From NCBI RefSeq assembly GCF_003790525.1, contig NZ_CP033635.1: a stretch of DNA of 64,000 bases; one strand, 5' to 3'. Positions 1 to 64,000 of this stretch are shown one piece after another. The notes beneath the pieces were generated by a model. The model saw nothing but the letters and a program-made list of their open reading frames with translations, had not been told where the DNA came from and made no database searches. Positions within the stretch are counted from its first letter, which is position 1, and each line of letters starts with the position of its first letter. The stretch is from Escherichia coli (lineage in GTDB: Bacteria; Pseudomonadota; Gammaproteobacteria; Enterobacterales; Enterobacteriaceae). The translations under genes and the position numbers were made by a program.

Positions 1-1
1 C

Positions 2-1819
2 GATTATCGTCTGGCGACGCCGGATCTGCGCATCGGTCTGCCGGAAACCAAACTGGGCATCATGCCGGGCTTTGGCGGTTCTGTACGTATGCCACGTATG
101 CTGGGCGCTGACAGTGCGCTGGAAATCATTGCCGCCGGTAAAGATGTCGGCGCGGATCAGGCGCTGAAAATCGGTCTGGTGGATGGTGTAGTCAAAGCAG
201 AAAAACTGATTGAAGGGGCGATGGCGATTTTACGCCAGGCCATTAACGGCGACCTCGACTGGAAAGCGAAACGTCAGCCGAAGCTGGAACCGCTAAAACT
301 GAGCGAGATTGAAGCCACCATGAGCTTCACCATCGCTAAAGGGATGGTCGCACAAACGGCGGGGAAACATTATCCGGCCCCCATCACCGCAGTAAAAACC
401 ATTGAAGCTGCGGCCCGTTTTGGTCGTGAAGAAGCCCTAAACCTGGAAAACAAAAGTTTTGTCCCGCTGGCGCATACCAACGAAGCTCGCGCACTGGTCG
501 GCATTTTCCTTAACGATCAATATGTAAAAGGCAAAGCGAAGAAACTCACCAAAGACGTTGAAACCCCGAAACAGGCCGCTGTGCTGGGCGCAGGCATTAT
601 GGGTGGCGGCATCGCTTACCAGTCTGCGTGGAAAGGCGTACCGGTTGTCATGAAAGATATCAACGACAAGTCGTTAACCCTCGGCATGACCGAAGCCGCG
701 AAACTGCTGAACAAGCAGCTTGAGCGCGGCAAGATCGATGGTCTGAAACTGGCTGGCGTGATCTCCACAATTCACCCAACGCTCGACTACGCCGGGTTTG
801 ACCGCGTGGATGTTGTGGTAGAAGCGGTTGTTGAAAACCCGAAAGTGAAAAAAGCCGTACTGGCAGAAACCGAACAAAAAGTACGCCCGGATACCGTACT
901 GGCGTCTAACACTTCAACCATTCCTATCAGCGAACTGGCCAACGCGCTGGAACGTCCGGAAAACTTCTGCGGGATGCACTTCTTTAACCCGGTCCACCGA
1001 ATGCCGTTAGTAGAAATTATTCGCGGCGAGAAAAGCTCCGACGAAACCATCGCGAAAGTCGTCGCCTGGGCGAGCAAGATGGGCAAAACGCCGATTGTGG
1101 TTAACGACTGCCCCGGCTTCTTCGTCAACCGTGTACTGTTCCCCTATTTCGCCGGTTTCAGCCAGTTGCTGCGCGACGGCGCGGATTTCCGCAAGATCGA
1201 CAAAGTGATGGAAAAACAGTTTGGCTGGCCGATGGGGCCGGCATATCTGCTGGACGTTGTGGGGATTGATACCGCGCATCACGCTCAGGCGGTGATGGCA
1301 GCAGGCTTCCCGCAGCGGATGCAGAAAGATTACCGCGATGCCATCGATGCGCTGTTTGATGCCAACCGTTTTGGTCAGAAGAACGGCCTCGGTTTCTGGC
1401 GTTATAAAGAAGACAGTAAAGGCAAGCCGAAGAAAGAAGAAGATGCCGTCGTTGACGACCTGCTGGCAGAAGTGAGCCAGCCGAAGCGCGATTTCAGCGA
1501 AGAAGAGATTATCGCCCGCATGATGATCCCGATGGTCAACGAAGTGGTGCGCTGTCTGGAAGAAGGCATTATCGCCACTCCAGCAGAAGCGGATATGGCG
1601 CTGGTCTACGGACTGGGGTTCCCTCCGTTCCACGGCGGCGCGTTCCGCTGGCTGGACACCCTCGGTAGCGCAAAATACCTCGATATGGCACAACAATATC
1701 AGCACCTCGGCCCGCTGTATGAAGTGCCGGAAGGTCTGCGTAATAAAGCGCGTCATAACGAACCGTACTATCCCCCGGTTGAGCCAGCCCGTCCGGTTGG
1801 CGACCTGAAAACGGCTTAA
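2..1819 (+). CDS. fadB: Fatty-acid oxidation complex alpha subunit FadB (enoyl-CoA hydratase / 3-hydroxyacyl-CoA dehydrogenase), 3' ~606 codons; N-terminus lies upstream of the window
   Basis: Frame is open from the window edge ([26 protein letters not shown]...); NAD-binding motif [10 protein letters not shown]; thiolase gene starts 9 bp after the stop. Confidence 0.95.
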
Positions 1820-2992
<1,173 letters not shown>

Positions 2993-2998
2993 CCACTT

Positions 2999-3112
2999 GC
3001 CGGATGCGGCGTGAACGCCTTATCCGGTCTACCGATCCTGCACCAATATAGGCCTGATAAGACGCGCCAGCGTCGCATCAGGCATCGTGCACCGATTGCC
3101 GGATGCGACATA
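2999..3112. repeat. REP/BIME-type extragenic palindromes (GCCGGATGCGGCGTGAACGCCTTATCCGG units)
   Basis: Characteristic enterobacterial REP sequence read directly in the fadA-fre convergent intergenic region. Confidence 0.8.
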
Positions 3113-3152
3113 GATCTAAATGCCACTGTATAAAGTTTTAGTTGCCGTTCTT

Positions 3153-3177
3153 CCCGCCTGTCAGGGGCGGGTTTTTT
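3153..3177 (+). terminator. Rho-independent terminator downstream of fadBA
   Basis: GC stem CCCGCC...GGCGGG followed by a T6 run. Confidence 0.6.
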
Positions 3178-3182
3178 ATATC

Positions 3183-3884
3183 TCAGATAAATGCAAACGC
3201 ATCGCCAAACAGGCGATCTTCCCGCGCATTACGCTCGCTGCAAAACAGGTCACGGGCAATTTTCGCCATCTCAAAACGTCCGGCAATATAGATATCATGC
3301 TCTGCCAGCGTACCATGATCCTGCAATACCGCCGTTAACACGGTGCCAGTACGCCCACGCCAGCCCGCTTCCGGTTGTTCAACCACCGGCACCACTTGCA
3401 GACCAGGATGCTTCAACGAAAGCGCCTCAAGCTCGGAGAGATCATAAAGATGCTGCTCTTCACGCCCGCCCCAGTAAATGGTGATATCACGGTTTGGGTT
3501 ACGCGCCAGCGCCGTCAGCAAAATCGAGCGCGCATAAGAGAACCCGGTGCCACCCGCAATCAAAATCATCGGACGTTCTTCATCATCGCGCAGCCATGCC
3601 TCACCGTGCGGAATATCGACCACGATTTGATGATCTTTAAGAATGCGGTCCATGACTGCTTTCGCGTAAAGGTTGATTTCAGAAGCGCCAATATGCAGCT
3701 CGATGAACCCTTTTTCATCTGGCGTCGAAGCCATTGAGAACGGACGTTTGTCACGCTCATCCATCACTACCATCAAATACTGACCAGCACGAAAAGAAAA
3801 GGCCGCGTCTGGTACGATTCGGACACGGTATACGGTATCCGTGATAGCTTCTACCGAGGTCACTTTACAGCTTAAGGTTGTCAT
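3183..3884 (-). CDS. fre: NAD(P)H-flavin reductase Fre
   Basis: Translation [21 protein letters not shown]... matches Fre; the six-frame ORF extends 11 codons further upstream, start chosen at MTTLSC. Confidence 0.9.
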
Positions 3885-3929
3885 GCGCTTTCTCTGTCGG
3901 ATCGATAAATAGGGCAAAACAAACGCGCA

Positions 3930-5423
3930 TCAGGCGCTTTTACCGTTGTTAAAAATAGCCAGTTCATCCCAGATGGCGTCAATATGCGCGACAACATCCG
4001 GATCTTTTTTGATGGGACGTCCCCATTCACGCTGGGTTTCCCCTGGCCATTTATTCGTGGCATCCAGCCCCATTTTTGAACCCAGCCCGGACACAGGCGA
4101 GGCAAAATCCAGATAATCAATAGGCGTATTTTCGACCAACACCGTGTCCCGCGCCGGGTCCATACGGGTGGTAATCGCCCAAATCACATCGTTCCAGTCG
4201 CGTGCGTTGACGTCATCATCGCAAACGATCACAAATTTAGTGTACATAAACTGGCGTAAGAACGACCAGACGCCCATCATGACGCGCTTCGCGTGTCCGG
4301 CGTACTGTTTTTTGATCGTCACTACCGCCAGGCGATAAGAGCAGCCTTCCGGCGGCAGGTAAAAATCGACAATTTCCGGGAACTGTTTTTGCAGAATCGG
4401 CACAAACACTTCGTTCAGTGCGACACCCAGCACCGCAGGTTCATCCGGCGGACGCCCGGTATAGGTGGAATGATAAATCGCATCTTCACGCTGGGTAATA
4501 TGCGTCACGGTAAATACCGGGAAACTATCGACTTCGTTATAGTAACCGGTGTGGTCGCCATACGGCCCTTCCGGCGCAGTTTCGCCTTGTTCGATATACC
4601 CTTCCAGCACAATCTCCGCACTGGCGGGCACTTCGAGATCATTGGAAATACACTTTACTACTTCGGTTTTGGTGCCGCGTAGCAATCCGGCAAACGCATA
4701 CTCTGAAAGCGTATCCGGAACGGGGGTGACTGCACCGAGAATCGTGGCGGGATCGGCACCCAGCGCCACAGAAACCGGGAAACGTTCGCCCGGATGCGCC
4801 ACACACCACTCCTGATAATCCAGCGCGCCGCCGCGATGCGACAGCCAGCGCATAATCAGTTTGTTTTTACCAATCAGCTGCTGGCGATAAATGCCCAGAT
4901 TCTGCCGCTCTTTATGCGGGCCGCGCGTCACGGTCAGCCCCCAGGTAATCAGCGGCGCGGCATCTTCCGGCCAGCAGGTCATAATGGGAATGCGATTGAG
5001 ATCGACGTCATCGCCAGAGACGATTTTTTGTTGGCAAGGCGCACCACGCAGCCGCTTTGTCGGCATGTTCAATACTTGCTTAAACTGCGGCAGTTTATCA
5101 AACAGGTCGCGGAAACCTTTTGGCGGCTCCGGCTCTTTCAGAAACGCCAATAATTTACCAACTTCACGCAGCGCCGAAACATCTTCCTGCCCCATGCCCA
5201 TCGCCACGCGCTTTGGCGTACCGAACAGGTTGCACAGCACCGGCATTGAGTAGCCTTTAGGGTTTTCGAACAACAGCGCAGGCCCACCGGCACGCAAAGT
5301 GCGGTCAGCAATTTCAGTGATTTCCAGATGCGGATCCACCGGGAGCGTGATACGTTTTAGCTCACCCTGCTGTTCAAGCAGCGTCAAGAAGTCGCGTAAA
5401 TCGTTATATTTCATGGCGTCCAT
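3930..5423 (-). CDS. ubiD: 3-octaprenyl-4-hydroxybenzoate decarboxylase UbiD
   Basis: 497 aa [28 protein letters not shown]..., full-length UbiD. Confidence 0.95.
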
Positions 5424-5544
5424 TGTAGCCTCTTAATCTGCGCCCATTATACGGCGTTCATCTTTGCGATGCTGTAAATTTGTTAAATTAGCGTGAACTC
5501 TGACGGTATAACGCAAACCGGGGAATATAATTAACTTAGCGTAA

Positions 5545-6857
<1,313 letters not shown>

Positions 6858-6898
6858 CCTGTACTCCATATGACAACCGCCCTGACGGGCGGTTGAAT

Positions 6899-7675
6899 TT
6901 ATTCTTCAGTTTTTTCGCTTTCTGCTTCAGCGTCGTTTTCCTCTTCCCGGTTTCGACCCTTACCAACGTAAAAGCGAGAGAAGAAGACACCGATTTCAAA
7001 CAGGCAGTACATCGGGATCGCCAGCAGCGTTTGCGAGAAGACATCCGGCGGCGTCAGCAACATCCCGACAACGAATGCACCAACCAGCACATACGGGCGT
7101 TTTTTGCGTAAGTCTTCTGGCGAGGTAATCCCCATCCAGCACAGCAGCACAATTGCCACAGGCACTTCAAAGGAGACACCAAACGCCATAAACAACGCCA
7201 TAACGAAGCTTAAATAGCTGGCGATGTCGGTGGATACCTGTACCCCTTCCGGCGCGGTATTGGCAAGGAAGCCAAATGCCAGCGGAAAGACCACAAAGTA
7301 GGCGAACGCCATGCCGATATAAAAAAGCAGAGAGCTGGAAACCAGCAGCGGCACCACCAGGCGACGTTCATGCTTATACAGCGCTGGGGCGATAAACGCC
7401 CACACCTGATAGAGAATCACCGGCGCTGACAGAATCAGCGACACCATAAAGGTCAGCTTGATCGGCGTAAAGAACGGCGAGGCCACGTCGGTGGCGATCA
7501 TCGTTGAACCTTGCGGCAACTGCTTGATCAATGGCGCGGATACCAGGTGATAGATGTCATTGGCGAAATAGACCAGACACAGGAATATCACGATCACCGC
7601 GATAATGCAGTTCAGCAGACGCTTACGCAGCTCAATCAGATGCGTGATAAGCGGTTGAGTATCTTCTACAGACAT
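6899..7675 (-). CDS. tatC: Twin-arginine translocase subunit TatC
   Basis: 258 aa polytopic membrane protein, [21 protein letters not shown]... Confidence 0.95.
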
Positions 7676-7677
7676 GT

Positions 7678-8193
7678 TTACGGTTTATCACTCGACGAAG
7701 GGGAAGGTGCAGCGGTTTTCGGTTCAGCGTCCGCAGCAGGTTTTACCACCGGCTCTGGCGTGGTTTCTGGCTTCTGTTCCGGCGAACTGGCCTGCGTTTG
7801 TGCAGCGGCAGGCGTTACGCCTTCATGCGCAGCTTCATTGTCTTTCACCACCGGGTTATGGATGGTGTGCGCTTCATCGCTCGCCTTTTCAGGATCGTTT
7901 GCAACGTAGGAACGCTTCATCGACTCCGCGGCCTGGCGTAATTCATCCATCGACGCTTTCAGTTCGGGTGTCAGGTTAGTGAGGCTCGCCTTTTCAACCT
8001 TTTTCAGACTGTCCTGAAACTCCTGGAGTTTTAACTCCTGGGTCAGTTCGTTCTGCACCGTTGTCGCCAGTGAACGCAACGCGCGAATCCAGCCCGCGAC
8101 CGTTTTTACCGCCACAGGCAGTCGTTGCGGCCCCAGAACGACGAGGCCGATGATGAATACCAATAGCAGTTCGCTAAAACCGATATCAAACAC
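7678..8193 (-). CDS. tatB: Twin-arginine translocase subunit TatB
   Basis: 171 aa, [26 protein letters not shown]..., N-terminal TM helix plus amphipathic helix. Confidence 0.95.
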
Positions 8194-8196
8194 GGA

Positions 8197-8466
8197 TTAC
8201 ACCTGCTCTTTATCGTGGCGCTTCGCGTCTTGTGTTTTAGCCTGTTCCTGATTCGTATCCGCCTGCTTATCGGCGATAGTTTTCGCAGTAAAATCAGCAT
8301 CCTGACTGGTTTTATCCTGCTTTGGTTCATCATCGCTCATTGCTTTTTTAAAGCCTTTGATCGACGCACCAAGATCGGAACCGATGGAGCCGAGCTTTTT
8401 GGTGCCAAAAAGCAGTACAACGATGACGGCAATAATCAATAACTGCCAAATACTGATACCACCCAT
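8197..8466 (-). CDS. tatA: Twin-arginine translocase subunit TatA
   Basis: [29 protein letters not shown]...; start chosen at MGGIS rather than the longer six-frame ORF. Confidence 0.9.
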
Positions 8467-8544
8467 ACATGTTCCTCTGTGGTAGATGATGATTAAACAA
8501 GGCCGCATTATACGTTACACAGCCCGCCTTGAGCGATGAAAAAA

Positions 8545-10787
<2,243 letters not shown>

Positions 10788-10800
10788 TTCCGGTCTCCTG

Positions 10801-11556
10801 TCAGAACTTATAACCACGATGCAACGCCACAACCCCTGCCGTCAGATTGTAGTAGTCGACACTTTCGAATCCGGCATCCTGCATCATGGCTTTCAGGGTA
10901 TCCTGATCGGGATGCATACGGATGGATTCTGCCAGATAACGGTAGCTGTCGGCGTCGTTCGCGACCAGTGAGCCAATACGCGGCAGCACATGGAAGGAGT
11001 ATGCATCATAGGCTTTGCTCAGCGGCTCGATAATTGGCTTCGAGAACTCAAGCACCAGCAGGCGGCCGCCGGGTTTCAGCACGCGATACATTGAACGCAG
11101 TGCTTTATCTTTGTCGGTGACGTTACGCAGACCAAACGAAATGGTGATGCAATCAAAGGTGTTATCCGGGAACGGCAGCGCCTCAGCGTTCGCTTGAACA
11201 TACTCAACGTTGCCAATCACACCGATATTACGCAGCTTCTCGCGTCCCATTTTGAGCATGGATTCATTGATATCAGCAAGGACCACTTTGCCAGTTTCTC
11301 CGACCAGGCGGGAGAATTTCGCTGTCAGGTCGCCGGTGCCACCAGCCAGATCCAGCACGGTCTGCCCACGGCGTACGCCGCTGCAATCAATCGTGAATCG
11401 CTTCCACAAACGATGAATACCGAATGACATCAAATCATTCATGACATCGTATTTTGATGCCACGGAATGGAAAACGTGAGCGACCATATCCGCTTTTTGT
11501 TCCTTCGCGACGGTCTGAAAACCAAAGTGCGTCGTTTCTTGTGACTTATCCACCAT
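10801..11556 (-). CDS. ubiE: Demethylmenaquinone/ubiquinone C-methyltransferase UbiE
   Basis: 251 aa, SAM-methyltransferase motif [10 protein letters not shown]. Confidence 0.95.
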
Positions 11557-11650
11557 CTCAATGCCTGCTCATCAAAAAATTGTTCCAGAAGTGTAACAGA
11601 TTGGGCGTCGATGCCCTAGATTTCTACCCGGCTTAACTACCCCCAATGGG

Positions 11651-13078
11651 CTAGCGCGACTGCTGATTATATTCATCATCGCGTTGATAAGCTTCATCAT
11701 TCGGCTGCTCCGGAACCGACCGCAGTCGATACTCTTCATCCTGGCTCACCGCTTGTTCAGCCAAATCCGGATTAATCTCGCGTTTAATTTCTACCCCTAA
11801 ACCGCGAAACGCTTCTGCCTGCGCCAGCACATTTCCGCGACCTGAAGAGAGTTTTTTCATTGCCTGGCGGTAGTTATCCTGCGCTTTGTCGAGACTTTGA
11901 CCAATCGCTGACATGTCATCGACGAACAAACGCATCTTGTCGTACAGCTTGCTGGCACGATCGGCGATTTGCTGGGCGTTGCGGCTTTGATGCTCATAAC
12001 GCCACAGGTTGGCGATAGTGCGCAGCGCCACCAGCAGCGTAGTCGGGCTAACCAGCATGATATTGTTTTTCAACGCTTCGGTGATCAGCTCCGGCTGGCG
12101 GTCAAGCGCCAGTAAAAAAGCGGGTTCAACGGGAATAAACATCAGAACGTAATCCAGGGTTCGCAGCCCCGGCAGCTGTTGATAATCTTTGCGTCCCAGC
12201 AAACGGATATGGTTACGCACCGACGCGATATGTTCCTGTAGCGCGCTTTCGCGGGTGTAGTCATCTTCGGCGTTGAAATAGCGTTCATAGGCGACCAGCG
12301 TCATTTTGGCGTCGATCACCACATCTTTTCCCTGCGGCAACCGCACGATGACATCCGGCTGCATCCGCGAGCGGGCGTCATTTTCGATGCTGACCTGGGT
12401 TTCATATTCATACCCTTCACGCAGACCGGAAGCCTCCAGCACCCGCGTCAATACTACCTCGCCCCAGTTGCCCTGGGTTTTATTGTCGCCTTTCAGCGCA
12501 CGCGTCAGGTTGATCGCTTCCTGGGCCATCTGGGCGTTGAGTTGCTGGAGGTTGCGGATTTCGTGAGTCAGGGTATGACGTTCTTGGGCTTCTTTACCAA
12601 AGCTGTCCTGGACCTGACGGCGGAAACCGTCCAGTTGTTCACGTAGCGGCGACAACAGGCTGTTCAGGCTCTGACGGTTTTGCTCATCAACCCGGCGATT
12701 GCTGTGCTCAAAAATACGGTTGGCGAGGTTTTCAAACTGCTCACTGAGGCGCTGCTCGCTGTTAATCATCTGGCGAATTTTATCGTCAGCATGTTGCTGT
12801 GCAGCTTCCATCCGCGTGGTTACTTCACGCAGATCGGCCTCCAGAGAGGTGTTAATACTTTGCAGGCTGCGCACTTCGTTATTGAGTAACTCGCACTCAG
12901 CGCGCCAGTGCTCGCTTTGAGTAATTTGTTGTTTTGCCGCGCTTAACTCCGCGACCATCTCTTCACGTTCAGCTAATTGCTCGGCTTTTTGCTGCGCATG
13001 TTGATAACTGGCAAACAGCCAGCCAATTGCCACACCCACCAATGCAATAACTGCGTAAACCATGATTGAGAAATCCAC
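11651..13078 (-). CDS. rmuC: DNA recombination protein RmuC
   Basis: 475 aa, N-terminal TM segment plus long coiled-coil. Confidence 0.9.
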   Translation of the reverse strand: MDFSIMVYAVIALVGVAIGWLFASYQHAQQKAEQLAEREEMVAELSAAKQQITQSEHWRAECELLNNEVRSLQSINTSLEADLREVTTRMEAAQQHADDKIRQMINSEQRLSEQFENLANRIFEHSNRRVDEQNRQSLNSLLSPLREQLDGFRRQVQDSFGKEAQERHTLTHEIRNLQQLNAQMAQEAINLTRALKGDNKTQGNWGEVVLTRVLEASGLREGYEYETQVSIENDARSRMQPDVIVRLPQGKDVVIDAKMTLVAYERYFNAEDDYTRESALQEHIASVRNHIRLLGRKDYQQLPGLRTLDYVLMFIPVEPAFLLALDRQPELITEALKNNIMLVSPTTLLVALRTIANLWRYEHQSRNAQQIADRASKLYDKMRLFVDDMSAIGQSLDKAQDNYRQAMKKLSSGRGNVLAQAEAFRGLGVEIKREINPDLAEQAVSQDEEYRLRSVPEQPNDEAYQRDDEYNQQSR

Positions 13079-13198
13079 AACGCCTCCTGACGCAACAACT
13101 TACCCGCACAAAATAGAATTGTGCTGTACAAACGTCCAGTTTGAAAGAAGTTTCCTGCGAGGCGCTACGCAAAACGATCGTTAATTTTCATTATTTTA

Positions 13199-13232
13199 TC
13201 CCACAATATGAGATGGAGTTTATATTGTGGGA
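13199..13232. promoter_or_regulatory. Perfect 11-bp inverted repeat TCCCACAATAT-N12-ATATTGTGGGA, candidate operator in the rmuC / IclR-gene divergent region
   Basis: Palindrome read directly in sequence, ~60 bp upstream of the IclR-family start. Confidence 0.5.
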
Positions 13233-13294
13233 TATATCACCTTTTCCCCACGTCATTATGTGGAACACTTCAGCAATATCATCAGGAGAAACGT

Positions 13295-14062
13295 ATGGCA
13301 GAAACCTCTTCAACCACCGCAGGCGCACAAACGTTATTACGTGGACTGGCGGTTCTTAATGCTGTTTATAACGGCTGCCATGACCTAAAAAGTATCGGCG
13401 AGTTCACCGGCACGACCCGGAGCACAACCCATCGTTTAGTCACCGTTCTGGTGGAACAACGCTACCTGCGCCATGTCCCAACGCAGGGCTACCAACTGGG
13501 TGCCAAACTGATCGAATTCGGTGCCAGAGCACTGGAAAGCACCTCGCTGTACGAAATTGCCCAGCCCGTTTTGCAACGCCTTGCCCGTTACACCCTGGAC
13601 ACCGTGCATCTGGGGATCGTTGAAGGCGACGAAGTGCTGTATCTGGAGAAGATCAACAGTCAGCGCGGGCTGGAAATGCGCTCACGCCCAGGCCATCGCA
13701 TGCCACTGGCAATCACCGGCATCGGCAAAGCATTGATACTCAACCGAACAGAAGAAGAGTGGCGCACGCTGTTTAAGACCTGTGGTGATGAAACAAAACT
13801 GGGCGCATTTATTCAGAACATGCGTCGTTATGCCGCCAGTGGTTTTGCTTTTGATCTGGAAGAGAACGAGCCGACTATCCGTTGCGTTGCAGCGCCGGTT
13901 TACAACGCCCGGGATGAAATTGTGGCGGCTATTTCTGTCGCCAGTACCACCACGTATATGTCGCTGGCGCGTCTGGAAGAACTGGCACCTTACGTCAAAT
14001 CCTGTGCAGAAGAGATATCCGCTGAACTGGGCTGGGGTAAGCACGTCCGCAAAGATAAATAA
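13295..14062 (+). CDS. IclR-family transcriptional regulator
   Basis: N-terminal wHTH region (LRGLAVLNAV...) and C-terminal effector domain; start chosen at MAETSST (the six-frame ORF extends from 13208). Confidence 0.75.
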   Translation: MAETSSTTAGAQTLLRGLAVLNAVYNGCHDLKSIGEFTGTTRSTTHRLVTVLVEQRYLRHVPTQGYQLGAKLIEFGARALESTSLYEIAQPVLQRLARYTLDTVHLGIVEGDEVLYLEKINSQRGLEMRSRPGHRMPLAITGIGKALILNRTEEEWRTLFKTCGDETKLGAFIQNMRRYAASGFAFDLEENEPTIRCVAAPVYNARDEIVAAISVASTTTYMSLARLEELAPYVKSCAEEISAELGWGKHVRKDK

Positions 14063-14085
14063 ACCATGATTAAAGGAAACGACTA

Positions 14086-15090
14086 ATGCCGGGAGCACCC
14101 TCATTTATTGCCCTGGACTGGGGAACGTCATCGCTTCGGGCATGGCGTTTTGGCGAATCACCAAATCCACAAGAAAAACGTGAATTCCCCTGGGGGATCA
14201 TGAAATTACCCTCCCAGGCAGCAACACGTGAGGACGCTTTCCACGATACGTTTTTACGTGTCTGCGGCGACTGGCTGGCACAAACCCCATGCCCGGTACT
14301 GGCTTGCGGCATGCTCGGCAGTGCGCAAGGGTGGCAACCAGCAGCTTATTTACCTTGCCCGGTCACTCTCGAGGGTCTGGCGAAGCAGTTGACGCCAGTT
14401 ATCCACCAGCAGCAGACAATGCTGCACATCATTCCTGGCGTGATTAAAGAAGGTGAAATGCCCGAAGTGATGCGTGGCGAAGAGACACAAATCTTCGGTG
14501 CTATCTCGATGGAACCGGCCCTGCAAAACGCGATCCATCAGGGTATGCCAGTGCTGATAGGCTTACCCGGCACACATGCGAAATGGGCAGTAGTTGAAAA
14601 CAACACCATTACCGATTTCCGAACCTTTATGACGGGCGAGTTATTTGATGTTTTATCCCGCCATTCGATTCTCGGTGCCACCATGCATCCTGGAGATGAA
14701 CCGCACTGGGATGCCTTCACCCACGGGCTGACAGCAGCACAAGAGCATCATCAGACCGGATTATTATCGACGCTGTTTTCGACCCGTTCGCGCCTGCTGA
14801 CCAGTAATCTTACGTCGTCCTCGCAGGGGGATTACCTTTCCGGATTACTGATAGGCCATGAATTATGCGGTCTGGCATCCAGTTTGCTACGTGATTTACC
14901 CGCCACAACACCGATCGCCTTAATCGGTAGCGCAAATCTGAACAGCCGCTATTCACAAGCATTCAGCCACGTTTTTCCCGACAGACAGATACACGCCATT
15001 CCTAATGCCACTGAACAGGGATTATGGCGAATCGCCCACGCTGCCGGGTTACTGTCCACCAACGCCAGGGAATGTACCCATGCCATTTAA
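14086..15090 (+). CDS. 2-dehydro-3-deoxygalactonokinase-like (DgoK-family) sugar-acid kinase
   Basis: Motifs IALDWGTSSLRAW, VMRGEETQIFGA, PGTHAKW, DFRTFMTGELF, LSGLLIG resemble DgoK; RBS aggaaa upstream. Confidence 0.7.
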   Translation: MPGAPSFIALDWGTSSLRAWRFGESPNPQEKREFPWGIMKLPSQAATREDAFHDTFLRVCGDWLAQTPCPVLACGMLGSAQGWQPAAYLPCPVTLEGLAKQLTPVIHQQQTMLHIIPGVIKEGEMPEVMRGEETQIFGAISMEPALQNAIHQGMPVLIGLPGTHAKWAVVENNTITDFRTFMTGELFDVLSRHSILGATMHPGDEPHWDAFTHGLTAAQEHHQTGLLSTLFSTRSRLLTSNLTSSSQGDYLSGLLIGHELCGLASSLLRDLPATTPIALIGSANLNSRYSQAFSHVFPDRQIHAIPNATEQGLWRIAHAAGLLSTNARECTHAI

Positions 15091-15709
15091 GACGCTTTTG
15101 CAAAAAACCGGGTTAGTCGCCATTTTACGCGGCGTGAAACCGGATGAGATTGTCGCCATCGGTGAAAAACTGTACGCCGCCGGATTCCGCCTGATTGAGA
15201 TTCCTATGAACTCGCCGGAGGCGTTGCAAAGTATCAGTTTACTGCGCGACGCCCTGCCTAAGGATTGCCTGGTCGGAGCCGGAACTGTGCTTTCGGTAGA
15301 GCAGGTGGTTGCGGTTAAAGAGGCTGGGGGCCAGATTATCGTGATGCCGCATTGCGATACTGCGGTGATCCGTCGCGCCCGTGCGCTGGGTATGTATTGT
15401 GCGCCTGGCGTCGCCACGCCCACCGAAGCCTTTGCTGCCATTGAACATGGTGCTAATGCCATCAAGCTGTTCCCGGCTGAACAAATTACGCCAGAAGTTA
15501 CCAAAGCCTGGCGTGCGGTTATTCCACAATCCGTTCCGATGTTACCGGTTGGCGGTATCACACCGGAAACCATGGCGCGTTATCTGAGCCACGGCGCAAA
15601 CGGCTTTGGCCTCGGTTCTGCGCTATATCACCCCGGCATGACGCCAGAGCAAGTCTATGAAAATGCAGTACTGTTTATGAACGCATGGAACAATTTAAAT
15701 AGCAACTAA
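15080..15709 (+). CDS. 2-dehydro-3-deoxy-6-phosphogalactonate (KDPGal/KDPG-type) aldolase, DgoA-like
   Basis: LVAILRGVKPDE...IEIPMNSP...GAGTVL...CAPGVATPTEAF...GANAIKLFPA...PVGGITPE; start at MPFKTLL overlaps the kinase stop by 11 nt. Confidence 0.7.
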   Translation: MPFKTLLQKTGLVAILRGVKPDEIVAIGEKLYAAGFRLIEIPMNSPEALQSISLLRDALPKDCLVGAGTVLSVEQVVAVKEAGGQIIVMPHCDTAVIRRARALGMYCAPGVATPTEAFAAIEHGANAIKLFPAEQITPEVTKAWRAVIPQSVPMLPVGGITPETMARYLSHGANGFGLGSALYHPGMTPEQVYENAVLFMNAWNNLNSN

Positions 15710-15733
15710 CTGATAAATAAGGATATAAAAGCA

Positions 15734-16708
15734 ATGATAAAACATCTTACCTTACCGAAAAAAATGGCTGCAATGGTACTTCTTGCAGGCGCTGCCCTCA
15801 GCATTGCGCCTGTACAGGCAGCCTCCTACCCAACCAAACAGATCGAGTTAGTCGTTCCCTACGCTGCCGGAGGCGGTACGGATCTGGTTGCCCGTGCCTT
15901 TGCTGATGCCGCCAAAAACCATTTACCCGTCAGCATCGGGGTTATCAATAAACCTGGCGGAGGCGGTGCTATCGGCCTGAGTGAAATCGCCGCTGCCCGC
16001 CCTGGCGGTTACAAAATTGGTTTAGGCACGGTTGAACTGACCACCCTTCCCAGCCTCGGAATGGTGCGTTTTAAAACCAGCGATTTTAAACCCATTGCCC
16101 GTCTAAACGCGGATCCGGCTGCTATCACCGTCCGTTCTGATGCGCCGTGGAATAGCTATGAAGAATTTATGACTTACGCCAAAGCGAATCCCGGAAAAGT
16201 ACGCATTGGTAACTCAGGCACCGGAGCTATCTGGCATCTGGCGGCAGCTGCACTGGAAGACAAAACGGGTGCGAAGTTTTCTCATGTCCCGTATGACGGC
16301 GCAGCCCCTGCCATTACAGGCCTGTTAGGCGGGCATATTGAAGCGGTTTCCGTAAGCCCAGGAGAAGTTATCAACCATGTGAAAGGCGGCAAGCTGAAGA
16401 CACTGGTAGTGATGGCGGATGAGCGAATGAAAACCATGCCTGACGTCCCGACGTTAAAAGAGAAAGGCGTTGATCTCTCCATCGGCACCTGGCGCGGCCT
16501 GATTGTGTCGCAAAAAACGCCGCAGGATGTGGTGGATGTTCTGGCAAAGGCAGCAAAAGAGACGGCTGAAGAGCCTGCATTCCAGGATGCACTGCAAAAG
16601 TTGAATCTCAACTATGCATGGCTTGACGCTGCCAGCTTCCAGACCCAAATCAGCGAACAGGAAAAGTACTTTGACGAGTTGCTGACTCGCCTGGGCCTGA
16701 AAAAATAA
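15734..16708 (+). CDS. Tripartite tricarboxylate transporter (TTT) periplasmic substrate-binding protein, TctC/Bug family
   Basis: 324 aa with signal peptide (MIKHLTLPKKMAAMVLLAGAALSIAPVQA); characteristic YPTKQIELVVPYAAGGGTDL. Confidence 0.75.
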   Translation: MIKHLTLPKKMAAMVLLAGAALSIAPVQAASYPTKQIELVVPYAAGGGTDLVARAFADAAKNHLPVSIGVINKPGGGGAIGLSEIAAARPGGYKIGLGTVELTTLPSLGMVRFKTSDFKPIARLNADPAAITVRSDAPWNSYEEFMTYAKANPGKVRIGNSGTGAIWHLAAAALEDKTGAKFSHVPYDGAAPAITGLLGGHIEAVSVSPGEVINHVKGGKLKTLVVMADERMKTMPDVPTLKEKGVDLSIGTWRGLIVSQKTPQDVVDVLAKAAKETAEEPAFQDALQKLNLNYAWLDAASFQTQISEQEKYFDELLTRLGLKK

Positions 16709-16721
16709 ACCTGAGGTACGG

Positions 16722-17231
16722 TTGATGAACACAAAACAGTCTGTTGCTCAACTCGCCGTACCGCACCGCAAGCGCCTTTCATCAACGATGGTGGTGGCGC
16801 TGTTACTTTGTGTGGTTGCTGGCGCGGTGATGATTAATGCCGCTGATTTTCCAGCAACTGCCATTGAAACGGATCCCGGTGCAAGTGCCTTCCCTACCTT
16901 CTATGCCTGTGCCCTGATTGTGCTCGCTGTCTTGCTGGTGATACGCGATCTTTTGCAGGCAAAACCAGCCTCTTGCGCCAACGCACAGGAAAAACCGGCA
17001 TTCAGGAAAACGGCAACAGGAATTGCGGCAACCGCGTTTTATATTGTGACGATGAGCTACTGCGGTTATCTCATTACTACTCCTGTTTTCCTCATCGTCA
17101 TTATGACGTTGATGGGCTACAGGCGATGGGTACTCACACCGGGTATTGCGCTGCTGTTAACGGCAATCCTCTGGTTGCTGTTTGTCGAAGCGTTACAGGT
17201 GCCATTGCCTGTCGGCACATTTTTCGAATAA
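16722..17231 (+). CDS. TTT small membrane subunit, TctB-like
   Basis: 169 aa, four predicted TM helices, immediately between TctC-like and TctA-like genes. Confidence 0.65.
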   Translation: MMNTKQSVAQLAVPHRKRLSSTMVVALLLCVVAGAVMINAADFPATAIETDPGASAFPTFYACALIVLAVLLVIRDLLQAKPASCANAQEKPAFRKTATGIAATAFYIVTMSYCGYLITTPVFLIVIMTLMGYRRWVLTPGIALLLTAILWLLFVEALQVPLPVGTFFE

Positions 17232-17243
17232 CAGGGGCCAGCA

Positions 17244-18734
17244 ATGTTTGAAAGTGAACTTTTAACTCAGGGTTTTTCGACATTACTCAATAATCCTCAG
17301 GCGCTGCTGTTTGCCACTTTTGGGGTGATGCTGGGTATTGTGATTGGCGCTTTGCCTGGTCTGACAGCGACCATGGGTGTGGCGATTTTGCTGCCTTTCA
17401 CCTACGGCATGGAGCCTGTTTCTGGCTTGTTGATGATTTGCGGCGTCTTTTTTGGTGGCGTCTACGGTGGTTCTATCACCGCAATTTTGCTCAAAATTCC
17501 CGGAACGCCTGCCGCCGCAGCCACCGCTATTGATGGTTATGAGCTGACGAAACAGGGAAAAGCAGGGCTGGCATTGAGTGCCGCCACGTTCTCTTCCTTT
17601 AGTGGCGGAACGCTCAGCATTATCGTGCTGATGTTTCTCTCTCCGGTACTTGCCAGTTGGGCGCTGAAATTTAGTGCCTCGGAGTCCTTCGCCCTGGCAA
17701 CCTTCGGACTGAGCATTATTGCCAGTATTTCCGGTGAGTCACTGATTAAAGGGCTGATTGCCGGGGTTGGCGGATTGCTGATCGCAACGATAGGCCTTGA
17801 TCCAATGGGCGGTTTTCCACGGTTTACAGGTGGATTTGTGGAGCTGATGAATGTGCCATTTATCCCGGTGATGATTGGTTTATTTGCTGCTTCAGAAGCA
17901 TTCCGCTCTATGGAGCAAAACCAGCAAATTCGTCAGGGGGCGAAGGTGGCTATCGGCAGTCTGTTACTGCCCTGGCAAACACTACGCCGCATTGCATTAA
18001 CCATTTTGCGCTCATCAGGATTAGGGGTTTTTATCGGCATGATCCCCGGTGCGGGGGCGGATATTGCAGCTTTTGTTGCCTATAACGAAACTCGTCGTTT
18101 CAGTAAGACACCAGAAAACTTTGGTAAGGGTGAAATTAAAGCTGTGGCCTCCTGTGAGGCAGGCGCGAATGGCTGCACCGGTGGCGCATTGTTACCTATG
18201 CTGACGCTGGGGATCCCTGGCGATGCGGTAACCGCCATCATGCTGGGCGCGTTAACGTTACAGGGAATGCAACCAGGCCCGCTGATGTTTACCGACCACG
18301 GCGATATGGTTTATACACTGTTTGTCGGCATGATCTTCTGTTACTTCATGCTACTAGTTCTTGGACTGCTCTCTTTGAAAGTCATCGGTAATGTGGTGAA
18401 AATTCCCGGCAATATTCTCACACCGATGATCCTCGCACTTTGTGTGGTCGGGACTTATGCGTTGAACAATAGCCTGTTTGATGTTGGCATTATGCTGATT
18501 GCAGGCGTGGTGGGCTATTTCATGCAGAAAGGAGGATATCCGGCATCACCCGTAGTGCTGGCATTGATTATGGGGCCAATGGCGGAAAGTAATTTTCGCC
18601 GTGCGCTGTCGCTTTCTGGTGGGTCACTCGACTTTCTGTATACCCGACCGATAACTCTGGCATTGCTGACTCTGGCAGCCTTTACGCTACTGACGCCAAT
18701 AATCCGCAAAATAATGCGTTTACGGCGTCAATAA
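17244..18734 (+). CDS. TTT large permease subunit, TctA-like
   Basis: 496 aa polytopic membrane protein with duplicated G-rich motifs (LPGLTATMGVAILLP / IPGAGADIAAFVAYNE). Confidence 0.75.
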   Translation: MFESELLTQGFSTLLNNPQALLFATFGVMLGIVIGALPGLTATMGVAILLPFTYGMEPVSGLLMICGVFFGGVYGGSITAILLKIPGTPAAAATAIDGYELTKQGKAGLALSAATFSSFSGGTLSIIVLMFLSPVLASWALKFSASESFALATFGLSIIASISGESLIKGLIAGVGGLLIATIGLDPMGGFPRFTGGFVELMNVPFIPVMIGLFAASEAFRSMEQNQQIRQGAKVAIGSLLLPWQTLRRIALTILRSSGLGVFIGMIPGAGADIAAFVAYNETRRFSKTPENFGKGEIKAVASCEAGANGCTGGALLPMLTLGIPGDAVTAIMLGALTLQGMQPGPLMFTDHGDMVYTLFVGMIFCYFMLLVLGLLSLKVIGNVVKIPGNILTPMILALCVVGTYALNNSLFDVGIMLIAGVVGYFMQKGGYPASPVVLALIMGPMAESNFRRALSLSGGSLDFLYTRPITLALLTLAAFTLLTPIIRKIMRLRRQ

Positions 18735-18741
18735 CTGATAT

Positions 18742-18769
18742 CGCTCCCCGAAGTTGGGGAGCGTTTTTT
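18742..18769 (+). terminator. Rho-independent terminator after the tct-like operon (overlaps the 3' end of udp)
   Basis: CGCTCCCC-GAAGTT-GGGGAGCG hairpin followed by T6. Confidence 0.65.
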
Positions 18770-19532
18770 ATTTCAGCAGACGACGCGCCGCTTCCACCAC
18801 GATTTTCACCGCATGGCTTTCGGTTTGTTTCATCGTCTCAGCATTCGGGATCTCTTGCTGGGTGCGGTTAACGATAACCCCCGCTACCATACCGGCACGC
18901 AGGCCCTGACTTGCACACATGGTCAGCAGGGTTGCAGATTCCATTTCATAGTTCATTACGCCCATCGCCTGCCACTCTTCCATAGAACCTTTAAAGTGAC
19001 GAACTACGCGACCAGAGTAAGTATCGTAACGTTCCTGACCCGGGTAGAAGGTATCAGAAGAAGCCGTCACACCAACGTGAGTGGTGGCACCAATTGACTT
19101 CGCCGCTTCAACCAGCGCAGTCGTACATTCGAAATCAGCGACAGCCGGGAATTCCAGCGGTGCGAAGTGCAGGCTCGCACCATCCAGACGAACAGACGCC
19201 GTGGTAACCAGGACATCGCCAACATTAATATGCGGCTGAATAGCGCCTGTTGTGCCGATACGCAGGAAGGTGCGAATGCCCAGCTGTGCCAGCTCTTCAA
19301 CAGCAATAGAGGTAGACGGGCCGCCGATACCGGTAGAGCAGACGATAACAGGTTTACCATCCAGCTCTGCACGCCAGGTGGTGAATTCGCGATGAGATGC
19401 CAGCTTAACCGGCTTATCCATCAGCGCGGCGATCTTTTCCACACGATCCGGGTCGCCAGGGACGATGGCAAGCGTAGCCCCTTGTAAATCGTTTTTAGTG
19501 AGGCCGAGATGAAAAACATCAGACTTGGACAT
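18768..19532 (-). CDS. udp: Uridine phosphorylase
   Basis: [35 protein letters not shown]..., full-length Udp. Confidence 0.95.
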
Positions 19533-19657
19533 ATACAACTCCTCTGTGAATCGGTTTAGTCAGAAGAAGCAAAAAGACACTTTACCGAAGGGTTTAACAT
19601 TTTTTCGTGATACTCATCACCATGACGAAAATGCGTTGCATAAATTTACCCGCCAAA

Positions 19658-19674
19658 AGTGATGCAAATCACAT
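19658..19674. promoter_or_regulatory. CRP-like site (aGTGAtgcaaaTCACAt) in the udp/ysgA divergent promoter region
   Basis: Match to TGTGA-N6-TCACA; udp is a known CRP/CytR-regulated gene. Confidence 0.4.
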
Positions 19675-19793
19675 AAATCACTCTTCATTCTGCAGGACTG
19701 CATAAAAGATGAGCCGATTCAGGCAATGTGATTTGTTGCATGCTGACTATAGTTAACATTGCGCAACATTTTTATAAGGGTACGGAGAATACC

Positions 19794-20603
19794 ATGGCAA
19801 CAACACAACAATCTGGATTTGCACCTGCTGCATCGCCTCTCGCTTCGACCATCGTTCAGACTCCGGACGACGCGATTGTGGCGGGCTTCACCTCTATCCC
19901 TTCACAAGGGGATAACATGCCTGCTTACCATGCCAGACCAAGGCAAAGCGATGGCCCACTGCCAGTGGTCATTGTAGTGCAGGAAATTTTTGGCGTGCAT
20001 GAACATATCCGCGATATTTGTCGCCGTCTGGCGCTGGAGGGGTATCTGGCTATCGCACCTGAACTTTACTTCCGCGAAGGCGATCCGAATGATTTTGCCG
20101 ATATCCCTACGCTGCTTAGCGGTCTGGTAGCAAAAGTGCCTGACTCGCAGGTGCTGGCCGATCTCGATCATGTCGCCAGTTGGGCTTCCCGCAACGGCGG
20201 CGATGTTCATCGTTTAATGATCACCGGATTCTGCTGGGGTGGACGTATCACCTGGCTGTATGCCGCGCATAATCCACAACTGAAAGCAGCGGTGGCATGG
20301 TACGGCAAATTAACCGGCGATAAGACGCTGAATTCACCGAAACAACCTGTTGATATCGCAACCGATCTTAACGCGCCGGTTCTCGGCTTATATGGTGGTC
20401 AGGATAACAGCATTCCGCAAGAGAGTGTGGAAACGATGCGCCAGGCGCTGCGGGCAGCAAACGCGAAAGCAGAGATTATCGTGTACCCGGATGCAGGGCA
20501 TGCGTTCAACGCCGATTATCGTCCGAGCTATCATGCCGAGTCTGCGAAAGACGGCTGGCAGCGAATGTTGGAATGGTTTACACAGTATGGTGTTAAAAAG
20601 TAA
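19794..20603 (+). CDS. ysgA: Dienelactone hydrolase-family protein (carboxymethylenebutenolidase-like) YsgA/DlhH
   Basis: MATTQQSGFAPAASPLASTIVQTPDDAIV... alpha/beta hydrolase; RBS ggag before the chosen ATG. Confidence 0.85.
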   Translation: MATTQQSGFAPAASPLASTIVQTPDDAIVAGFTSIPSQGDNMPAYHARPRQSDGPLPVVIVVQEIFGVHEHIRDICRRLALEGYLAIAPELYFREGDPNDFADIPTLLSGLVAKVPDSQVLADLDHVASWASRNGGDVHRLMITGFCWGGRITWLYAAHNPQLKAAVAWYGKLTGDKTLNSPKQPVDIATDLNAPVLGLYGGQDNSIPQESVETMRQALRAANAKAEIIVYPDAGHAFNADYRPSYHAESAKDGWQRMLEWFTQYGVKK

Positions 20604-20669
20604 CGCCATAGTCGCTAAATCTGATGATTAAGCTCACACAATTTCAACGATTTTTTTAATCTCAAAACC

Positions 20670-20698
20670 ATACAGCATCAAAAAATTTGTTGCTGTAT
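20670..20698. promoter_or_regulatory. Perfect inverted repeat ATACAGCA-N13-TGCTGTAT, with a related direct-repeat copy (AAAAATTTcGTTGCTGT) ~70 bp downstream; candidate operator upstream of the accessory operon
   Basis: Read directly in the 256-bp ysgA / hydrolase intergenic region. Confidence 0.45.
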
Positions 20699-20859
20699 GC
20701 CACTCTTTGACTCCCTTCACATTCGTCATCACACCACCTGCTGAATGCAAAAATTTCGTTGCTGTGCGGCAAACTTTTTTCCTGTTTTGTGCCGCTTTTC
20801 TCCTGAATACTCGTTCTCAGAACAACTGGATCGTTTAAACATCAGACAGGAGATTTACC

Positions 20860-21528
20860 ATGACGCAATCCATTTTTCAGGCTCAACCCTTTGAATTACC
20901 TTTTGATCCGCGCACAACTGCACTGGTCATGATCGACATGCAGCGTGACTTTGTCGAAGCAGGGGGCTTCGGTGAGGCACTGGGCAATGATGTTTCACTG
21001 GTACGCACGGCTATCGCACCATGTACAGAGGTGCTGGCAGCCGCACGTCAAAAAGGAATTATGGTTATTCATACTCGTGAAGGCCATCGTGCAGACTTAA
21101 GCGACTGCCCGCCAGCCAAACTGACGCGCGGCGGAAAAACCTTTATTGGTGAACCAGGACCGATGGGACGCATTCTGGTCAGAGGTGAAGCAGGTCATGA
21201 CATCATTCCTGAACTGTACCCGGTGGCAGGCGAACCGGTGATTGATAAGCCTGGCAAAGGCGCGTTTTATCAAACCGACTTACATCTGATTTTGCAAAAC
21301 CACGGTATCAAGACGCTGATAGTTTGTGGTGTTACAACCGAAGTTTGCGTAACCACCACCGTGCGCGAAGCAAATGATCGTGGCTATGAATGCATTATCC
21401 CGGAAGATTGTGTCGGCTCCTATTTCCCGGAATTCCAGAAATACGCCCTCGAGATGATCAAAGCACAAGGTGCCATTTTCGGTTGGGTTACTGATTCCAA
21501 AGCCATTATTGCAGGCCTGGAAGGCTAA
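20860..21528 (+). CDS. Isochorismatase-family cysteine hydrolase (amidohydrolase of RutB / biuret-hydrolase / N-carbamoylsarcosine amidase type)
   Basis: 222 aa; ALVMIDMQRDF (Asp), conserved Lys, LIVCGVTTEVCV (nucleophile Cys); RBS aggag. Confidence 0.75.
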   Translation: MTQSIFQAQPFELPFDPRTTALVMIDMQRDFVEAGGFGEALGNDVSLVRTAIAPCTEVLAAARQKGIMVIHTREGHRADLSDCPPAKLTRGGKTFIGEPGPMGRILVRGEAGHDIIPELYPVAGEPVIDKPGKGAFYQTDLHLILQNHGIKTLIVCGVTTEVCVTTTVREANDRGYECIIPEDCVGSYFPEFQKYALEMIKAQGAIFGWVTDSKAIIAGLEG

Positions 21529-21533
21529 CACCG

Positions 21534-22394
21534 ATGGTACAGGTTACGCTTTGCGCATCGTCGTTGGGATATCTTTTCCCGCAGAATGAAACGCAAGATT
21601 TACGTCTACATAGCGCTTTTAAACATGCGGTAAATCTGTATTCAGACGCGGGAACATTCATCACTCTGTTGTGTGCGCAAACGTATCTGAATCTCCCTGA
21701 TGCAGCCAGAGTCTGGCTACCTGAATGTTGGGACTGGCGAAGAGAGATTGCCCATTCAGATCCCATTCAGTTAACCCCAGGCTTACTGCGGACACCTCGA
21801 TTTTGTGTGGCGCTCGAAAACGCAACGCTCTGGCAGTCGCCATTTGTGGGGGGAATGCTGACACTTGAGGCATTCCCTTTGGTTTTCCAGCACTACCCAA
21901 CGATGGCATCGCAACGGCTTTTATTTTGTCTGGAACATAACGTTCAAAGCACATTGCACCTGCCGGATAGTCTCACGCACCAGGGATTAGCGATTATGGA
22001 GCATCCAGATGCGCTGGAACGCCAGGTGCCACAACTGATCGGCTTTGGTAAAGGCTTAACGCCCGATGGAGATGACTATTTGTTGGGCTATCTGGCAGCA
22101 CTCTGGTTATGGCAACTCCCTGCACCACTTGCCGATCATCAATACCGGTTGCAGCAGGTAATTGATCAACATGCGCACAACACCACGGATATCAGTCGTC
22201 ATTATCTGGAGCGTGCGCTTCAGGGACATTTTTCAGAACCGATTTGCCAGTTACTCGCACAACTGGTTGGGAGTGCATCGGCAATGACAATCGCATCCTG
22301 TGCAGAACAGGTCATGCAATTTGGCGCAACGTCAGGAGTAGATTGCCTTGCAGGAATGCTGCATGGCTTTCGAACCCTGAACACCATAAATTGA
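21534..22394 (+). CDS. DUF2877-like protein (YlbF/AllH-like component of the FdrA module)
   Basis: 286 aa; assignment from family resemblance and position beside FdrA-like and DUF1116-like genes; the least secure assignment in the cluster. Confidence 0.5.
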   Translation: MVQVTLCASSLGYLFPQNETQDLRLHSAFKHAVNLYSDAGTFITLLCAQTYLNLPDAARVWLPECWDWRREIAHSDPIQLTPGLLRTPRFCVALENATLWQSPFVGGMLTLEAFPLVFQHYPTMASQRLLFCLEHNVQSTLHLPDSLTHQGLAIMEHPDALERQVPQLIGFGKGLTPDGDDYLLGYLAALWLWQLPAPLADHQYRLQQVIDQHAHNTTDISRHYLERALQGHFSEPICQLLAQLVGSASAMTIASCAEQVMQFGATSGVDCLAGMLHGFRTLNTIN

Positions 22395-22488
22395 TTTCAA
22401 CCTTTTCTCCCGTAGCCCGTTTATGGGGCTACACGGGGATGCTTTGCCCGAATTTTGCTATCGGGCGGAATGAAACAGGCGTAACAGC

Positions 22489-24048
22489 ATGAAAGTTAAA
22501 TATAAAGTTTTCAGTAATCTTTATCAGGACTCAGTTTCTCTGATGCAGATTTCCGCGCAAATCAGCAAGTTGCCCGGTATTCAACAGGCCTCGGTCGTCA
22601 TGGGAACACCCAATAATCTCGAGCAATTGAGCGATGCGGGTCTGGGTAACGAAATCAACGCCAGTCCCAATGATTTAGTGATTGCAGTCATGGGTGAAGA
22701 AGATATTTGCAATGAAGCACTGGTACTGGCCCAGCAACGTCTGACCAGCAAACCCGATGATGAAACGGATAGTGGCATTAAAACACCGGAAAAGGTCAGC
22801 CTGGAAATGGCACTGGAAGCCGAGCCCGAAGCCAACCTGGCACTCATTTCTGTACCGGGAGACTACGCCGCCGCCGAAGCAATTAAAGCGTTAAACCTCG
22901 GAATGAACGTGATGATGTTCAGCGATAACGTCAGTATCGTGCAGGAAAAATCCATCAAAACGCTTGCCCGAGAACGTCAGCGCATCGTAATGGGACCTGA
23001 CTGTGGAACCGCCATTGTTAACGGCATTCCGTTAGGCTTCGCTAATGTGGTGAAACGCGGAGCAATTGGTGTTATTGGCGCGTCAGGCACCGGGCTACAG
23101 GAAGTGACTTGCCGAATCGACCAGCTCGGAGCGGGTATTTCTCAGGCGTTGGGAACAGGCGGACATGATCTCAGTGAAGAGATTGGTGGAATATCGATGC
23201 TCTTCGCTTTAGATGCGCTGGCGCAAGACGATGAAACTCGCGTGATTGTGCTTATTTCAAAACCGCCTTCACCGATCGTTGCCCGGACTATTCTGGAGCG
23301 TGCCGAGGCTTGTGGAAAACCCGTGGTGGTGAATTTCCTCGGTGCGAATCCGCATGATCTGGCACGTCCCAATATCACCGCGGCCACCACACTTGCCAGC
23401 GCCGCAAATATCGCCGTGGCGTTACTGAATGATCAACCACTTCCGACTATCGAGACCGAAATTTCCTGCGACGATCTCACAATGTTACAAAACGCCTGCC
23501 AGCGCCTGCCAGCCCATCGCCAGGCGATACGCGGTGTTTTCGCCGGAGGAACCTTCTGCTACGAAGCGCAACTTATCTGCCAACAAAAGGGATTCAGCGC
23601 AGCCTCCAATACGCCAGTTGCGGGTAATCGTGCTCTGGCAAATATCTGGCAAAGCGAAGATCACACGTTGATCGATATGGGCGACGATGATTTCACCCGT
23701 GGCAAACCGCATCCAATGATCGACCCGACTCTGCGCAATCAACGTCTGCTCAACGAACTCAACGACTCACACACTGCCGTCGTGTTATTCGACCTGGTAC
23801 TTGGTTATGGCGCTTCCACGACGCCTGCCAGCGAATTACTGGACCAACTTTCACACATCGACATGAATAACGCACCGTTGCTGATTGCGCACGTTTGCGG
23901 AACGGAAGCTGATCCGCAAATACGCAGTCAGCAGATAAGCGCACTACAAAATGCAGGGGTCATCATCGCCAGCAGCAATGCACAGGCGGCGTTATGGGCC
24001 AGCACCGTTGCACAGACTCAGTTGCAGAAAAAGGGGCTAAACGCATGA
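22489..24048 (+). CDS. FdrA-like protein (succinyl-CoA synthetase alpha-like / acyl-CoA synthetase-like fold)
   Basis: 519 aa; MMFSDNV, VMGPDCGT, GVIGASGTG, HPMIDPTLRNQ motifs typical of FdrA/AllF family. Confidence 0.75.
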   Translation: MKVKYKVFSNLYQDSVSLMQISAQISKLPGIQQASVVMGTPNNLEQLSDAGLGNEINASPNDLVIAVMGEEDICNEALVLAQQRLTSKPDDETDSGIKTPEKVSLEMALEAEPEANLALISVPGDYAAAEAIKALNLGMNVMMFSDNVSIVQEKSIKTLARERQRIVMGPDCGTAIVNGIPLGFANVVKRGAIGVIGASGTGLQEVTCRIDQLGAGISQALGTGGHDLSEEIGGISMLFALDALAQDDETRVIVLISKPPSPIVARTILERAEACGKPVVVNFLGANPHDLARPNITAATTLASAANIAVALLNDQPLPTIETEISCDDLTMLQNACQRLPAHRQAIRGVFAGGTFCYEAQLICQQKGFSAASNTPVAGNRALANIWQSEDHTLIDMGDDDFTRGKPHPMIDPTLRNQRLLNELNDSHTAVVLFDLVLGYGASTTPASELLDQLSHIDMNNAPLLIAHVCGTEADPQIRSQQISALQNAGVIIASSNAQAALWASTVAQTQLQKKGLNA

Positions 24049-25469
24049 ATACCTTATTTAATCAGCCTTTGAAGGTTGTGAACGCGGGACTACACAGTTT
24101 TGCTGACAATATTCAACATGCCGGGGGAAGCGCAATTGCACTCAACTGGCAGCCACCAGCACAAGGCGATATTGACGCTGGATTGGATCTGGCATCGTTG
24201 CTACGTCATCCCCTGGTAGAAAATGCCAACCAAATCGCCATGACACGTTATCTCGAAGCACAGCCCGTGCTGGTGGATGTCATGCTCGCTAAAGAGGCCA
24301 TTCCAGAAATGGCTGAACAAAAACGTATTTTGCACTCTGGCCCGCCGATTGCCTGGGAAGAGATGTGTGGTCCGGTAAAAGGGGCGATTATTGGTGCCAT
24401 GCTGTACGAAGGTTGGGCCACCAGCCAGCAAGACGCTGAAAACCAAATAAACGCAGGCGAAATCGACCTTGCCCCTTGTCATCATTATCACGCGGTTGGC
24501 CCAATGGCAGGCATCATCAGCCCGTCGATGCCGTTATGGGTGGTAGAAAACAAAACCAACGGCCACCGTACTTTTAGCAATTTCAATGAAGGTCTGGGTA
24601 AGGTTCTCCGTTTTGGCGCCAATAACGATGAAGTTCTCAATCGTCTGGCCTGGATGCGCGATGAACTGGCGCCGGCAATGAAAGCAGCAATCGCACAACA
24701 CGGCGAGCTGGAACTCAAGCCATTAATGGCGCAGGCGCTGCATATGGGGGATGAAGTTCATAACCGCAATGCTGCCGCTACCGGTTTGCTGATTAAGCGC
24801 CTGCTCCCGGCATTGCTGGCCTGCTCTCTTCCACAGGAACATATCCAGCGCGTCGTGGCATTTATCACCGGTAACGATCACTTCTTCCTCAATCTTTCGA
24901 TGGCCGCCTGTAAAGCAATGATGGATGCCGCCGCCAATGTACCGTTCAGTTCAATGGTTACGGTGATGGCGCGTAACGGGGTGAATTTTGGTATTCGGCT
25001 TTCCGGTACTGGCGATCGCTGGTTCCAGGCTCCTGCCAATGCCGTTGAAGGTCTGTTCTTCCCCGGATTTGGCGTCGACGATGCCGCTGCTGACCTGGGT
25101 GATAGCGCAATTACTGAAACCGCAGGTGTGGGTGGCTTCGCGATGGCGTCGTCTCCGGCGATCGTCAAATTTGTGGGAGGCACCCCTGCCGATGCCACCA
25201 ATAACAGCCGTCGGATGCAAGCCGTCACCCTCGGCGGTAACCCCGCATTTACACTTCCAGCCCTCAATTTTGCCCCCACCGCAGCAGGGATTGATGCGCG
25301 TAAAGTGACCGATCGCGGCATTTTACCGGTCATCAATACGGGTATCGCCCACAAACAAGCGGGGGTCGGGCAAATTGGTGCCGGGATCACCACTGCGCCG
25401 ATGGCCTGTTTTGTCGCCGCTGTACGTGCACTGGCGGAGATCGTCGCAAAGGAGAACCATCATGGTTAA
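24045..25469 (+). CDS. DUF1116-like protein (YlbE/AllG-like)
   Basis: ~474 aa; start ATG overlaps the FdrA-like stop (ATGA), so translationally coupled. Confidence 0.6.
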   Translation: MNTLFNQPLKVVNAGLHSFADNIQHAGGSAIALNWQPPAQGDIDAGLDLASLLRHPLVENANQIAMTRYLEAQPVLVDVMLAKEAIPEMAEQKRILHSGPPIAWEEMCGPVKGAIIGAMLYEGWATSQQDAENQINAGEIDLAPCHHYHAVGPMAGIISPSMPLWVVENKTNGHRTFSNFNEGLGKVLRFGANNDEVLNRLAWMRDELAPAMKAAIAQHGELELKPLMAQALHMGDEVHNRNAAATGLLIKRLLPALLACSLPQEHIQRVVAFITGNDHFFLNLSMAACKAMMDAAANVPFSSMVTVMARNGVNFGIRLSGTGDRWFQAPANAVEGLFFPGFGVDDAAADLGDSAITETAGVGGFAMASSPAIVKFVGGTPADATNNSRRMQAVTLGGNPAFTLPALNFAPTAAGIDARKVTDRGILPVINTGIAHKQAGVGQIGAGITTAPMACFVAAVRALAEIVAKENHHG

Positions 25470-26418
25470 GCCACTGGCTGTCGTCGCGGTTGGCGGCAAT
25501 GCGCTCATTCAGGACGAGCAACGCAATAGTATTCCCGATCAATATGTTGCAGTGATGGAAAGCGTGCAGCATATCGTTGATATGGTTGAAGCCGGATGGG
25601 ACCTGGTGCTAACCCACGGTAATGGCCCGCAGGTGGGCTTTATTCTGCGCCGCTCTGAACTCGCCAGTAACGAAGTTTCTCCGGTTCCACTTGATTACGC
25701 CGTGGGTGATACACAAGGTGCAATTGGCTACATGTTCCAGAAAGCACTGCATAACGAATTGGCTCGCCGTGGCATAAACAAACCGGTAATTGCCCTGGTG
25801 ACACAAACGCGAGTCAGCCCACATGACGATGCTTTCGCCAGCCCCAGTAAACCAATTGGCGCGTTTCTCGATGAAGCAACGGCCCAACAACGCCAACAAC
25901 AACTCGGCTGGACGCTGATGGAGGACGCCGGGCGTGGTTGGCGGCGTACAGTTCCCTCTCCTGCCCCACTGGAAGTTATTGAGCACGACACCATCGCTCA
26001 CCTGGTGCGCCAGGGATATCTGGTTATTGCCTGCGGCGGCGGCGGTATTCCGGTGGTGCGAGACGGACAACAACTGAAAGGTGTAGAAGCCGTGATCGAT
26101 AAAGATCTGGCCTCCGCGCTGCTCGCCAGTCAGTTAGGCGCAGATCTGCTGGTGATCCCCACCGGTGTAGAAAAAGTGGCGATTAACTTTGGTACACCAC
26201 AACAACAGTGGCTCGACGCTATCAGCGTTGCCGAAGCGCAAACGCTGTTGCGGGAAGGTCAGTTTGGTGTCGGCAGTATGCAACCCAAAGTGGAAGCCAT
26301 TGTTGATTTCATCAATGCCAGCCAGCAACAAGGCAAACAGGCCAGCGGCCTGATTACTTCACCGCAAACCATAAAAGCAGCCCTGGCGCATCAGAGCGGT
26401 ACATGGATAACCCTTTAA
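25462..26418 (+). CDS. Carbamate kinase
   Basis: MVKPLAVVAVGGNALIQ... amino-acid-kinase fold, THGNGPQVG, IACGGGGIPVV; RBS aggag; overlaps the upstream gene by 8 nt. Confidence 0.8.
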   Translation: MVKPLAVVAVGGNALIQDEQRNSIPDQYVAVMESVQHIVDMVEAGWDLVLTHGNGPQVGFILRRSELASNEVSPVPLDYAVGDTQGAIGYMFQKALHNELARRGINKPVIALVTQTRVSPHDDAFASPSKPIGAFLDEATAQQRQQQLGWTLMEDAGRGWRRTVPSPAPLEVIEHDTIAHLVRQGYLVIACGGGGIPVVRDGQQLKGVEAVIDKDLASALLASQLGADLLVIPTGVEKVAINFGTPQQQWLDAISVAEAQTLLREGQFGVGSMQPKVEAIVDFINASQQQGKQASGLITSPQTIKAALAHQSGTWITL

Positions 26419-26434
26419 TTCTCTGGAGAACACA

Positions 26435-26824
26435 ATGACTACAACGCTTTTAGCCGTTAACGGAACGCTGATGCGCGGCCTGGAACTCAACCCAAATATG
26501 CAAAAAGCGGGCGGTATTTTTGTCCGTGAAGACCGAACTGACGCCCATTACCGGTTGTGGAGTATTAATGATCGCCATCCGGGAATGATTCGCGTGAATG
26601 AAGGAGGAACACACGTCGACGTAGAAATTTGGCAATTACCGCTGGCCAGTTTTGCCGCTCTGTTAATGAGCGAACCCGCTGGGCTGGCAATTGGCAAAAT
26701 CAAACTTGCCGATGGTAGCGAAGTGCTGGGCGTACTGGCAGAAAACTGGCTGACCGAAGGCCAACGGGAAATTACAGAACTGGGTAGCTGGCGCAAATAC
26801 ACCGGGCATTTTCATACTGTGTAA
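26435..26824 (+). CDS. Gamma-glutamylcyclotransferase-like (AIG2/GGCT fold) protein
   Basis: 129 aa; N-terminal AVNGTLMRG resembles the YGSLM-type GGCT motif. Confidence 0.55.
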   Translation: MTTTLLAVNGTLMRGLELNPNMQKAGGIFVREDRTDAHYRLWSINDRHPGMIRVNEGGTHVDVEIWQLPLASFAALLMSEPAGLAIGKIKLADGSEVLGVLAENWLTEGQREITELGSWRKYTGHFHTV

Positions 26825-26849
26825 CGCGCATTTATAAAGGGAACATACT

Positions 26850-28073
26850 ATGCGTAAAAAAGAAGAGAATCTGAATACGGCATCAGGATTGCGTATTGCC
26901 ATGATTTTGCTGGGTATTGCCGTCACACCTGTGCTGTTGTCATCCTCAAGCCTCGGCAATCAACTTTCCAGCGGCAGTTTAATTAGCGTCGTATTGTTAG
27001 GCGGCGTCATTCTGACCTTACTTTCAGCCATCACCATTAGCGTGGGAGAAAAAGCCCGCCTACCAACGTATGGCATTGTGAAATATTCGTTTGGCGAAAA
27101 AGGGGCCATCGCCATTAACATTTTGATGGCGATAAGTCTGTTCGGCTGGATTGCCGTTACCGCCAATATGTTTGGTCATTCGGTACATGACTTACTGGCT
27201 CAACATGGACTGGAAGTTCCACTGGCACTGTTAGTGGCGGCTGGCTGTGTCATTTTTGTCGCCTCTACGGCATTTGGCTTTGCCGTTCTGGGAAAAATTG
27301 CCCAGGTTGCCGTGCCGGTTATCGCGCTGGTGCTGTGTTACATCCTCTATGTGGCAACCCATACCGAAGTGGCAGTACCAGCGGCGATTGTGGAGATGAA
27401 TACAGGTGTCGCCGTTTCCACCGTTGTTGGCACCATTATTGTGCTGGTTGCCACACTGCCTGATTTCGGTAGTTTTGTGCATAACCGCAAACATGCGCTG
27501 ATTGCCGCAGGCGTGACGTTTCTGGTTGCCTACCCTCTGCTCTACTGGGCGGGTGCAACGCCGAGCGCCATTAGTGGTCAGGGATCTTTACTGGGTGCGA
27601 TGGCGGTATTCGGTGCGGTTCTGCCTGCGGCGCTGTTGTTGATTTTCGCCTGCGTCACCGGTAACGCGGGCAATATGTTCCAGGGCACGCTGGTGGTTTC
27701 CACACTGCTTACCCGCTTTCCCAAATGGCAGATTACCGTGGCGCTGGGTATCCTTTCCGCCATCGTAGGCAGTATGGATATTATGGCGTGGTTTATTCCG
27801 TTTCTGCTGTTCCTGGGTATCGCCACGCCACCCGTTGCCGGAATTTATATCGCTGACTTTTTCTTTTATCGCCGTAATGGCTATCAAGAGTCAGTGTTAG
27901 CCCAGGAGTCACAGATTAAAGTGCTGACATTCGCAGCATGGATCATAGGCGCAGCGGTTGGCTTTATGACCGTAAAAGGCTTATTCACCCTGACGACGAT
28001 CCCTTCGGTAGACTCGATTCTGGTGGCATGTATCGCTTATGCGATTCTCAGTCGGGCAAGTCAACACCGCTAA
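26850..28073 (+). CDS. NCS1-family nucleobase/cytosine-type permease (CodB-like)
   Basis: 407 aa, ~12 TM helices, overall similarity to purine-cytosine permeases. Confidence 0.7.
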   Translation: MRKKEENLNTASGLRIAMILLGIAVTPVLLSSSSLGNQLSSGSLISVVLLGGVILTLLSAITISVGEKARLPTYGIVKYSFGEKGAIAINILMAISLFGWIAVTANMFGHSVHDLLAQHGLEVPLALLVAAGCVIFVASTAFGFAVLGKIAQVAVPVIALVLCYILYVATHTEVAVPAAIVEMNTGVAVSTVVGTIIVLVATLPDFGSFVHNRKHALIAAGVTFLVAYPLLYWAGATPSAISGQGSLLGAMAVFGAVLPAALLLIFACVTGNAGNMFQGTLVVSTLLTRFPKWQITVALGILSAIVGSMDIMAWFIPFLLFLGIATPPVAGIYIADFFFYRRNGYQESVLAQESQIKVLTFAAWIIGAAVGFMTVKGLFTLTTIPSVDSILVACIAYAILSRASQHR

Positions 28074-28150
28074 TTCCTGGGTATACTCAGGCAATGATTA
28101 CGGCTGAATCTGGAGAGATTCAGCCACTTTACCACTGACCAGGAAGCCTT

Positions 28151-29047
28151 ATGTTCATCTCAGACGAAACGCTTCGTGTTATTCATCTGGTCGCCAGACA
28201 CCAGAGCATTACCACCGCAGCCGAGCAGTTAAATAAAGTCCCTTCCGCCATCAGTTACACCATCAAGAAAGCGGAAGAGAGCCTGGGCGTTGAACTGTTC
28301 ATTCGTAAGGGACGCTATATTGAATTATCGCCAGCGGGAAGTTACTTCATCGAACATAGCAAAACTATTCTTGGCGACCTGGAAGCATTAAAGCGCAACA
28401 CAGTGCTGATTCACGATGGTATTGAGCGTGAACTGACAATTGCGGTAAACAATATTATTCCTGGTGATTTGCTGGTGGCATTTATTCGAGATTTTGAACG
28501 GCAATTCACATCAACAACACTGACGGTAGATCTTGAGGTATACAACGGCTGCTGGGATGCGCTGTACAGTAAGCGTGCCGATCTGGTCTACGGTGCTCCT
28601 CATGCAGTGCCAAGCAGTGAAGGCATCATTAGCGAACCGGTCGGACAAATGGAATGGGATTTTGTCGTCAGCCCACTCCACCCACTGGCAGCGAAGCGGC
28701 ATCCATTAGAAAACAGTGAATTGCGTCATTATCCAGCGGTTTGTATCCGCGATACCTCCGTTAACTTCCCCCCGATGCAAGCCTGGTTGTTGGAAGGACA
28801 AAAACCCATTTTTGTTCCTGACTTCGCTACGGCAATCGCCTTAATAGAACAAAACGTCGGTATTGGTTATATTCCACATCATCTGGCATTGCCGTTATTG
28901 AACAGCGGTAAATTGCTTAAAAAGCCAATGCGCGAACATAAACACGCCACCAAGTTATTTCTTGCCGCTCGTTCCGATGGTATGGGCAAAGCCTGTCAGT
29001 GGTGCATAGAATATTTAAGAAATCCGCAATTAATTTTCTGTTCCTGA
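28151..29047 (+). CDS. LysR-type transcriptional regulator
   Basis: N-terminal HTH (LRVIHLVARHQSITTAAEQLNKVPSAISYTIKKAEESLG) plus substrate-binding domain. Confidence 0.8.
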   Translation: MFISDETLRVIHLVARHQSITTAAEQLNKVPSAISYTIKKAEESLGVELFIRKGRYIELSPAGSYFIEHSKTILGDLEALKRNTVLIHDGIERELTIAVNNIIPGDLLVAFIRDFERQFTSTTLTVDLEVYNGCWDALYSKRADLVYGAPHAVPSSEGIISEPVGQMEWDFVVSPLHPLAAKRHPLENSELRHYPAVCIRDTSVNFPPMQAWLLEGQKPIFVPDFATAIALIEQNVGIGYIPHHLALPLLNSGKLLKKPMREHKHATKLFLAARSDGMGKACQWCIEYLRNPQLIFCS

Positions 29048-29140
29048 AGATCCACATCATACCTGGCATACATAGCAAAATGGCTTCCGGTGTTGGAAGC
29101 CATTATTGTGCTGCAATTTACAATGACTCGTTAATACTCA

Positions 29141-31402
29141 TCATCCCCGACGCAAATTCTGCGCCGCCTGCACCATGTTCGCCAGTGCCGCGCGGGTTTC
29201 TGGCCAGCCGCGCGTTTTCAGGCCACAGTCCGGGTTGACCCACAGACGCTCTGCCGGAATGCGTTTTGCCGCTTTCTTCAGCAAGGCTTCAATCCATTCC
29301 ACGCTCGGTACGTTTGGCGAGTGAATGTCATAGACGCCAGGACCGATTTCATTTGGATAATCAAACTCTTCGAACGACTCCAGCAACTCCATGTCGGAAC
29401 GCGAGGTTTCGATGGTGATGACGTCTGCGTCCAGCGCCGCAATCGAATCCATGATGTCGTTGAACTCGCAGTAACACATGTGAGTGTGGATTTGTGTGTC
29501 ATCTTTCGCCACAGCGGCGTTGATACGGAAAGCCTCCACGCCCCACTGGAGATAGGCATCCCAGTCGCTGCGACGCAGTGGTAAACCTTCGCGCAATGCC
29601 GGTTCGTCAATCTGAATGATGCCAATTCCAGCGGCTTCCAGGTCCGCGACTTCATCACGCAGCGCCAGCGCAATTTGTTTGGCGATGGTTTCACGGCTGA
29701 CATCTTCACGCGGGAACGACCAGCAGAGAATAGTCACCGGGCCGGTCAACATCCCTTTCACCGGTTTATCAGTCAGGGATTGCGCATATTTTGCCCACTC
29801 CACGGTAATCGGTGCCGGGCGGCTAACGTCACCAATAACAATCGGTGGCTTCACGCAGCGGGAACCGTAGCTCTGTACCCAACCGTTTTGCGTAAAGACA
29901 AAGCCATCCAGATGCTCGCCAAAGTATTCCACCATGTCATTACGCTCGGCCTCGCCATGTACCAGCACATCCAGTCCCAAACGTTCCTGCTCAACAATGG
30001 CCTGCTTGATATGTTCCGCAATGCCTGTGCGGTAGTTGTTGGCGTCGAGATTACCCTTTTTGAAATCCAGACGCAGGGTACGAATCTCCGTGGTTTGCGG
30101 GAAAGAACCAATCGTGGTGGTCGGCCATGCTGGGAGTTTAAAACGCGCACGCTGGGCTTCAGCACGCACTTCATAGACATTCGCACGCTGACTGTCCTGA
30201 GCGGTGATCGCCGCCAGACGCTTTTCTACTGCCGGATTATGTACACGAGTAGAGTGACGACGCGCCTGAATCGGAGCGCTCCACGCTGCCAGAGCTGCCG
30301 TATCACCACTGTTCAACGCATCGCGCAGCAATGCCAGTTCATGACATTTTTGCAGGGCGAAGGCAAACCAGCTTTTCACTTCTGCATCAAGACGTGTTTC
30401 CACACTCAGGTCAATGGGACTGTGCAGCAGTGAGCAGGAAGATGCCACCCACAAATCACGTTTGCCGACAATGTCCTTAATTTGCGCATATTTCTCGGTA
30501 AGATCGGCGCGCCAGACGTTACGACCATTGATAAGACCCGCAGACAGCAGCCAGTCAGAAGGCAGACGCTTGTGCAGTTCAGCAACGTCATCTTTACCAT
30601 GTACAAGATCGACATGCAGACCCTGAACAGGCAGCGCAGTAATCGTGTCGAGATTTGGTGTTACGCCTTCAAAATAGGTGGTCAGCAGCAGTTTCACCTG
30701 TCCCTGGAGCGCGTCGTAAGCGGGTTTGTATGCGTCCAGCCACGCCTGCGGCAGTTCCAGTACCAGCGCGGGTTCATCAATCTGTACCCACTCGATGCCG
30801 CGTTTCGCCAGTTCTGCCAGCACTTGCTGATAAACCGGCAGAATGTCGTTCAGCAGGCTCAGGCGATCAAACTGTTCACCTTTCACTTTACCCAGCCACA
30901 GGTAGGTAACTGGCCCCAGCAGCACAGGTTTCACCTTGTGGCCCAGCGCCAGCGCCTCGTCCACTTCCTCCAGCAGCTGCGTCCAGGTCAGTTTGAACTG
31001 TTGGCCTTTAACGAACTCCGGCACCATGTAGTGATAGTTGGTGTTAAACCATTTGGTCATTTCCGCTGCCGCCGCAGGTTCGCCAGTCGGTGCACGTCCA
31101 CGACCAATACGGAACAGGGTGTCGATATCTACCGAACCATCGTTGTTCTGGTGACGCGCCGGAACATTACCCAGCAGCAGACTGGTGGTCAGTACATGAT
31201 CGTACCAGGCAAAATCGCCCACCGGCAGCAGGTCGATACCCGCTTGCTTTTGTTGCTCCCAGTGACGAGCACGTAATTCACGCCCTACCGCCAGCAGTTC
31301 TTCACGCGTGGAGTTCCCCGCCCAATAACTCTCTTGCGCTTTTTTCAGCTCGCGACGCAGGCCAACGCGAGGGAAACCGAGGGTGTGATTAAGAATTGTC
31401 AT
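29141..31402 (-). CDS. metE: Cobalamin-independent methionine synthase MetE
   Basis: 753 aa, [29 protein letters not shown]... Confidence 0.95.
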
Positions 31403-31519
31403 TATATGCCCCTTATGGAATTTTTAGTATTTAGCCGTCCAGATGTTTACACATCCATAATTGGCGGTTACTGTATATTCCTCAAGCGCAAATTATTCAT
31501 GCCGAAGTGAAGGACTTTC
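31403..31519. promoter_or_regulatory. metE/metR divergent promoter region with candidate MetJ/MetR sites (CCAGATGTTTACACATCC)
   Basis: Met-box-like octamer pair seen in sequence; known regulatory arrangement in E. coli. Confidence 0.4.
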
Positions 31520-32473
31520 ATGATCGAAGTAAAACACCTGAAAACGCTACAAGCGTTGCGGAACTGCGGCTCACTCGCAGCCGCTGCGGCGACGTTGCAT
31601 CAAACGCAATCCGCCCTGTCTCACCAGTTTAGCGATCTGGAACAACGCCTTGGCTTCCGGCTATTTGTGCGTAAAAGCCAGCCGCTTCGCTTTACACCGC
31701 AGGGAGAAATCCTGTTGCAACTGGCAAATCAGGTGCTGCCGCAAATTAGCCAGGCACTGCAAGCCTGCAATGAACCGCAGCAGACGCGCCTGCGCATTGC
31801 CATAGAGTGCCATAGCTGTATTCAGTGGCTGACGCCCGCATTAGAAAATTTCCATAAGAACTGGCCGCAGGTGGAGATGGATTTTAAATCGGGCGTAACG
31901 TTTGATCCGCAGCCTGCGTTGCAACAGGGCGAGCTGGATCTGGTGATGACGTCCGATATTCTGCCGCGCAGTGGCCTGCATTATTCGCCGATGTTCGACT
32001 ATGAAGTGCGTCTGGTGTTAGCACCTGACCATCCACTGGCGGCAAAAACGCGAATTACACCGGAAGATCTCGCCAGCGAGACGCTGTTGATTTATCCGGT
32101 GCAGCGTAGCCGACTGGATGTCTGGCGGCATTTTCTTCAGCCAGCAGGCGTCAGCCCGTCACTGAAAAGCGTCGATAACACCTTATTGTTGATTCAGATG
32201 GTTGCCGCACGGATGGGTATTGCCGCACTACCGCATTGGGTAGTGGAGAGTTTTGAACGCCAGGGTCTGGTGGTCACCAAAACCCTGGGCGAAGGCTTGT
32301 GGAGCCGACTGTACGCCGCCGTGCGCGATGGCGAGCAGCGTCAGCCGATTACAGAAGCGTTTATTCGTTCAGCGCGCAATCACGCCTGCGATCATCTGCC
32401 GTTTGTGAAGAGCGCGGAGCGACCCACTTACGATGCACCCACAGTGAGGCCAGGATCACCAGCGCGCCTGTAA
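31520..32473 (+). CDS. metR: LysR-type regulator MetR
   Basis: 317 aa, [45 protein letters not shown]... Confidence 0.95.
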
Positions 32474-33260
32474 TAAACGTTGGCCAGTGCGGCTGTTGGT
32501 GCCAGATAGCCAGGTTTACCAGCAGCCCTGCCGGAACGTGCATATTATTCATAATGCCCAGCGTTCCGGCGTCCACCTGCGTCGCGCCGTAGTTCCACAT
32601 AAAGTAGCCAATCCCGGAAGCCACCACGCCAAGAAACACCAGAATGCCCCATTGCAACGTGGTTTGCGGCATTTTCTGCGCATTTCCTAGCAAGAACCAT
32701 GCAATCACTGCCACCAGGAACGCGCCAAGATAGAACCACGCAAAGGCGTTATGCTGCGGCATCGGGCGAGTTTCCATCAGACGTTTGTAACCCACCATGC
32801 CGATGGCAAAAGTGATATTGGAGAGTTGCACCAGCAATAAGCCAGTCCAGAAATGGTCGGTGACCTGATCATAGCGAATAATCCCGGCACCAATCACCGC
32901 CAGCAAGGCGCTAAAAGCATAGCCCCAGCGCAGACGGCGCTTACTCATGATGTCATAAATCAGCGTGATGTAGAGCGGCGTCAGTACGGTGAACAGCAAC
33001 AGTTCGGAGACCGTCAGGTAGAGATAGGCGCGGAAACTCAGCATATACATCACACCGAGCTGCATCGCGCCCACCAGCATATACAGGCCGACCGTTTTCA
33101 GGCTATTGCCACGGGTACGCAGAAACGGCAGAAAAACGAGTGCCGCCAGGCCAACGCGCACCAGCACCGCAAAATAGCTATCGACGTGCCCCGCAAGGTA
33201 CTCGCCATAAAAGCTAAAGGAGAAGGCCCACAGAATCGTGGTGATGATAAGTAGCGCCAC
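32361..33260 (-). CDS. yigM: DMT/EamA-family inner-membrane transporter YigM (reported biotin transporter)
   Basis: 299 aa, 10 TM helices; 3' end overlaps the metR 3' end convergently by 113 bp. Confidence 0.85.
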
Positions 33261-33335
33261 AATGGAAAACTCTTTGATTAACGAGTATCCATTGTAGCGA
33301 AGTATCAGGTTGACAACTGACCAAATAAAGAACGA

Positions 33336-34136
33336 TTACGATAAATAGAGCTTACGCAGATAATGCGGCACTGCGTCCTCGGCGTTAGTACCAATCACTT
33401 CCAGTTCCGGATGCAGATCTTTCAGACGCTGGTGCGCACTGCCCATAATGCAGCCTTTCCCCGCCATCGACAGCATTTCGGCGTCGTTCATGCCATCGCC
33501 AAAGGCAATACAATCTTGCAGGCTGTAGCCCAGTTTCTTCGCCACCGCTTCCAGCGCATGGCCTTTCGACACGCCGCCCGCCATCACTTCCAGACAGGTT
33601 AAGGTAGAGAAACTAACGTTGACGCGATCGCCCCAGCGAGCATTAATCGCCTGCTCCAGCGGCAGCAGTTGTTCATGGGAATCGCAGGTGAAGAACACTT
33701 TGCTGACGCCTTCCGGCTCCAGTAATCCCGGCTCATACAGCGCATATTTGAATACCGCTTCTTTAAAAAAGCGCATCTCTTCCGGGCGATGACGATTCAT
33801 AAACCATTCGTCGTCGCGATAAACGTTAGTAATGATGTCCGGATTGTCGTTGACTACGCCAAACAGATCGCTGGCAATATCGCGATCCAGGTTATGAGCA
33901 AAAATCAGATTGCCATCCAGATCGTGAACGCGCGCGCCATTGGAGGTAATCATGTAAGACTTAATCTCCAGATTATCGCGAATTTGCCCCACATCAACGT
34001 GGTGACGACCGGTCGCAAATACAAAGTTGATGCCGCGCGCGGTGAGCAGCTTCAGAGTTTCTTTGGCGTAAGGGGATAACGTATGGTCGGGAGAAAGTAA
34101 CGTGCCATCTAAATCAGACGCAACAACCTGGTACAT
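33336..34136 (-). CDS. yigL: HAD-family sugar/pyridoxal-phosphate phosphatase YigL
   Basis: MYQVVASDLDGTLLSPDHTL... Cof-type HAD motifs; start chosen at MYQVV rather than the extended six-frame ORF. Confidence 0.9.
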   Translation of the reverse strand: MYQVVASDLDGTLLSPDHTLSPYAKETLKLLTARGINFVFATGRHHVDVGQIRDNLEIKSYMITSNGARVHDLDGNLIFAHNLDRDIASDLFGVVNDNPDIITNVYRDDEWFMNRHRPEEMRFFKEAVFKYALYEPGLLEPEGVSKVFFTCDSHEQLLPLEQAINARWGDRVNVSFSTLTCLEVMAGGVSKGHALEAVAKKLGYSLQDCIAFGDGMNDAEMLSMAGKGCIMGSAHQRLKDLHPELEVIGTNAEDAVPHYLRKLYLS

Positions 34137-34143
34137 AAGAAAT

Positions 34144-35166
34144 TTAAACCTCTGTAGAGCGGTTTCCGCTGGGTGAGTTATGCCTGTTGAAAAAATCAAC
34201 GATAGCGTGGAGCGCGACTGAGCGCATTGCGTCCTTTTCAAAAAGGATCTCATGGTACGCACCTTTAATTACCAACGGCCGTCCTCCTTCGACAGGATGG
34301 CCCGCAGCGGTGCGTAGTTCACAAAAACGGTCGTGCATGCGGTTATCCACCACGCGTTCCTCTTCAGCTTGTAAGAGAAGCGTTGGCGTGGCGTCATCAC
34401 CCGCACCGGCTAACACCTGTTCGCCAGCCAGAATACTTTCGCGTACCCAATGGTAGGTCGGCCCACCGACGCGAATCGTTGGGTCATCAGCATAAAAGCG
34501 TAAGTTACGTCGATATCGCTGTCTGCTGTGGGTCAGTACGTTGATAGCAAACGGCAACGCGCGCCAGCGCCCGGTGCCTATTGCATAGCCATCACGGAAA
34601 CGTGGATGCGCTTCGGCCCAGTTGAGGATCTGCCGTGCCATAAATGACGGCATACGAATCACGATCCCAAACATTGGCGCAGTTAGCGCAATGGCGTCAC
34701 ATACACCTGGATGGCGTTGCAGAAATAATGTGGAGATCGCACCGCCCATTGAATGTGCCAGTATATAGCGTTTACGCCACGGACCGGGCTGAACCTCCTG
34801 CTGCCAGAATGCCGCCAGATCATCAACATAATCATTAAAGCGATTAACATGCCCGAGATGCGGATCGGCTAACAGGCGACCGGAACGTCCCTGCCCGCGA
34901 TGGTCGATGATTAAGACATCAAACCCCAAATGGAACAGGTCATAGGCCAGTTCCGCATATTTTACGTAGCTCTCAATACGCCCCGGGCAGATGACTACCA
35001 CCCGGTCATGGTGCTGTGCGCGAAAACGGACAAAGCGCACCGGAATGTCATCCACACCAGTAAATTCTGCTTCATCACGCTGACGCCAGAAATCAGTCAG
35101 CGGTCCCATGGTAAAAGCAGCAAACGCGTTTTCTCTTGTTTCCCAGTCTTTTTGCTGCTGAAACAT
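34144..35166 (-). CDS. pldB: Lysophospholipase L2 PldB
   Basis: 340 aa alpha/beta hydrolase with GHSMGG nucleophile elbow. Confidence 0.9.
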   Translation of the reverse strand: MFQQQKDWETRENAFAAFTMGPLTDFWRQRDEAEFTGVDDIPVRFVRFRAQHHDRVVVICPGRIESYVKYAELAYDLFHLGFDVLIIDHRGQGRSGRLLADPHLGHVNRFNDYVDDLAAFWQQEVQPGPWRKRYILAHSMGGAISTLFLQRHPGVCDAIALTAPMFGIVIRMPSFMARQILNWAEAHPRFRDGYAIGTGRWRALPFAINVLTHSRQRYRRNLRFYADDPTIRVGGPTYHWVRESILAGEQVLAGAGDDATPTLLLQAEEERVVDNRMHDRFCELRTAAGHPVEGGRPLVIKGAYHEILFEKDAMRSVALHAIVDFFNRHNSPSGNRSTEV

Positions 35167-35276
35167 CGGGTAATCTGCCTCTTAAACCACGTAAAATCGT
35201 TTTTTTAAGCGTGCCTGACACAACGCTGCGACAGTAGCGTATTGTGGCACAAAAATAGACACACCGGGAGTTCATC

Positions 35277-35897
35277 ATGACCTTAGAATGGTGGTTTGCC
35301 TACCTGCTGACATCGATCATTTTAAGCCTGTCGCCAGGCTCTGGCGCAATCAACACCATGACCACCTCGCTCAACCACGGTTATCGCGGCGCGGTGGCGT
35401 CTATTGCTGGGCTTCAGACCGGACTGGCGATTCATATTGTGCTGGTTGGCGTGGGGTTGGGGACGCTATTTTCCCGCTCAGTGATTGCGTTTGAAGTGTT
35501 GAAGTGGGCAGGCGCAGCTTACTTGATTTGGCTGGGAATACAGCAATGGCGCGCCGCTGGTGCAATTGACCTTAAATCGCCAGCCTCTACTCAATCGCGC
35601 CGACATTTGTTCCAGCGCGCAGTTTTTGTGAATCTTACCAATCCCAAAAGTATTGTGTTTCTGGCGGCGCTATTTCCGCAATTCATCATGCCGCAGCAGC
35701 CACAACTGATGCAGTATATCGTGCTCGGCGTCACCACTATTGTGGTCGATATTATTGTGATGATCGGTTACGCCACCCTTGCTCAACGGATTGCTCTATG
35801 GATTAAAGGACCAAAGCAGATGAAGGCGCTGAATAAGATTTTCGGCTCGTTGTTTATGCTGGTGGGAGCGCTGTTAGCATCGGCGAGGCATGCGTGA
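35277..35897 (+). CDS. rhtB: Homoserine/homoserine-lactone efflux protein RhtB (LysE family)
   Basis: 206 aa, [28 protein letters not shown]... Confidence 0.9.
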
Positions 35898-35904
35898 AAA
35901 ATAA

Positions 35905-35940
35905 TGTCGGATGCGGCGTAAACGCCTTATCCGACTTACT
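35905..35940. repeat. REP palindrome (GTCGGATGCGGCGTAAACGCCTTATCCGAC)
   Basis: Read in the rhtB-rhtC convergent intergenic region. Confidence 0.75.
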
Positions 35941-35958
35941 CTGATGACGCGTCTGGCA

Positions 35959-36579
35959 TCAACGCGAAATAATCAAATGAATGCCAAATCCGGCAAATAA
36001 CGCCCCGGCAAAACCATCAATCCACTTCGCCAGACGTTGATAACCACGGCGCATTTGCGGCAGGGCAAACAGGCTGGCAACGACGGTAAACCACGCCAGT
36101 GTTTCGATAATAATCAACGCGAAAATGCCCCAGCGCTCAGTGGTGCCGACGTTATCGCCGACAAACAGCGAGAATACCGAACCAAAGTAGATAATCGCTT
36201 TCGGATTGGCGAGATTGGTCAGTAAGCCTTTCAGGAAACTGCGCCCGCTTTTTGCCAGCTCAACCTGTGGTGCAGGCGCAGAAACCGCCTCTTTTTTCAG
36301 TGCACCGCGTAGCATCTGGTAACCCATCCAGCAGAGATACAGGCCACCGCCCACCATAATCAGCGTATGCAGCCAGGCCATTTTTTCGATAATCAAATGT
36401 AGGCCAAGCAACGCAATCCCAGCCCAAACCATTACGCCGCAGGTAATGCCCAGCACGCCCATCATCGCTTCTTTACGGGAACGACTGACAGCGGTCTGAG
36501 AGACAAAAAAGAAATCGGGACCGGGGCTCATAAGCGCCACAATGTGCACCATGGCGACGGTGAGGAATAACATCAACAT
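35959..36579 (-). CDS. rhtC: Threonine efflux protein RhtC (LysE family)
   Basis: 206 aa, MLMLFLTVAMVHIVALMSPGPDFFFV... Confidence 0.9.
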   Translation of the reverse strand: MLMLFLTVAMVHIVALMSPGPDFFFVSQTAVSRSRKEAMMGVLGITCGVMVWAGIALLGLHLIIEKMAWLHTLIMVGGGLYLCWMGYQMLRGALKKEAVSAPAPQVELAKSGRSFLKGLLTNLANPKAIIYFGSVFSLFVGDNVGTTERWGIFALIIIETLAWFTVVASLFALPQMRRGYQRLAKWIDGFAGALFAGFGIHLIISR

Positions 36580-36642
36580 ACATTAGACTCGCGGGGGAAA
36601 CGTTTACGGAGTCTTCATCCTGGCACTTTTTTATGCTGCTGA

Positions 36643-38478
36643 CTACTCTTCGTCGTCACCATCGACATGCGCGCGGATAAGCGCCATAAACGGTTTACCA
36701 AAGCGTTCCAGCTTGCGCATCCCAACGCCGTTAACGCTGAGCATTTCGCTGGCGGTGATCGGCATCTGTTCAGCCATCTCAATCAAGGTTGCGTCGTTAA
36801 ACACCACGTACGGCGGGACATTGCTTTCATCGGCAATCGATTTACGCAGTTTGCGTAATTTGGCGAACAGTTTGCGATCATAGTTGCCGCCGAAGGATTT
36901 CTGCATCGCTTTCGGTTTGAGCGCCACGATACGCGGCACGGCAAGTTGCAAAGAGGATTCGCCGCGCAGCACCGGACGCGCAGCCTCTGTCAGTTGTAGG
37001 GCAGAATGCTGGGCAATATTTTGCGTCACCAGGCCGAGGTGAATCAGCTGGCGGATCACGCTCACCCAATGTTCATGGCTTTTATCACGGCCCATGCCAT
37101 AGACTTTCAGTTTGTCATGACCATAGTCGCGGATACGCTGATTATTAGCACCGCGAATAACTTCCACCACATAGCCCATCCCAAACCGCTGATTCACACG
37201 ACCAATGGTGGAAAGGGCAATCTGAGCATCGGTTGAACCATCGTATTGTTTCGGCGGATCGAGGCAGATATCGCAGTTCCCGCACGGCTCCTGCCGCCCT
37301 TCGCCAAAGTAGTTCAGCAGCACCAGACGACGGCAAGTTTGCGCTTCGGCAAACGCGCCCATCGCATTGAGTTTATGGCGCTCGATATCCTGCAATTGCC
37401 CCTGCGGCTTCTCTTCCAGACAACGGCGTAGCCACGCCATATCGGCCGGATCGTAAAACAGCATCGCTTCCGCGGGCAGGCCATCACGCCCGGCGCGACC
37501 GGTTTCCTGATAATAGGATTCGATATTGCGCGGAATATCAAAGTGGACCACGAAGCGGACGTTAGGCTTGTTGATGCCCATGCCAAACGCCACGGTCGCC
37601 ACCACAATTTGCAGGTCATCGCGCTGAAATTTTTCCTGCACGTCGGCGCGGACATTATTTTCCAGCCCGGCATGATAGGCCGCCGCGCTAATACCCTTGC
37701 TTTGCAGGCGCGCAGCGGTGTCTTCTACTTTCGCCCGGCTGTTGCAGTAGATAATGCCGGACTTACCGCGCTGTTCCTGCACGTAGCGCATCAACTGATC
37801 GAGCGGTTTGAACTTCTCCATCAGCATGTAGCGAATATTCGGACGATCAAAACTGCTGATTTGAATCAGCGGATCGTTCAGCCCCAGCAGGCGCACGATA
37901 TCCTGGCGCGTGGTGTCATCGGCTGTGGCAGTCAGCGCCATAAACGGCAGCGTCGGAAAACGCTGACGCAGCTGACCGAGGGCAGCGTATTCCGGGCGGA
38001 AATCGTGACCCCATTGGGAGATACAGTGCGCTTCATCAACGGCTAATAACACCGGATTCCAGTGCGCCAGATGCTCAAGAAAGTTATCCAGCATCAGGCG
38101 TTCCGGCGCGATATAAAGCAGGCGGATTTGCCCGGTGCGACAGCCTGTCATCACTTCAAGTTGCTGCTCGCGGGTTTGCGTCGAGTTAAGGCACACCGCC
38201 GCCACGCCGTTGGCTTGCAGTTGATCCACCTGATCTTTCATCAACGAAATCAGCGGTGAAACAACCACGGTAAGGCCGTTTAGCAATAAGGCAGGGATTT
38301 GATAGCAAAGGGATTTTCCGCCACCAGTGGGCATGACAACGAGGCAATCGCGGCCGGAAAGCACAGTGTCGATAATTTCTTCCTGGCCGGGGCGAAACTG
38401 TTGGTAGCCAAAGGTTTCTTGTAAAACCTGTTTAGCCCCGGACTCCAGATTCAACACTTCCGCCTGCGCCACATTCAC
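36643..38478 (-). CDS. recQ: ATP-dependent DNA helicase RecQ
   Basis: Helicase motifs ([18 protein letters not shown] box [18 protein letters not shown]), zinc-binding CGNCDNC, HRDC domain; exact start uncertain by a few codons. Confidence 0.95.
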
Positions 38479-38596
38479 CCCGATTGCCTGAAATAAAAAC
38501 AGGCGCTATTTTCAGCGCCTGCGCGAGAAACTGCAATGCTTTTAGTCTCTGAGAGGGTAATCCTGGATGCTGGATTCCAGATTTGCCAACCATTCA

Positions 38597-39466
38597 TCAA
38601 AACAGGTCGTTTAGCATAACTCCCACACCAACGCGGGTCTGGTTGAAGTTATAGTCGATGAGCGATTCGCCATAGCCGCTGTAAACCTGAGTATAAAGGC
38701 GCACATGTTTGGTGATCGGGTAACTTAAGCCTAACTCCGCGCCGCCGTAGCCCGTGTTCCAGTTGTACTGTCCTTTCGCACTCAACACCGCATCACCGAG
38801 GTGATAGCCGATTTTAAGCTGGTAGTAACCCATATATTTGGTGATATCCGGGTTATCGTCAGTATTACCCACCACATACCACGGCTTCACCTCTACCAGC
38901 CAGTTACCGTTTTCTGCCATCAGGCGTGTATAAAGGCGGTTCCAGCTGCGGGAGGTCGGGTCTGAACGCCCGTTAGAGTCGTGGTTATAACCCATCTCCA
39001 CATCGCGCAGCGTCCAACCTGCAAAACGGTAATCGGTGGCAAAACCGAGGAACAATTGCGGTTCGTAGTTGGTTTCACGAAACGGTGAAGACTCTTCGCT
39101 ATTGGACAGTTGCCACCAGGATTTTTGCGTGTAAGACGCACCCAATACCGAGTTCGGGCCTAAAATCCCACGCCACAGCGGAAATGCCAGGCTCAACTGA
39201 AACTTTACTTCATCCTTACGCGCATTTTCCGCCCAGTCGTAACTGGCAATCGCTTCTTTATTCAGATCGCTGGTTTGGGTGTAGATGATGTAGTTGGTGT
39301 CATAAGGATAAAGGGTGAACGGATTGTCATGCTCCTGCAGCATATTGGCGATAATACTGCCACGCACCGCTGGCGCGTCATGCACCTCTTTCACCGTTGC
39401 CTCTTGTGCATATACTGCCATAGGCAACATAAACACCGGCAACAACCAGCCCTGCAGAGTCCGCAT
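38597..39466 (-). CDS. pldA: Outer-membrane phospholipase A (OMPLA)
   Basis: 289 aa with signal peptide, beta-barrel, catalytic HDSNG motif. Confidence 0.95.
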   Translation of the reverse strand: MRTLQGWLLPVFMLPMAVYAQEATVKEVHDAPAVRGSIIANMLQEHDNPFTLYPYDTNYIIYTQTSDLNKEAIASYDWAENARKDEVKFQLSLAFPLWRGILGPNSVLGASYTQKSWWQLSNSEESSPFRETNYEPQLFLGFATDYRFAGWTLRDVEMGYNHDSNGRSDPTSRSWNRLYTRLMAENGNWLVEVKPWYVVGNTDDNPDITKYMGYYQLKIGYHLGDAVLSAKGQYNWNTGYGGAELGLSYPITKHVRLYTQVYSGYGESLIDYNFNQTRVGVGVMLNDLF

Positions 39467-39630
39467 CGCTCGTGTTCTCCGTAACGAATTATTGATAAGG
39501 TGAATATTTTTCTGCGGGCTATTTTACATACTTAACTCCATAGCCGTTAGTTATCCCTTCCTAAAGTAGAAATCAACAATAAAGAAGCATAAAATCAACA
39601 TTTCATTAACTAATGAAGTGTAAGGATGAT

Positions 39631-40098
39631 ATGTCTGCCGTACTGACCGCTGAACAAGCCCTGAAATTAGTGGGTGAGATGTTTGTTTATCACATGCCGT
39701 TTAACCGCGCATTGGGGATGGAACTGGAGCGTTACGAAAAAGAGTTCGCACAGCTGGCCTTTAAAAATCAGCCAATGATGGTGGGTAACTGGGCGCAAAG
39801 CATTTTGCACGGCGGGGTCATTGCGTCGGCGCTGGATGTCGCCGCCGGTCTGGTGTGCGTGGGAAGTACCTTAACCCGCCACGAAACCATCAGTGAAGAT
39901 GAACTACGCCAGCGGCTATCGCGGATGGGGACCATTGATCTTCGCGTCGATTATCTGCGCCCAGGCAGAGGCGAGCGTTTTACTGCTACCAGTAGCCTGT
40001 TACGTGCAGGCAATAAAGTCGCCGTCGCCCGCGTTGAATTACACAATGAAGAACAGCTTTATATTGCCAGTGCCACCGCCACCTATATGGTAGGTTGA
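39631..40098 (+). CDS. yigI: PaaI/YigI-type hotdog-fold thioesterase
   Basis: [33 protein letters not shown]... Confidence 0.85.
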
Positions 40099-40149
40099 AG
40101 ACATAAAAGCAGGTAAACTGCTGTTACCAATTAAAAATGAGTATTCCCG

Positions 40150-41040
40150 ATGGATGCAAAACAAACGCGGCAGGGCGTATTACTCGCTCTTGCCGCTTAT
40201 TTTATTTGGGGTATTGCGCCAGCGTACTTCAAGCTGATTTACTACGTGCCCGCCGATGAGATCCTGACGCATCGCGTGATCTGGTCGTTTTTCTTTATGG
40301 TGGTGCTGATGAGCATTTGCCGCCAGTGGTCCTATTTAAAAACGCTGATTCAGACGCCACAGAAAATTTTTATGCTGGCAGTCTCTGCCGTGCTGATTGG
40401 TGGCAACTGGCTACTGTTTATCTGGGCGGTGAACAATCACCATATGCTGGAAGCGAGCCTTGGTTACTTTATTAACCCACTGGTGAACATTGTGCTGGGG
40501 ATGATTTTCCTCGGCGAGCGATTCCGCCGGATGCAATGGCTGGCGGTGATTCTGGCGATATGTGGCGTGTTGGTTCAGTTGTGGACTTTTGGTTCACTGC
40601 CGATTATCGCGCTGGGGCTGGCGTTTAGTTTTGCCTTCTACGGCCTGGTACGCAAGAAGATTGCTGTTGAAGCGCAAACCGGCATGTTAATCGAAACTAT
40701 GTGGTTGCTGCCCGTGGCGGCGATTTACCTGTTTGCTATTGCCGACAGCTCAACCAGCCATATGGGGCAAAACCCGATGTCGCTGAATTTACTGCTGATC
40801 GCCGCCGGTATTGTCACTACCGTACCGCTGTTGTGTTTTACTGCGGCTGCGACACGCCTGCGTCTCTCAACGTTAGGCTTTTTTCAGTACATTGGCCCGA
40901 CGCTGATGTTCCTGCTGGCTGTGACGTTTTATGGTGAAAAACCGGGTGCCGATAAGATGGTAACCTTCGCCTTTATTTGGGTGGCGCTGGCAATTTTTGT
41001 GATGGATGCGATTTATACGCAGCGTAGAACGTCCAAATAA
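40150..41040 (+). CDS. rarD: DMT-superfamily transporter RarD
   Basis: 296 aa, 10 TM helices, MDAKQTRQGVLLALAAYFIWGIAPAYFK... Confidence 0.9.
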   Translation: MDAKQTRQGVLLALAAYFIWGIAPAYFKLIYYVPADEILTHRVIWSFFFMVVLMSICRQWSYLKTLIQTPQKIFMLAVSAVLIGGNWLLFIWAVNNHHMLEASLGYFINPLVNIVLGMIFLGERFRRMQWLAVILAICGVLVQLWTFGSLPIIALGLAFSFAFYGLVRKKIAVEAQTGMLIETMWLLPVAAIYLFAIADSSTSHMGQNPMSLNLLLIAAGIVTTVPLLCFTAAATRLRLSTLGFFQYIGPTLMFLLAVTFYGEKPGADKMVTFAFIWVALAIFVMDAIYTQRRTSK

Positions 41041-41349
41041 AAAATAAATATATTCTGAAAAAATATGCCGACTCTTGCATGAGAGTGGGCATATTGCCAT
41101 GCTGACAGGAGACTCACATAAGGAAAGGCAGAATTTCCAGACGTCGTTGTATATTTTCATTTGCTTTAATAAATTTCATTTTTGGTAAATTCAGCATTAT
41201 GTTATTAGCGATGAGCAAGACCAATCATTAACCAAGTTCTCTTCAGAATGTAATGAAAAATGTGAAGTGCATTTCTTTTTTAAAATTTTTTACCCTATTA
41301 TTTCTTATCAAATTAACATTGCCCTTAATTATAAGAAAGGAGAATATAA

Positions 41350-42198
41350 ATGAACAACATATTAGGCTCATCAATTAATATGCCCTGTACACTTTTCGAA
41401 ACTATTACTTTATTCGATGATTTTTCTGCTGATGATATGCAGTATGGGGATATGGAAGAACAAGATTTTCTCTCACTCGGCTTAAGCGACATCTCTGCAA
41501 AAGTTGATCCTTACCGCCTCATTAAATACCATTTTCCTGGGCCGAATTCTACTTATGGTGCTTTTAGTGTTCCAACTTCTGGAACAAAAATATCACAAAG
41601 TGAATGTATTGATATTTTATTTGCAGAAATGAAAGATCTGGCAAAAATGTTTTCCTTTTTTGGACAATACAAAACACTCATCCAGGATCTGATTGATCAT
41701 TTTAGATATGGAAATGGCAACAGTTTCCATAGCCAGGAATTGAACTTATCTTTTCATGAACGAATAAACAAATATGATTATAATAGCCCAATACGTGTAA
41801 TCAAAGAATGTATCGAAAATGATATTTCTTCAACACCTACGATAGGATACCGGCCTCTTCTCCTACAAAAGATTAAGACCGAATTACTTTCATCAAGACT
41901 AAATAAATTCAATGATTTTAAAGATAATTTTAATGGCATGGGAATCAGCATTCATGATATCTCAGCTCAAAAAATATCTCTTTTAAATTTTCAAAAATAT
42001 CCTATGGGCTGGAGCGCTACCATTCATTTCATAGCACAAGACCACTTTGGTTTGGATGTGACTGATATAAAAAACAAGATTTACAACAAGTATAGATTTT
42101 TTCGCATATGGTTCTTTTTACAACGGCATAAAGACTTTGCTTTCAAACCTTTTTTCACCAATTTTAACACTATCGAAAGAATCGAAAATTATCTATGA
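41350..42198 (+). CDS. Hypothetical protein, 282 aa, acidic, no signal peptide or TM segment; function unknown (toxin/effector-like candidate)
   Basis: Long ORF in AT-rich DNA with strong RBS (agaaaggagaatataaATG); stop overlaps the next start (ATGA); I recognise no family motif with confidence. Confidence 0.55.
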   Translation: MNNILGSSINMPCTLFETITLFDDFSADDMQYGDMEEQDFLSLGLSDISAKVDPYRLIKYHFPGPNSTYGAFSVPTSGTKISQSECIDILFAEMKDLAKMFSFFGQYKTLIQDLIDHFRYGNGNSFHSQELNLSFHERINKYDYNSPIRVIKECIENDISSTPTIGYRPLLLQKIKTELLSSRLNKFNDFKDNFNGMGISIHDISAQKISLLNFQKYPMGWSATIHFIAQDHFGLDVTDIKNKIYNKYRFFRIWFFLQRHKDFAFKPFFTNFNTIERIENYL

Positions 42199-42692
42199 AA
42201 AGAAAACTCCAGAAAATTATATTATATTTATTTCTTCTATGCTGCATCTATAATTTATGGACATTGCGTCCTGTACAGATTTTGTATACATACTCTGATG
42301 CTGGCAATTCAGTCTTTCTGGTCGTTGATCATCTGCCATGGACTGACAGCGATAAAATAAATTGGTATCTGAAGCATCAGAATGAAATTAAAAATCAACA
42401 CCCCCTACCAGAAGGTAGTTGGCATACCTGGTATGTTATTGATATCGGTAATGGCTTCACTGACTATAAAAAATATATCGAAGGGCCGTATGAAGATCTC
42501 TACTGTTTCCCGACGATTAAGAGCAATGATAATTGCATCGTAAAAAACTATTTAATGGTTATTAATGAATATCCTTACCGTAATACTCATTTTTTTATTG
42601 CTGATAACAATGAGTATCAACTAACCCAGGAAAATAAGATAGAGCGAGTGTTCAACCCGCATGACTTTGAAAAAGACAATTTTCAGCAATAA
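42195..42692 (+). CDS. Hypothetical membrane-anchored protein, 165 aa, single N-terminal TM helix plus Trp/Tyr-rich soluble domain (immunity-like candidate)
   Basis: N-terminal KIILYLFLLCCIYNLWTL hydrophobic segment; ATGA coupling to the upstream ORF. Confidence 0.55.
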   Translation: MKRKLQKIILYLFLLCCIYNLWTLRPVQILYTYSDAGNSVFLVVDHLPWTDSDKINWYLKHQNEIKNQHPLPEGSWHTWYVIDIGNGFTDYKKYIEGPYEDLYCFPTIKSNDNCIVKNYLMVINEYPYRNTHFFIADNNEYQLTQENKIERVFNPHDFEKDNFQQ

Positions 42693-42720
42693 GCCGGATA
42701 AAGAACAATCTTTACCCGGC
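42693..42720. terminator. Hairpin (GCCGGATAAAGA-ACAA-TCTTTACCCGGC) between the cassette and the convergent corA 3' end; probable bidirectional terminator
   Basis: 12-bp stem with one mismatch, followed by a T-rich tract. Confidence 0.5.
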
Positions 42721-42727
42721 ATTTATA

Positions 42728-43678
42728 TTACAACCAGTTCTTCCGCTTAAAGTACAGATACGGTGCCAGGCCCGCGAGGATCATAAAGATAATCGCGCCA
42801 GGGTAGCCGAAGCTCCACTTCAGTTCCGGCATAAACTCAAAGTTCATCCCGTAGCTGGAAGCGACCAGCGTCGGTGGCAGGAACACCACGGATACCACCG
42901 AGAAGATTTTGATGATGCGGTTCTGCTCGATATTGATAAAGCCCATCGCCGCCTGCATCAGGAAGTTCACCTTCTGGAACAGGGATTCGTTATGCGGCAG
43001 CAGGGATTCGATATCTCGCAGGATTTCACGCGCCTGCTCCAGTTGCCCACCCGGTAAGCGTGCTTTACGTACCAGGAAGTTGAGCGCGCGCTGGGTATCC
43101 ATCAGACACAGGCGAACTTTCCAGCCGATATCTTCCAGTTCCGCCAGCGTGGAGAGCGCCTCGTCGTACTCATCGCCCTGATGCCCTTCCATAATTACCC
43201 GGCTCAACTGCTCCAGGTCACTGTAGATATTTTCAATTTCATCCGCCAACTGTTCGATTTTGGTTTCGAACAGATCCAGCAACAGCTCGTAGGCGTTACC
43301 GTCCACCATCGACTGGCTACGGGCACGCATACGATACAGACGAAAAGCGGGCAGTTCACGCTCACGCAGAGTAAACAGACGACCATCACGAATGGTAAAT
43401 GCCACAGTGGAGTTACCGGCGTGATCTTCCGCATCTTCAAAGAAGAAGAAGGAGTGAATATGCAGGCCGTCATCGTCTTCAAAGAAACGTGCCGATGCTT
43501 CGATGTCTTCCAGTTCCGGGCGGGTTGCCAGGCTCTGGCCAAGTTCAGATTGTACGCGCAGTCGCTCGTCGTCGTCCGGTTCGACAAGATCAATCCATAC
43601 TGCATTTACAAGGGGTTGTGACTCTTCGACTTCCAGCCGGGTCAGTCGGTTATTTTCCAGTTGAAATGCGCTCAGCAT
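42728..43678 (-). CDS. corA: Mg2+/Co2+ transport protein CorA
   Basis: [22 protein letters not shown]... and C-terminal [11 protein letters not shown] (GMN motif); start chosen at MLSAFQ. Confidence 0.95.
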
Positions 43679-44047
43679 GACCGGGACTCCCAATGCTTAA
43701 AATATCGGACAGTTCGGTGGGCACACAGAAACAAATTGGGTTTCAGACCATTAAACAGCCTGACTCAGCGCGACGGGAAAAATTGAGGTCGCTGACAACC
43801 GCTAAGGCTATCAGCAAAAAGGGATAGCCTTAGGAGTTGATCCTGGATGACAGGATAGTGAGCCAGTATCTACTGGGTGTGTCCAAGGCGAATGTCCTCT
43901 TAGAGTGATCGTGCGCGCATGTTACGCCAGCAAAATTTTGCCGTCAACACGCAACAGAACACCACAGAACAATAGTTGAACTTCGCGCTTTTTGGTACTC
44001 GTCAAGGTCGCTAACAGGATAAAAAAATCCCACATCCAGGACCTATA

Positions 44048-44812
44048 ATGGCGCATCGGCTACTCATTGGTAAAGGAATGATCACCTTGAATCTCAAACG
44101 GATTTTTCTCACCTTCACCTTACTTCCCTTGTTTGCTGTTGCCGCTGATGATTGCGCACTCTCAGATCCGACGCTGACCGTACAGGCGTATACCGTTAAT
44201 CCTCAAACAGAGCGGGTGAAAATGTACTGGCAAAAAGCCAATGGCGAAGCGTGGGGAACGTTACATGCTCTGCTGGCGGATATGAATAGTCAGGGTCAGG
44301 TGCAGATGGCGATGAACGGCGGCATCTATGATGAAAGCTATGCGCCGCTCGGTTTGTACATCGAAAACGGTCAGCAGAAGGTGGCGTTAAATCTCGCTTC
44401 AGGTGAAGGGAATTTCTTTATTCGTCCTGGCGGCGTGTTTTATGTCGCGGGAGATAAAGTCGGCATCGTTCGTCTGGATGCCTTTAAAACCAGTAAAGAG
44501 ATTCAGTTTGCAGTGCAGTCAGGGCCAATGTTATTAGAAAACGGCGTAATTAATCCACGCATTCACCCGAATGTTGCCTCGCGTAAAATTCGTAACGGTG
44601 TAGGGATTAATAAACAAGGGAACGCCGTGTTTTTGTTGAGCCAGCAGGCGACAAATTTTTATGATTTTGCCTGCTATGCCAAAGCGAAACTGAACGTTGA
44701 GCAGCTGCTTTATCTTGATGGCACAATTTCACATATGTATATGAAAGGCTGGGCAATCCCGTGGCAACACTATCCTTTTGTTACCATGATTTCCGTCGAG
44801 TGGAAAGGTTAA
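44048..44812 (+). CDS. yigE: DUF2233-family periplasmic protein YigE
   Basis: 254 aa with N-terminal signal-like segment; matches my recollection of YigE. Confidence 0.8.
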   Translation: MAHRLLIGKGMITLNLKRIFLTFTLLPLFAVAADDCALSDPTLTVQAYTVNPQTERVKMYWQKANGEAWGTLHALLADMNSQGQVQMAMNGGIYDESYAPLGLYIENGQQKVALNLASGEGNFFIRPGGVFYVAGDKVGIVRLDAFKTSKEIQFAVQSGPMLLENGVINPRIHPNVASRKIRNGVGINKQGNAVFLLSQQATNFYDFACYAKAKLNVEQLLYLDGTISHMYMKGWAIPWQHYPFVTMISVEWKG

Positions 44813-44894
44813 GCATTGTACACTCGAGGAGGCCAGACAAACTGGGACTGGCTACACAGCTGGAAAATCATCAGATAAATGAAGGGAAACAAAA

Positions 44895-45797
44895 ATGAAA
44901 AAAAGGCTCGCAACGTTATTTTTATTAACGTGTCTGGGATCATCATCCGCCTATGCGGATAACGCTTTGATTTTACAAACTGATTTTAGCCTGAAAGATG
45001 GTGCCGTCTCGGCGATGAAAGGGGTCGCATTCGGCGTTGACCATAATCTTAAAATCTTTGATTTAACACACGAAATTCCACCGTATAACATCTGGGAAGG
45101 CGCTTATCGCCTGTATCAGACTGCCAGTTACTGGCCGCAAGGTTCGGTGTTTGTTAGCGTGGTCGATCCGGGCGTAGGCACTGACCGTAAATCGGTAGTG
45201 CTGAAAACCAAAAACGGTCAATACTTCGTTTCACCAGATAACGGTACGCTCACTTTGGTGGCACAAACTCTGGGTATTGATAGCGTCCGAGAAATCGACG
45301 AAAAAGCTAACCGCCTGAAAGGTTCTGAAAAGTCATATACCTTCCACGGTCGTGACGTGTATGCCTACACCGGTGCGCGTCTGGCTTCCGGGGCGATTAC
45401 GTTCGAACAGGTGGGGCCAGAGCTTCCTGCAAAAGTTGTCGAACTTTCTTATCAGAAAGCAAAAGCAACAAAAGGTGAAGTGAAGGGCAATATCCCGATT
45501 CTCGATATTCAGTACGGCAACGTCTGGAGCAATATCAGCGACGAGTTGCTGAATCAGGCAGGAATCAAACTCAACGACACGTTGTGTGTGACCATTTCCG
45601 AAGGTTCCCAGCAAAAATACGCAGGGAAAATGCCATATGTCGCAAGCTTCGGCGATGTGCCGGAAGGCCAGCCGATGGTGTATCTGAACAGCTTATTGAA
45701 TGTTTCCGTGGCGCTGAATATGGATAATTTTGCGCAGAAACATCAGGTTGCGTCTGGTGCTGACTGGAATATTGATGTGAAGAAGTGCGCTAAGTAA
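44895..45797 (+). CDS. SAM hydrolase / SAM-hydroxide adenosyltransferase-like protein (DUF62 fold) with N-terminal signal peptide
   Basis: Signal peptide MKKRLATLFLLTCLGSSSAYA; VFVSVVDPGVGTDR matches the DPGVGT motif of the fluorinase/chlorinase/SAM-hydrolase family. Confidence 0.6.
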   Translation: MKKRLATLFLLTCLGSSSAYADNALILQTDFSLKDGAVSAMKGVAFGVDHNLKIFDLTHEIPPYNIWEGAYRLYQTASYWPQGSVFVSVVDPGVGTDRKSVVLKTKNGQYFVSPDNGTLTLVAQTLGIDSVREIDEKANRLKGSEKSYTFHGRDVYAYTGARLASGAITFEQVGPELPAKVVELSYQKAKATKGEVKGNIPILDIQYGNVWSNISDELLNQAGIKLNDTLCVTISEGSQQKYAGKMPYVASFGDVPEGQPMVYLNSLLNVSVALNMDNFAQKHQVASGADWNIDVKKCAK

Positions 45798-45851
45798 GGT
45801 GCTGATGCCGAATGCGGTGTGGCGCACCGCATCCTGCAACGGAGTTGTAAA

Positions 45852-48014
45852 TTACACCGTCTCCAGTCGGGCATAAGCCGCCACCAGCCATTTAATACCC
45901 TGGCCCTGGAATGCCACCTGCAAACGGCTATGCTCGCCGCTGCCTTCCATATTGACGATGGTGCCTTCACCAAACTTAGCGTGGCGTACGCGCTGGCCGA
46001 GCTTGTAGCCGCTGTCGTTCTCGACCATCGGCGTACCCATCCGTTGATGGCTGACCGGGCGGCTTACCGTAGCGCGCAGGCGCACCTCTTCCACACACTC
46101 TTCCGGCAACTCACCGATAAAGCGCGACGGGCGATGGTAAACCTCTTTGCCATACAGACGGCGAGTTTCCGCGTAGGTCAGCGTCAGTTTCTGCATCGCG
46201 CGGGTTACGCCAACGTAGGCCAGACGGCGTTCTTCTTCCAGACGTCCGCCTTCATCCAGCGACATCTGGCTTGGGAACATGCCCTCTTCCATACCAACGA
46301 TAAACACCTGCGGGAACTCCAGGCCTTTCGCCGAGTGTAGCGTCATCAACTGCACCGCGTCCTGCCAGGTATCCGCCTGCCCCTCGCCCGCTTCCAGCGC
46401 CGCATGGGAGAGGAATGCCTGCAGCGGCATTAAATCTTCGTCTTCTTCGTTGTAGCTGAACTGGCGCGTTGCCGTCACCAGTTCCTCCAGGTTTTCGATA
46501 CGCGTCTGACCTTTTTCGCCCTTCTCCTGCTCGTACATGGTGCGCAAGCCGGAGTCTTTAATTACCCGGTCAGTCTGTACATGCAGCGGCATATCGGCAG
46601 TTTCCTGCGCTAAGGCGTCGATCAGCTCCATAAACCGCTGTAAGGCACTGGCAGCACGTCCGGCGAGGGCTTTTTCCTGCAACAGTTCACGACATGCCTG
46701 CCAGAGTGTTAACTGGCGATCACGCGATGTCTGACGTACCACGTCCAGCGTCCGGTCACCAATACCCCGCGTTGGTGTATTCACCACGCGCTCAAAGGCC
46801 GCGTCGTCATTACGGTTGGCAATCAGGCGCAGATACGAGAGCGCATCTTTGATTTCCTGGCGTTCGAAGAATCGCATCCCGCCGTAAATACGGTACGGCA
46901 TACTTGCCTGTAACAGTGCTTCTTCCAGCACACGCGACTGGGCGTTGCTGCGGTAGAGAATGGCGCACTCGGCAAGCGCCCCGCCGTTGTCCTGCCAGGT
47001 TTTGATACGGTTAACCACAAAACGCGCTTCATCGAGTTCGTTAAAAGCGCAATAGAGGGAAATAGGCTCACCATCCGCGCCATCGGTCCACAGTTTTTTA
47101 CCCAAACGCCCGTTGTTGTTTTCAATCAGGGCGTTCGCGGCGCTCAGAATATTGCTGGTAGAGCGGTAGTTCTGCTCCAGACGGATAGTTTCAGCACCGG
47201 GGAAATCATTGAGGAAACGCTGAATATTCTCCACCTGCGCTCCGCGCCAGCCGTAGATTGACTGATCGTCATCGCCAACGATCATCACTTTGCCGGTATC
47301 GCCCGCCAGCAGGCGGATCCACGCATACTGAATGTTGTTGGTATCCTGGAATTCGTCCACCAGGATATTGGTAAACCGTTCGCGATAGTGCTGAAGGATA
47401 TGCGGCTTGTTAAGCCACAACTCGTGAGCACGTAGCAGCAGCTCGGCGAAGTCCACCAGCCCCGCGCGGTCACACGCTTCCTGATACGCCTGATACACCT
47501 TCTGCCAGGTCTGCTCCACCGGATTACCGTAGCTTTGAATATGATGTGGACGCAGGCCTTCATCTTTCTGGCTGTTGATGTACCACATTGCCTGGCGCGG
47601 CGGCCACTGCTTCTCGTCGAGGTTCATCGCCTTGATTAGGCGTTTGAGCAGGCGTAGCTGGTCCTCGCTGTCGAGGATCTGAAAATCCTGCGGCAGATTG
47701 GCGTCCATATGGTGCGCACGCAGCAGACGGTGCGCCAGCCCGTGGAAGGTGCCGACCCACATGCCGCCCTGGCTGGTGCCCATCAGCTGCCCGATACGAT
47801 GACGCATCTCCGCCGCCGCTTTGTTGGTAAACGTTACCGCCATAATCGAGTATGGCGAGCAGTTTTCCACGCTCATCAGCCAGGCGATACGATGCACCAG
47901 TACGCGCGTCTTACCACTGCCCGCGCCCGCCAGCACCAGAAGGTTGCTGCGTGGCGCGGCCACCGCTTCGCGCTGTTTGTCATTAAGGCTGTCGAGCAGG
48001 TAAGAAACGTCCAT
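45852..48014 (-). CDS. uvrD: DNA helicase II UvrD
   Basis: MDVSYLLDSLNDKQREAVAAPRSNLLVLAGAGSGKTRVLVHRIAWL...; 720 aa from that start (the six-frame ORF runs 62 codons further upstream without a stop). Confidence 0.95.
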   Translation of the reverse strand: MDVSYLLDSLNDKQREAVAAPRSNLLVLAGAGSGKTRVLVHRIAWLMSVENCSPYSIMAVTFTNKAAAEMRHRIGQLMGTSQGGMWVGTFHGLAHRLLRAHHMDANLPQDFQILDSEDQLRLLKRLIKAMNLDEKQWPPRQAMWYINSQKDEGLRPHHIQSYGNPVEQTWQKVYQAYQEACDRAGLVDFAELLLRAHELWLNKPHILQHYRERFTNILVDEFQDTNNIQYAWIRLLAGDTGKVMIVGDDDQSIYGWRGAQVENIQRFLNDFPGAETIRLEQNYRSTSNILSAANALIENNNGRLGKKLWTDGADGEPISLYCAFNELDEARFVVNRIKTWQDNGGALAECAILYRSNAQSRVLEEALLQASMPYRIYGGMRFFERQEIKDALSYLRLIANRNDDAAFERVVNTPTRGIGDRTLDVVRQTSRDRQLTLWQACRELLQEKALAGRAASALQRFMELIDALAQETADMPLHVQTDRVIKDSGLRTMYEQEKGEKGQTRIENLEELVTATRQFSYNEEDEDLMPLQAFLSHAALEAGEGQADTWQDAVQLMTLHSAKGLEFPQVFIVGMEEGMFPSQMSLDEGGRLEEERRLAYVGVTRAMQKLTLTYAETRRLYGKEVYHRPSRFIGELPEECVEEVRLRATVSRPVSHQRMGTPMVENDSGYKLGQRVRHAKFGEGTIVNMEGSGEHSRLQVAFQGQGIKWLVAAYARLETV

Positions 48015-48072
48015 TGGCACCGCCGCGTAAAAATAGGTTGGGCGGAGAAGCGCAACGCCCTCCGCCAAAAAG

Positions 48073-48088
48073 CTGGGTATATATACAG
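48073..48088 (-). promoter_or_regulatory. LexA (SOS) box CTGTATATATACCCAG upstream of uvrD
   Basis: Reverse complement of CTGGGTATATATACAG on the + strand; matches the CTGT-N8-ACAG consensus. Confidence 0.8.
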
Positions 48089-48097
48089 ATTTGCTGA

Positions 48098-48814
48098 TTA
48101 TATCAGCGAGGTCAGAGATGCCAACCGGGAAATTTCCAGATGCGGGAGTAAACGGCTGTCCCAGGTTTGCATCAGATCGCCATTTTCCGGTCTGATCCAA
48201 CAGGCCTGCATTCCGCTGCGAATTGCCCCACCCACGTCAGTGGTGAGATCGTCCCCGACATGTAAGATCTCGCCGATCGGCACGTTGAGTTTTTCCGCCG
48301 CCAGGAAGTACATATCGCTGAACGGTTTTGAGCGCCCGTGCGGGCCAGCGCGCAACACAAACTCAAAATAATCCCCTAAACCAAACAGCTCCGGCTGGGC
48401 GTTACCGTTGGTGATCGCCACCAGCGGCCATTTCTTCGCCAGCTGTTTTAAGGTGTCGTGGGTTTGCTGCGGGACATCGATTCGGCTGCGCCATTTGGCA
48501 AAGTTGATCATTGCTGCGTGTGCGCCTGCACTGGCTTCTTCGGCACTCAGCCCGGCGTCGAGCATGGCTTGTTCAATCGAACGAAAACGCCAGCGCGTCA
48601 CGTCGTGATAAATCTCGGGTTCCGCTTCCCGTACCGCCTGGCGCAGGCGTTGCAGATCTTCATTCTGGAAGCTGCGCAGCGCCGGATGATAATTTTGCAC
48701 AAAGGTAAGCGCCTCTCGCTCGGTGCGCAAAATCACCGGACGGTTATCGTAAAGGGTATCATCCAGGTCAAAGGTGAGCGCCGAGATGCGCCCCAAAGGC
48801 CGGTAAAAACGCAT
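48098..48814 (-). CDS. yigB: HAD-family phosphatase YigB (5-amino-6-(5-phospho-D-ribitylamino)uracil phosphatase)
   Basis: 238 aa, HAD motifs ([21 protein letters not shown]). Confidence 0.9.
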
Positions 48815-49710
48815 TATTTCCCCCGTTTGGCGCGTGGATGCGCCGCATCGTACACCGAGGCAAGGTGTTGAAAATCAAGATGAGTATAGATTTGCGTGGT
48901 GGAGAGGTTGGCATGACCCAGCAGCTCCTGCACACCACGAAGATCGCCGCTCGACTCCAGCATATGCGTAGCGAACGAGTGACGTAATTTATGCGGGTGA
49001 ACGTGATTATTCAGCCCCTGTTTTATTCCCCATTCGGCAAAGCGTTTTTGCACATTACGCGCGGAGATACGCTTGCCCAGTTTCGACAGGAAAAGCGCGT
49101 CGTCTTCGCTGCCAAACAGGTCGCGCAAATCAAGCCAGTGCTCAATCCACGCCACGGCGTTACGACCAATCGGCAGGCGGCGCTCTTTGCTGCCTTTCCC
49201 CATCACCCACACTTCGCCGGACTCCAGGTCGAGGTGTTTGATATCGAGCCCCACCAGTTCGGAAAGACGCAGCCCCGCGCCGTACATCACTTCCAGCATT
49301 GCCCGATCGCGCACGGCGAGGGGATCGTTGATATCAATATCCAGCAGCCGATTCATATCATCGACGTCGATGTTTTTCGGCAGATGACGCGGCGCTTTCG
49401 GTGCCGACACACCTTTCGCCGGGTTGGCTTTGAGTTCGTTCTGGCTGACCAGCCAGTCAAAAAAGCTACGTAGCGCAGAAAGCCGTAACGCCAGACTTGC
49501 AGCTCCCAGCCCTTTACGGCGGCTGCGTACAGCGAAATTGCGCACCATCGTCACATCACATTGCTGCCAGCTTTGCAGGCCGTTTTCACTGGCAAAATTG
49601 ATGATCGCCTCAAGCTGACGCTGATAGTTAAGTAGGGTTATCGGGCTAAGCTGACGCTCCACGCTCAGATAACGTAGGTAGCGTTCTACATCGGTGTGTA
49701 AATCGGTCAT
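48814..49710 (-). CDS. xerC: Site-specific tyrosine recombinase XerC
   Basis: 298 aa, C-terminal catalytic R..HxxR..Y ([12 protein letters not shown]...TQIYTHL). Confidence 0.95.
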
Positions 49711-50414
49711 ACGCGTTCAATCCAACGCTCCAGAAGCTCCGGCAACATCAGCGCAATTTCATGAAGTAACTGCGTTCCCTGCCCTTGTTGATAGTGACTG
49801 GCATCGCGACTGGTAAACAGCACGACACCCAAATCAGCATCGCTTCCCAGCATCGACATCGCCACCGATCCCACCGCTTTCGCTTCCGGTAGCACCACCA
49901 GAAGCTCCGGTCCGTTAAGTGGCCCCAGATAGTGCTGTTCCTGCCCCAGACGCTGAATACGCAGCGGTTCGAAAGACTGACGGCTTAATGCCAGATGAGT
50001 GTGGTTCGACGGCGCACCTAAACGCCAGCGATCCGGGAACAGGCGTAGGCTCGCACCCGCCAGGCCGAGATCGCGCGCCCAGCGGTGAAAGCGCATCAGC
50101 ATATCATCGAGACTGCTGGCGGCGGTGAGACTGCGCTGCAGGTAGAGTAGACGATAAAACAGGCCTTCGTTGGCAATAGCCTGTTCCATCAACAACGCCA
50201 TGTTCTCTTCCAGAACATGAATGTGATTACGTGCGCGGGCCATGTGCCATTCGACCAACGAAACGGTGCCGCGTACCGGATGCGGCACACGTATCGCTTC
50301 AACTGCGCGCGCATTGCGGATAAAAAACTCAGGATTTTTAATCAGATAATCGACAACCGCCCGGTCATCAAGCTCCGTGAGTGTTTCCTGCAGTTCTTCC
50401 CCTGGTTGCTTCAT
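49707..50414 (-). CDS. yigA: DUF484-family protein YigA
   Basis: 235 aa, in conserved dapF-yigA-xerC-yigB context with 4-bp overlaps. Confidence 0.85.
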
Positions 50415-51235
50415 AGATGAATAAATCCGTCGTAGACATGTACCGCCGGGCCAGTCATATATAACGGGTGACCCGGACCTTTCCAGGCGATATCAAGACG
50501 ACCGCCGGGGAGTTCCACGCGTACTTCTTCGGCCAGCAAACCTTGCTGAATCCCTACCGCCACCGCCGCACATGCGCCGCTGCCGCAGGCCTGGGTTTCT
50601 CCTGCCCCACGCTCATAAACGCGTAAACGAATATGCTCGCGCTTAACCACTTGCATAAAACCGATATTGGCGCGCTCCGGGAAACGTTCGTGGCTTTCCA
50701 GAACAGGACCAAGCGTTTCTACCGCCGCGGTATCGACATCATCGACCTGAATCACGCAATGCGGATTTCCCATCGACACCACGCCGCATAAGATTGTCTG
50801 CTCGGCGGCGCGCATAATATAGGTCTTTTCCGCTTTGTTAGCGCGAAACGGCACGGCAGAAGGTTCGAAGTTGGGTTCGCCCATATTTACGCGGACCAGA
50901 TCATCATCGGTGACGGTAAGAACCATCCGCCCGTTGGCGGTGCTGACGCGGATATCGCGCTTATTGGTCAGCCCTTTCAGACGCACAAAACGGGCAAAGC
51001 AGCGTGCTCCGTTGCCGCACTGCGCCACTTCACTGCCATCAGCATTGAAAATGCGATAGTGAAAATCCAGTTCAGGATCATACGGCGGCTCAACCACCAG
51101 CAGTTGGTCAAACCCTACCCCCAGGTGCCGATCAGCCAGGCGACGAATCAGCTCCGGTGAAAAAAAGACATTCTGCGTTACCGCGTCGACGACCATAAAA
51201 TCGTTGCCAAGGCCATGCATTTTCGAGAACTGCAT
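50411..51235 (-). CDS. dapF: Diaminopimelate epimerase DapF
   Basis: [21 protein letters not shown]..., catalytic Cys motifs (GNGARC, CGSGACA). Confidence 0.95.
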
Positions 51236-51271
51236 CATTTACTCCAATCACGCGGGTACAGAAACTGACTT

Positions 51272-51475
51272 TTAGTAATTCACCTGGGATGGACCATCGC
51301 CAGTGGCGCGGTCGTTTTTATCCGGCACCGTGGATTGCGTTTGCGTCTCTACCGGTTTGGTCGGTGGCGGTGCGTTTTTATCTGCAGGCGGGAAATAGAG
51401 CGGACCTTTCAGACCGCAGCCCGTCAGGCTGAAGAGAGTAAGTAATACAGTGAGTGCCTTAAACACGTTTTTCAT
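51272..51475 (-). CDS. yifL: Small lipoprotein YifL
   Basis: 67 aa; lipobox LTGC after signal peptide (MKNVFKALTVLLTLFSLTGC). Confidence 0.85.
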   Translation of the reverse strand: MKNVFKALTVLLTLFSLTGCGLKGPLYFPPADKNAPPPTKPVETQTQSTVPDKNDRATGDGPSQVNY

Positions 51476-51944
51476 TATGGATTGCCTGTAAAGTTCATCG
51501 CTTTCTGCTTTCTATCATCGCAGGAGAAGACGTAAAAGCAAGCGTTTAGCGACTCTTTATGAAGTCTGAAAAGTGAGGAAATGCTGCGAGTATAACGCTT
51601 ACACGTGGCGATTTATGTTTTGCTGGCAGTTTCGTGATCGGCACCTCGCGCCAGGATGGCTTTATGCACTATCGCAACGTGGTTTGTTTGTTGTCTTGTT
51701 CGTTGTTCTTATCGTCGGCATGGGGATGTCGGCTTTCCGCGCCTGAACATAATATTTACCAGAAACAGGGAAAAGGCGTGGTGTACCTGCGTCCTTATGA
51801 AAAGACCAATCTTTCGCTATATAGAGATATTATTATTCCGTTGACGGATGAATCATGCCGTAACGCAGCCGCAGACGGGCAAACTTTGAAGCCCTGACCC
51901 CATACCGCTATACTGCCGCCATCACTTAAAAACAGGATACAACA

Positions 51945-52265
51945 ATGAACGACAGTGAATTTCATCGCCTGGCTGATCAACTGTGGCTGACCATTGAAGA
52001 GCGTCTGGACGACTGGGATGGCGATAGCGATATCGACTGCGAAATCAACGGCGGCGTGCTGACCATTACCTTTGAAAACGGGAGCAAAATCATTATCAAC
52101 CGCCAGGAACCGCTGCACCAGGTATGGCTGGCAACCAAACAGGGCGGCTACCATTTTGATATGAAAGGCGATGAGTGGATTTGCGATCGTAGCGGCGAAA
52201 CCTTCTGGGATTTGCTGGAACAGGCGGCAACGCAGCAAGCGGGTGAAACAGTCAGTTTCCGCTAA
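51945..52265 (+). CDS. cyaY: Frataxin homologue CyaY
   Basis: 106 aa, [33 protein letters not shown]... Confidence 0.95.
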
Positions 52266-52304
52266 GATTGCATGCCGGATAAGCCTCGCTTTCCGGCACG
52301 CTCA

Positions 52305-54851
52305 TCACGAAAAATACTGCTGTAATAGCGGCGTGTCGTGATCCTGATTGGCAGGCGGCATGTTGCCAATCGATTTGGTGCGGAACGGAATCACCTGTTC
52401 ACGACCATCAACCTTCACAATCTGATAGAACTGCGGCAGGTTGAAGTTGATGAAGCTTGAGCCGTAGGTAAAACGGTCGTGCGATGACGAGTAGAAGCGA
52501 CTGACGTCACGCACCAGCTCCTCTTTGCTGCCTTCGCAGTGGTGATACACCTCAACCCGGTTGCTTTCGTCGAGAATGTAGATATTAAAGCCATTCTCGT
52601 CTTGCGTTTCTTCGAAGAAGAACTGGATGATCCCTTCGCTGGCAAAGCCGTCCACCACCGCCGGTAATTTGACGTGATTGGTTTCAACCTGCACTGACAG
52701 GCCGTGCAGTTTGTTATGCGAAATAGCGCCATAAAACTCGATGGCATTTTCTAGTTTCTGTACCGATACATTCAGGCGTTCGAAGAATAAGCCCCAGGTT
52801 TGACCAGAAACGCGCAGCGCCTTGAAACGTCCGGTTTCCTGGCGGGTGCTGGAAAGACGCAGTTCAATGCACTCAGAAACCAGTTGCTGCACGCGAGTAC
52901 GGATTAATCCGCGCAGATGCTGGCTATAACAGAAGACTTCCACGCTATCTGGCGGTGCGGCGTCCTGATGCATTTTACCGAGAATGGTTTTCAGGGCTTC
53001 GATCATCGACTGCTCGCCGTTGAAGTGCAACGTACGCACTTCGTTCCACGAGTTGCGGTACAGCAGGTCCACGCTACCTACCAGGCAATTTTGATTCTCG
53101 CCAAAGCTGAAGACGTCCAGCTTACGGAAATCAAAATGCACCACCTGATTGCGGAACGCAGCTGTCGGGTCATATTCCAGGTTAACGATAATCGCCAGAT
53201 GGCGAATCTCACATGGGCTGTAGAGCGCTTTTGGCGTCGGTGCAGGCAGGCGCAGCGGGAAATGGTGCGACACGTCGGCGACCATCTCCTGCAACTTAGG
53301 CAAATCGACAATGCCGTTGCCTTTAATATACAAGCGGGTGCGCGAGGTCAGCAGGCCGTTAAACCATGCCCACGCCACCAGTTTATTCAGGTAACGGTTA
53401 TATTCCAGCGGCTGATGGCTGATGATCGACTCAATATTTGGCGCGCGGTTATACAGATACCAACCTGAACGGTTAGCCCGGCCCGGCGGCACATAAATAA
53501 AGGTCAGATTCGGTTCCGAGAGATCGGGCGAAATCTGCGGGTTTACCAGCGTCACTTTACCTGGCAATGCTTCAAACGCGGCGTACAGCTTACGTGTCAG
53601 CACGCCGATATCCTGCGGGCTGGCGGAGACGCTAAGGTTATTGCGGCGCGCAAAGCGGATCAGATTACGGTAGCTCTGCATCATCGCGTCGAGCAGCTCG
53701 TTGTGCGCCTCACGCACCTGATCAATCTTCCAGTTGGCGCGGTTATCGAGCATTGCCAGACGCGCATCGTCCCATTCCCACTCTTTCACTAACTGGGTTA
53801 GCACTTCACGACGCCAGCCTACGCAAGCGCGTTCGCGGCTGAGTTTTTCGCACACTTTTAAATAGAAGCAGCGGCGTACTAAATCCAGACGGGTGAAATC
53901 TTCAATCGCCGTCAGGTATTCCGTAACACGCTCCAGCATCATGCAGTATGGATCGAGGCCAAACGACACAATCTCGCCGTCGTGCAAACGCTGTTTGATA
54001 TCTTTCGCCAGCAGGCGTGGGTTGGGATATTCCCAGGAATAGGCTTCCAATAGCAGTGTTTTCAGCACCGCTTTGTATGGGGAATCGATACTCTTGTAGA
54101 GCTGCCAAAGGCTGGCACCAAAGTACTCTTCAGCAGAAAGCGAGCTTAAGCCACCAAGATCCAGCCATTCATTAGGAGTAAGCACGCCCTGCGCGTAAAG
54201 CGTCATCACATAGTCGTCGTAATGCTCTTCTTCGTCGCACGGCACCATATTCCACAGAATACGCTTACCGGCGAGACGCACGGCGGTACGATAAAATTCG
54301 TCAAGCAGCAGTATATGCTGGGTGGAGCCACAATCTTCGCCCCCCAGGCTGCCGCTTTCATTATGACGGAAGCGATTTTCATCAATCAGGAAGAAGCTGA
54401 CTTCCACACCCAGCGAGGCGGCCCAGCTTTCCAGCAGACTACATTTACGTTGTAGTAACTGGCGCTCTTCGCTATCGAGCCAGGATTGATGACAGACCCA
54501 GATATCCAGGTCAGAGGAACAACTTTGCCCTACGGACGAGGTGCTGCCCATGGTGTATACACCAGTAATTGGAAGCTCACCTTTCGGCGGATCCTGTACT
54601 GACATTCCACGATACAGTTCAAGCTCGTTCAGGTAGTGGCGTTGAGTTTCATCAGGCGTGTAAAGGCAAATGCCTTTGGGAACGTTACCATCAAGGTAAC
54701 CCGGCATTAGCGGATGGTGATAGTGCAACAATGTCGGCAGTAGACTGTAGACCTGTTGGAATGCAGGCCCCATAGCAGCAAGCGCGCGATCCACACGCAA
54801 TTGATTTATGGCATCCAGTCTCTGTTTCAGAGTCTCAATATAGAGGTACAA
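52305..54851 (-). CDS. cyaA: Adenylate cyclase CyaA (class I)
   Basis: 848 aa, [31 protein letters not shown]...; the first codon is TTG in the sequence. Confidence 0.95.
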
Positions 54852-55237
54852 GACGTATCGCCTGATTTGCTACCCGTCATGACTGTGATTCCGCCAACAT
54901 CAACGGTAACACGCGGCATTCGGGATATTTCGTATGTCAAAGGTAACCGTTACCACTTTTCGCGCCTGGTTTTTTTAGTTTCACGACGAAAAAATGGTCT
55001 AAAACGTGATCAATTTAACACCTTGCTGATTGACCGTAAAGAAAGATGCGCTACATACAAGTGTAGCACCGTTTATTCTCTGTAAATTCCTTATTACGAC
55101 GGCGTGAAACGCCTGTCAGGATCCACTGCCAGACCTCATTTTACGGTTTGCGCAGGCGTCTACGTTTCACCACAACACTGACATCGCTCTGGCAAGGATG
55201 TTAGGATGGACCACGGATGATAATGACGGTAACAAGC

Positions 55238-56179
55238 ATGTTAGACAATGTTTTAAGAATTGCCACACGCCAAAGCCCACTTGCACTCTGGCAGGCACAC
55301 TATGTCAAAGACAAGTTGATGGCGAGCCATCCGGGCCTGGTCGTTGAACTGGTACCGATGGTGACGCGCGGCGATGTGATTCTTGATACGCCGCTGGCGA
55401 AAGTAGGCGGAAAAGGCTTATTTGTTAAAGAGCTGGAAGTCGCGCTCCTGGAGAATCGCGCCGATATCGCCGTACATTCAATGAAAGATGTGCCGGTTGA
55501 ATTCCCGCAAGGTCTGGGGCTGGTCACCATTTGCGAGCGTGAAGATCCTCGCGATGCCTTTGTGTCCAATAACTATGAAAGTCTGGATGCGTTACCGGCA
55601 GGCAGTATCGTCGGGACGTCCAGTTTACGTCGCCAGTGCCAACTGGCTGAACGCCGCCCGGATCTGATTATCCGCTCCCTGCGCGGCAACGTCGGCACTC
55701 GCCTGAGTAAACTGGATAACGGCGAATACGATGCCATCATTCTTGCCGTAGCCGGACTAAAACGTTTAGGTCTGGAGTCCCGCATTCGCGCCGCATTGCC
55801 ACCCGAGATTTCTCTTCCGGCGGTAGGACAAGGTGCGGTGGGTATTGAATGCCGCCTTGATGATTCTCGCACTCGCGAGCTGCTTGCCGCGCTGAATCAC
55901 CACGAAACTGCACTGCGCGTTACCGCAGAACGCGCCATGAATACCCGTCTCGAAGGCGGATGTCAGGTGCCAATTGGTAGCTACGCCGAGCTTATTGATG
56001 GCGAAATCTGGCTGCGTGCGCTGGTCGGCGCGCCGGACGGTTCGCAGATTATTCGCGGTGAACGCCGCGGTGCGCCGCAAGATGCCGAACAAATGGGGAT
56101 TTCGCTGGCAGAAGAGCTACTGAATAACGGCGCGCGCGAGATCCTCGCTGAAGTCTATAACGGAGACGCCCCGGCATGA
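55238..56179 (+). CDS. hemC: Porphobilinogen deaminase (hydroxymethylbilane synthase) HemC
   Basis: [27 protein letters not shown]...; start chosen at MLDNVL. Confidence 0.95.
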
Positions 56180-56916
56180 GTATCCTGGTCACCCGCCCGT
56201 CTCCCGCTGGAGAAGAGTTAGTGAGCCGTCTGCGCACACTGGGGCAGGTGGCCTGGCATTTTCCGCTGATTGAGTTTTCTCCGGGTCGACAATTACCGCA
56301 ACTTGCTGATCAACTGGCAGCGCTGGGGGAGAGCGATCTGTTGTTTGCCCTCTCGCAACACGCGGTTGCTTTTGCCCAATCACAGCTACATCAGCAAGAT
56401 CGTAAATGGCCCCGATTACCTGATTATTTCGCCATTGGACGCACCACCGCACTGGCATTACATACCGTAAGCGGACAGAAGATTCTCTACCCGCAGGATC
56501 GGGAAATCAGCGAAGTCTTGCTACAATTACCTGAATTACAAAATATTGCGGGCAAACGTGCGCTGATATTACGTGGCAATGGCGGTCGTGAGCTAATTGG
56601 GGATTCCCTGACGGCGCGCGGTGCTGAGGTCACTTTTTGTGAATGTTATCAACGATGCGCAATCCATTACGATGGTGCAGAAGAAGCGATGCGCTGGCAA
56701 TCCCGCGAGGTGACGACGGTCGTTGTTACCAGCGGTGAAATGTTGCAGCAACTCTGGTCGCTGATCCCACAATGGTATCGTGAGCACTGGTTACTACGCT
56801 GTCGACTATTGGTCGTCAGTGAGCGTTTGGCGAAACTCGCCCGGGAACTGGGCTGGCAAGACATTAAGGTCGCCGATAACGCTGACAACGATGCGCTTTT
56901 ACGGGCATTACAATAA
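56176..56916 (+). CDS. hemD: Uroporphyrinogen-III synthase HemD
   Basis: 246 aa; 4-bp overlap with hemC. Confidence 0.9.
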
Positions 56917-56937
56917 CTCTCATAACAGGAAGCCATA

Positions 56938-58131
56938 ATGACGGAACAAGAAAAAACCTCCGCCGTGGTTGAAGAGACCAGGGAGGCCGTGGACACCACG
57001 TCACAACCTGTCGCAACAGAAAAAAAGAGTAAGAACAATACCGCATTGATTCTCAGCGCGGTGGCTATCGCTATTGCTCTGGCGGCGGGCGTCGGTTTGT
57101 ATGGCTGGGGTAAACAACAGGCCGTCAATCAGACTGCCACCAGCGATGCCCTGGCTAACCAACTTACTGCACTGCAAAAAGCCCAGGAGAGCCAAAAAGC
57201 CGAGCTGGAAGGCATTATCAAGCAACAAGCTGTACAGCTTGAGCAGGCGAATCGTCAGCAAGAAACGCTGGCAAAACAGCTGGATGAAGTCCAACAAAAG
57301 GTCGCCACCATTTCCGGCAGCGATGCTAAAACCTGGCTGCTGGCTCAGGCTGATTTCCTGGTGAAACTCGCCGGACGGAAGCTGTGGAGCGATCAGGACG
57401 TCACGACCGCTGCAGCGTTGCTGAAAAGTGCAGACGCCAGCCTGGCGGATATGAATGACCCGAGTCTGATTACCGTTCGCCGGGCAATTACCGATGATAT
57501 CGCCAGCCTTTCTGCGGTATCGCAGGTGGATTATGACGGCATTATCCTTAAGCTTAATCAGCTTTCAAATCAGGTAGATAACCTGCGTCTTGCTGATAAT
57601 GATAGCGATGGTTCGCCGATGGATTCCGACGGTGAAGAGCTTTCCAGTTCCATCAGCGAATGGCGTATCAATCTGCAAAAAAGCTGGCAGAACTTTATGG
57701 ACAACTTCATTACGATTCGCCGTCGTGATGACACCGCCGTACCGCTGTTAGCGCCAAATCAGGATATCTATCTGCGCGAAAATATTCGCTCTCGCCTGCT
57801 GGTCGCAGCACAAGCTGTACCGCGTCACCAGGAAGAGACTTATCGCCAGGCGCTGGAGAACGTCTCCACCTGGGTACGTGCTTACTACGATACTGATGAT
57901 GCCACCACCAAAGCGTTCCTCGACGAGGTGGACCAGTTAAGCCAGCAAAATATCTCGATGGATCTTCCGGAAACCCTGCAAAGCCAGGCGATGCTGGAAA
58001 AATTGATGCAGACCCGCGTGCGTAACCTGCTGGCACAACCGGCAGCAGGGACAACGGAAGCTAAACCTGCACCTGCACCTGCACCTGCACCGCAAGCTGA
58101 TACTCCGGCAGCCGCGCCGCAAGGAGAATAA
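56938..58131 (+). CDS. hemX: HemX (putative uroporphyrinogen-III C-methyltransferase-like membrane protein)
   Basis: 397 aa, N-terminal TM, coiled-coil, C-terminal PAPAPAPAP repeat. Confidence 0.9.
58066..58092 (+). repeat. Tandem hexanucleotide repeat (CCTGCA)x4 plus one degenerate unit, encoding (Pro-Ala)n at the HemX C-terminus
   Basis: Counted directly in sequence. Confidence 0.85.
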
Positions 58132-58133
58132 CC

Positions 58134-59330
58134 ATGCTAAAAGTGTTATTGCTCTTTGTTTTGCTGATTGCGGGGATCGTGGTTGGCCCGATGATTGCCG
58201 GTCATCAGGGGTACGTATTGATTCAGACCGACAACTACAATATCGAAACCAGCGTCACTGGCCTCGCGATTATTTTGATTCTGGCGATGGTAGTGCTGTT
58301 TGCCATTGAGTGGCTACTGCGGCGGATCTTCCGCACAGGCGCGCACACCCGTGGGTGGTTTGTCGGACGTAAGCGTCGCCGTGCCCGTAAGCAGACCGAA
58401 CAGGCGCTGCTGAAACTAGCGGAAGGCGATTATCAGCAAGTTGAAAAGCTGATGGCGAAAAATGCCGATCACGCTGAACAACCGGTGGTGAACTATCTGC
58501 TGGCTGCCGAAGCCGCGCAACAACGCGGTGATGAAGCACGCGCCAACCAACATCTGGAACGCGCAGCGGAGCTGGCCGGCAACGACACAATTCCGGTAGA
58601 AATCACCCGTGTACGTCTGCAACTGGCCCGTAATGAAAACCATGCTGCACGCCACGGCGTGGATAAGCTGCTGGAAGTTACGCCACGCCATCCGGAAGTA
58701 TTACGTCTGGCGGAACAGGCGTATATCCGCACTGGTGCATGGAGTTCGCTGCTGGATATCATCCCATCAATGGCGAAAGCCCACGTTGGCGATGAAGAAC
58801 ATCGTGCAATGCTGGAACAACAGGCATGGATTGGCCTGATGGATCAGGCGCGTGCCGATAACGGTAGCGAAGGTTTGCGTAACTGGTGGAAAAACCAAAG
58901 CCGGAAAACGCGTCATCAGGTGGCGTTACAGGTGGCAATGGCGGAACACCTTATTGAGTGTGATGACCATGACACCGCCCAGCAAATTATCATCGACGGC
59001 CTGAAACGCCAGTATGACGATCGCCTGCTGCTGCCGATCCCGCGTCTGAAAACCAATAACCCGGAACAGCTGGAAAAAGTGCTGCGCCAACAGATCAAAA
59101 ACGTGGGCGATCGCCCGTTGTTGTGGAGCACACTGGGTCAGTCGCTGATGAAGCACGGCGAATGGCAGGAAGCATCGCTCGCCTTCCGCGCGGCGCTGAA
59201 ACAACGTCCGGACGCCTACGATTACGCATGGCTTGCCGACGCGCTGGACAGACTGCACAAACCGGAAGAAGCCGCAGCGATGCGTCGCGATGGCTTGATG
59301 CTGACCTTACAGAATAACCCGTCACAGTAG
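58134..59330 (+). CDS. hemY: HemY (TPR-containing inner-membrane protein of the hem operon)
   Basis: 398 aa, N-terminal TM helices, TPR-like repeats. Confidence 0.9.
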   Translation: MLKVLLLFVLLIAGIVVGPMIAGHQGYVLIQTDNYNIETSVTGLAIILILAMVVLFAIEWLLRRIFRTGAHTRGWFVGRKRRRARKQTEQALLKLAEGDYQQVEKLMAKNADHAEQPVVNYLLAAEAAQQRGDEARANQHLERAAELAGNDTIPVEITRVRLQLARNENHAARHGVDKLLEVTPRHPEVLRLAEQAYIRTGAWSSLLDIIPSMAKAHVGDEEHRAMLEQQAWIGLMDQARADNGSEGLRNWWKNQSRKTRHQVALQVAMAEHLIECDDHDTAQQIIIDGLKRQYDDRLLLPIPRLKTNNPEQLEKVLRQQIKNVGDRPLLWSTLGQSLMKHGEWQEASLAFRAALKQRPDAYDYAWLADALDRLHKPEEAAAMRRDGLMLTLQNNPSQ

Positions 59331-59340
59331 TTCTTTCTCA

Positions 59341-59362
59341 CCCGGAGGCAAGCACCTCCGGG
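59341..59362 (+). terminator. Hairpin CCCGGAGG-CAAGCA-CCTCCGGG after hemY
   Basis: Perfect 8-bp GC-rich stem 10 bp after the hemY stop. Confidence 0.5.
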
Positions 59363-59377
59363 ACCTTTCTGATACAT

Positions 59378-59584
59378 AAAAAAACGCCTGCTCTTATTAC
59401 GGAGCAGGCGTTAAAACAGGTCTGTATGACAACAAGTGGGTGCTTCACTCAACGTTGTGTCCATGGTGTCTGATGAGGCATAAGCGACATCTGTCAGTGG
59501 ACGATAAGCACCGTAAACGGCTCTGCGTCATTCCGGAGTTTATGAGGCACTAAGGCGAACATAAGAGATGGAATGAGCATCTAC
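59378..59584 (-). ncRNA. glmZ: Small regulatory RNA GlmZ (SraJ/RyiA), regulator of glmS
   Basis: Minus-strand sequence GUAGAUGCUCAUUCCAUCUCUUAUGUUCGCC...CGCCUGCUCCGUAAUAAGAGCAGGCG-U7 matches my memory of GlmZ, including the intrinsic terminator; lies in the expected hemY-aslA intergenic region. Confidence 0.8.
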
Positions 59585-59993
59585 TCGTTTATTATGCCAC
59601 AGAGAACCGGGAAATAACATCCCTTAACACTTGTTATGAGATAATTCTGTAATCCTCTTTGCTTCCTGAGTGAATATTTCTCCTGCGCACGATTCTACAC
59701 ATATATATAATGAATAATAAAATTCATTCAATTAATAACATATATATTAATTGCCGTTAAAACTAAAAACAGCATCAATAATCAACGCGATATAACATCA
59801 CCGCCTTACATATCACCTGCGCCAGAGGTAGGATTGAAAACGCTCTCCTGATTTTCCAATTCATTTTCTGGATAAATAAATAATTTATTTTTATCACTAT
59901 TATTTATGCAATCATCCTGTCAGGGAGAGGGATCTCAATTATCAATGCTTAATTACGTCAACATTTTGACGACATGAAACCGGAGCATTTTGC

Positions 59994-61649
59994 ATGGAAT
60001 TTTCGTTTTCACCCAAACTTCTTGTTGTAGCTGTCGCCGCCGCTCTTCCACTCATGGCCAACGCAGCAGATACCCCGTCAACCGCCACCGCACGCAAAGG
60101 CTTTGCCGGATACGATCACCCAAACCAGTATCTGGTTAAACCGGCGACCACTATTGCCGACAACATGATGCCGGTGATGCAGCATCCTGCACAAGACAAA
60201 GAAACCCAGCAGAAGCTGGCAGAACTTGAGAAAAAAACCGGTAAGAAACCGAACGTGGTTGTTTTCTTGCTGGATGATGTGGGCTGGATGGATGTTGGCT
60301 TTAACGGCGGCGGCGTGGCGGTGGGTAACCCTACACCAGATATCGACGCCGTTGCCAGCCAGGGGCTGATTTTAACTTCGGCGTATTCTCAACCGAGTTC
60401 TTCCCCAACCCGCGCCACGATTCTTACCGGACAATACTCCATCCACCACGGCATTCTGATGCCGCCAATGTACGGGCAACCGGGCGGTCTGCAAGGGTTA
60501 ACCACTCTGCCGCAGTTGCTGCACGATCAGGGCTACGTCACTCAGGCCATCGGGAAATGGCATATGGGGGAAAACAAAGAGTCGCAGCCGCAGAACGTTG
60601 GCTTTGATGATTTCCGCGGCTTTAACTCGGTATCCGATATGTATACCGAATGGCGTGATGTTCACGTCAACCCGGAAGTCGCCCTGAGCCCGGATCGTTC
60701 TGAATACATCCAAAAACTGCCGTTCAGCAAAGATGACGTTCATGCCGTGCGCGGCGGTGAACAGGAAGCCATTGCCGACATTACGCCGAAATATATGGAA
60801 GACCTGGATCAACGCTGGATGGAATATGGCGTTAAGTTCCTCGACAAGATGGCGAAGAGCGATAAGCCTTTCTTCCTCTACTACTGCACTCGCGGCTGTC
60901 ACTTCGATAACTACCCAAATGCGAAATATGCGGGTAGCTCTCCGGCGCGCACCTCTTACGGCGACTGCATGGTGGAGATGAACGATATCTTCGCCAATCT
61001 GTATAAAGCACTGGAGAAAAACGGTCAGCTTGATAACACGCTGATTGTGTTCACCTCTGATAACGGTCCGGAAGCCGAAGTTCCGCCGCACGGTCGCACG
61101 CCGTTCCGCGGTGCGAAAGGTTCTACATGGGAAGGCGGCGTTCGTGTGCCAACCTTCGTTTACTGGAAAGGCATGATCCAACCGCGTAAATCTGACGGCA
61201 TTGTCGATCTGGCGGATCTCTTCCCTACGGCGCTGGATCTGGCGGGGCATCCTGGGGCGAAGGTAGCGAATTTAGTACCGAAAACCACCTTTATCGATGG
61301 TGTGGACCAGACATCTTTCTTCCTGGGAACAAATGGTCAGTCTAACCGTAAGGCCGAGCACTACTTCCTCAACGGTAAACTTTCTGCTGTGCGTATGGAT
61401 GAGTTCAAGTATCACGTCCTGATCCAGCAACCGTACGCGTATACCCAGAGCGGGTATCAGGGTGGATTCACCGGCACAGTAATGCAAACGGCGGGATCGT
61501 CGGTGTTTAACCTGTACACCGATCCGCAGGAAAGCGACTCCATCGGCGTGCGCCATATTCCGATGGGTGTACCGCTACAGACCGAAATGCACGCGTATAT
61601 GGAGATCCTGAAAAAATATCCACCACGCGCGCAGATTAAATCTGACTAA
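59994..61649 (+). CDS. aslA: Arylsulfatase-like protein AslA (Cys/Ser-type sulfatase family)
   Basis: 551 aa, signal peptide, sulfatase signature region ([13 protein letters not shown]). Confidence 0.9.
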
Positions 61650-61676
61650 GCCGGCGCTATCGCTGAGATCTGCCTT

Positions 61677-61782
61677 TGCCGGATGCGATGCTGACGCATC
61701 TTATCCAGCCTACAGAACGCTGCAATTTATTGAATTTGCAAGGATTGTAGGCCGGATAAGGCGTTCACGCCGCATCCGGCAA
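61677..61782. repeat. REP/BIME palindromic units in the aslA-aslB convergent intergenic region
   Basis: TGCCGGATGCGATGCTGACGCATCTTATCC and GGCCGGATAAGGCGTTCACGCCGCATCCGGC read directly. Confidence 0.8.
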
Positions 61783-61806
61783 TCAACCGCAGGCGGCCGC
61801 CGATTT

Positions 61807-63042
61807 CTACTTATTCACCACCATCAAATGCGCCTGCATAATGTCGCTGGCCGGACGACCGTGCGCCAGCAAATCAGCCATTGCTTTAAGATATGGCGGT
61901 AGATGGCGGAAATAACGCTGATACCCGGCACACAAATAATTCAGCCCCGGTTTGCCGCTGGCATCGAGCATAAAGCGGTGTTTCGGGCAGCCTCCCCAAC
62001 ATGCTTTTAACACGTTACAACTGCGACACTGCGCTGGTAACTGCTTAAATTTATCTTCACCAAACACCTGCTGTTGCGGGGAATCTACCATTTCTGCAAT
62101 TGTCTGCTGAAGCATATTCCCCAGTCGATATTGCGAATAAACATAGTGATCGCAGGCGTAAACGTCGCCGTTGTGTTCAACAATCACCGAGCGCCCACAG
62201 GTTGGCTGATGATGGCAAACCGCTCCTGGCGCACCGACAAAATTGGCAAACGCCCATTCGATATTCATCACGAAAATCTTGCCGACGTCGCGTTTGATCC
62301 AGTGGTCGAATATCGCCACCAAAAATTCACCGAACTCATCGGGGCGTACCGACCATTCCGTCAGTTCGCCCTGAATATCGCCGGGAGCATGTAGCTTAAG
62401 TCCAGCATGAACAGCCGTTTCATCAGCCAGGCGTTCGACCACAGGAATAAACTGGATAAACTCAACGCCTGCATCACACAGAAAATCATAGACTTGCAAA
62501 GGTTGTAACGCACTGGTGCGATTTACGCAGACCAGCACGTTATAGTTGACATGATGTTTTTGCAGGAGCGTCAGGGCACGCATCACCAGCTTATGCGTTG
62601 GTCTGCCGCCTTTGGTCACGCGATATTGATTGTGGATCTCAGCCGGACCATCCAGCGATAACCCAACAAGAAAATGATTTTCTGCCAGAAATGCACACCA
62701 TTCGTCATCAAGCAGAACGCCGTTAGTCTGGAAGCTGTTACTTATCTTCCTGCCAGCACCATATTTCGCCTGTAGCGCCACGGCACGGCGGTAAAAATCC
62801 AGCCCGAGTAACGTTGGTTCGCCACCCTGCCAGGTAAAAGCCACTTCGTTTTGGGTTTCGCTGGCAGCGATATAGTGACGGACATACGCTTCCAGCGTGT
62901 CATCGTCCATATGCGTGACTGGCTTTTCGCGGTAAAGGGATTGTTTTTCGAGATAAAAACAGTAGTCACAGTTCAGATTACAATCGGAACCGCTCGGTTT
63001 CGCCATCACATGAAAAGCACGCGTTGGAACCTGTTGCAGCAT
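61807..63042 (-). CDS. aslB: Anaerobic sulfatase-maturating enzyme homologue AslB (radical SAM, SPASM domain)
   Basis: MLQQVPTRAFHVMAKPSGSDCNLNCDYCFY... (CxxxCxxC radical-SAM motif); start chosen at MLQQVP. Confidence 0.9.
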   Translation of the reverse strand: MLQQVPTRAFHVMAKPSGSDCNLNCDYCFYLEKQSLYREKPVTHMDDDTLEAYVRHYIAASETQNEVAFTWQGGEPTLLGLDFYRRAVALQAKYGAGRKISNSFQTNGVLLDDEWCAFLAENHFLVGLSLDGPAEIHNQYRVTKGGRPTHKLVMRALTLLQKHHVNYNVLVCVNRTSALQPLQVYDFLCDAGVEFIQFIPVVERLADETAVHAGLKLHAPGDIQGELTEWSVRPDEFGEFLVAIFDHWIKRDVGKIFVMNIEWAFANFVGAPGAVCHHQPTCGRSVIVEHNGDVYACDHYVYSQYRLGNMLQQTIAEMVDSPQQQVFGEDKFKQLPAQCRSCNVLKACWGGCPKHRFMLDASGKPGLNYLCAGYQRYFRHLPPYLKAMADLLAHGRPASDIMQAHLMVVNK

Positions 63043-63188
63043 GGTCGCTCCTTGCCTGAAGTCATCCTTCAATAAGTTAAGGGCGAAATCATACCGTGGC
63101 GCAATGCGTTATTACGGGCGTTTATTGCGAAGGGAAAGTGACGAAATGCACAGAAAACAAAAAACCCCGCCGAAGCGGGGTTCAAAAT

Positions 63189-63265
63189 TGGTCGGCGAGA
63201 GAGGATTCGAACCTCCGACCCACTGGTCCCAAACCAGTTGCGCTACCAAGCTGCGCTACTCGCCG
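63189..63265 (-). tRNA. proM: tRNA-Pro (anticodon UGG)
   Basis: 77-nt cloverleaf on the minus strand ending CCA; anticodon loop uuUGGga; T-arm GGTTCGAATCC. Confidence 0.9.
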
Positions 63266-63306
63266 AAATACTGCTTTTTGAATTTTTAGTTCAATTCTTT
63301 AAAGTC

Positions 63307-63394
63307 GTGGTGCGAGGGGGGGGACTTGAACCCCCACGTCCGTAAGGACACTAACACCTGAAGCTAGCGCGTCTACCAATTCCGCCACCTTCGC
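63307..63394 (-). tRNA. leuT: tRNA-Leu (anticodon CAG), long variable arm
   Basis: Minus strand GCGAAGGTGGCGGAATTGGTAGACGCGCTAGCTTCAGGTGTTAG...CACCA; boundaries +/-1 nt. Confidence 0.9.
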
Positions 63395-63414
63395 ATTGTC
63401 ACAACTTCTAATAA

Positions 63415-63491
63415 TGGGGTGGCTAATGGGATTCGAACCCACGACAACTGGAATCACAATCCAGGGCTCTACCAACTGAGCTATAGCCACC
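63415..63491 (-). tRNA. hisR: tRNA-His (anticodon GUG) with extra 5' G(-1)
   Basis: Minus strand GGTGGCTATAGCTCAGTTGGTAGAGCCCTGGATTGTGATTCCAG...CCCCA. Confidence 0.9.
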
Positions 63492-63548
63492 ACTACAAAT
63501 CTTGTTACGCGGTATTACTACCACCGCAGCTCAAGCGCCGGGACTAAA

Positions 63549-63625
<77 letters not shown>

Positions 63626-63727
63626 TTAGCGCCGTTGCGGGGGTGGATAATACGGACTTCCCACCCCTCTGTCTAGTCCCTTTTTAAATAAATTGCGCGT
63701 TTGGTTACGGTTTGTGCGTTTTGCTGC

Positions 63728-64000
63728 TTATTCCTCCAGTTTATGCGCTTTACCGTGGCGATTAAGCCCAAAAATTTTATAAATCGCCGTCACCGCCAGC
63801 ATAAAGATGATGCCGACAAACAGCGACATACGCGTATCTTCATTAAAGTACATGCCGATCAAAACGCAAATCAGGAATGCCATTGTTACGTAGTTGGCCC
63901 ACGGGAACAGGATTGAGCGGAACGGATGGCTGGCAATCGCCGCTTTATGCGCACGACGAAAACGCAGCTGGCTTATCAATATCACAAACCATGGCACCAT
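63728..64000 (-). CDS. yifK: Amino-acid permease YifK (APC family), 3' end only; gene continues beyond the window
   Basis: C-terminal TM segment and tail (...[18 protein letters not shown]); reading frame open to the window edge. Confidence 0.75.

Follow-up and report, generated by a model that had tools for sequence, protein, structure and literature searches.

An accessory cassette between ysgA and metE of Escherichia coli that pairs a TrtA-type hydrolase with AllFGH-like genes: a proposed route from triuret to ATP

Related systems and location of the cassette

AllFGH of E. coli, which converts oxalurate and Pi to carbamoyl phosphate and oxamate, acts with a dedicated carbamate kinase, AllK (PMC11326118, PMC9843812). 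Triuret is degraded in Herbaspirillum and Rhizobium by a purely hydrolytic pathway, TrtA-(TrtB)-BiuH-AtzF, whose first reaction, triuret to 1-carboxybiuret and NH3, is established biochemically for the enzyme of Herbaspirillum alone, which hardly hydrolyses biuret; carboxybiuret is reported to be the product of both TrtA and AtzD (PMC7948467). The latter opens the cyanuric acid pathway, in which it is followed by AtzEGH or BiuH and then by AtzF. Genes of the locus described here are also part of the tkt1 island of APEC O1 and B2 ExPEC (PMC3349570), for which, as for "GR 29" of APEC BEN2908 and for c4763 of CFT073, earlier work went no further than suggesting peptide, pyrimidine or urea metabolism (PMC3349570, PMC12928451, PMC7558591). 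The island is already known, while the function proposed below appears to be new: no description of a route from triuret through carbamoyl phosphate to ATP was found in the literature searched.

The window analysed is a stretch of 64,000 nt from E. coli contig NZ_CP033635.1. BLAST of the K-12 ysgA-metE region against it showed that homology stopped at 20592 and restarted at 29145, leaving an accessory insertion of ~8.55 kb (20593..29144) that K-12 lacks and that took the place of ~60 bp present in K-12, among them the final codons of ysgA and metE. No integrase or transposase was present in the insertion. The same site is occupied by the tkt1 island (PMC3349570) and by GR 29, which carries the same genes (PMC12928451). 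Genes for tkt1, PTS, an isomerase and RpiR were absent at the window locus, where the LysR gene directly precedes metE; the window thus carries a short form of the island, and Nissle 1917 a long form that includes the whole cassette, with the same TrtA-like and AH_C protein accessions as SMS-3-5, a strain that matches the window at 100% DNA identity. The module was carried by 1554 of 5426 complete genomes (29%). The cassette is horizontally mobile, comprises eight genes in 8.5 kb, encoding a TrtA-type hydrolase, AllH/F/G-like subunits, carbamate kinase, AH_C (c4763), an NCS1 permease and a LysR regulator, and is common in extraintestinal and poultry E. coli. Its features, with the basis of each assignment, are as follows.

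20669..20699, no strand: near-perfect 31-nt palindrome CATACAGCATCAAA / TTTGTTGCTGTATG, preceding the first gene of the cassette (repeat search)
20860..21528, + strand: isochorismatase-family cysteine hydrolase of TrtA (triuret hydrolase) type (structure relatives, residues)
21534..22394, + strand: DUF2877/AllH-like subunit (RefSeq annotation; orthologues match Pfam PF11392 AllH)
22409..22437, + strand: hairpin 1, which includes GTAGCCC-N7-GGGCTAC, continues past a bulge and lacks a T-tract (fold)
22443..22469, + strand: hairpin 2, UUUGCCCGA-N9-UCGGGCGGA (fold and RNAalifold consensus)
22489..24048, + strand: FdrA/AllF-like subunit with a succinyl-CoA-synthetase-alpha-like fold (NCBIfam PRK06091 FdrA)
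24045..25469, + strand: DUF1116/AllG-like subunit (RefSeq name; alignment with K-12 proteins)
25462..26418, + strand: catabolic carbamate kinase (NCBIfam PRK12352, TIGR00746 arcC)
26435..26824, + strand: AH_C, a stand-alone homologue of the allophanate hydrolase C-terminal domain (5C5Z, NCBIfam)
26850..28073, + strand: NCS1-family permease, annotated as "cytosine permease" (orthologues match Pfam PF02133)
28151..29047, + strand: LysR-type regulator, PunR/AllS-like (NCBIfam)
29079..29104, no strand: 10-bp perfect inverted repeat AATGGCTTCC / GGAAGCCATT between the convergent LysR gene and metE (repeat search)
29141-31402, - strand: metE, the flanking gene, convergent with the LysR gene

The four-gene core and its K-12 paralogues

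The open reading frames agreed with the order given in the original prediction, DUF2877, FdrA-like, DUF1116 and carbamate kinase, all on the + strand, as well as with its ATGA stop-start overlap of the FdrA-like and DUF1116 genes (24045-24048), its 8-nt overlap of the DUF1116 and carbamate kinase genes (25462-25469) and its 94-nt gap before the FdrA-like gene (22395-22488). The FdrA-like protein scored 496.4 with PRK06091 (cut-off 433), the kinase 376.7 with PRK12352 (cut-off 266) and 364.4 with TIGR00746 (cut-off 358.25), and orthologues of the cassette subunits matched Pfam AllH, AllF_N/Ligase_CoA and AllG. The cassette therefore has the two marks of an AllFGH-type three-subunit carbamoyltransferase, clustered genes of the AllF, AllG and AllH families and an adjoining dedicated catabolic carbamate kinase. 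The tight junctions are conserved across related loci: the FdrA and DUF1116 genes overlapped in 32 of 76 and lay no more than 15 nt apart in nearly all, and the DUF1116 and carbamate kinase genes overlapped in 46 of 70. The two overlaps in the window are compatible with co-translation of a complex and its kinase, and a complex, as had been claimed from them, is plausible given that FdrA-DUF1116 fusion proteins were found and that purification of AllFGH yielded an enzyme of three subunits (PMC11326118).

The allantoin-region order given for comparison (fdrA, ylbE, ylbF, ybcF) was right, but neither a novel permutation nor a "second copy" could be upheld, since K-12 already contains allFGH-allK together with yahE-yahF-yahG-(yahH)-yahI, the latter in the very order of the window. 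As two modules are thus present in K-12, the one in the window is a third, accessory paralogue; allFGHK occurred in 5407 and yahEFGI in 5001 of the 5426 genomes. The uncharacterised, near-core yah cluster has tight junctions as well; its neighbours encode YahD (ankyrin) and YahJ (amidohydrolase), and it contains no TrtA-like or AH_C gene.

Identities of the DUF2877 protein were 27% with YahE and 23% with YlbF/AllH, those of the FdrA-like protein 43% with YahF and 42% with FdrA/AllF, those of the DUF1116 protein 46% with YahG and 49% with YlbE/AllG, and those of the kinase 49% with YahI and 41% with AllK. Near-identity (>90%) to the allantoin-locus proteins was not seen in these pairwise alignments, and in the phylogeny the DUF1116 proteins formed a clade of their own, with a within-clade minimum of 56% identity versus 43-52% to YahG/AllG, in agreement with the view that the module did not arise from the all locus by a recent duplication. 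DUF1116 orthologues with 63-98% identity were encoded among 315 species genomes containing relatives, and the AllFGH family as a whole comprised 762 clusters at 50% identity (E <= 1e-30).

The cassette and AllFGH-AllK share the three protein families, an adjacent, translationally coupled catabolic carbamate kinase and the predicted chemistry, phosphorolysis of an N-carbamoyl compound to carbamoyl phosphate and thence ATP. The likeness of three identical families plus a kinase is what would make the cassette a redundant oxalurate-degrading system, a second oxamic transcarbamylase, as annotations and a study of nitrifiers assume, the latter taking such genes as oxalurate catabolism (PMC12625717). 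This reading is improbable, and assignment as an AllFGH orthologue was rejected: the proteins share only 23-49% identity with AllH/F/G/K and fall in a separate clade, nearly every E. coli genome already has allFGHK elsewhere, and the accessory cassette differs from the core genes in gene order and linkage, being invariably linked to TrtA or AtzD, and in E. coli to a TrtA-type hydrolase, AH_C and an NCS1 permease, whereas allFGH and allK are linked to allantoin genes. Allantoin and Rut genes did not accompany the cassette, and no allantoin-pathway gene lay inside it or close to it in any locus examined. Carboxybiuret, allophanate or biuret would be the substrate here, oxalurate being that of AllFGH; a different substrate, as was originally suggested, is very likely from gene context.

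The 94-nt gap folded at -32.9 kcal/mol (z = -2.55), with 2 of 200 shuffles as stable, and matched no Rfam family. The hairpin GTAGCCC-N7-GGGCTAC, predicted without a T-tract, was present at 22412-22432, once in the window versus 0 expected from 100 shuffles, and no T-tract followed; it is, however, one of two hairpins, the second of which is better conserved. A hairpin of different sequence occupied the place of hairpin 1 in most Enterobacterales orthologues, and hairpin 1 aligned too poorly to enter the consensus structure. Hairpin 2 had 8 consensus pairs in RNAalifold of 11 Enterobacterales sequences, of which 3 keep pairing through two-sided changes, and on its 3' side came a conserved ACAGG(C/T)-TAA ribosome-site region and then the FdrA-like start codon. 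The half-site GTTGCTGT of the 31-nt palindrome was repeated ~70 nt downstream; this palindrome, found in E. coli loci and not in other genera, is a candidate operator for the cassette LysR regulator. The inverted repeat before metE is probably a bidirectional terminator.

The TrtA-type hydrolase and the other flanking genes

Rather than forming a unit of their own, the four core genes are embedded in a conserved cassette of 7-8 genes, and it is the flanking genes, encoding the TrtA-like hydrolase, AH_C, the permease and LysR, that say most about function. Paraburkholderia, Photobacterium, Psychrobacter and Silvimonas had the same order of genes: isochorismatase, AllH, AllF, AllG, carbamate kinase, AH_C, NCS1. 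Of 63 species-level loci whose flanks were complete, FdrA was present in 63, TrtA-like hydrolase in 62, carbamate kinase in 61, AH_C in 59, DUF2877 in 50 and NCS1 in 44; DUF2877/AllH, which is required for activity of E. coli AllFGH, was not found near the cassette in the other 13.

The closest solved relatives of the hydrolase were the Herbaspirillum TrtA structures 6XIX/6XJ4/6XJE (270 bits), followed by BiuH (234-237 bits) and, far behind, RutB (105 bits); identity was 58.7% with TrtA and 53.5% with BiuH. Alignment with 6XIX showed that the catalytic D24/K129/C162 and the substrate-contacting E72, K132 and Q202 were all kept. All six residues discriminating TrtA from BiuH (F35, N41, A134, E160, Y187 and I205) were of TrtA type, although, since the published discriminators are consensus positions at which single mutations did not switch specificity (PMC7948467), they do not prove triuret specificity for the window hydrolase. 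Each of the 75 cassette-linked homologues was closer to TrtA than to BiuH; 65 had the full six-residue pattern and 7 more differed only by A134S, a change reported as not deleterious (PMC7948467). BiuH was rejected as an assignment, with an NCBIfam score of 279.8 bits (cut-off 370) and none of the six residues of BiuH type. The protein is thus predicted to convert triuret to 1-carboxybiuret and NH3.

A Rut-like pyrimidine degradation, with a RutB analogue and a cytosine/uracil permease, was suggested for GR 29 from weak RutB and CodB similarity (PMC12928451). It has the slightest chance of the readings considered here: the RutB score of 111.9 bits was far under the cut-off of 377.95 and far under the TrtA/BiuH matches, the permease scored 146 with CodB (cut-off 326), and RutA and the other rut genes were absent from the cassette.

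AH_C was 100% identical over 129 aa to c4763 (PDB 5C5Z) and also matched the allophanate hydrolase C-domains 4GYR, 4ISS and 5I8I. For c4763 a role in urea or allophanate utilisation, AH_C replacing urease or allophanate hydrolase in the urinary tract, was suggested, a reading of the crystal-structure paper that is related second-hand in PMC7558591 and that this resemblance would fit. We regard it as highly improbable, because the cassette has neither urea carboxylase nor any amidase-signature gene and because the TrtA-like hydrolase and the AtzD variant (below) would be left unexplained. An allophanate hydrolase of AtzF or DUR1,2 type was likewise rejected, as the models matched only over their last ~125 positions (472-595 of 600; 104.7 bits, cut-off 487). 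Carbamate kinase-AH_C fusions occurred in Mycobacterium, Rhodobacterales, Acidobacteria and Verrucomicrobia, and AH_C, TrtA and permease genes formed a sub-module in two alphaproteobacterial loci (L049, L066).

The NCS1 permease is predicted to import the substrate; loci lacking it had an unrelated polytopic membrane protein instead. The LysR protein, whose scores with PunR (286.7, cut-off 345) and AllS (214.3, cut-off 372) were both under cut-off, is presumed to regulate the cassette, its gene lying up- or downstream in 45 of 63 species loci. Transport by NCS1 permeases extends to hydantoins, allantoin and nucleobases. This range, the resemblance of the regulator to the purine-related PunR and AllS, an identity of only 54-62% to characterised TrtA and the failure of single discriminator mutations to switch specificity, so that residues alone do not fix the substrate, would all fit another acyl-urea or ureide from host or environment, for instance one formed by oxidation of urate, a pyrimidine or a hydantoin, the likeness to TrtA then being misleading. 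Such a substrate is nevertheless unlikely, since every discriminator and substrate-contacting residue is that of TrtA and the AtzD variant indicates specifically carboxybiuret chemistry.

In that variant, the only complete locus without TrtA (L020) and its twin (L022), a cyanuric acid hydrolase AtzD (NF052395, 538.5 bits, cut-off 360) was found in place of TrtA. Their DUF1116 proteins were nested in the cassette clade with 79-81% identity, and AH_C was absent. This sister cassette, located on enterobacterial plasmids (L020, L089), starts with AtzD as does the cyanuric acid pathway, but DUF2877, FdrA, DUF1116 and carbamate kinase follow, not AtzE/G/H, BiuH and AtzF; the window cassette has TrtA, not AtzD.

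A proposed route from triuret to ATP

Triuret, H2N-CO-NH-CO-NH-CO-NH2, is a product of urate oxidation and an impurity of urea fertiliser. On balance, though with little more than even confidence, we consider that the cassette most likely degrades triuret via carbamoyl phosphate to ammonia and ATP. The substrate would be imported by the NCS1 permease, and the TrtA-type cysteine hydrolase would take one amide nitrogen off triuret to give 1-carboxybiuret. The AllH/AllF/AllG-like complex, by analogy with AllFGH, would then use phosphate to split the terminal carbamoyl group from 1-carboxybiuret, yielding carbamoyl phosphate and allophanate, and the latter may be phosphorolysed in turn to carbamoyl phosphate and carbamate. 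Because the cassette has no amidase-type allophanate hydrolase, the fate of allophanate in E. coli would depend on this second phosphorolysis. Carbamate kinases form ATP and carbamate from carbamoyl phosphate and ADP, and carbamate breaks down to NH3 and CO2; the cassette kinase would do so here, with AH_C perhaps beside this step, acting on a labile intermediate of N-carboxy or carbamate type or serving as a scaffold, and with the LysR protein regulating the operon. A urease-negative bacterium would thereby obtain poly-ureide nitrogen together with ATP by substrate-level phosphorylation. By catalytic and specificity residues, the hydrolase is the kind of enzyme that opens TrtA-(TrtB)-BiuH-AtzF, and the starting compound and first intermediate are predicted to be common to both; unlike that purely hydrolytic pathway, the cassette lacks BiuH, TrtB and an amidase-type AtzF, and phosphorolysis with a gain of ATP is predicted for the steps after the first.

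The central phosphorolysis step would be new, and is suggested by context and analogy. A parallel is provided by AllFGH, whose N-carbamoyl substrate, oxalurate, is shorter than carboxybiuret by a single atom. Comammox contigs with allFGHK beside trtA/biuH have no carboxybiuret decarboxylase gene trtB (PMC12625717), a pattern that we count as complementary support. In Biolog PM3, "biuret" supports growth of Nissle 1917, but not of K-12, as a source of nitrogen (PMC7924626), which matches the presence of the cassette, a correlation from one strain pair with many other gene differences and with a compound, nominally biuret, that is hardly attacked by Herbaspirillum TrtA; commercial biuret contains ~1 mol% triuret (PMC7948467).

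The label of that well would also suit biuret as the true transferase substrate, to which carboxybiuret would decarboxylate, either spontaneously or with AH_C as catalyst, after an unchanged first step, with biuret and Pi giving carbamoyl phosphate and urea, the urea being excreted or, in other hosts, passed to urease. Carboxybiuret decarboxylates with a half-life of ~20 min (PMC7948467), and the sub-module of TrtA, AH_C and permease genes accords with this reading. So does a proposal, reportedly made by Fan et al. in 2013, that the C-domain of allophanate hydrolase acts on N-carboxy compounds. Yet half of the nitrogen would be wasted in urease-negative E. coli, biuret, unlike oxalurate, has no carboxylate, AH_C is missing from the AtzD variant, and the carbamate kinase-AH_C fusions indicate the kinase step, not one after TrtA; we therefore hold biuret to be a rather unlikely substrate, and carboxybiuret the preferred one.

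More broadly, and with confidence just short of even, the AllFGH family may be a class of phosphorolytic ureide carbamoyltransferases, of which this clade would be a carboxybiuret (possibly allophanate):phosphate carbamoyltransferase, giving an ATP-yielding route for triuret that is independent of urease and amidase, together with an AtzD-initiated route for cyanuric acid. If true, this would supply the biochemical role of an island associated with ExPEC and APEC and of cargo on ColV plasmids, would account for the spread of a cyanuric acid cassette on multidrug-resistance plasmids of hospital Enterobacterales, and would mean that a urate oxidation product is used by these bacteria in urine, inflamed tissue or bird excreta.

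The cassette and its insertion site

Homology to K-12 broke off at nt 20592 and restarted at nt 29145; thus, nt 20593-29144 represented an insertion between ysgA and metE, in which about 60 bp of K-12 sequence was replaced. The last codons of both genes were altered relative to K-12 (nt 20581-20603 and 29141-29160), and the K-12 terminator hairpin common to ysgA and metE was also replaced. The insertion coded for eight proteins.

Genes of the cassette (window coordinates; all on one strand)
20860-21528: cysteine hydrolase (TrtA-like), cassette gene 1
21534-22394: DUF2877 protein, core gene 1
22489-24048: FdrA-like protein, core gene 2
24045-25469: DUF1116 protein, core gene 3
25462-26418: carbamate kinase, core gene 4
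26435-26824: allophanate hydrolase C-domain relative (AH_C), 129 aa
26850-28073: NCS1 permease
28151-29047: LysR regulator

The stretch 21000-27000 was 100% identical to that of strain SMS-3-5 and many other strains, the window being E. coli chromosome. The cassette is part of the 16-kb tkt1 island found at the same site in B2 ExPEC and APEC (PMC3349570), and it is "GR 29" of APEC BEN2908, for which pyrimidine breakdown was suggested (PMC12928451). AH_C shared 100% identity with c4763, a "UPEC-specific" protein of known crystal structure (PDB 5C5Z). The window carried a short form of the island lacking tkt1, while Nissle 1917 carried the long form. The island is known from earlier publications with no assigned function, and the function considered below is newly proposed. 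Another accessory islet, also found in Nissle 1917, lay at about 13079-18767 between rmuC and udp, which are neighbours in K-12; it encoded an IclR regulator, a 2-dehydro-3-deoxygalactonokinase, a KDPGal aldolase and a tripartite tricarboxylate transporter (Bug/TctB/TctA).

A near-perfect 31-nt palindrome (20669-20699) preceded the first cassette gene, and its half-site, GTTGCTGT, was repeated near 20757-20764. The palindrome is a candidate LysR operator; as a conserved operator it was rejected, since the motif was seen only in E. coli loci.

The core module and its K-12 paralogues

ORF calls and annotation placed the four core genes at the coordinates originally predicted. The FdrA-like and DUF1116 genes shared an ATGA stop-start overlap (24045-24048), the DUF1116 and carbamate kinase genes overlapped by 8 nt (25462-25469), and these tight junctions were also conserved among related loci. 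A complex of the module subunits, which the original prediction had read from this coupling, was supported by the existence of full-length FdrA-DUF1116 (AllF-AllG) fusion proteins and by the published three-subunit AllFGH enzyme, the oxamic transcarbamylase of the allantoin pathway. The fusions, of about 1007-1023 aa, were two cluster representatives (P0123 and P0127) of the DUF1116 family, which comprised 762 clusters at 50% identity (E <= 1e-30); several further representatives of ~700-1090 aa had DUF1116 at the C-terminus.

The order in the allantoin region was as originally stated, allF(fdrA)-allG(ylbE)-allH(ylbF)-allK(ybcF), and pairwise alignment gave only 23, 42, 49 and 41% identity to AllH, AllF, AllG and AllK, respectively, so that the window module was, as proposed, no recent duplicate of the all locus. 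It had, however, been taken for a second copy with a novel, permuted order, but K-12 already possesses two modules, allFGHK and yahEFGI, and yahE-yahF-yahG-(yahH)-yahI has exactly the order of the window. Identities to YahE, YahF, YahG and YahI were 27, 43, 46 and 49%, the window proteins being about equally distant from both modules. Among 5426 complete E. coli genomes (coverage at least 80%), allFGHK occurred in 5407, yahEFGI in 5001 and the window-type module in 1554; together with the two modules of K-12, these counts indicate that the window module is an accessory paralogue, the third of its kind. The DUF1116 subunit of the window module fell in a coherent clade with a within-clade pairwise identity of at least 56% (median 68%), versus 43-49% to YahG and 44-52% to AllG. 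Unlike the window cassette, both K-12 modules lack a cysteine hydrolase and AH_C. No second FdrA module was found within the 64-kb window. The original observation was confirmed, its interpretation partly supported.

The gap before the FdrA-like gene was 94 nt long (22395-22488) and contained the predicted GTAGCCC-N7-GGGCTAC (22412-22432), which occurred once in the window against a chance expectation of 0. The gap folded as two hairpins (z = -2.55), and most Enterobacterales orthologues had a gap of 77-111 nt with hairpins in the two corresponding positions; in four distant loci outside Enterobacterales, it was short or missing. Hairpin 1 varied in sequence from genus to genus and did not enter the RNAalifold consensus, the alignment being too poor. 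Hairpin 2 (22443-22469), not mentioned in the original prediction, was more strongly conserved than hairpin 1 across Enterobacterales and alone entered the consensus; it retained a CTTTGCC...GGCAG base, with 3 of 8 consensus pairs covarying. Promoter and terminator consensus scans across the island gave sites no more frequent than in shuffles, with none in the gap, and no Rfam family matched the gap. The only two Rfam hits, a fluoride riboswitch (24501-24576, minus strand, inside the DUF1116 gene; 20.2 bits versus a gathering threshold of 34, E = 0.053) and a sub-threshold Mu-gpT-DE match, were treated as chance. The gap is a real, lineage-specific structured spacer, which may govern how much upstream product is made relative to downstream product.

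Conservation of the cassette and an AtzD-containing relative

DUF1116 homologues sharing 72-88% identity were present in Enterobacterales, Burkholderiales, Neisseriales, Vibrionales and Psychrobacter, and the seven-gene order was repeated in four distant loci. Scanning one genome per species revealed relatives in 315 species; the best 80 loci of these (98-63% identity) extended to alphaproteobacteria, Mycobacterium, Nonomuraea, Acidobacteria, Verrucomicrobia and Nitrospirae. Complete flanks were available for 63 loci; the FdrA-like protein was encoded in all 63, the TrtA-like hydrolase in 62, carbamate kinase in 61, AH_C in 59, DUF2877 in 50, the LysR regulator in 45 and the NCS1 permease in 44.

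No DUF2877/AllH gene was found in the vicinity of the cassette in 13 of the 63 complete loci (L012, L018, L029, L033, L035, L053, L075-L085), including all seven from Mycobacterium; phmmer, a family HMM and tblastn all gave no match in the Mycobacterium loci or in some of those from Serratia and Caballeronia. The gene may lie elsewhere or be dispensable. The absence is worth recording, as the E. coli oxamic transcarbamylase is reported to be encoded by three genes, of which AllH is one. In most cassettes without an NCS1 gene, a membrane protein of ~530 aa filled the permease position. Polytopic membrane proteins with 10-12 predicted helices (L052:3061-4542 and L053:10804-12402, about 490-530 aa; L020:1453-2688, 411 aa), all lacking a match in Pfam or NCBIfam, are probably alternative transporters. 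In the poultry pathogen Avibacterium (L051:84-3051, L052:80-3048), a Yah-type FdrA/DUF1116 pair, 67% identical to YahG, lay directly upstream of the TrtA-linked cassette.

The sole complete locus without a TrtA-like gene was L020, a Klebsiella michiganensis plasmid contig. In this locus and its twin L022, genes for a cyanuric acid hydrolase, AtzD (538.5 bits, cut-off 360), and an NCS2 permease lay directly upstream of DUF2877-FdrA-DUF1116-carbamate kinase-LysR, and the DUF1116 protein was nested in the window-type clade. This sister cassette (L020:1453-11531; L089:4054-14133 in another related locus) began with a membrane protein gene preceding AtzD. It was carried at >=95% identity by 50 plasmids (47 at >=99%, 3 at 95-99%) in nine genera, Citrobacter, Klebsiella, Enterobacter, Leclercia, Raoultella, E. 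coli, Aeromonas, Shewanella and Serratia, one copy being flanked by IS26 on an IncC/IncR plasmid.

Proposed role in triuret catabolism

The closest solved relatives of the cassette hydrolase were Herbaspirillum triuret hydrolase TrtA (6XIX/6XJ4/6XJE, 270 bits), followed by biuret hydrolases (234-237) and, far behind, RutB (105). Its NCBIfam BiuH score was below the cut-off (279.8 versus 370), and that for RutB was far below. Six positions separate TrtA from BiuH, namely F35/Y, N41/Y, A134/S, E160/D, Y187/T and I205/V (Tassoulas et al., PMC7948467); in the alignment, the window hydrolase had the TrtA residue at all six and kept the catalytic residues (D24/K129/C162) as well as E72, K132 and Q202, which contact the substrate. 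The 75 homologues linked to cassettes were all nearer TrtA than BiuH, 65 with the full TrtA pattern.

TrtA converts triuret to 1-carboxybiuret and ammonia, and carboxybiuret loses CO2 spontaneously with a half-life of ~20 min (PMC7948467). Carboxybiuret (H2N-CO-NH-CO-NH-COO-) has the same N-carbamoyl structure as oxalurate, the AllFGH substrate, and is one atom longer. By this shared structure, the AllFGH-like complex would convert carboxybiuret and Pi to carbamoyl phosphate and allophanate; a second round could yield carbamoyl phosphate and carbamate from allophanate, and carbamate kinase would harvest ATP from carbamoyl phosphate. FdrA is succinyl-CoA-synthetase-alpha-like, and the first half-reaction of that superfamily is acyl group transfer to phosphate, chemistry that would fit the proposed reaction.

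The strongest argument that the transferase-kinase core consumes carboxybiuret or a direct derivative comes from the sister cassette: the product of AtzD is also carboxybiuret (as cited in PMC7948467), so that the same core follows two unrelated feeder enzymes that converge on one product. Comammox contigs in which allFGHK is next to trtA/biuH have no trtB, the gene for carboxybiuret decarboxylase (PMC12625717), which is consistent with the proposed phosphorolysis. The authors of that study assigned the two gene sets to separate pathways, with allFGHK serving oxalurate catabolism (PMC12625717), and that study alone surfaced in a literature search for a link of carboxybiuret or triuret to carbamate kinase in E. 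coli.

AH_C was nearly universal in the window-type clade. In all seven mycobacterial loci, as well as in contigs of Rhodobacterales, Acidobacteria and Verrucomicrobia, carbamate kinase carried AH_C as a C-terminal fusion, which ties AH_C to the kinase step; such fusions were seen at L075:9410-10774 and in L077, L078, L079, L083-L086, L063 and L074 (including a Rhodobacterales MAG). AH_C was absent from the AtzD variant and, in two loci of alphaproteobacteria, accompanied TrtA and the permease. Two candidate roles are a decarboxylase for unstable N-carboxy intermediates and a scaffold.

As nitrogen source in Biolog PM3, "biuret" supported growth of Nissle 1917 but not of K-12, a difference for which no genetic explanation was given (PMC7924626); commercial biuret contains about 1 mol% triuret (PMC7948467). 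Nissle 1917 has the full cassette (ECOLIN_RS22025-22060), with the hydrolase and AH_C protein accessions of SMS-3-5, and K-12 lacks it, a correlation in a single strain pair and not proof. The cassette was also on 82 conjugative plasmids (78 from E. coli, 4 from Klebsiella) as a distinct allele of about 94.6% identity. The plasmid examined, pAPEC-O2-MS1657-1 (IncFIB/IncFIC), came from chicken heart, and its cassette (L088:7001-15179) lay beside iron ABC transporter genes; many of the listed plasmid records came from poultry. Triuret, formed by peroxynitrite oxidation of urate, has also been found in human urine (PMC7948467), which fits the ExPEC and APEC association, itself subject to possible sampling bias.

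The function newly proposed for this known island is triuret/carboxybiuret catabolism by an AllFGH-type system. If true, it would add a new activity to the only known non-ATCase/OTCase transcarbamylase family and a new route to ATP and all nitrogen of poly-ureides without urease or allophanate hydrolase, and would correct current annotations, in which any cluster of FdrA, DUF1116 and DUF2877 genes is assigned to oxalurate catabolism. It would also suggest why the AtzD-containing sister cassette circulates on IncC/IncR plasmids, and would give a testable function, linked to triuret, to genes that have long been catalogued as specific to ExPEC or UPEC (tkt1 island, c4763) and that APEC ColV plasmids also carry.

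Follow-up and report, generated by a model that had tools for sequence, protein, structure and literature searches.

Conserved convergent pairs of overlapping genes were reportedly described in prokaryotes by Rogozin et al. in 2002. Real overlaps of more than 60 bp are possible only in the convergent orientation, and among 338 genomes 178 convergent overlaps of this size were counted, only 54 of which were possibly real, and those mostly kept in close species only (Pallejà 2008, PMC2478687); the remark in the initial annotation of the present locus that long convergent overlaps are uncommon is borne out by these counts. The tail-to-tail pair formed in Escherichia coli by metR and yigM (bioP) resembles the conserved convergent pairs of that survey in comprising real genes on opposite strands, with common 3' coding ends and ORFs that run past the end of the partner, and it is one of the few overlaps of more than 60 bp that hold up on orthologue comparison (PMC2478687). 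At 113 bp, and with a distribution that takes in several Enterobacterales families, it exceeds most of the 54 possibly real cases in both length and age (PMC2478687); a search by gene name and locus tag did not find the pair in the supplementary lists of the survey. The category iii overlaps of Pallejà 2008, in which an ORF is extended at its 3' end, would arise by the same mechanism, namely reading on to the next in-frame stop with the gain of a tail of little or no function, but such an extension is a one-genome oddity that counts as an error on account of its shorter orthologues, whereas the metR/bioP extensions are fixed across the order and one of the two stops is hard-wired by an invariant Phe-Ile pair in the partner. 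A co-directional overlap of Escherichia, Salmonella and Yersinia (PMC2478687) is likewise conserved, with a protein end encoded on common DNA, but it is shorter than 60 bp and has the potential for translational coupling, whereas the antisense arrangement of metR/bioP allows no such coupling. Excludons share with metR/bioP a convergent orientation in which transcript overlap is unavoidable if both genes are expressed (PMC12288877); classical excludons, however, overlap through long UTRs and their reciprocal regulation has been demonstrated, whereas in metR/bioP it is the coding regions that overlap and the pair is a candidate excludon. The metR/yigM overlap is already annotated and has been noted in print by Côté 2016 (PMC5120140) and ExcludonFinder 2025 (PMC12288877), and the analysis of the hand-over between the two reading frames that we present is a modest refinement and no new kind of biology.

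The window, by which we mean the whole 64,000-nt stretch of E. coli DNA that was analysed, is 100% identical to E. coli SMS-3-5. It contains metR (31520..32473, plus strand), which encodes a 317-aa LysR-type regulator of metE and metH and ends with a TAA stop at 32471-32473, and yigM (32361..33260, minus strand), which begins with GTG and encodes a 299-aa biotin transporter of the DMT/EamA family with 10 TM helices, its TAA stop lying on the complement of 32361..32363. The convergent 113-bp overlap at 32361..32473 reported in the initial annotation was confirmed from the ORF list, the raw sequence and RefSeq, which gives the same two CDS (metR and bioP, "biotin transporter") with a 113-bp overlap in both SMS-3-5 and the K-12 derivative MC1061. 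From the coordinates, first codon positions of metR lie opposite first positions of yigM throughout, metR second positions opposite yigM third positions and metR third positions opposite yigM second positions, so that a silent change in one gene always strikes the second codon position of the other. An NCBIfam equivalog match spans residues 1-317 of the 317 in MetR (741 bits), with HTH_1 at residues 5-63 and LysR_substrate at residues 86-288, and YigM matches TIGR00950 and Pfam EamA, the latter match stopping at residue 275; the Pfam domains thus end short of both C-terminal tails. These domain matches, together with the role of yigM in biotin transport and that of metR under nutrient stress, both reported earlier (Côté 2016, PMC5120140), establish the two as a convergent overlapping pair of real genes. 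An AlphaFold model of YigM, of only moderate overall quality (pLDDT 66.5), places the last TM helix at residues 259-279 and assigns a pLDDT below 50 to residues 282-299; the corresponding model of MetR, built on an 18-sequence alignment, had a pLDDT of 38 and was unusable.

The initial annotation had suggested that one of the C-terminal extensions may not be translated or may differ between strains. An overlap that existed only on paper, owing to an annotation artefact, a wrong stop or a sequencing error, would be in keeping with the misannotation of most long annotated prokaryotic overlaps, including 124 of the 178 convergent ones above 60 bp (Pallejà 2008, PMC2478687), and with the position of both tails outside the Pfam domain boundaries; convergent overlaps, however, depend on stops and not on start prediction, and here both stops are read directly from the sequence, which shows little or no variation in more than 5,400 complete E. 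coli genomes. A 173-bp segment around the overlap was present at 95% identity or more in 5,423 of 5,426 complete genomes, with both genes annotated in each row sampled from the 5,423 matches, and the central 41-mer (32405-32445) was found at 99% identity or more in 5,417 of the 5,426. A species scan with one genome per species retrieved 80 Enterobacterales loci, 78 of which carry a convergent overlap of 50-116 bp, exactly 113 bp being the commonest length (55 species); Escherichia, Salmonella, Klebsiella, Enterobacter, Yersinia, Rahnella, Hafnia, Dickeya, Pectobacterium and Brenneria are among the genera represented. The loci complete enough to stack, which form the basis of the codon and entropy tables, number 73, and in every one of them the two start codons lie exactly 1,741 nt apart, with zero indels. 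Most Enterobacteriaceae, and Yersinia too, have a MetR of 317 residues; in Rahnella, Dickeya, Pectobacterium and Brenneria it has 311-312, and across the retrieved species the range is 311-318. YigM has 299 residues in 77 of the 80 species and in all Enterobacteriaceae genera sampled. The convergent metE-metR-yigM arrangement is kept across the order, and even a distant relative with a YigM only 57% identical keeps yigM-metR-metE with a 98-bp overlap. An old 276-aa sequence of Salmonella MetR might be taken for a short form; the current Salmonella MetR has 317 residues.

This agreement in orthologue length (317 and 299 residues) is the opposite of the pattern by which Pallejà 2008 recognized misannotation, and neither reading frame offers translation an earlier stop. 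Each tail follows directly on a conserved domain and runs to the first in-frame stop, and the suggestion of an untranslated extension found no support; we consider a purely nominal overlap scarcely credible. Variation between strains was borne out for rare lineages only, with MetR of 311-318 residues among genera and YigM of 284 or 278 residues in a few cases, and both lengths are otherwise constant. Since both C termini have their full length (MetR 317 aa, YigM 299 aa) across most of the genera from Escherichia to Yersinia, these sequence comparisons confirm the overlap, at the level of the ORFs, as genuine, conserved and ancient, and neither an artefact nor a strain peculiarity. The doubt cast on the tails nevertheless has some merit, in that the terminal tails appear to be mostly without amino acid selection of their own.

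Per-codon entropies across the 73 species reveal that the frame under selection switches at 32420-32426. To the left, MetR F281-P302 displays the signature expected of metR, with quiet first and second positions and variable third positions, and in the opposing YigM codons 281-299 the second positions are hypervariable and the third frozen. The pattern is inverted starting at MetR codon 303: YigM 263-280, which contains TM10 and the HRxWV motif, carries a normal coding signature, and the second positions of MetR 303-317 are hypervariable. The same partition emerged from parsimony counts of changes per site on an NJ tree of the 73 species. Outside the overlap, second positions in both genes change about 1.0-1.5 times per site (1.05 in metR, 1.5 in yigM) and third positions about 15-16 times; in the left part of the overlap the values are 1.7 for metR second positions and 9.4 for metR third/yigM second positions, in the right part 2.9 for yigM second positions and 14.3 for yigM third/metR second positions, and at the junction about 0. 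Second positions in the tail frames therefore evolve 6 to 14 times faster than the baseline of their own gene. Mean pairwise identity follows the same course, falling in MetR from 90% (residues 1-280) and 88% (281-302) to 47% (303-317) and in YigM from 81% (1-262) and 77% (263-280) to 58% (281-299).

We accordingly divide the overlap into a metR-dominated part (32364..32419), in which MetR 282-300 is under purifying selection and YigM 281-299 is a largely passive "shadow" tail, a doubly constrained junction (32420..32426), at which MetR R301 (CGA) and P302 (CCC) lie opposite YigM V280 (GTC) and W279 (TGG), and a yigM-dominated part (32427..32470), in which YigM 264-279 (TM10) is selected and MetR 303-317 is the passive shadow. 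Only about 7 bases are frozen for both genes, and each tail is mostly an antisense shadow of the partner. R301 is encoded by the rare codon CGA in 73 of 73 overlapping species and by CGC, CGT or CGG in all five lineages that lack the overlap. The invariant P307 (CCA) of MetR lies antisense to W274 of YigM, itself invariant, and the conserved-looking motif in the YigM tail is the antisense of MetR sequence.

These patterns bear upon the proposal that both C-terminal tails are functional and that the 113 bp are truly dual coding, under purifying selection for both proteins. The striking constancy of both ORF lengths is what such a proposal would predict, as is the conserved appearance of the YigM tail within the Enterobacteriaceae, but this appearance mirrors MetR 282-300, one frame dominates on each side of the junction by codon-position pattern, tail identity is low (47% in MetR, 58% in YigM) and in the shared stretch the amino acid conservation of the two products falls short of that in the rest of each protein. 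Reduced synonymous variability in metR offers dual coding a further argument: synonymous-site entropy in metR codons 281-302 is 0.72 compared to an expected 1.15 (P<5e-5). The entropy in yigM 263-280 is 1.07 compared to 1.28 (P=0.03), and metR third positions opposite the YigM tail undergo 38% fewer changes than the baseline. This suppression is partial and not uniform, the drop in metR coming from six codons (F281, I282, A285, A299, R301 and P302) and that in yigM being driven by two. F281 is TTT in 73 of 73 species, and I282 is ATT in all 70 overlapping species compared to ATC in three of four lineages without overlap; because I282 is ATT, the terminal Glu of YigM is kept, and this last residue, Glu299, is invariant, with P282 and A296 conserved in 66 and 65 of the 73 species, respectively. 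The tails are thus not wholly free of constraint, and we would place the constrained end of YigM at about V280-P282, with a weak preference for the terminal Glu in addition. Taken with the fate of the tails in distant homologues, in natural truncations and in lineages that have lost the overlap, which is described below, the data make true dual coding of the whole stretch improbable.

The positions of the two stop codons can be understood in similar terms. The yigM stop lies at codon 300 in 73 of 73 species, and its position is fixed because it is the antisense of positions 2-3 of MetR F281 and position 1 of I282: with an invariant Phe-Ile, TTY followed by A reads TAA or TGA on the opposite strand. 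When synonymous codons were resampled with the protein of the partner held fixed, the yigM frame reached codon 300 in 84% of draws, compared to the 73 of 73 observed, and acquired a stop at codon 285 in 10.8%; the latter arises at 32405..32408, the MetR V296 codon and the first base of K/R297, where the synonymous choice GTY before the A of Lys or Arg (A..) creates a stop in yigM. The observed excess of full-length YigM may in part be phylogenetic inertia, as the species are not independent. The metR stop (32471..32473) differs between genera, falling at codon 312 in 9, 313 in 3, 318 in 54 and 319 in 7 of the 73 species, where the simulation placed it at these codons in 38%, 17%, 26% and 5% of draws. 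The length of the MetR tail therefore drifts among a few positions set by the codons of YigM, with the long form in excess. Advocates of dual coding could point to the frequency of the stop at codon 318 (54 of 73 compared to 26%), but shared ancestry could yield the same excess, from which it cannot be separated.

The YigM tail is on occasion shortened in nature by changes that leave MetR unaltered. In Pectobacterium fontis, GTC AAG at V296-K297 yields a YigM of 284 residues; a Kluyvera sp. has a YigM of the same length, and Citrobacter portucalensis also counts among the natural truncations. At least 75 draft contigs represent a rare E. coli lineage in which the base corresponding to 32425 has changed from C to T; this turns P302 from CCC to CCT, silently for metR, and converts W279 of YigM to TAG, with the result that BioP has 278 residues and the overlap is reduced to 50 bp. 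The variant is absent from all 5,426 complete E. coli genomes. In one genome of Citrobacter braakii the MetR tail is frameshifted, giving a protein of 323 residues.

Tails have also been replaced wherever the overlap was lost. The Serratia genes remain convergent with a gap of 21-33 bp, MetR having 314-316 residues at two loci (312-316 across the Serratia proteins listed) and YigM 286-287; a DUF1456 gene separates metR from yigM in Pantoea and Erwinia, and S. rubidaea has a porin gene after metR and has lost the adjacency of the two genes. Across the lineages without overlap, MetR has 308-316 residues and YigM 286-289. Their MetR proteins keep ...HLPFVRDAxRP and continue into unrelated tails of 6-14 residues (for example GATGAKALAAGV, GSLQTTSS and GAILQR), and their YigM proteins keep ...SLWVHRRWV, followed by 4-9 unrelated residues (such as APKQLG and LGRTIKSNA). 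Distant homologues of YigM lose homology after about residues 275-285 and end in unrelated short tails, and the MetR of Neisseria meningitidis (PDB 4ab5) is alignable up to residue 296. Both Serratia 3' ends, that of metR and that of yigM, align to one and the same junction segment of the overlapping relatives; the alignments are short, and they hint, suggestively at best, that the overlap was resolved in Serratia by a small duplication.

We suggest, with good but not complete confidence, that metR and yigM form a genuine and ancient tail-to-tail overlap that arose by mutual 3' read-on and that their tails are for the most part antisense mirrors of the partner gene. The functionally constrained ends of the two proteins, ...AERP302 in MetR and ...HRxWV280 in YigM, meet with near precision at the common 7-nt junction (32420-32426), and as neither ORF has a stop there, ribosomes would read on over the antisense of the partner to the first in-frame stop. 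MetR would in this way gain a 15-residue tail (303-317) that is the antisense of YigM transmembrane helix 10, and YigM a 19-residue tail (281-299) that is the antisense of MetR 282-300, with the MetR stop shifting among a few positions according to codon choice in YigM. We infer that the tails are translated, as translation ends only at a stop, and that they are close to neutral in function. The arrangement may persist because the shared stretch tolerates no indel, because few synonymous changes give rise to premature stops and because a short disordered tail probably costs the cell little. A long antisense overlap could, by this account, endure over very long periods in the absence of genuine dual coding, the constraint being partitioned at a 7-nt junction and each protein putting up with a tail that its neighbour dictates.

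Why the overlap has persisted may have another answer, compatible with mutual read-on and not exclusive of it: selection may have kept the pair as a convergent "excludon", in which transcriptional interference or RNase III cleavage of the RNA duplex brings about antagonistic expression of metR and bioP, so that biotin uptake is linked to methionine/SAM regulation. Overlap of the two mRNAs is inevitable because there is no intergenic room for a terminator, a search in and around the overlap found no intrinsic or bidirectional terminator close to either stop, and the conservation of the convergent metE-metR-yigM arrangement across the order would accord with such a role. The pair is listed as the convergent excludon bioP-metR on the basis of E. 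coli K-12 RNA-seq coverage (PMC12288877), but coverage is all that this listing draws upon. Moreover, Serratia has resolved the coding overlap, Pantoea and Erwinia have acquired an intervening gene and S. rubidaea has lost the adjacency, and the nucleotide patterns are explained by coding constraint in one frame or the other. Hairpins downstream of both stops are not conserved, and a scan of 31000-34000 against Rfam gave no match at E<=1. On balance we regard maintenance as an excludon as unlikely. A further proposal attributes the order-wide overlap to selected antisense coupling, in which metR transcription damps the biotin importer and the reverse, and interprets Glu299-TAA and the 317-aa MetR as small adaptive refinements; this we judge more doubtful still. 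Biotin synthesis consumes SAM, and were such coupling real it would tie biotin uptake to SAM supply.

Candidate signals in the RNA were considered and set aside. The sole match to a terminator consensus lies within metR and is within chance expectation. The hairpin downstream of the metR stop (folding z=-2.8) has a stem, CCGGAACG/CGTTCCGG, that falls on positions constrained by amino acid sequence, and its third-position pairs are without covariation in the 73 species; the stem of the hairpin downstream of the yigM stop (folding z=-3.2), CCAGGGT...ACCCTGG, was seen by eye to vary in other species.

The overlap has practical consequences, and whoever deletes, tags or recodes metR or bioP/yigM must reckon with the shared 113 bp. 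Deleting either gene harms its neighbour, a C-terminal fusion to either gene changes the other, and BioP may be cut short by mutations that are silent in metR, as with P302 CCC to CCT (W279*) or V296 GTC before Lys (284 residues). The standard metR knock-out also abolishes biotin uptake (Côté 2016, PMC5120140): deletion of metR phenocopies that of yigM, being synthetic lethal with bioA and sensitive to a BioA inhibitor in LB (PMC5120140). According to the primer table of that study, the metR deletion retains only the last 6 codons (PMC5120140) and therefore cuts YigM inside TM10; the yigM deletion of the same authors ends by design at about 32495 and leaves metR intact (Côté 2016, PMC5120140).

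The stop codon of yigM, at one edge of the metR/yigM overlap, lies antisense to the MetR codons F281-I282 (window 32360 to 32365). The F281 codon was TTT in all 73 overlapping species and in 5/5 nonoverlapping lineages; the antisense stop at this site is equally possible with TTC, yet TTT was the only codon found in either group. The I282 codon was ATT in 70/70 overlapping species but ATC in three of four lineages in which the overlap is resolved. Resolution of the overlap takes several forms: metR and yigM are separated by gaps of 21 to 33 bp in Serratia (loci L082 and L086), by a DUF1456 gene in Pantoea and Erwinia (L087 and L089), and in S. rubidaea (L088) a porin gene follows metR. The gap of Serratia PL17 contains a GGGCTTCC...GGAGCCC hairpin and then a T-rich run.

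The C terminus of YigM was shortened by changes that are silent in metR. A rare E. coli lineage, represented by at least 75 draft contigs, carries a C-to-T change at the equivalent of window position 32425 (loci L090 to L092; protein P0495), which leaves MetR unaltered (P302, CCC to CCT) and converts W279 of YigM to a TAG stop, giving a BioP protein of 278 aa and an overlap of 50 bp; the change was present in 0 of 5,426 complete RefSeq genomes. The YigM protein of Pectobacterium fontis (locus L077, around position 3387) is 284 aa long because the MetR V296 codon is GTC ahead of AAG; this combination leaves the MetR residue unchanged but produces a TGA codon in the yigM frame, and the resulting stop occupies the position predicted to be the likeliest by the simulation in which synonymous metR codons were resampled. 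A Kluyvera sp. YigM (P0481), compared at the protein level, is also 284 aa long.

The 323-aa MetR of Citrobacter braakii (P0006), found in one genome, is frameshifted past R297 into the +1 frame; the shift may reflect an error in sequencing, or it may be genuine, in which case the YigM tail would be changed too. Four E. coli variants originating from MAGs and metagenomes (P0073, P0078, P0064, and P0001) have in-frame internal deletions of 24 to 28 aa or a 33-aa duplication within the LysR substrate domain, and their C termini are intact. In strain Z135-6 (BLAST hit H30), metR was matched in two pieces, annotated "hypothetical protein" and "LysR family transcriptional regulator," and the gene probably contains an insertion.

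In many strains, K-12 types and O157:H7 among them, the BLAST alignment began only at query base 31, which suggests a polymorphic segment at approximately 31400 to 31430, directly upstream of the metE start, where the metE-metR intergenic region adjoins metE. On the other side of yigM, the longest yigL open reading frame (33336 to 34262, minus strand; 308 aa, GTG start) would run into the end of pldB; the RefSeq YigL protein is 266 aa (33336 to 34136, minus strand).

Follow-up and report, generated by a model that had tools for sequence, protein, structure and literature searches.

The AT-rich gene pair between rarD and corA in the analysed window (the whole 64-kb stretch of DNA) is most probably an orphan T6SS effector-immunity module of the DUF3289/DUF943 family. 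In E. coli SMS-3-5 (NC_010498.1), to which the interval 41041-42727 is 100% identical, the module appears to be disarmed and to be kept for the protection conferred by its second gene. The initial annotation of this DNA had proposed a toxin-immunity pair and had described the cassette as being of unknown function. The toxin-immunity reading agrees with published work (PMC11148199, PMC12135965) and with the fold matches of the two proteins to a solved complex; the label of unknown function no longer applies, as the family has already been described. Earlier publications likewise cover the toxicity in the periplasm, the immunity partner and the delivery by T6SS, and the locus history and the T6SS-less carriage reported here are minor additions.

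Layout of the locus and properties of the two proteins

The features of the locus are collected in Table 1. The GC content of 41041-42727 is 0.329, against a window mean of 0.519 (sd 0.034, 1687-nt windows), and this is the lowest-GC stretch of its size anywhere in the 64 kb. The low values extend over ORF1 (0.329), ORF2 (0.341) and the leader at 41041-41349 (0.301), whereas the flanking rarD and corA genes have values of 0.506 and 0.532. The two ORFs overlap by the ATGA at 42195-42198, and an AAGGAG at 41337-41342 is positioned 7 nt ahead of the ATG of ORF1. No Shine-Dalgarno sequence of its own was found for ORF2 when the sequence was read directly, making its translational coupling to ORF1 plausible. 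The hairpin that follows ORF2 has a 12-bp stem, with a folding energy of -15 kcal/mol on the + strand (z -4.8 vs shuffled) and of -19.7 kcal/mol on the - strand (z -5.4). Because it is stable on both strands, it plausibly acts as a bidirectional terminator shared by ORF2 and the convergent corA. The drop to about one-third GC, the ATGA overlap, the good RBS and the 3′ hairpin had all been described in the initial annotation, and all are confirmed.

A second, conserved hairpin is located at 41062-41095 (-20 kcal/mol, z -4.3) and has no U tract. The 309-nt leader yielded no sigma-70-like or consensus promoter, and the promoter-like matches in the region (7 vs 7.9 expected) are no more than chance. 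An Rfam search of 38000-46000 returned no RNA family.

Table 1. Positions of the genes and signals at the rarD-corA locus, in window coordinates
Feature	Position	Strand	Remark
rarD	40150-41040	+	5′ flanking gene
rarD-yigG intergenic DNA, common to cassette-free E. coli	41041-41118	+	colinear with K-12-like L003
yigG 5′ remnant and deletion junction to cassette leader	41119-41184	+	from alignment; boundaries approximate
AT-rich leader belonging to the cassette	41185-41349	+	colinear with F11 and O157 cassette leaders
ORF1, DUF3289 / YPO3983-family, predicted periplasm-acting antibacterial effector	41350-42198	+	282 aa
ORF2, DUF943, predicted inner-membrane-anchored periplasmic immunity protein, coupled to ORF1	42195-42692	+	165 aa
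Hairpin, likely bidirectional terminator between ORF2 and corA	42693-42720	.	folding vs shuffled controls
corA	42728-43693	-	3′ flanking gene, convergent with ORF2

ORF1 matches Pfam DUF3289 (PF11692) with an E value of 8.6e-83 over model positions 2-270 of 272, the domain covering residues 10-278 of its 282. It also matches the NCBIfam model TIGR03034, the “YPO3983 family”, at 395.7 bits (cutoff 156.45, E 1e-118). The protein has no hydrophobic segment, and none of the recognised domains for T6SS delivery (PAAR, MIX, FIX, PIX or WHIX) is present. At 33 kDa, ORF1 is large for the Hcp lumen as T6SS cargo. Its structure model, built on a 39-sequence alignment, has a pLDDT of 89. The invariant positions of DUF3289 comprise a QDHFGLDxxD motif, followed by F251, W254, L257 and Q258, and there is an acidic cluster (D24/D29/D34) near the N-terminus. 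By sequence, ORF1 matches the PDB entries 9JDI and 9JG8 (E 1.6e-5) through a conserved DHFGLD...FRxWFxLQ block.

The DUF3289 family comprises 461 representatives at E <= 1e-3, which are either stand-alone proteins of approximately 280 aa or the C-terminal domain of proteins of 300-1300 aa. Among 30 of the long homologues, fusions to T6SS components include PAAR (9), TssD/Hcp (2) and DUF4280 (1); further domains present are M23, PG_binding_1, LysM, SH3, M14 and a Rv2525c-like glycosidase. As the domain is fused both to PAAR or Hcp and to cell-wall domains, the predicted architectures point to T6SS delivery and to a cell-wall target.

ORF2 matches Pfam DUF943 (PF06092) with an E value of 9.8e-28 over model positions 2-150 of 151. 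Its N-terminus consists of KRK and a hydrophobic segment at residues 8-26, in the manner of a positive-inside anchor, and such an N-terminal segment is present in 129 of 149 homologues. The structure model (pLDDT 91, 60 sequences) places a helix at residues 2-23. Trp and Tyr account for 11.5% of the protein, and two cysteines, Cys104 and Cys114, are conserved without exception in 60 homologues. The anchor and the two invariant cysteines fit a periplasmic disulfide-bonded domain, and ORF2 is predicted to be a membrane-anchored protein of this type. A sequence search of the PDB with ORF2 gave nothing meaningful and did not detect BtpiA, the immunity protein of the solved complex; this link emerges by fold only.

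The initial annotation had tentatively named DUF3289 and DUF943, and both Pfam assignments hold. It had correctly recognised the N-terminal anchor and the Trp/Tyr richness of ORF2. Its description of ORF1 as soluble and acidic stands for solubility, while the acidity is only mild (pI 6.1). RefSeq still labels the two genes as “YPO3983 family” and “DUF943 family” proteins, and DUF943 is without any NCBIfam model.

Distribution, history and selection

The cassette is present in 2647 of 5426 complete E. coli genomes (49%), and its genes are therefore not housekeeping genes found at this locus throughout the species. The tssC gene of T6SS-1 (CFT073) or T6SS-2 (Sakai) type occurs in 3429 of the 5426, and either the cassette or tssC in 3952. 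A table of cassette against tssC was derived from these counts by inclusion-exclusion over the 5426 genomes. It places tssC in 2124 cassette-positive genomes and leaves 523 without it, the corresponding cassette-negative numbers being 1305 and 1474. The gene is thus found in 80% of carriers vs 47% of non-carriers, an odds ratio of approximately 4.6 that is not phylogeny-corrected. In a spread sample of 60 genomes, tssC was present in 25 of 29 carriers and in 15 of 31 non-carriers. Relative to SMS-3-5, the allele classes range in DNA identity from approximately 89% to 100%, and cassette-free genomes have yigG-yigF only. The SMS-3-5 allele occurs at 100% identity in at least 12 genomes, and 492 have it at 99% identity or more.

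In SMS-3-5, the aspV and metV T6SS sites are empty. Neither megablast nor word-11 blastn gave a match to T6SS-1 or T6SS-2 tssC in NC_010498.1, searches that a very divergent T6SS could escape, and tssC was also unmatched by these methods in 11 further genomes that share this cassette allele exactly. As there is no detectable T6SS-1 or T6SS-2 sheath gene in SMS-3-5, the module is most likely disarmed in this strain and would serve mainly in immunity.

The gene order in cassette-free E. coli is rarD-yigG-yigF-corA. Strain F11 has the order rarD-yigG-yigF-corA′-leader-ORF1-ORF2-corA, in which corA′ duplicates the 3′ end of corA over 147 bp, still in frame and with 94-95% identity to the functional end. 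In O157:H7, other AT-rich filler with a yigG-like ORF lies ahead of corA′. The same corA′-pair-corA layout is found in Atlantibacter subterranea, and Salmonella arizonae and diarizonae have the order rarD-pair-corA. These layouts indicate that the site of entry was the 3′ end of corA, with the gene end regenerated.

The first 84 nt of 41041-42727 match cassette-free genomes. Window positions 39600-41184 align to positions 1560-3182 of the K-12-like L003, and positions 41168-44100 align to F11 and O157 from just past their corA′ fragment. Sequence of the K-12 type is kept to approximately codon 29 of yigG, and inside this kept part a 38-nt deletion in SMS-3-5 removes the yigG start codon; a jump then follows to the cassette leader, immediately past the expected end of corA′. 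Judged by these alignments, the SMS-3-5 locus is a deletion derivative in which yigG was truncated and yigF and corA′ were lost.

ORF1 identity is 84% between E. coli alleles and 62% to the Salmonella copy, CorA identity being 98-100%. Only 8 of 72,556 plasmid records contain a homologue, and the module is nearly absent from phages. Since the same site is occupied in Salmonella and Atlantibacter and the module is so rare on plasmids and phages, it looks like an old, fast-evolving resident of the rarD-corA site as opposed to a recent import. The proposal of horizontal acquisition in the initial annotation is therefore retained in part: the AT-richness, the variable presence and the duplication of the corA 3′ end in fuller loci favour it, but the shared site and the scarcity on plasmids and phages argue against recent import. 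A mobile-element origin was also considered and is unlikely, the module being essentially missing from plasmids and phages.

A comparison of the SMS-3-5 allele with that of O157:H7 gave dN/dS values of 0.19 (ORF1) and 0.17 (ORF2). Their dS values of 0.41 and 0.23, respectively, are 2-4 times those of the flanks (0.11-0.14 for rarD/corA). On these estimates, purifying selection acts on both ORFs, and their alleles predate the surrounding chromosome.

The wider context of the pair was assessed in 72 Enterobacterales loci with stand-alone modules. A DUF943 gene directly follows the effector gene in 97 of 106 full-length cases, and in paired genes the stop and start codons as a rule overlap (-11, -4 or -1 nt). 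Tandem arrays, of up to 7 pairs, are present in 15 of the 72 loci. The loci also hold 28 effector fragments and 37 DUF943 genes without an effector directly upstream. Such pairs, arrays and orphan immunity copies are the classic anatomy of a polymorphic toxin-immunity locus. The split ORF1 of the S. diarizonae locus L054 is an example of an effector pseudogene.

The neighbours of these 72 loci were searched by tblastn with E. coli Hcp, VgrG, PAAR, TssB/C/F/G/H/K/M and Rhs, and by ORF clustering. No Hcp, VgrG, PAAR or Tss core gene was found within 10 kb of the loci. There was also no conserved accessory or delivery gene among the neighbours, the next ORF cluster occurring at 12 loci or fewer and resembling housekeeping ABC transporters. 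As no T6SS gene is located near any of the 72 loci, the T6SS link of the stand-alone enterobacterial copies is indirect.

Proposed role and rival explanations

In the proposed mechanism, ORF1 would be made in the cytoplasm, as it has no signal peptide. In T6SS-positive strains, it would travel on the Hcp/VgrG/PAAR spike into the periplasm of Gram-negative neighbours, where it would impair cell-wall synthesis or integrity, a homologue being known to round cells. Cleavage of lipid II in the manner of colicin M is a hypothesis only. ORF2, translated by coupling, would be anchored in the inner membrane via its N-terminal helix, with a periplasm-facing domain that binds and blocks toxins of the ORF1 type arriving from sister cells. 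In SMS-3-5, the pair would most likely be kept as an ORF2 shield against T6SS-positive E. coli with the same effector, and ORF1 may persist partly because the translation of ORF2 depends on it. The periplasmic toxicity, the rescue by DUF943 and the T6SS-dependent secretion come from the literature on homologues, and these properties are extrapolated to ORF1 and ORF2 at 22-40% identity. The delivery, the immunity-only role in SMS-3-5 and the enzymatic target of ORF1 are inferred.

Independence from T6SS is conceivable for the stand-alone enterobacterial modules, given the lack of T6SS linkage and of delivery domains and the approximately one-fifth of carriers without tssC. Such modules would then use an unrecognised delivery route, or would be immunity islets in which the toxin ORF acts as a translational leader; this is considered unlikely. 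A bacteriocin-like, T6SS-independent module, whereby the toxin is released by lysis, vesicles or other means and enters cells by itself as colicin M does, with ORF2 in the place of Cmi, is highly unlikely, as the pair has neither import domains nor a lysis gene and is almost never carried on plasmids. It is also quite unlikely that the cassette is a decaying and functionless relic in SMS-3-5. The lack of a detectable T6SS sheath gene, the deletions within the locus (yigG truncated; yigF and corA′ lost), the leader without a consensus promoter and the existence of effector pseudogenes elsewhere, as in L054, would all suit such a relic. However, both ORFs are intact and of full length with a dN/dS of approximately 0.2 between alleles, the RBS, coupling and terminator are preserved, and the allele is shared, unchanged or nearly so, by the many genomes counted above.

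A small, AT-rich, variably present and translation-coupled gene pair has the generic look of a defence islet, and the initial annotation had named anti-phage defence as an alternative. The pair would in this case be a two-gene anti-phage or abortive-infection system, or else a type II toxin-antitoxin module silenced by H-NS. This appears extremely improbable. Neither protein matches a PADLOC model at E <= 1 or any PHROG, and anti-phage defence was rejected on these empty scans. The small partner is predicted to be membrane-anchored, disulfide-bearing and periplasmic, unlike a cytoplasmic antitoxin, and a homologue of the large one is toxic in the periplasm. In addition, tandem arrays with orphan immunity copies typify the loci of interbacterial toxins, and the neighbours are housekeeping genes with no defence island.

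Under the preferred reading of an orphan T6SS effector-immunity module, what was an “unknown”, AT-rich islet within one of the well-studied core regions of E. coli becomes an annotated, species-polymorphic locus of interbacterial competition. This can be used in the annotation of genes labelled “YPO3983 family” and “DUF943 family”. It also bears on strain competition in the gut, where T6SS-less strains, SMS-3-5 among them, may retain the pair for its shielding effect. The retention of immunity genes against T6SS attack is a known phenomenon. As the interbacterial family is already known, the finding does not open a new kind of biology.

Relatives of the module

Literature searches for YPO3983, TIGR03034, the Pfam accessions and the PDB codes of the solved complex gave nothing relevant. 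Surveys of PAAR and PIX proteins list DUF3289 among the carried toxin domains, and in T6SS-associated groups of Klebsiella, DUF3289 and DUF943 clusters were linked 780 times (PMC12469244).

Likeness to colicin M enters through the Y. pseudotuberculosis DUF3289 protein T6EC1, for which a Foldseek resemblance to the colicin M-like PaeM has been noted (PMC11148199). A Pfam scan of ORF1 returned DUF3289 only and not the colicin M family PF14859, whose lipid II-degrading bacteriocins include ColM, PaeM, syringacin M and the pectocins. With hhalign, the DUF3289 profile gave a probability of 0.2-0.3% against ColM and against a 7-sequence ColM-family profile. The catalytic motif of colicin M, D226-x-Y228-D229-x5-H235-R236 (DxYDx5HR), is absent from DUF3289, and the invariants of the ColM-family alignment (D, Y, D, N, S, T, H, R) differ from those of DUF3289. 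Colicin M is, moreover, plasmid-borne and has an N-terminal TonB box and receptor-binding domains, none of which apply to ORF1. Sequence homology to colicin M was thus rejected at both the profile-sequence and the profile-profile level, and at most a fold-level likeness is kept. ORF1 is filed under the DUF3289 effectors and not under the colicin M family, with lipid II cleavage as a hypothesis. In a further reading that is held to be unlikely, DUF3289, with its QDHFGLDxxD motif and D24/D29/D34, may instead represent a new cell-wall-directed chemistry.

The structure models of ORF1 and ORF2 match both chains of one solved T6SS effector-immunity complex, BtpeA-CTD/BtpiA of Bacteroides fragilis (PDB 9JDI, 9JG8 and 9JG9; Li et al. 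2025, via PMC13402684). BtpeA comes from another phylum and differs from ORF1 in being a 608-aa PAAR-type spike protein and in needing the adaptor BtapC. At the sequence level the resemblance is low, with 22% identity between the effectors and 10% between the immunity proteins.

In Aeromonas jandaei, secretome mass spectrometry and competition assays have established the orphan DUF3289 protein WP_042032936.1 as a T6SS effector with a downstream immunity gene (PMC12135965). It is similar to ORF1 in being encoded away from T6SS clusters, its immunity gene likewise lying downstream. Its partner, however, is not a DUF943 protein but one of 95 aa that combines a signal peptide with three TM helices, and the host has an active T6SS.

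Directed to the periplasm of E. coli, the PAAR-DUF3289 protein T6EC1 kills the cells and makes them round, and they are rescued by T6IC1, a DUF943 protein with an N-terminal TM helix and an otherwise periplasmic chain (Geller et al. 2024, PMC11148199). Within a T6SS operon, T6EC1 forms the C-terminal domain of a PAAR protein, whereas ORF1 stands alone as a domain of 282 aa encoded at a housekeeping locus, and no T6SS sheath gene is detectable in its strain. Nonetheless, T6EC1/T6IC1 (Y. pseudotuberculosis IP32881) and ORF1/ORF2 belong to the same two Pfam families and have the same effector-immunity gene order, and ORF2 is predicted to share with T6IC1 the N-terminal TM helix and the periplasmic location of the remainder.

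Variation within the rarD–corA gap

It appears as if the 3′ end of corA served as the integration point of the module, the gene end being regenerated. The module pairs ORF1 (DUF3289, a predicted periplasm-acting effector) with ORF2 (DUF943, a predicted immunity protein). In F11, O157:H7 and locus L009, a copy of the corA 3′ end (corA′) lies directly 5′ of the cassette leader, the AT-rich DNA before ORF1. This E. coli copy is 147 bp long, keeps the reading frame over its 48 codons and is 94–95% identical to the functional corA end. A copy is also found at the equivalent position in Atlantibacter subterranea. There is, however, no integrase gene.

The window, from SMS-3-5, is missing corA′ as well as yigF, and of yigG there is a remnant. 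The yigG start codon has been removed by a 38-nt deletion, and a second deletion joins approximately codon 29 of the gene to the cassette leader. O157-type loci carry a distinct filler, which in O157:H7 YB14-1 contains a yigG-like ORF (30% identity) and, on the opposite strand, an annotated 99-amino acid membrane protein. As this filler stands in place of yigG–yigF, the gap is a small hypervariable region, and not just at the cassette.

The hairpin following rarD has a folding energy of −20 kcal/mol (z −4.3), is not accompanied by a U tract and lies inside 84 nt common to cassette-free E. coli genomes. Its candidate roles are a rarD terminator, an RNA stabilizer or a REP-like element.

Locations of features in the window and in the comparison loci
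Feature	Location	Genome or remark
corA 3′-end copy (corA′)	L001 3410-3556	E. coli F11
corA 3′-end copy (corA′)	L002 2338-2484	O157:H7
corA 3′-end copy (corA′)	L009 1125-1268	
corA 3′-end copy	L011 9274-9453	Atlantibacter subterranea, 60-codon match
Hairpin	window 41062-41095	immediately 3′ of rarD
yigG remnant	window 41119-41184	
ORF1 residues 1-80	window 41350-41589	
300-aa ORF	window 44895-45797	3′ of yigE
AT-rich filler, 972 bp, GC 0.32	L002 1366-2337	O157:H7 YB14-1
Split effector gene	L054 6067-6908	Salmonella diarizonae, rarD–corA site

Other features of SMS-3-5

At the position that corresponds to the 300-amino acid ORF, related genomes have a gene annotated as encoding a SAM hydrolase/SAM-dependent halogenase family protein; one cassette-free strain or more (L003, K-12-like) has this gene as a pseudogene. 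Elsewhere, a flagellar gene cluster (NC_010498.1 255-275 kb, L004), interpreted as a second cluster of the Flag-2 type, resides near the aspV site, which is empty of T6SS. A second copy of amiC is located within the IS-rich pheV island (NC_010498.1 3227-3229 kb, L006).

The ORF1 N-terminal region and arrays in other genera

The N-terminal region of ORF1, of approximately 80 residues, may be a separable sub-module, its candidate roles being a metal site or a loading or regulatory element. Among enterobacterial homologues, those that stand alone have it, and so do those fused to PAAR; D29 and M30 do not vary in this region, and D24, G33 and D34 are almost invariant. The alignment of many long homologues begins only at about residue 85.

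In loci from Rosenbergiella, Tatumella, Serratia and others (L031, L026, L032, L023 and L076), DUF3289/DUF943 pairs occur in tandem, with up to seven per array, or a single effector gene is followed by a run of up to five DUF943 genes. Several genomes, e.g., Kosakonia oryziphila, hold four to six separate loci. The effector gene of Salmonella diarizonae is recovered as two tblastn segments and is likely a pseudogene, while the neighboring DUF943 gene is intact; this locus is an example of effector loss with the immunity gene retained.

Follow-up and report, generated by a model that had tools for sequence, protein, structure and literature searches.

The 369 bp that separate corA from the divergent gene yigE almost certainly hold a sigma-70 corA promoter and a 232-nt leader RNA that works as a translation-coupled, Rho-dependent transcription attenuator. 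The element has been described and annotated before: it is the corA leader with its upstream open reading frame (uORF) corL (ysgD), characterised in Salmonella in 2015-2017 and in E. coli in 2024. Kriner and Groisman (J Mol Biol, 2015) is reportedly the founding paper on this leader, and Lim et al. in 2012 are said to have described RNase III cleavage of corA mRNA. The first-pass annotation had suggested that the interval could hold the equivalent of the Salmonella corA leader, a long and structured RNA with a small ORF under Rho control. That equivalent is present, as indicated by the identity to MG1655, the published E. coli experiments and the ysgD annotation, and the suggestion was too cautious, as the E. 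coli element itself had already been characterised. Our own analysis, carried out on a window of 64,000 nucleotides of E. coli DNA to which all positions refer, provides the coordinates, the identity to MG1655, the conservation of corL and the alternative pairings, for which it also documents conservation and covariation. For Rho dependence, the response to Mg2+, the effects of corL start mutants and the pause and termination sites we rely on the literature on the identical sequence or on the Salmonella orthologue (PMC11552253, PMC5314796).

Measured from the ORF ends, the gap between the divergent genes is 369 bp (43679-44047), in agreement with the earlier figure of about 370 bp. It is 100% identical to E. 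coli K-12 MG1655 by pairwise alignment (of 401 aligned nt only one differs, and it belongs to yigE), and 5425 of 5426 complete E. coli genomes match a query spanning 43600-44120, all matching records having at least 95% identity. RefSeq annotates a 57-nt gene inside the interval, ysgD ('protein YsgD' or 'YsgD/CorL family protein'). The earlier statement that the gap contains no convincing ORF is correct at the usual size thresholds (at least 20 aa); the ORF list, with a minimum of 20 aa, has only short frames of 20-44 aa on both strands. It overlooked the 18-codon corL, which is missing from that list because its length and TTG start put it below threshold. Outside the element, the strain carries extra genes relative to MG1655 downstream of corA and between yigE and uvrD. 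A corA 3' remnant past the downstream insertion, as annotated in FDAARGOS_497, is absent from the window, and no direct repeats were found flanking the insertion downstream of corA.

We fetched 80 corA loci, one genome per species, and aligned 71 of them (282 nt upstream plus 12 nt of coding sequence; 69 distinct sequences), spanning Escherichia, Yersinia, Serratia, Pectobacterium, Dickeya, Erwinia, Pantoea, Hafnia and Edwardsiella. Across these 71 Enterobacterales loci there is hardly any variation in the promoter, the corL start or the stem sequences. Conservation in other genera starts about 10 nt before the corA -35 hexamer, and the 100 bp beyond it at 43948-44047 are Escherichia-specific and fall outside the conserved corA element. 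Consistent with this boundary, only the three Escherichia loci have yigE as the next gene upstream; in the other genera that place is taken by uvrD, whose 3' end is about 110 bp upstream of the corA -35. Salmonella is likewise not known to have yigE between uvrD and corA, which fits the other genera seen. The 100 bp are presumably the promoter and 5' UTR of yigE; the promoter scan detected no promoter-like site for that gene. The whole interval had initially been described as a long untranslated region upstream of corA; 232 bp of leader and about 37 bp of core promoter belong to corA control but the 100 bp nearest yigE do not, so that a corA-specific 269 bp is now separated from the Escherichia-specific part. 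The features of the interval are collected in Table 1.

Table 1. Features of the corA-yigE interval in window coordinates. Leader position p corresponds to window position 43911 minus p.
Feature	Position	Strand	Description and basis
yigE	44048..44812	+	254 aa, phosphodiester glycosidase / NAGPA family (Pfam PF09992, E = 9.8e-19); ATG at 44048; divergent neighbour; RefSeq annotation
Gap between corA -35 and yigE	43948..44047		100 bp; presumably yigE promoter and 5' UTR
corA -35 hexamer	43942..43947	-	TTGACG; promoter scan; GTTGACG conserved in Enterobacteriaceae
corA -10 hexamer	43919..43924	-	TAACAT; promoter scan; 17-bp spacer from -35
Discriminator	43911..43918	-	GCGCGCAC; 8 nt, GC-rich, between -10 and putative start G43910; read from sequence
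corA 5' leader RNA	43679..43910	-	232 nt
corL Shine-Dalgarno	43895..43900	-	AGAGGA; leader 11-16; 8 nt upstream of corL start
corL / ysgD	43830..43886	-	leader 25-81; TTG start, 18 codons (MDTPSRYWLTILSSRINS), TAA stop; RefSeq position
Stem A (OFF)	43827..43889	-	GCCUUGG (22-28) with CUAAGGC (78-84); encloses corL and occludes its start codon
Hairpin A1	43863..43876	-	inside corL; CCAGU-AGAU-ACUGG; leader 35-48 (35-39 with 44-48)
Hairpin A2	43840..43856	-	inside corL; AUCCUG-UCAUC-CAGGAU; leader 55-71 (55-60 with 66-71)
Stem-loop C (ON)	43796..43839	-	leader 72-75 and 78-88 with 99-109 and 112-115; excludes stems A and B
Stem-loop B (OFF)	43791..43815	-	GCUGAUAGCC-UUAGC-GGUUGUCAGC; leader 96-120 (96-105 with 111-120); rut left exposed
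Stem-loop D (ON)	43770..43792	-	GCGAC (119-123) with GUCGC (137-141); loop is the pyrimidine-rich CCUCAAUUUUUCCC
Stem-loop E	43744..43762	-	CAGGCU-GUUUAAU-GGUCUG; leader 149-167 (149-154 with 162-167); downstream of stem D
Putative equivalent of Salmonella rut	43738..43824	-	Salmonella 89-177, about E. coli 87-173; extent from PMC5314796
Pause motif	43722..43732	-	GUUUCUGUGUG; consensus G(-10) Y(-1) G(+1); pause U188 = 43723; motif search
Rho/NusG termination zone	43691..43701	-	in vitro U211 and G216-U220 (PMC11552253), mapped onto the window
corA	42728..43678	-	316 aa Mg2+/Co2+/Ni2+ transporter, the regulated gene; ATG at 43678, stop at 42728; ORF list and matching RefSeq records

The corA promoter is among the most constant parts of the alignment: the -10 hexamer is invariant in all 68 distinct sequences that cover it, and the discriminator is kept as GCGC[G/C]CA[C/T] in all 68 that cover it. 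We place the probable transcription start at G43910, at GATCACTC and 232 nt from the ATG, because published constructs place it there. Foreign promoters were fused directly to GATCACTCTAAGAGG in oligos oFM4 and F-pLacUV5-corA, and the PcorA-lacZ fusion covers -309 to -209 relative to the AUG, with the first 24 nt of the transcript (PMC11552253 supplement). The promoter thus appears to lie more than 200 nt upstream of corA, with the start transferred from the identical MG1655 sequence. A start close to the corA ATG with no conserved leader, which the first-pass annotation had named as the outcome that would speak against its proposal, does not describe this locus; the leader is conserved across the order.

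An invariant -10 hexamer followed by a conserved, GC-rich discriminator of 8 nt has a geometry like that of rrnB P1. The rRNA P1 promoters are under ppGpp/DksA control. If the likeness is meaningful, it predicts ppGpp/DksA (growth-rate) control of a corA promoter that is regarded as constitutive. A literature search on ppGpp control of this promoter returned no paper with corA in the title or abstract, the 'CorA' matches (e.g. corallopyronin A) being assumed to be unrelated.

Downstream of the start, corL reads TTG GAC ACA CCC AGT AGA TAC TGG CTC ACT ATC CTG TCA TCC AGG ATC AAC TCC TAA. Its 57 nt match the annotated ysgD of MG1655 and FDAARGOS_497 (WP_211180520.1 / b4799) exactly, and membership of the YsgD/CorL family is assigned by that identity, the 18-aa peptide being too short for HMM scoring. 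The first-pass annotation had proposed a search for a short conserved leader-peptide ORF, and corL is such a frame: we found it in 70 of the 71 Enterobacterales loci, always with a TTG start, and in the one stray locus an insertion shifts it beyond the extracted stretch. The GAGGA of its Shine-Dalgarno sequence is nearly invariant in the 71 species. In 65 loci corL has 18 codons and in four it has 17 or 19, while a mutated stop extends it to 25 codons in one locus. TAA is the stop in the 18-codon genes examined.

The substitution pattern within corL differs along its length. Codons 1-9 are almost invariant at the nucleotide level, synonymous third positions included, and some of these frozen synonymous sites lie outside the named stems (e.g. 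GACACA); the conserved N-terminus is MD[T/A]PSR[Y/C]WL. The commonest change, UAC to UGC (Tyr to Cys at codon 7), is found in 22 of 44 distinct genes and keeps the closing pair of hairpin A1 as U-A or U-G (40 versus 28 sequences). At residues 10-14 the amino acids change freely, one position having as many as 12 different ones, and the hairpin A2 below them covaries. This pattern suggests that selection acts less on the peptide product than on the RNA and on translation as such, which fits a cis-acting model. PIRT-seq has reported a second translated frame in the leader, CDS177, which begins with AUC at leader +2 and has 32 codons. The CDS177 frame is open across the conserved core, but it is closed by a TGA in the Shine-Dalgarno region, 11 nt before the corL start, in Serratia, Hafnia and Yersinia, and by an early stop in Dickeya. 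We have rejected it as a conserved gene on account of these stop codons, and its openness is explained by conservation of the RNA sequence.

RNA structure prediction, another of the checks proposed at first reading, indicated a structured leader: the minimum free energy (MFE) of the 235-nt leader RNA is -76.6 kcal/mol, compared with -58.5 +/- 4.9 kcal/mol for shuffles (z = -3.72; none of 200 shuffles did as well). We built the stems by hand from the sequence and the positions of published mutations. They combine into an OFF fold (A+A1+A2+B+E) and an ON fold (A1+A2+C+D+E) that are mutually exclusive, segments 78-88 and 96-120 being used by both, and isoenergetic (-42.6 and -42.8 kcal/mol), as expected of a switch. 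Also as expected for several alternative pairings, the triple-duty segments CUAAGGC, GCCUUAG and GCCUUGG are invariant. Stems C and D are present in the single-sequence MFE structure, and RNAalifold, run blind on the same alignment, returned A, A1, A2, B, part of D, and E. In the terminator scan stem B appears as a 12-pair hairpin, and the published ON-state mutant oligos alter exactly the arms of stem C (PMC11552253 supplement).

Covariation in the alignment backs both folds. For the OFF fold 96.0% of cells are paired, compared with 19.7-44.3% when partners are slid by 1-3 columns, and 8 pairs have changed on both sides (0 of 500 shuffles); for the ON fold the corresponding values are 95.1%, 19.3-39.1% and 14 pairs (0 of 500 shuffles). 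Among single elements, hairpin A1 and stem D are paired in 100% of cells, stem A in 99.2% (69 distinct sequences), stem B in 99.1%, stem C in 96.2% and stem E in 93.3%. Covariation stands out most in hairpin A2, in stems D and E and in the outer pair of stem C. Both-sided changes are found in four of the six pairs of hairpin A2, e.g. CCUG/CAGG to CCCG/CGGG and CCUA/UAGG, in four pairs of stem C, in three of the five pairs of stem D and in three of the six pairs of stem E. Many stem positions are invariant and therefore carry no covariation information, and invariance itself is not evidence. Overall these results indicate that the element is conserved well beyond Escherichia and Salmonella, reaching Yersinia, Pectobacterium, Erwinia and Edwardsiella.

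The long-range pairs of the MFE structure (5' end with 3' end; corL with 185-204) were rejected as conserved structure, as they are only 84% paired on the alignment and their counts of double-changed pairs and pair types are not above shuffles (180/500 and 251/500). One of them is an exception: the invariant CUGGCUC in corL codons 7-9 (45-51) could pair without a mismatch with GAGUCAG in the 5' flank and arm of stem E (145-151), which is invariant too, and this segment is uninformative. The pairing could be a third, long-range conformation that ties ribosome position in corL directly to stem E and hence to where Rho acts.

The alignment to the Salmonella leader that had been proposed as a check was made by published positions, and all of the mutated nucleotides are identical here. 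The correspondence comes from nucleotide identities and the positions given in PMC5314796, Salmonella being outside the 80 fetched loci. For every Salmonella nucleotide that was mutated to define the stems, the window has the same base, the offset being 2 nt before the loop of stem D and 4 nt after it; this offset changes because Salmonella has 2 extra nt in the variable stem D loop. Mutations M1 (G84 G85 C86), M1* (G24 C25 C26) and M2 (G105 C106 C107) are at offset 2 and the stem E mutations at offset 4. The M1* and M1 positions, G24-C26 and G84-C86, are those of stem A, and M2 (G105-C107), M5 and M7 fall on stem B. For stem D, Salmonella M5 (G121, G123) and M6 (C143, C145) equal G119/G121 and C139/C141 here, and for stem E, G155-U158 and G166-C169 equal 151-154 and 162-165.

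Stem B is flanked by two pyrimidine tracts, CCCUUUUU (43823-43816) and CCUCAAUUUUUCCC (43788-43775), within the region equivalent to the Salmonella rut site. Over a slightly offset span, leader 85-173, the composition is C 27%, G 22% and U 34% with 15 YC dinucleotides, only a mild bias of C over G. H-SELEX has located a Rut peak in the E. coli corA leader (PMC9499579). The predicted pause at U188, downstream of stem E, is equivalent to the major Salmonella pause U192, which is stated to fit the elemental pause consensus (PMC5314796), and the exact pause 11-mer is present in 37 distinct sequences. The pause site is preceded, at a distance of 5 nt, by the end of a conserved GAAAC/GUUUC hairpin whose loop measures 4-31 nt. 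The mapped termination zone lies directly upstream of the corA Shine-Dalgarno sequence GGGAG (43691-43687) and overlaps its start; the GCAUU run is 215-219 here, so this mapping is good to within 1 nt of the published numbering. At U211 and G216-U220, Rho/NusG lifted in vitro termination from 24% to 55%, and rho R66S cells had more RNA polymerase on the corA ORF by ChIP-qPCR, with a termination score of 3.3 (PMC11552253). Published work with the identical sequence suggests that the window carries a functional rut site and that Rho would terminate transcription before corA.

Vezina Bedard et al. (2024, RNA Biol; PMC11552253) worked on the MG1655 leader itself. Expression of corA dropped between 20 and 50 uM Mg2+; the corA promoter alone was unresponsive, and the 5' upstream region gave the Mg2+ response even under a tet promoter, making it both necessary and sufficient for regulation under a foreign promoter (PMC11552253). 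Mutants locked in the OFF or ON state behaved as predicted, and changing the corL start from UUG to AGG raised corA expression while a change to AUG lowered it (PMC11552253). Mg2+ regulation was 3.3-fold and fell only to 2.4-fold with the rho R66S mutation, and 1.3-fold regulation was left in the corL-AGG mutant (PMC11552253), suggesting that Rho and corL translation are not all of the control. In the Salmonella model, stems A+B and C+D are exclusive, rut is accessible when B forms, translation of corL shifts the RNA towards B, and stem-loop E controls where Rho acts, with rut at 89-177 and major pauses at U192 and U240 (PMC5314796). In a 2025 review, corA is counted as an established Rho riboregulator for both Salmonella and E. 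coli.

Taken with the pairings described above, this work suggests the following course of events. Transcription would start at G43910 and corL would be translated first, from its AGAGGA site and UUG start through 18 codons. Higher intracellular Mg2+ would favour efficient corL translation, so that CUAAGGCUAUC is blocked from pairing with GAUAGCCUUAG. Stem-loop B could then form, leaving the flanking pyrimidine-rich tracts single-stranded as a rut site. Rho would load there, catch RNA polymerase at pauses and terminate transcription at about +211 to +220, before the corA ribosome-binding site, turning corA off. Poor or stalled corL translation would instead allow the long stem C together with stem D, burying the rut tracts and reducing downstream pausing, so that polymerase continues into corA and the gene is switched on. 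Stem-loop E is expected in both states and would set where Rho can act. Mg2+ may be sensed through corL translation or through direct folding of the RNA.

The second of these modes is the core of one alternative reading, in which the leader senses Mg2+ directly, as a riboswitch like the mgtA 'Mg sensor', the metal itself moves the RNA from one fold to the other and corL translation is secondary. Its appeal lies in a structural likeness, stressed by the authors, to the mgtA 5' region with its uORF set in a three-way junction, in the residual Mg2+ regulation of the corL-AGG mutant and in the authors having left direct sensing open (PMC11552253). The strong shifts of corA expression in both directions upon corL start-codon changes (PMC11552253) argue against it, however, as does a cmscan of 43400-44300 against all 4227 Rfam families at E <= 10, which gave no Mg sensor or riboswitch match. 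That search yielded four chance-level matches only (mir-76, AaHKsRNA54, tracrRNA and sR53; none is RF01056), and we regard a riboswitch of this kind as unlikely, although direct sensing may contribute to the control. The same search found no Rfam family for the corA leader, and automated RNA annotation will therefore keep missing the element.

Hardly any credence can be given to an intrinsic-terminator attenuator of the trp/his leader type, in which stem-loop B and a U-rich tract terminate without Rho. The terminator scan does flag stem B (12 pairs, loop of 5) followed by CCTCAATTTT, and about 24% of transcription terminated in vitro without Rho (PMC11552253). The U run, however, starts 7 nt past stem B and is interrupted, the tract varies in length and sequence across species, with the T run lost in e.g. 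Kosakonia and Serratia, and the terminated products end at +211 to +220, about 85 nt downstream, rather than at about +130 (PMC11552253). We have rejected stem B as an intrinsic terminator on the grounds that the U run is 7 nt off and unconserved and that termination occurs about 85 nt downstream, and the increase in termination brought by Rho/NusG also counts against this explanation. It is very improbable, too, that YsgD/CorL is mainly a trans-acting small protein whose position in the leader is incidental. In favour of such a role, tagged YsgD was detectable by immunoblot in stationary phase (bioRxiv 10.1101/511675), its translation was detected by ribosome profiling with tagging and confirmed by PIRT-seq, with the same ORF in the PIRT-seq supplement, and its N-terminal motif is conserved. 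Against it, residues 10-14 are free to vary while hairpin A2 covaries, codons 1-9 are frozen synonymously, the Tyr-to-Cys change is radical for a peptide yet preserves a U-A/U-G pair, and start-codon strength alone tunes corA in cis (PMC11552253). The attenuator controlled by corL translation and Rho remains our reading of the interval, no observation speaks against that identification, and exact window coordinates are now given for every published part of it. There is a small chance that the published A-E model misses some constraint, candidates being the 45-51/145-151 helix, the rrnB P1-like promoter, the frozen corL codons 1-9 and CDS177.

Compared with known systems, the element does not differ from the corA/corL region of E. 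coli K-12 (PMC11552253), sharing its sequence, promoter, start, UUG corL, ON and OFF stems and termination zone. The Salmonella enterica corA leader has the same corL, the same opposition of A+B and C+D, stem E, rut flanking B and a consensus pause (PMC5314796). The mgtA leader with mgtL (RF01056) is alike in its three-way-junction uORF, two exclusive folds and Mg2+-dependent uORF translation, and in Salmonella its outcome is Rho-dependent, as in the corA leader. The corA leader nevertheless has no detectable sequence or structure homology to it (no Rfam match at E <= 10), its promoter is not controlled by PhoP, and corL contains one proline, one aspartate and no glutamate, in contrast to the proline- and acidic-rich mgtL. 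In tnaC-tnaA and other uORF-based Rho attenuators, as in the corA leader, translation of a leader peptide decides the access of Rho to rut. While the stalled ribosome shields rut directly in tna, the ribosome in the corA leader acts indirectly, by selecting between RNA folds.

The corA leader (the 232-nt 5' RNA) is preceded by a promoter whose TAACAT hexamer is unchanged in 68 of 68 distinct sequences, and the GC-rich 8-nt discriminator that follows it, GCGC[G/C]CA[C/T], is conserved across Enterobacterales. This geometry is similar to that of rrnB P1, which hints that the corA promoter, described as constitutive, may be sensitive to ppGpp/DksA. A literature search for ppGpp control of the corA promoter found nothing relevant.

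Within the leader, a GAAAC/GUUUC hairpin is present in 90-97% of sequences with a loop of 4 to 31 nt, and genera outside Enterobacteriaceae carry an insertion of 22-31 nt exactly at this loop. The hairpin has G167 in common with stem-loop E, and its 3' end lies 5 nt ahead of the consensus pause at U188. In addition, two invariant segments, CUGGCUC and GAGUCAG, are perfectly complementary, suggesting a candidate long-range pairing that would compete with both stem-loop E and hairpin A1, which lies inside the corL uORF. Since neither segment varies, covariation is uninformative on their pairing.

PIRT-seq (PMC12350097) has reported that another frame, CDS177, which overlaps corL, is translated as well. 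Most of the species compared keep this frame open; in Serratia, Hafnia and Yersinia it is closed by a stop 11 nt before the corL start, and in Dickeya it is truncated, so that by this comparison CDS177 does not appear to be conserved as a gene.

Features of the corA leader and neighbouring genes in the window
Feature	Coordinates	Strand	Basis or remark
corA -10 TAACAT and discriminator	43911-43924	-	conserved across Enterobacterales
GAAAC/GUUUC hairpin (leader 167-171 with 179-183)	43744-43728	-	alignment
CUGGCUC (leader 45-51, corL codons 7-9)	43866-43860	-	invariant
GAGUCAG (leader 145-151, stem E 5' flank plus arm)	43766-43760	-	invariant
CDS177 (32 codons, from AUC at leader +2 to the UGA in stem B)	43909-43811	-	PIRT-seq (PMC12350097)
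DUF3289 gene (annotated YPO3983 family)	41350-42198	+	convergent with corA, in low-GC block
DUF943 gene	42195-42692	+	convergent with corA, in low-GC block
SAM_HAT_N + SAM_HAT_C gene, 300 aa (SAM hydroxide adenosyltransferase / SAM hydrolase family)	44895-45797	+	between yigE and uvrD

Only in Escherichia does yigE lie between uvrD and corA (upstream flanks of loci L006-L082; window part 43948-44047); in Enterobacter, Citrobacter, Klebsiella, Kluyvera, Atlantibacter and Superficieibacter, the uvrD stop precedes the corA -35 by ~110 bp. In E. coli FDAARGOS_497, the strain best matching the leader, an IS4 insertion splits yigE (L001 871-3073, NZ_CP033850.1), whereas the gene is intact in the window. 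Directly past the corA stop is a low-GC block (41000-42720; 28-37% versus ~52% in the flanks) holding the DUF3289 and DUF943 genes, which overlap each other. Neither flanking direct repeats nor a corA 3' remnant near this block was found in the window. FDAARGOS_497 also carries the DUF3289 and DUF943 pair, while in MG1655 yigF directly follows corA in its place. The yigE-uvrD gap contains no gene in MG1655, in contrast to the SAM_HAT gene of the window.

Follow-up and report, generated by a model that had tools for sequence, protein, structure and literature searches.

Exported enzymes that convert a non-importable compound to a nucleoside or base include UshA, CpdB, and AphA in the periplasm of Escherichia coli and Bgp, the surface or secreted MTA/SAH nucleosidase of Borrelia burgdorferi, and they aid purine-dependent pathogens. 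S-adenosylmethionine (SAM) is regarded as a strictly intracellular cofactor. We know of no exported enzyme whose substrate is SAM itself, and none was found in the literature searched either. Among the characterized enzymes of the DUF62 family, the (R)-SAM hydrolases are cytoplasmic, have no N-terminal extension, and prefer the inactive (R)-sulfonium epimer of SAM. The halogenases SalL, ClA1/ClA2, and FlA are also cytoplasmic; they have the same fold and SAM-binding scaffold, and they displace methionine at C5' by an SN2 reaction. The characterized hydrolases have been proposed to rid the cofactor pool in the cytoplasm of (R)-SAM (bioRxiv 10.1101/2025.08.29.672840). The E. coli protein described here is related to the hydrolases, but it carries a Sec signal peptide. 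UshA, CpdB, AphA, and Bgp are functional analogs only, unrelated to it in fold and chemistry.

The gene and its distribution

The window analyzed was a stretch of 64,000 nucleotides from the E. coli sequence NZ_CP033635.1, and all coordinates refer to it. The gene is a complete CDS of 300 codons and a stop, with an ATG start (44895..45797, + strand), and the encoded protein matched WP_121831989.1 exactly; it was assigned as an exported SAM hydroxide adenosyltransferase-family protein from the open reading frame, Pfam matches, the PGAP name, and the exact-sequence look-up. A Shine-Dalgarno-like GAAGGGA (44881..44887, +), read from the sequence, lies 7 nt 5' of the ATG. As the sequence-only reading had stated, the gene sits between yigE and uvrD, both identified from the list of open reading frames and the annotation. 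Upstream on the same strand, across an 82-bp gap, is yigE (44048..44812, +), which encodes a protein of the DUF2233/phosphodiester glycosidase family, and the downstream neighbor is uvrD (45852..48014, -). The yigE product also has a signal-like N-terminus. A REP-like imperfect palindrome, seen in the sequence with the core ATGCGGTG..CACCGCAT, lies between the CDS stop and the uvrD stop (45803..45845, no strand), and a blastn search with the REP-containing spacer found at this site in K-12 showed short matches common to the two.

Of 5426 complete E. coli genomes, 2413 carried the gene (44%, counted by PGAP name), while 3007 complete genomes, including K-12, had a 146-bp REP-containing spacer at the site instead; 55% of E. 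coli genomes were without the gene. The suspicion that it is absent from K-12 was correct: in MG1655 the uvrD-yigE gap is 146 bp and contains no remnant of the gene. E. coli is thus cleanly polymorphic for presence or absence of the gene. Beyond E. coli its spread as an accessory gene is similarly patchy, with occurrences in Aeromonas, Pasteurellaceae, and Edwardsiella. Alleles within E. coli diverged down to 90-95% nucleotide identity. Divergence specific to the gene was considered and rejected, because the yigE and uvrD flanks were equally divergent between the same strains. A match of 80.8% identity in 'E. coli HS-02' proved to be a frameshifted pseudogene at the same site, and its frameshift is likely a sequencing error because yigF is also broken in that genome.

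No promoter-like or terminator-like site was found in the gap between yigE and the gene, and promoter-like matches in the region were not above those in shuffled sequence. The gene may be co-transcribed with yigE. Such an operon is possible, though not required, because each gene occurs without the other: yigE is present without it in K-12, and the gene is not adjoined by yigE in H. pylori, Edwardsiella, Haemophilus, Chitinophaga, and Tissierella, the groups in which neighborhoods were annotated with Pfam. Rfam searches of the window region and 11 homologous loci gave no relevant riboswitch or other RNA element. All-versus-all clustering of flanking open reading frames from 80 loci gave no partner gene conserved across genera. 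DEAD-box helicase and LysR genes recurred as neighbors and were rejected as coincidence, being very common families at varying positions. A periplasmic RNase T2 gene was a neighbor in Aeromonas only. Carriage on a mobile element or plasmid was rejected as well: there were no mobility genes in the flanks and no true plasmid matches, the apparent 4.9-Mb 'plasmids' being chromosomes.

Family membership and active site

Membership of the SAM hydroxide adenosyltransferase family, proposed earlier from a DPGVGT motif (residues 91-96), is well supported. The HMM search against PF01887 (SAM_HAT_N) matched residues 26-174 with an E value of 4.9e-53 over model positions 2-145 of 145, and PF20257 (SAM_HAT_C) matched residues 198-291 with an E value of 3.9e-18 over positions 1-83 of 84. 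Pfam and alignments placed D30 (a ribose ligand), D35, D91-PGVGT-x-R98, P114-DNG, and F150-H151-GRD in the N-terminal domain (44970..45416, +), and L-D204-IQ-Y-G-N209 (the IDxxFGN motif) and YLN-S266 in the C-terminal beta domain (45486..45767, +). The motif match survived alignment, including the catalytic residues. HMMER alignment coordinates against the PH0463 structure 1wu8_A equated Asp91 (45165..45167, +) with Asp68, Arg98 (45186..45188, +) with Arg75, and His151 (45345..45347, +) with His127, the water-activating triad defined in PH0463 (PMC4859513). Among 69 members of the exported clade, Asp91 and Arg98 were kept in all 69 and His151 in 66.

The ligand motifs differ from the usual form at two positions, P114-D-N-G-T (T for L in PxNGL) and L-D204-I-Q-Y-G-N209 (Y for F), and both changes are conservative. 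D30, D35, D204, N209, and S266 were kept in 68-69 of the 69 exported-clade members, and we take D35, D204, and S266 to map to D21, D210, and S269 of the fluorinase. D30 and N209 are the equivalents of fluorinase D16 and N215, which are conserved ligand residues (PMC4859513). The PxNG and DxxF/YGN motifs and the ribose and amino-acid ligands are thus common to this protein and the characterized DUF62 hydrolases, as are both Pfam domains, the D-R-H triad, and the fold (TM 0.87-0.92), at a sequence identity of ~30-45% between its clade and those enzymes. Sequence matches in the PDB reached an E value of 1.3e-43. In a Foldseek comparison of the AF2 monomer model (pLDDT 93.9), the target-normalized TM score was 0.92 to the Thermotoga maritima DUF62 protein 2zbu and 0.91 to SalL, followed by the fluorinase, with PH0463 at 0.87-0.88.

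The halogenases matched down to an E value of ~1e-35, but their halide-pocket residues (T80/S158 in FlA, Y70/G131 in SalL) are replaced here by the hydrolase triad. The positions of D91, R98, and H151 are Y, T, and Y in SalL, and SalL Y70 aligns with V89. The fluorinase equivalog TIGR04507 scored 83.9 bits against a cut-off of 400. Judged from these alignments, the protein is of the hydrolase type of the DUF62 family, not the halogenase type. It also missed the equivalog cut-offs of the (R)-SAM hydrolase models NF058624 and NF053629 in NCBIfam, at 131.5 versus 350 bits and 116.9 versus 470 bits. Because these scores are far below the cut-offs, it is not an ortholog of the characterized (R)-SAM hydrolases. 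Comparison of the E. coli and H. pylori copies gave a dN/dS of 0.058 at a dS of 0.90, showing strong purifying selection on the gene.

Export and the Helicobacter pylori homolog

Residues 1-21 (MKKRLATLFLLTCLGSSSAYA; 44895..44957, +) form a predicted signal peptide with an SPase I cleavage site between AYA and DN, the evidence being the n/h/c rules, conservation in homologs, dN/dS, and pLDDT. The n-region is MKKR (+3), the h-region is the 11 residues LATLFLLTCLG (mean Kyte-Doolittle 2.2), and the c-region is SSSAYA, with Ala at -3 and -1 and Asp next, in agreement with the SPase I rule. This call was rule-based rather than made by a trained predictor, and it was combined with homolog conservation and published proteomics of the H. 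pylori ortholog. Alignments of all PDB homologs begin only at residues 24-28, so residues 1-23 are an extension. Residues 1-20 had a pLDDT of 54-55 in the AF2 model, and dN/dS was 0.41 in the signal region versus 0.042 in the mature part, an approximately 10-fold faster rate of evolution. A lipoprotein signal (SPase II) was rejected: the context of Cys13 is LLT-C, with T at -1, and there is no lipobox of the form [LVI][ASTVI][GAS]C. H. acinonychis and some H. pylori alleles also lack Cys13.

In a survey of loci from 80 GTDB species in at least 8 phyla, every homolog with at least 55% identity and a readable N-terminus had a signal-like sequence there; in this survey two of the open reading frames were truncated because they began from an internal Met, and for a few others the start had been placed too far upstream. 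Signal-like N-termini were also present in 49 of the 78 full-length cluster representatives. The groups represented in the exported clade were Proteobacteria, Bacteroidota, Verrucomicrobiota, Synergistota, Tissierellia, Fusobacteriota, Thermotogota, and Planctomycetota. This pattern indicates that export characterizes an entire, widespread clade rather than being peculiar to the E. coli gene. Cys231 (45585..45587, +) and Cys298 (45786..45788, +) were co-conserved in the alignments, only within the proteobacterial part of the exported clade, and this pair is a candidate periplasmic disulfide.

The closest relative outside Escherichia was HP0709 of H. pylori (jhp0648, UniProt O25413), annotated as a 'conserved hypothetical protein', with 90% amino acid and 84% nucleotide identity. 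HP0709 is like the E. coli protein in its 300-residue length, the layout of its signal peptide, and the Cys pair. Its context is different, between HP0708 and hom locus A. With 2579 sequences in its cluster, HP0709 seems to be common throughout H. pylori; the E. coli gene, by contrast, is accessory. By blastn, the similarity between the two species was bounded at window positions 44869-45803, in other words the open reading frame and only ~26 bp upstream, and the Shine-Dalgarno-like GAAGGGA falls within this sole upstream DNA common to the H. pylori copy. Identity at this level points to transfer of the gene between phyla, involving the E. coli and H. pylori lineages.

Published proteomic data bear on the location of HP0709. 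In Table S2 of an exoproteome study of H. pylori 26695, its spectral counts were 0, 1, 1, 6, and 17 in the supernatant, 0, 1, 0, 1, and 0 in the soluble cell fraction, and 2, 1, 3, 5, and 3 in the membrane fraction (PMC4773364). The supernatant enrichment given there was log2 5.1 at 48 h (p = 1.4e-5), from low counts, and reached significance at that time point alone, at which some lysis occurs (PMC4773364). HP0709 was also present in outer membrane vesicle (OMV) preparations (PMC8756444) and was seroreactive in patients (PMC11394471), and a SNP in it was associated with gastric cancer in a GWAS (PMC6090961). The literature search found no paper on the biochemistry of HP0709, nor published biochemistry on exported DUF62 proteins or activity data for any exported member. 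The H. pylori SS1 gene called 'salL' is presumably the HP0709 ortholog. In SS1 biofilm, this 'salL, adenosyl-chloride synthase' was raised 2.87x and the methionine permease metI 2.18x (PMC6212823). Their co-induction is a weak hint of methionine salvage. The n/h/c layout and cleavage site, the similar N-termini of homologs, and the supernatant enrichment of HP0709 uphold the view of the sequence-only reading that the protein has a Sec signal peptide and is non-cytoplasmic. Export by the Sec pathway is well supported, and the E. coli protein itself would be expected to follow it.

Proposed function and alternatives

Clearance of (R)-SAM from the cofactor pool, as proposed for the characterized enzymes, cannot apply to an exported enzyme because it is outside the cytoplasm. 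On balance, the protein is probably an extracytoplasmic hydrolase that converts exogenous SAM or its (R)-epimer to importable adenosine and methionine, in a salvage role. It would be exported by Sec, processed by SPase I, and soluble in the periplasm or released, with a mature size of ~30 kDa. By homology, it may form a trimer whose active sites lie at the subunit interfaces. Water activated by the Asp91-Arg98-His151 triad would attack C5' of an adenosyl-sulfonium substrate in an SN2 reaction. The most probable substrate is S-adenosyl-L-methionine, along with its inactive (R)-sulfonium epimer, which forms spontaneously, and the products would be adenosine and L-methionine. E. coli cannot import SAM, but transporters exist for adenosine and methionine; the enzyme would therefore convert SAM into two transportable nutrients. 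Salvage is the likely role for an enzyme acting beyond the inner membrane, and H. pylori, with its requirement for external purines and methionine, would benefit from it in particular. At the loci examined, gene context added no support for salvage, as there was no conserved nucleoside or methionine transporter neighbor and no SAM or purine riboswitch.

It is less probable, though not negligibly so, that the protein is exported and catalytic but acts on another extracytoplasmic adenosine compound with a good 5' leaving group, in detoxification or niche catabolism. Candidates would be decarboxylated SAM, 5'-halo-5'-deoxyadenosines, antibiotics of the 5'-O-sulfamoyl-adenosine type, and other adenosyl-sulfonium natural products. 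Because SAM is both synthesized and consumed in the cytoplasm, it is not an obvious periplasmic metabolite. Besides scoring under the equivalog cut-offs, the exported clade forms its own branch apart from the characterized cytoplasmic enzymes and has clade-specific residues at Y207 (F in cytoplasmic members), L267, A70, and P201, and the patchy accessory distribution would fit a niche function. However, D35, D204, and S266, presumably the counterparts of the alpha-amino and carboxylate ligands of the fluorinase and SalL, hardly vary within the clade and therefore argue for a substrate with an amino-acid tail, and no biosynthetic or resistance cluster surrounded the gene in any genus examined. 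The sequence-only reading had allowed for a non-canonical substrate; because the residues that bind the amino-acid part are conserved, such a compound appears less likely than SAM or a close analog.

It is very unlikely that the N-terminus is not a cleaved signal, i.e. that translation begins internally and yields a cytoplasmic (R)-SAM repair hydrolase, or that an uncleaved membrane anchor is present. A start at the TTG of residue 25, for example, would give MILQTDF..., like the cytoplasmic homologs, and a few HP0709 counts came from the membrane fraction. However, the ATG has a good Shine-Dalgarno sequence in front of it and codon 25 has none, and the n/h/c layout is kept across phyla without conservation of sequence, which would be unexpected for untranslated DNA. 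HP0709 was enriched in OMV-depleted supernatant and not in the soluble cell fraction, the Cys pair is restricted to the exported clade, and an uncleaved anchor would also leave the enzyme outside the cytoplasm.

Equally hard to credit, and if anything slightly more so, is a protein with no catalysis in vivo, serving as a periplasmic sensor or solute-binding protein for adenosine or SAM, or as a surface or virulence-associated antigen. The characterized DUF62 enzymes turn over slowly, and the seroreactivity and cancer-associated SNP of HP0709 would suit an antigen; but retention of the entire triad and all ligand contacts under strong purifying selection is the pattern of an enzyme, and no transporter or sensor adjoined the gene in any genus examined. 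A SAM-dependent chlorinase making 5'-chloro-5'-deoxyadenosine in the chloride-rich stomach or periplasm is the least credible reading, for although SalL and soil ClA1 were among the best PDB matches (E ~1e-35, TM ~0.91) and HP0709 is named 'adenosyl-chloride synthase' in UniProt-derived annotations used in PMC6090961 and PMC6212823, the triad residues, Val89, and the fluorinase equivalog score stand against it, PH0463-type enzymes with the D-R-H triad do not halogenate (PMC4859513), and the neighborhood had no downstream chloro-adenosine pathway.

Extending the favored reading, hydrolysis of exogenous SAM for salvage, to the whole clade gives a picture that can be offered only tentatively. The clade may be a broad group of secreted or periplasmic SAM hydrolases with which bacteria use extracellular SAM or (R)-SAM as food, obtaining purine and methionine from it together. 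A single lineage of the clade would have been transferred between an Escherichia-like enterobacterium and the H. pylori/H. acinonychis ancestor, where it would have become an enzyme released by a gastric pathogen that depends on purines and methionine, with a variant linked to gastric cancer risk.

With 90% identity between the E. coli and H. pylori proteins, this would be an exceptionally clear example of gene transfer linking two human-associated bacteria of different phyla. HP0709, an apparently released, immunogenic protein and a gastric cancer GWAS hit, has hitherto been without an assigned function, and the presence/absence polymorphism in E. coli offers natural isogenic-like contrasts. 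That a large exported clade has kept its active site intact implies that extracellular SAM-like adenosyl-sulfonium compounds may be a resource or a hazard for bacteria in gut, gastric, aquatic, and soil environments.

The gene and its chromosomal site in E. coli

The gene, a member of the SAM hydroxide adenosyltransferase (DUF62) family, is an ATG-started ORF of 300 codons on the plus strand (window 44895..45797), with a Shine-Dalgarno-like GAAGGGA 7 nt 5' of the ATG, and its product is identical in sequence to WP_121831989.1. Its upstream neighbor is yigE (44048..44812, +), the 3' end of uvrD (45852..48014, -) faces it, and a REP-like imperfect palindrome (45803-45845) follows it. The RefSeq gene order in a 99.9%-identical strain matches the layout of the window: rarD, a YPO3983-family gene, a DUF943 gene, corA, ysgD, yigE, the SAM-hydrolase-family gene, uvrD, yigB, and xerC. 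The sequence-only reading had been right about the coordinates, the position between yigE and uvrD, and the DPGVGT motif, which is residues 91-96 of the protein. The GC content of the gene (47.4%; GC3 50.8%) was similar to that of yigE (46.9%) and lower than that of uvrD (57.5%) and the whole window (51.9%).

The gene appears to form a unit of its own. The 82-bp gap that separates it from yigE contained no promoter-like or terminator-like site, so there is possibly read-through from yigE. The YigE ORF begins with MAHRLLIGKGMITLNLKRIFLTFTLLPLFAVAADD, which contains a signal-like segment; the protein had no match in NCBIfam and is named phosphodiester glycosidase family protein in RefSeq. Because YigE also has such a segment, the two neighbors, which run in the same direction, each appear to specify an exported enzyme.

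The gene was complete and located at the yigE-uvrD site in 2413 of the 5426 complete E. coli genomes surveyed. In 3007 the K-12-type junction was contiguous, yigE and uvrD being separated by 146 bp that include a REP-like element; the two states together account for 5420 genomes. Absence from K-12, which the sequence-only reading had suspected, was borne out: the 146-bp REP-containing spacer there (5147-5292 of the extracted K-12 locus, L006) had only short matches with window 45803-45845, and the junction contained no remnant of the gene. No mobility genes were found in the flanks, and the gene is not plasmid-borne. Nucleotide differences between alleles within E. coli reached 5-10%. This reflects regional rather than gene-specific history, because yigE and uvrD were similarly divergent between the same strains. 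The 44% presence/absence polymorphism was undescribed in the literature found.

In E. coli HS-02 (NZ_CP172818.1; L091, 4915-5772) the same site held a frameshifted copy with internal stops and 80.8% identity. The neighboring yigF was broken as well, which suggests assembly errors rather than a diverged allele. A second replacement polymorphism lies a few kb away in the rarD-corA interval, where K-12 has yigG-yigF and the window has two overlapping genes of 33-34% GC (41350-42692, +) whose products are a 282-aa YPO3983-family protein and a 165-aa DUF943 protein. Linkage between this polymorphism and the one at yigE-uvrD is not strict, because HS-02 combines yigG/yigF with the SAM-hydrolase-family gene.

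Family, hydrolase type and predicted export

Both SAM hydroxide adenosyltransferase domains in Pfam were matched full-length (PF01887, E 4.9e-53; PF20257, E 3.9e-18), and the family assignment made from the motif holds. Sequence matches in the PDB were T. maritima DUF62 2zbu (1.3e-43), the chlorinases ClA1 and SalL (~1e-35), PH0463, MJ1651, whose structure is now deposited as (R)-SAM hydrolase, and fluorinases. An AlphaFold2 model from an input alignment of 48 sequences had a pLDDT of 93.9, with low confidence limited to residues 1-22, and Foldseek found the same structures (TM 0.92 to 2zbu, 0.91 to SalL, and 0.87-0.88 to PH0463).

A few pocket residues split the family into hydrolases, which have the triad D68-R75-H127 in the numbering of the cytoplasmic hydrolase PH0463, and halogenases, represented by T80/S158 in fluorinase and Y70/G131 in SalL (PMC4859513). 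In HMMER coordinates against 1wu8_A, D91, R98, and H151 of the E. coli protein fall exactly on this triad, whereas SalL has Tyr, Thr, and Tyr at these positions and its Y70 is opposite Val89. The protein is therefore predicted to be of the hydrolase type. It scored below the NCBIfam equivalog thresholds for both (R)-SAM hydrolase (131.5 vs 350 bits) and fluorinase (83.9 vs 400); it belongs to the family without being the orthologue of a characterized enzyme. The fold, family, and probable chemistry are not new, and the PGAP name of the gene already assigns it to this family.

Residues 1-21 (MKKR / LATLFLLTCLG / SSSAYA, then Asp) comprise a +3 n-region, an 11-residue hydrophobic core, and Ala at -3 and -1, the features of the Sec signal peptide that the sequence-only reading predicted. 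The LLT-C13 stretch does not qualify as a lipobox, nor is Cys13 conserved. Homologous structures align only from residues 24-28 onward. Comparative evidence is a stronger argument for a signal peptide than these residue features alone. When one genome per GTDB species was scanned, yielding 80 loci at 55-98% identity, every readable N-terminus had a basic-then-hydrophobic segment just ahead of the conserved 'ALVxQTDFG' domain start; a few upstream starts were over-extended by the ORF rule and two ORFs were truncated. These loci came from Gamma- and Betaproteobacteria, Desulfobacterales, Bacteroidota, Verrucomicrobiota, Planctomycetota, Synergistota, Tissierellia, Fusobacteriota, and Thermotogota. 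Among 78 full-length representatives of 50%-identity clusters from the best 150 matches, 49 had a signal-like segment (4 with a lipobox) and 28 began directly at the domain, like cytoplasmic enzymes. The exported proteins clustered together, separate from the cytoplasmic representatives, in a neighbor-joining tree without support values. Between E. coli and H. pylori, dN/dS was 0.41 in the signal region and 0.042 in the mature part, which is usual signal-peptide behavior.

Cys231 (codon 45585-45587, +) and Cys298 (codon 45786-45788, +) were co-conserved in all proteobacterial exported members and missing in Bacteroidota, Verrucomicrobiota, cytoplasmic members, and elsewhere, which suggests a candidate periplasmic disulfide. 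Such a large multi-phylum, apparently exported clade of the DUF62 family was undescribed in the literature found.

Probable function

D30, D35, D204, N209, and S266 were each kept in 68-69 of the 69 sequences of the exported clade, and the triad was conserved across it. We map these five residues to likely ribose, adenine, and amino-acid contacts of SAM in fluorinase and SalL, with D35, D204, and S266 presumably equivalent to fluorinase D21, D210, and S269. Fluorinase D16 and N215 and the triad residues are confirmed (PMC4859513). Conservation of the triad and of the mapped SAM-binding residues points to SAM, or an analogue very close to it, as the substrate of the reaction known for this family, in which hydroxide would attack C5', yielding L-methionine and adenosine. 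Some other extracytoplasmic adenosyl compound is a less likely substrate, as these contacts are kept. Other readings are unlikely: a chlorinase role, suggested by the matches to ClA1 and SalL and opposed by the triad; a mis-called start hiding a cytoplasmic enzyme, as in the representatives that begin at the domain, opposed by the readable N-termini among the 80 loci; and a purely binding or antigenic role, suggested by the serology of the H. pylori orthologue and opposed by the conserved triad.

Cytoplasmic members act preferentially on the inactive (R)-sulfonium epimer of SAM, and their proposed role is to clean the cofactor pool (bioRxiv 10.1101/2025.08.29.672840), which is not possible beyond the inner membrane. 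Salvage of external SAM would be the simplest alternative. E. coli is not known to import SAM; there are dedicated transporters for adenosine and methionine, and H. pylori is reliant on external purines and methionine. We take the salL gene of H. pylori SS1 to be the orthologue of HP0709 (jhp0648), itself the H. pylori orthologue of the E. coli gene. In SS1 biofilm, 'salL, adenosyl-chloride synthase' was up 2.9-fold and the methionine permease metI rose with it (PMC6212823), a co-rise that is a weak hint of salvage. No transporter, nucleosidase, or regulator was among the conserved neighbors in the genera examined, and a riboswitch search at the gene and homologous loci found none; both results count against salvage. 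The Aeromonas homologue is followed, ~0.9 kb downstream, by a gene for an exported RNase T2/RNase I-like protein (L010 7766-8455 and syntenic loci), which could connect it thematically with nucleoside salvage in the periplasm but is conserved within this genus only. For the E. coli protein, we infer an extracellular function. What had been noticed from the sequence was borne out overall, and its interpretation, a SAM-hydrolase-family protein carrying a Sec signal for export, is supported.

The Helicobacter orthologue

In a collection of 5.8 billion sequences, the next-best proteins after those of Escherichia and Shigella were from H. pylori and H. acinonychis, and were 89-90% identical to the E. 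coli protein over all 300 residues. These copies came from complete 1.6-1.7-Mb genomes, and one cluster contained 2579 sequences. All other taxa were at ≤76% identity: Aeromonas 71-76%, Neisseriales and Burkholderiales MAGs 71-75%, Haemophilus paracuniculus 73%, Edwardsiella piscicida 73%, Thorsellia 69%, and Bibersteinia 65%. The DNA of E. coli and H. pylori was 84% identical, limited to window 44869-45803 (7981-8909 of the H. pylori locus L002, CP079344.1), which is the ORF with 26 bp upstream and 6 bp downstream. Helicobacter was sister to Escherichia within a gamma/beta-proteobacterial group (neighbor-joining, without support values), and the H. pylori gene was 43% GC in surroundings of 38%. 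Because the identity gap, tree position, and GC content point there, the most parsimonious explanation would be transfer between phyla from an Escherichia-like donor to the ancestor of H. pylori and H. acinonychis. With dS at 0.90 and dN/dS at 0.058, the transfer would be old enough for this dS, and both copies appear to have been under strong purifying selection since. No report of such a transfer was found in the literature, in which HP0709 was likewise undescribed as a recent relative of the E. coli gene.

The Edwardsiella homologue (CP002154.1; L087, 5001-5900; 73% identity) has a LysE/RhtB-type exporter gene on one side and recQ on the other, next to pldA and rarD, in the same chromosomal neighborhood as in E. 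coli but another intergenic slot. This hints at old enterobacterial residence in this part of the chromosome, or repeated insertion there.

Two names of the H. pylori orthologue are mis-annotations: the UniProt-derived 'adenosyl-chloride synthase', as the triad is of the hydrolase type, and the older 'acetolactate synthase'. Annotations also conflict across the GWAS and serology papers (methylation, branched-chain amino-acid synthesis, chlorinase).

In the exoproteome of strain 26695, for which vesicles were cleared from the supernatants by filtration and ultracentrifugation, spectra of HP0709 numbered 0, 1, 1, 6, and 17 in the supernatant over 12-48 h; the soluble cell fraction yielded 0, 1, 0, 1, and 0 and the membranes 2, 1, 3, 5, and 3. 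The log2 enrichment in the supernatant was 5.1 at 48 h, p = 1.4e-5 (PMC4773364). The table columns were verified against its entries for SecA and for HP0785, which is annotated as secreted. An OMV proteome lists HP0709 as well, although it also includes ribosomal proteins (PMC8756444). Because the counts are low, these proteomic data are supportive of export, not conclusive; no equivalent data for the E. coli protein were found in the literature. HP0709 is a serological antigen and member of a serological panel (PMC11394471), and a bacterial GWAS linked a non-synonymous SNP in it (position 145, D/N) to gastric cancer (PMC6090961). The H. pylori orthologue is, then, a protein that is released from cells, is immunogenic, and is a hit in a gastric-cancer GWAS.
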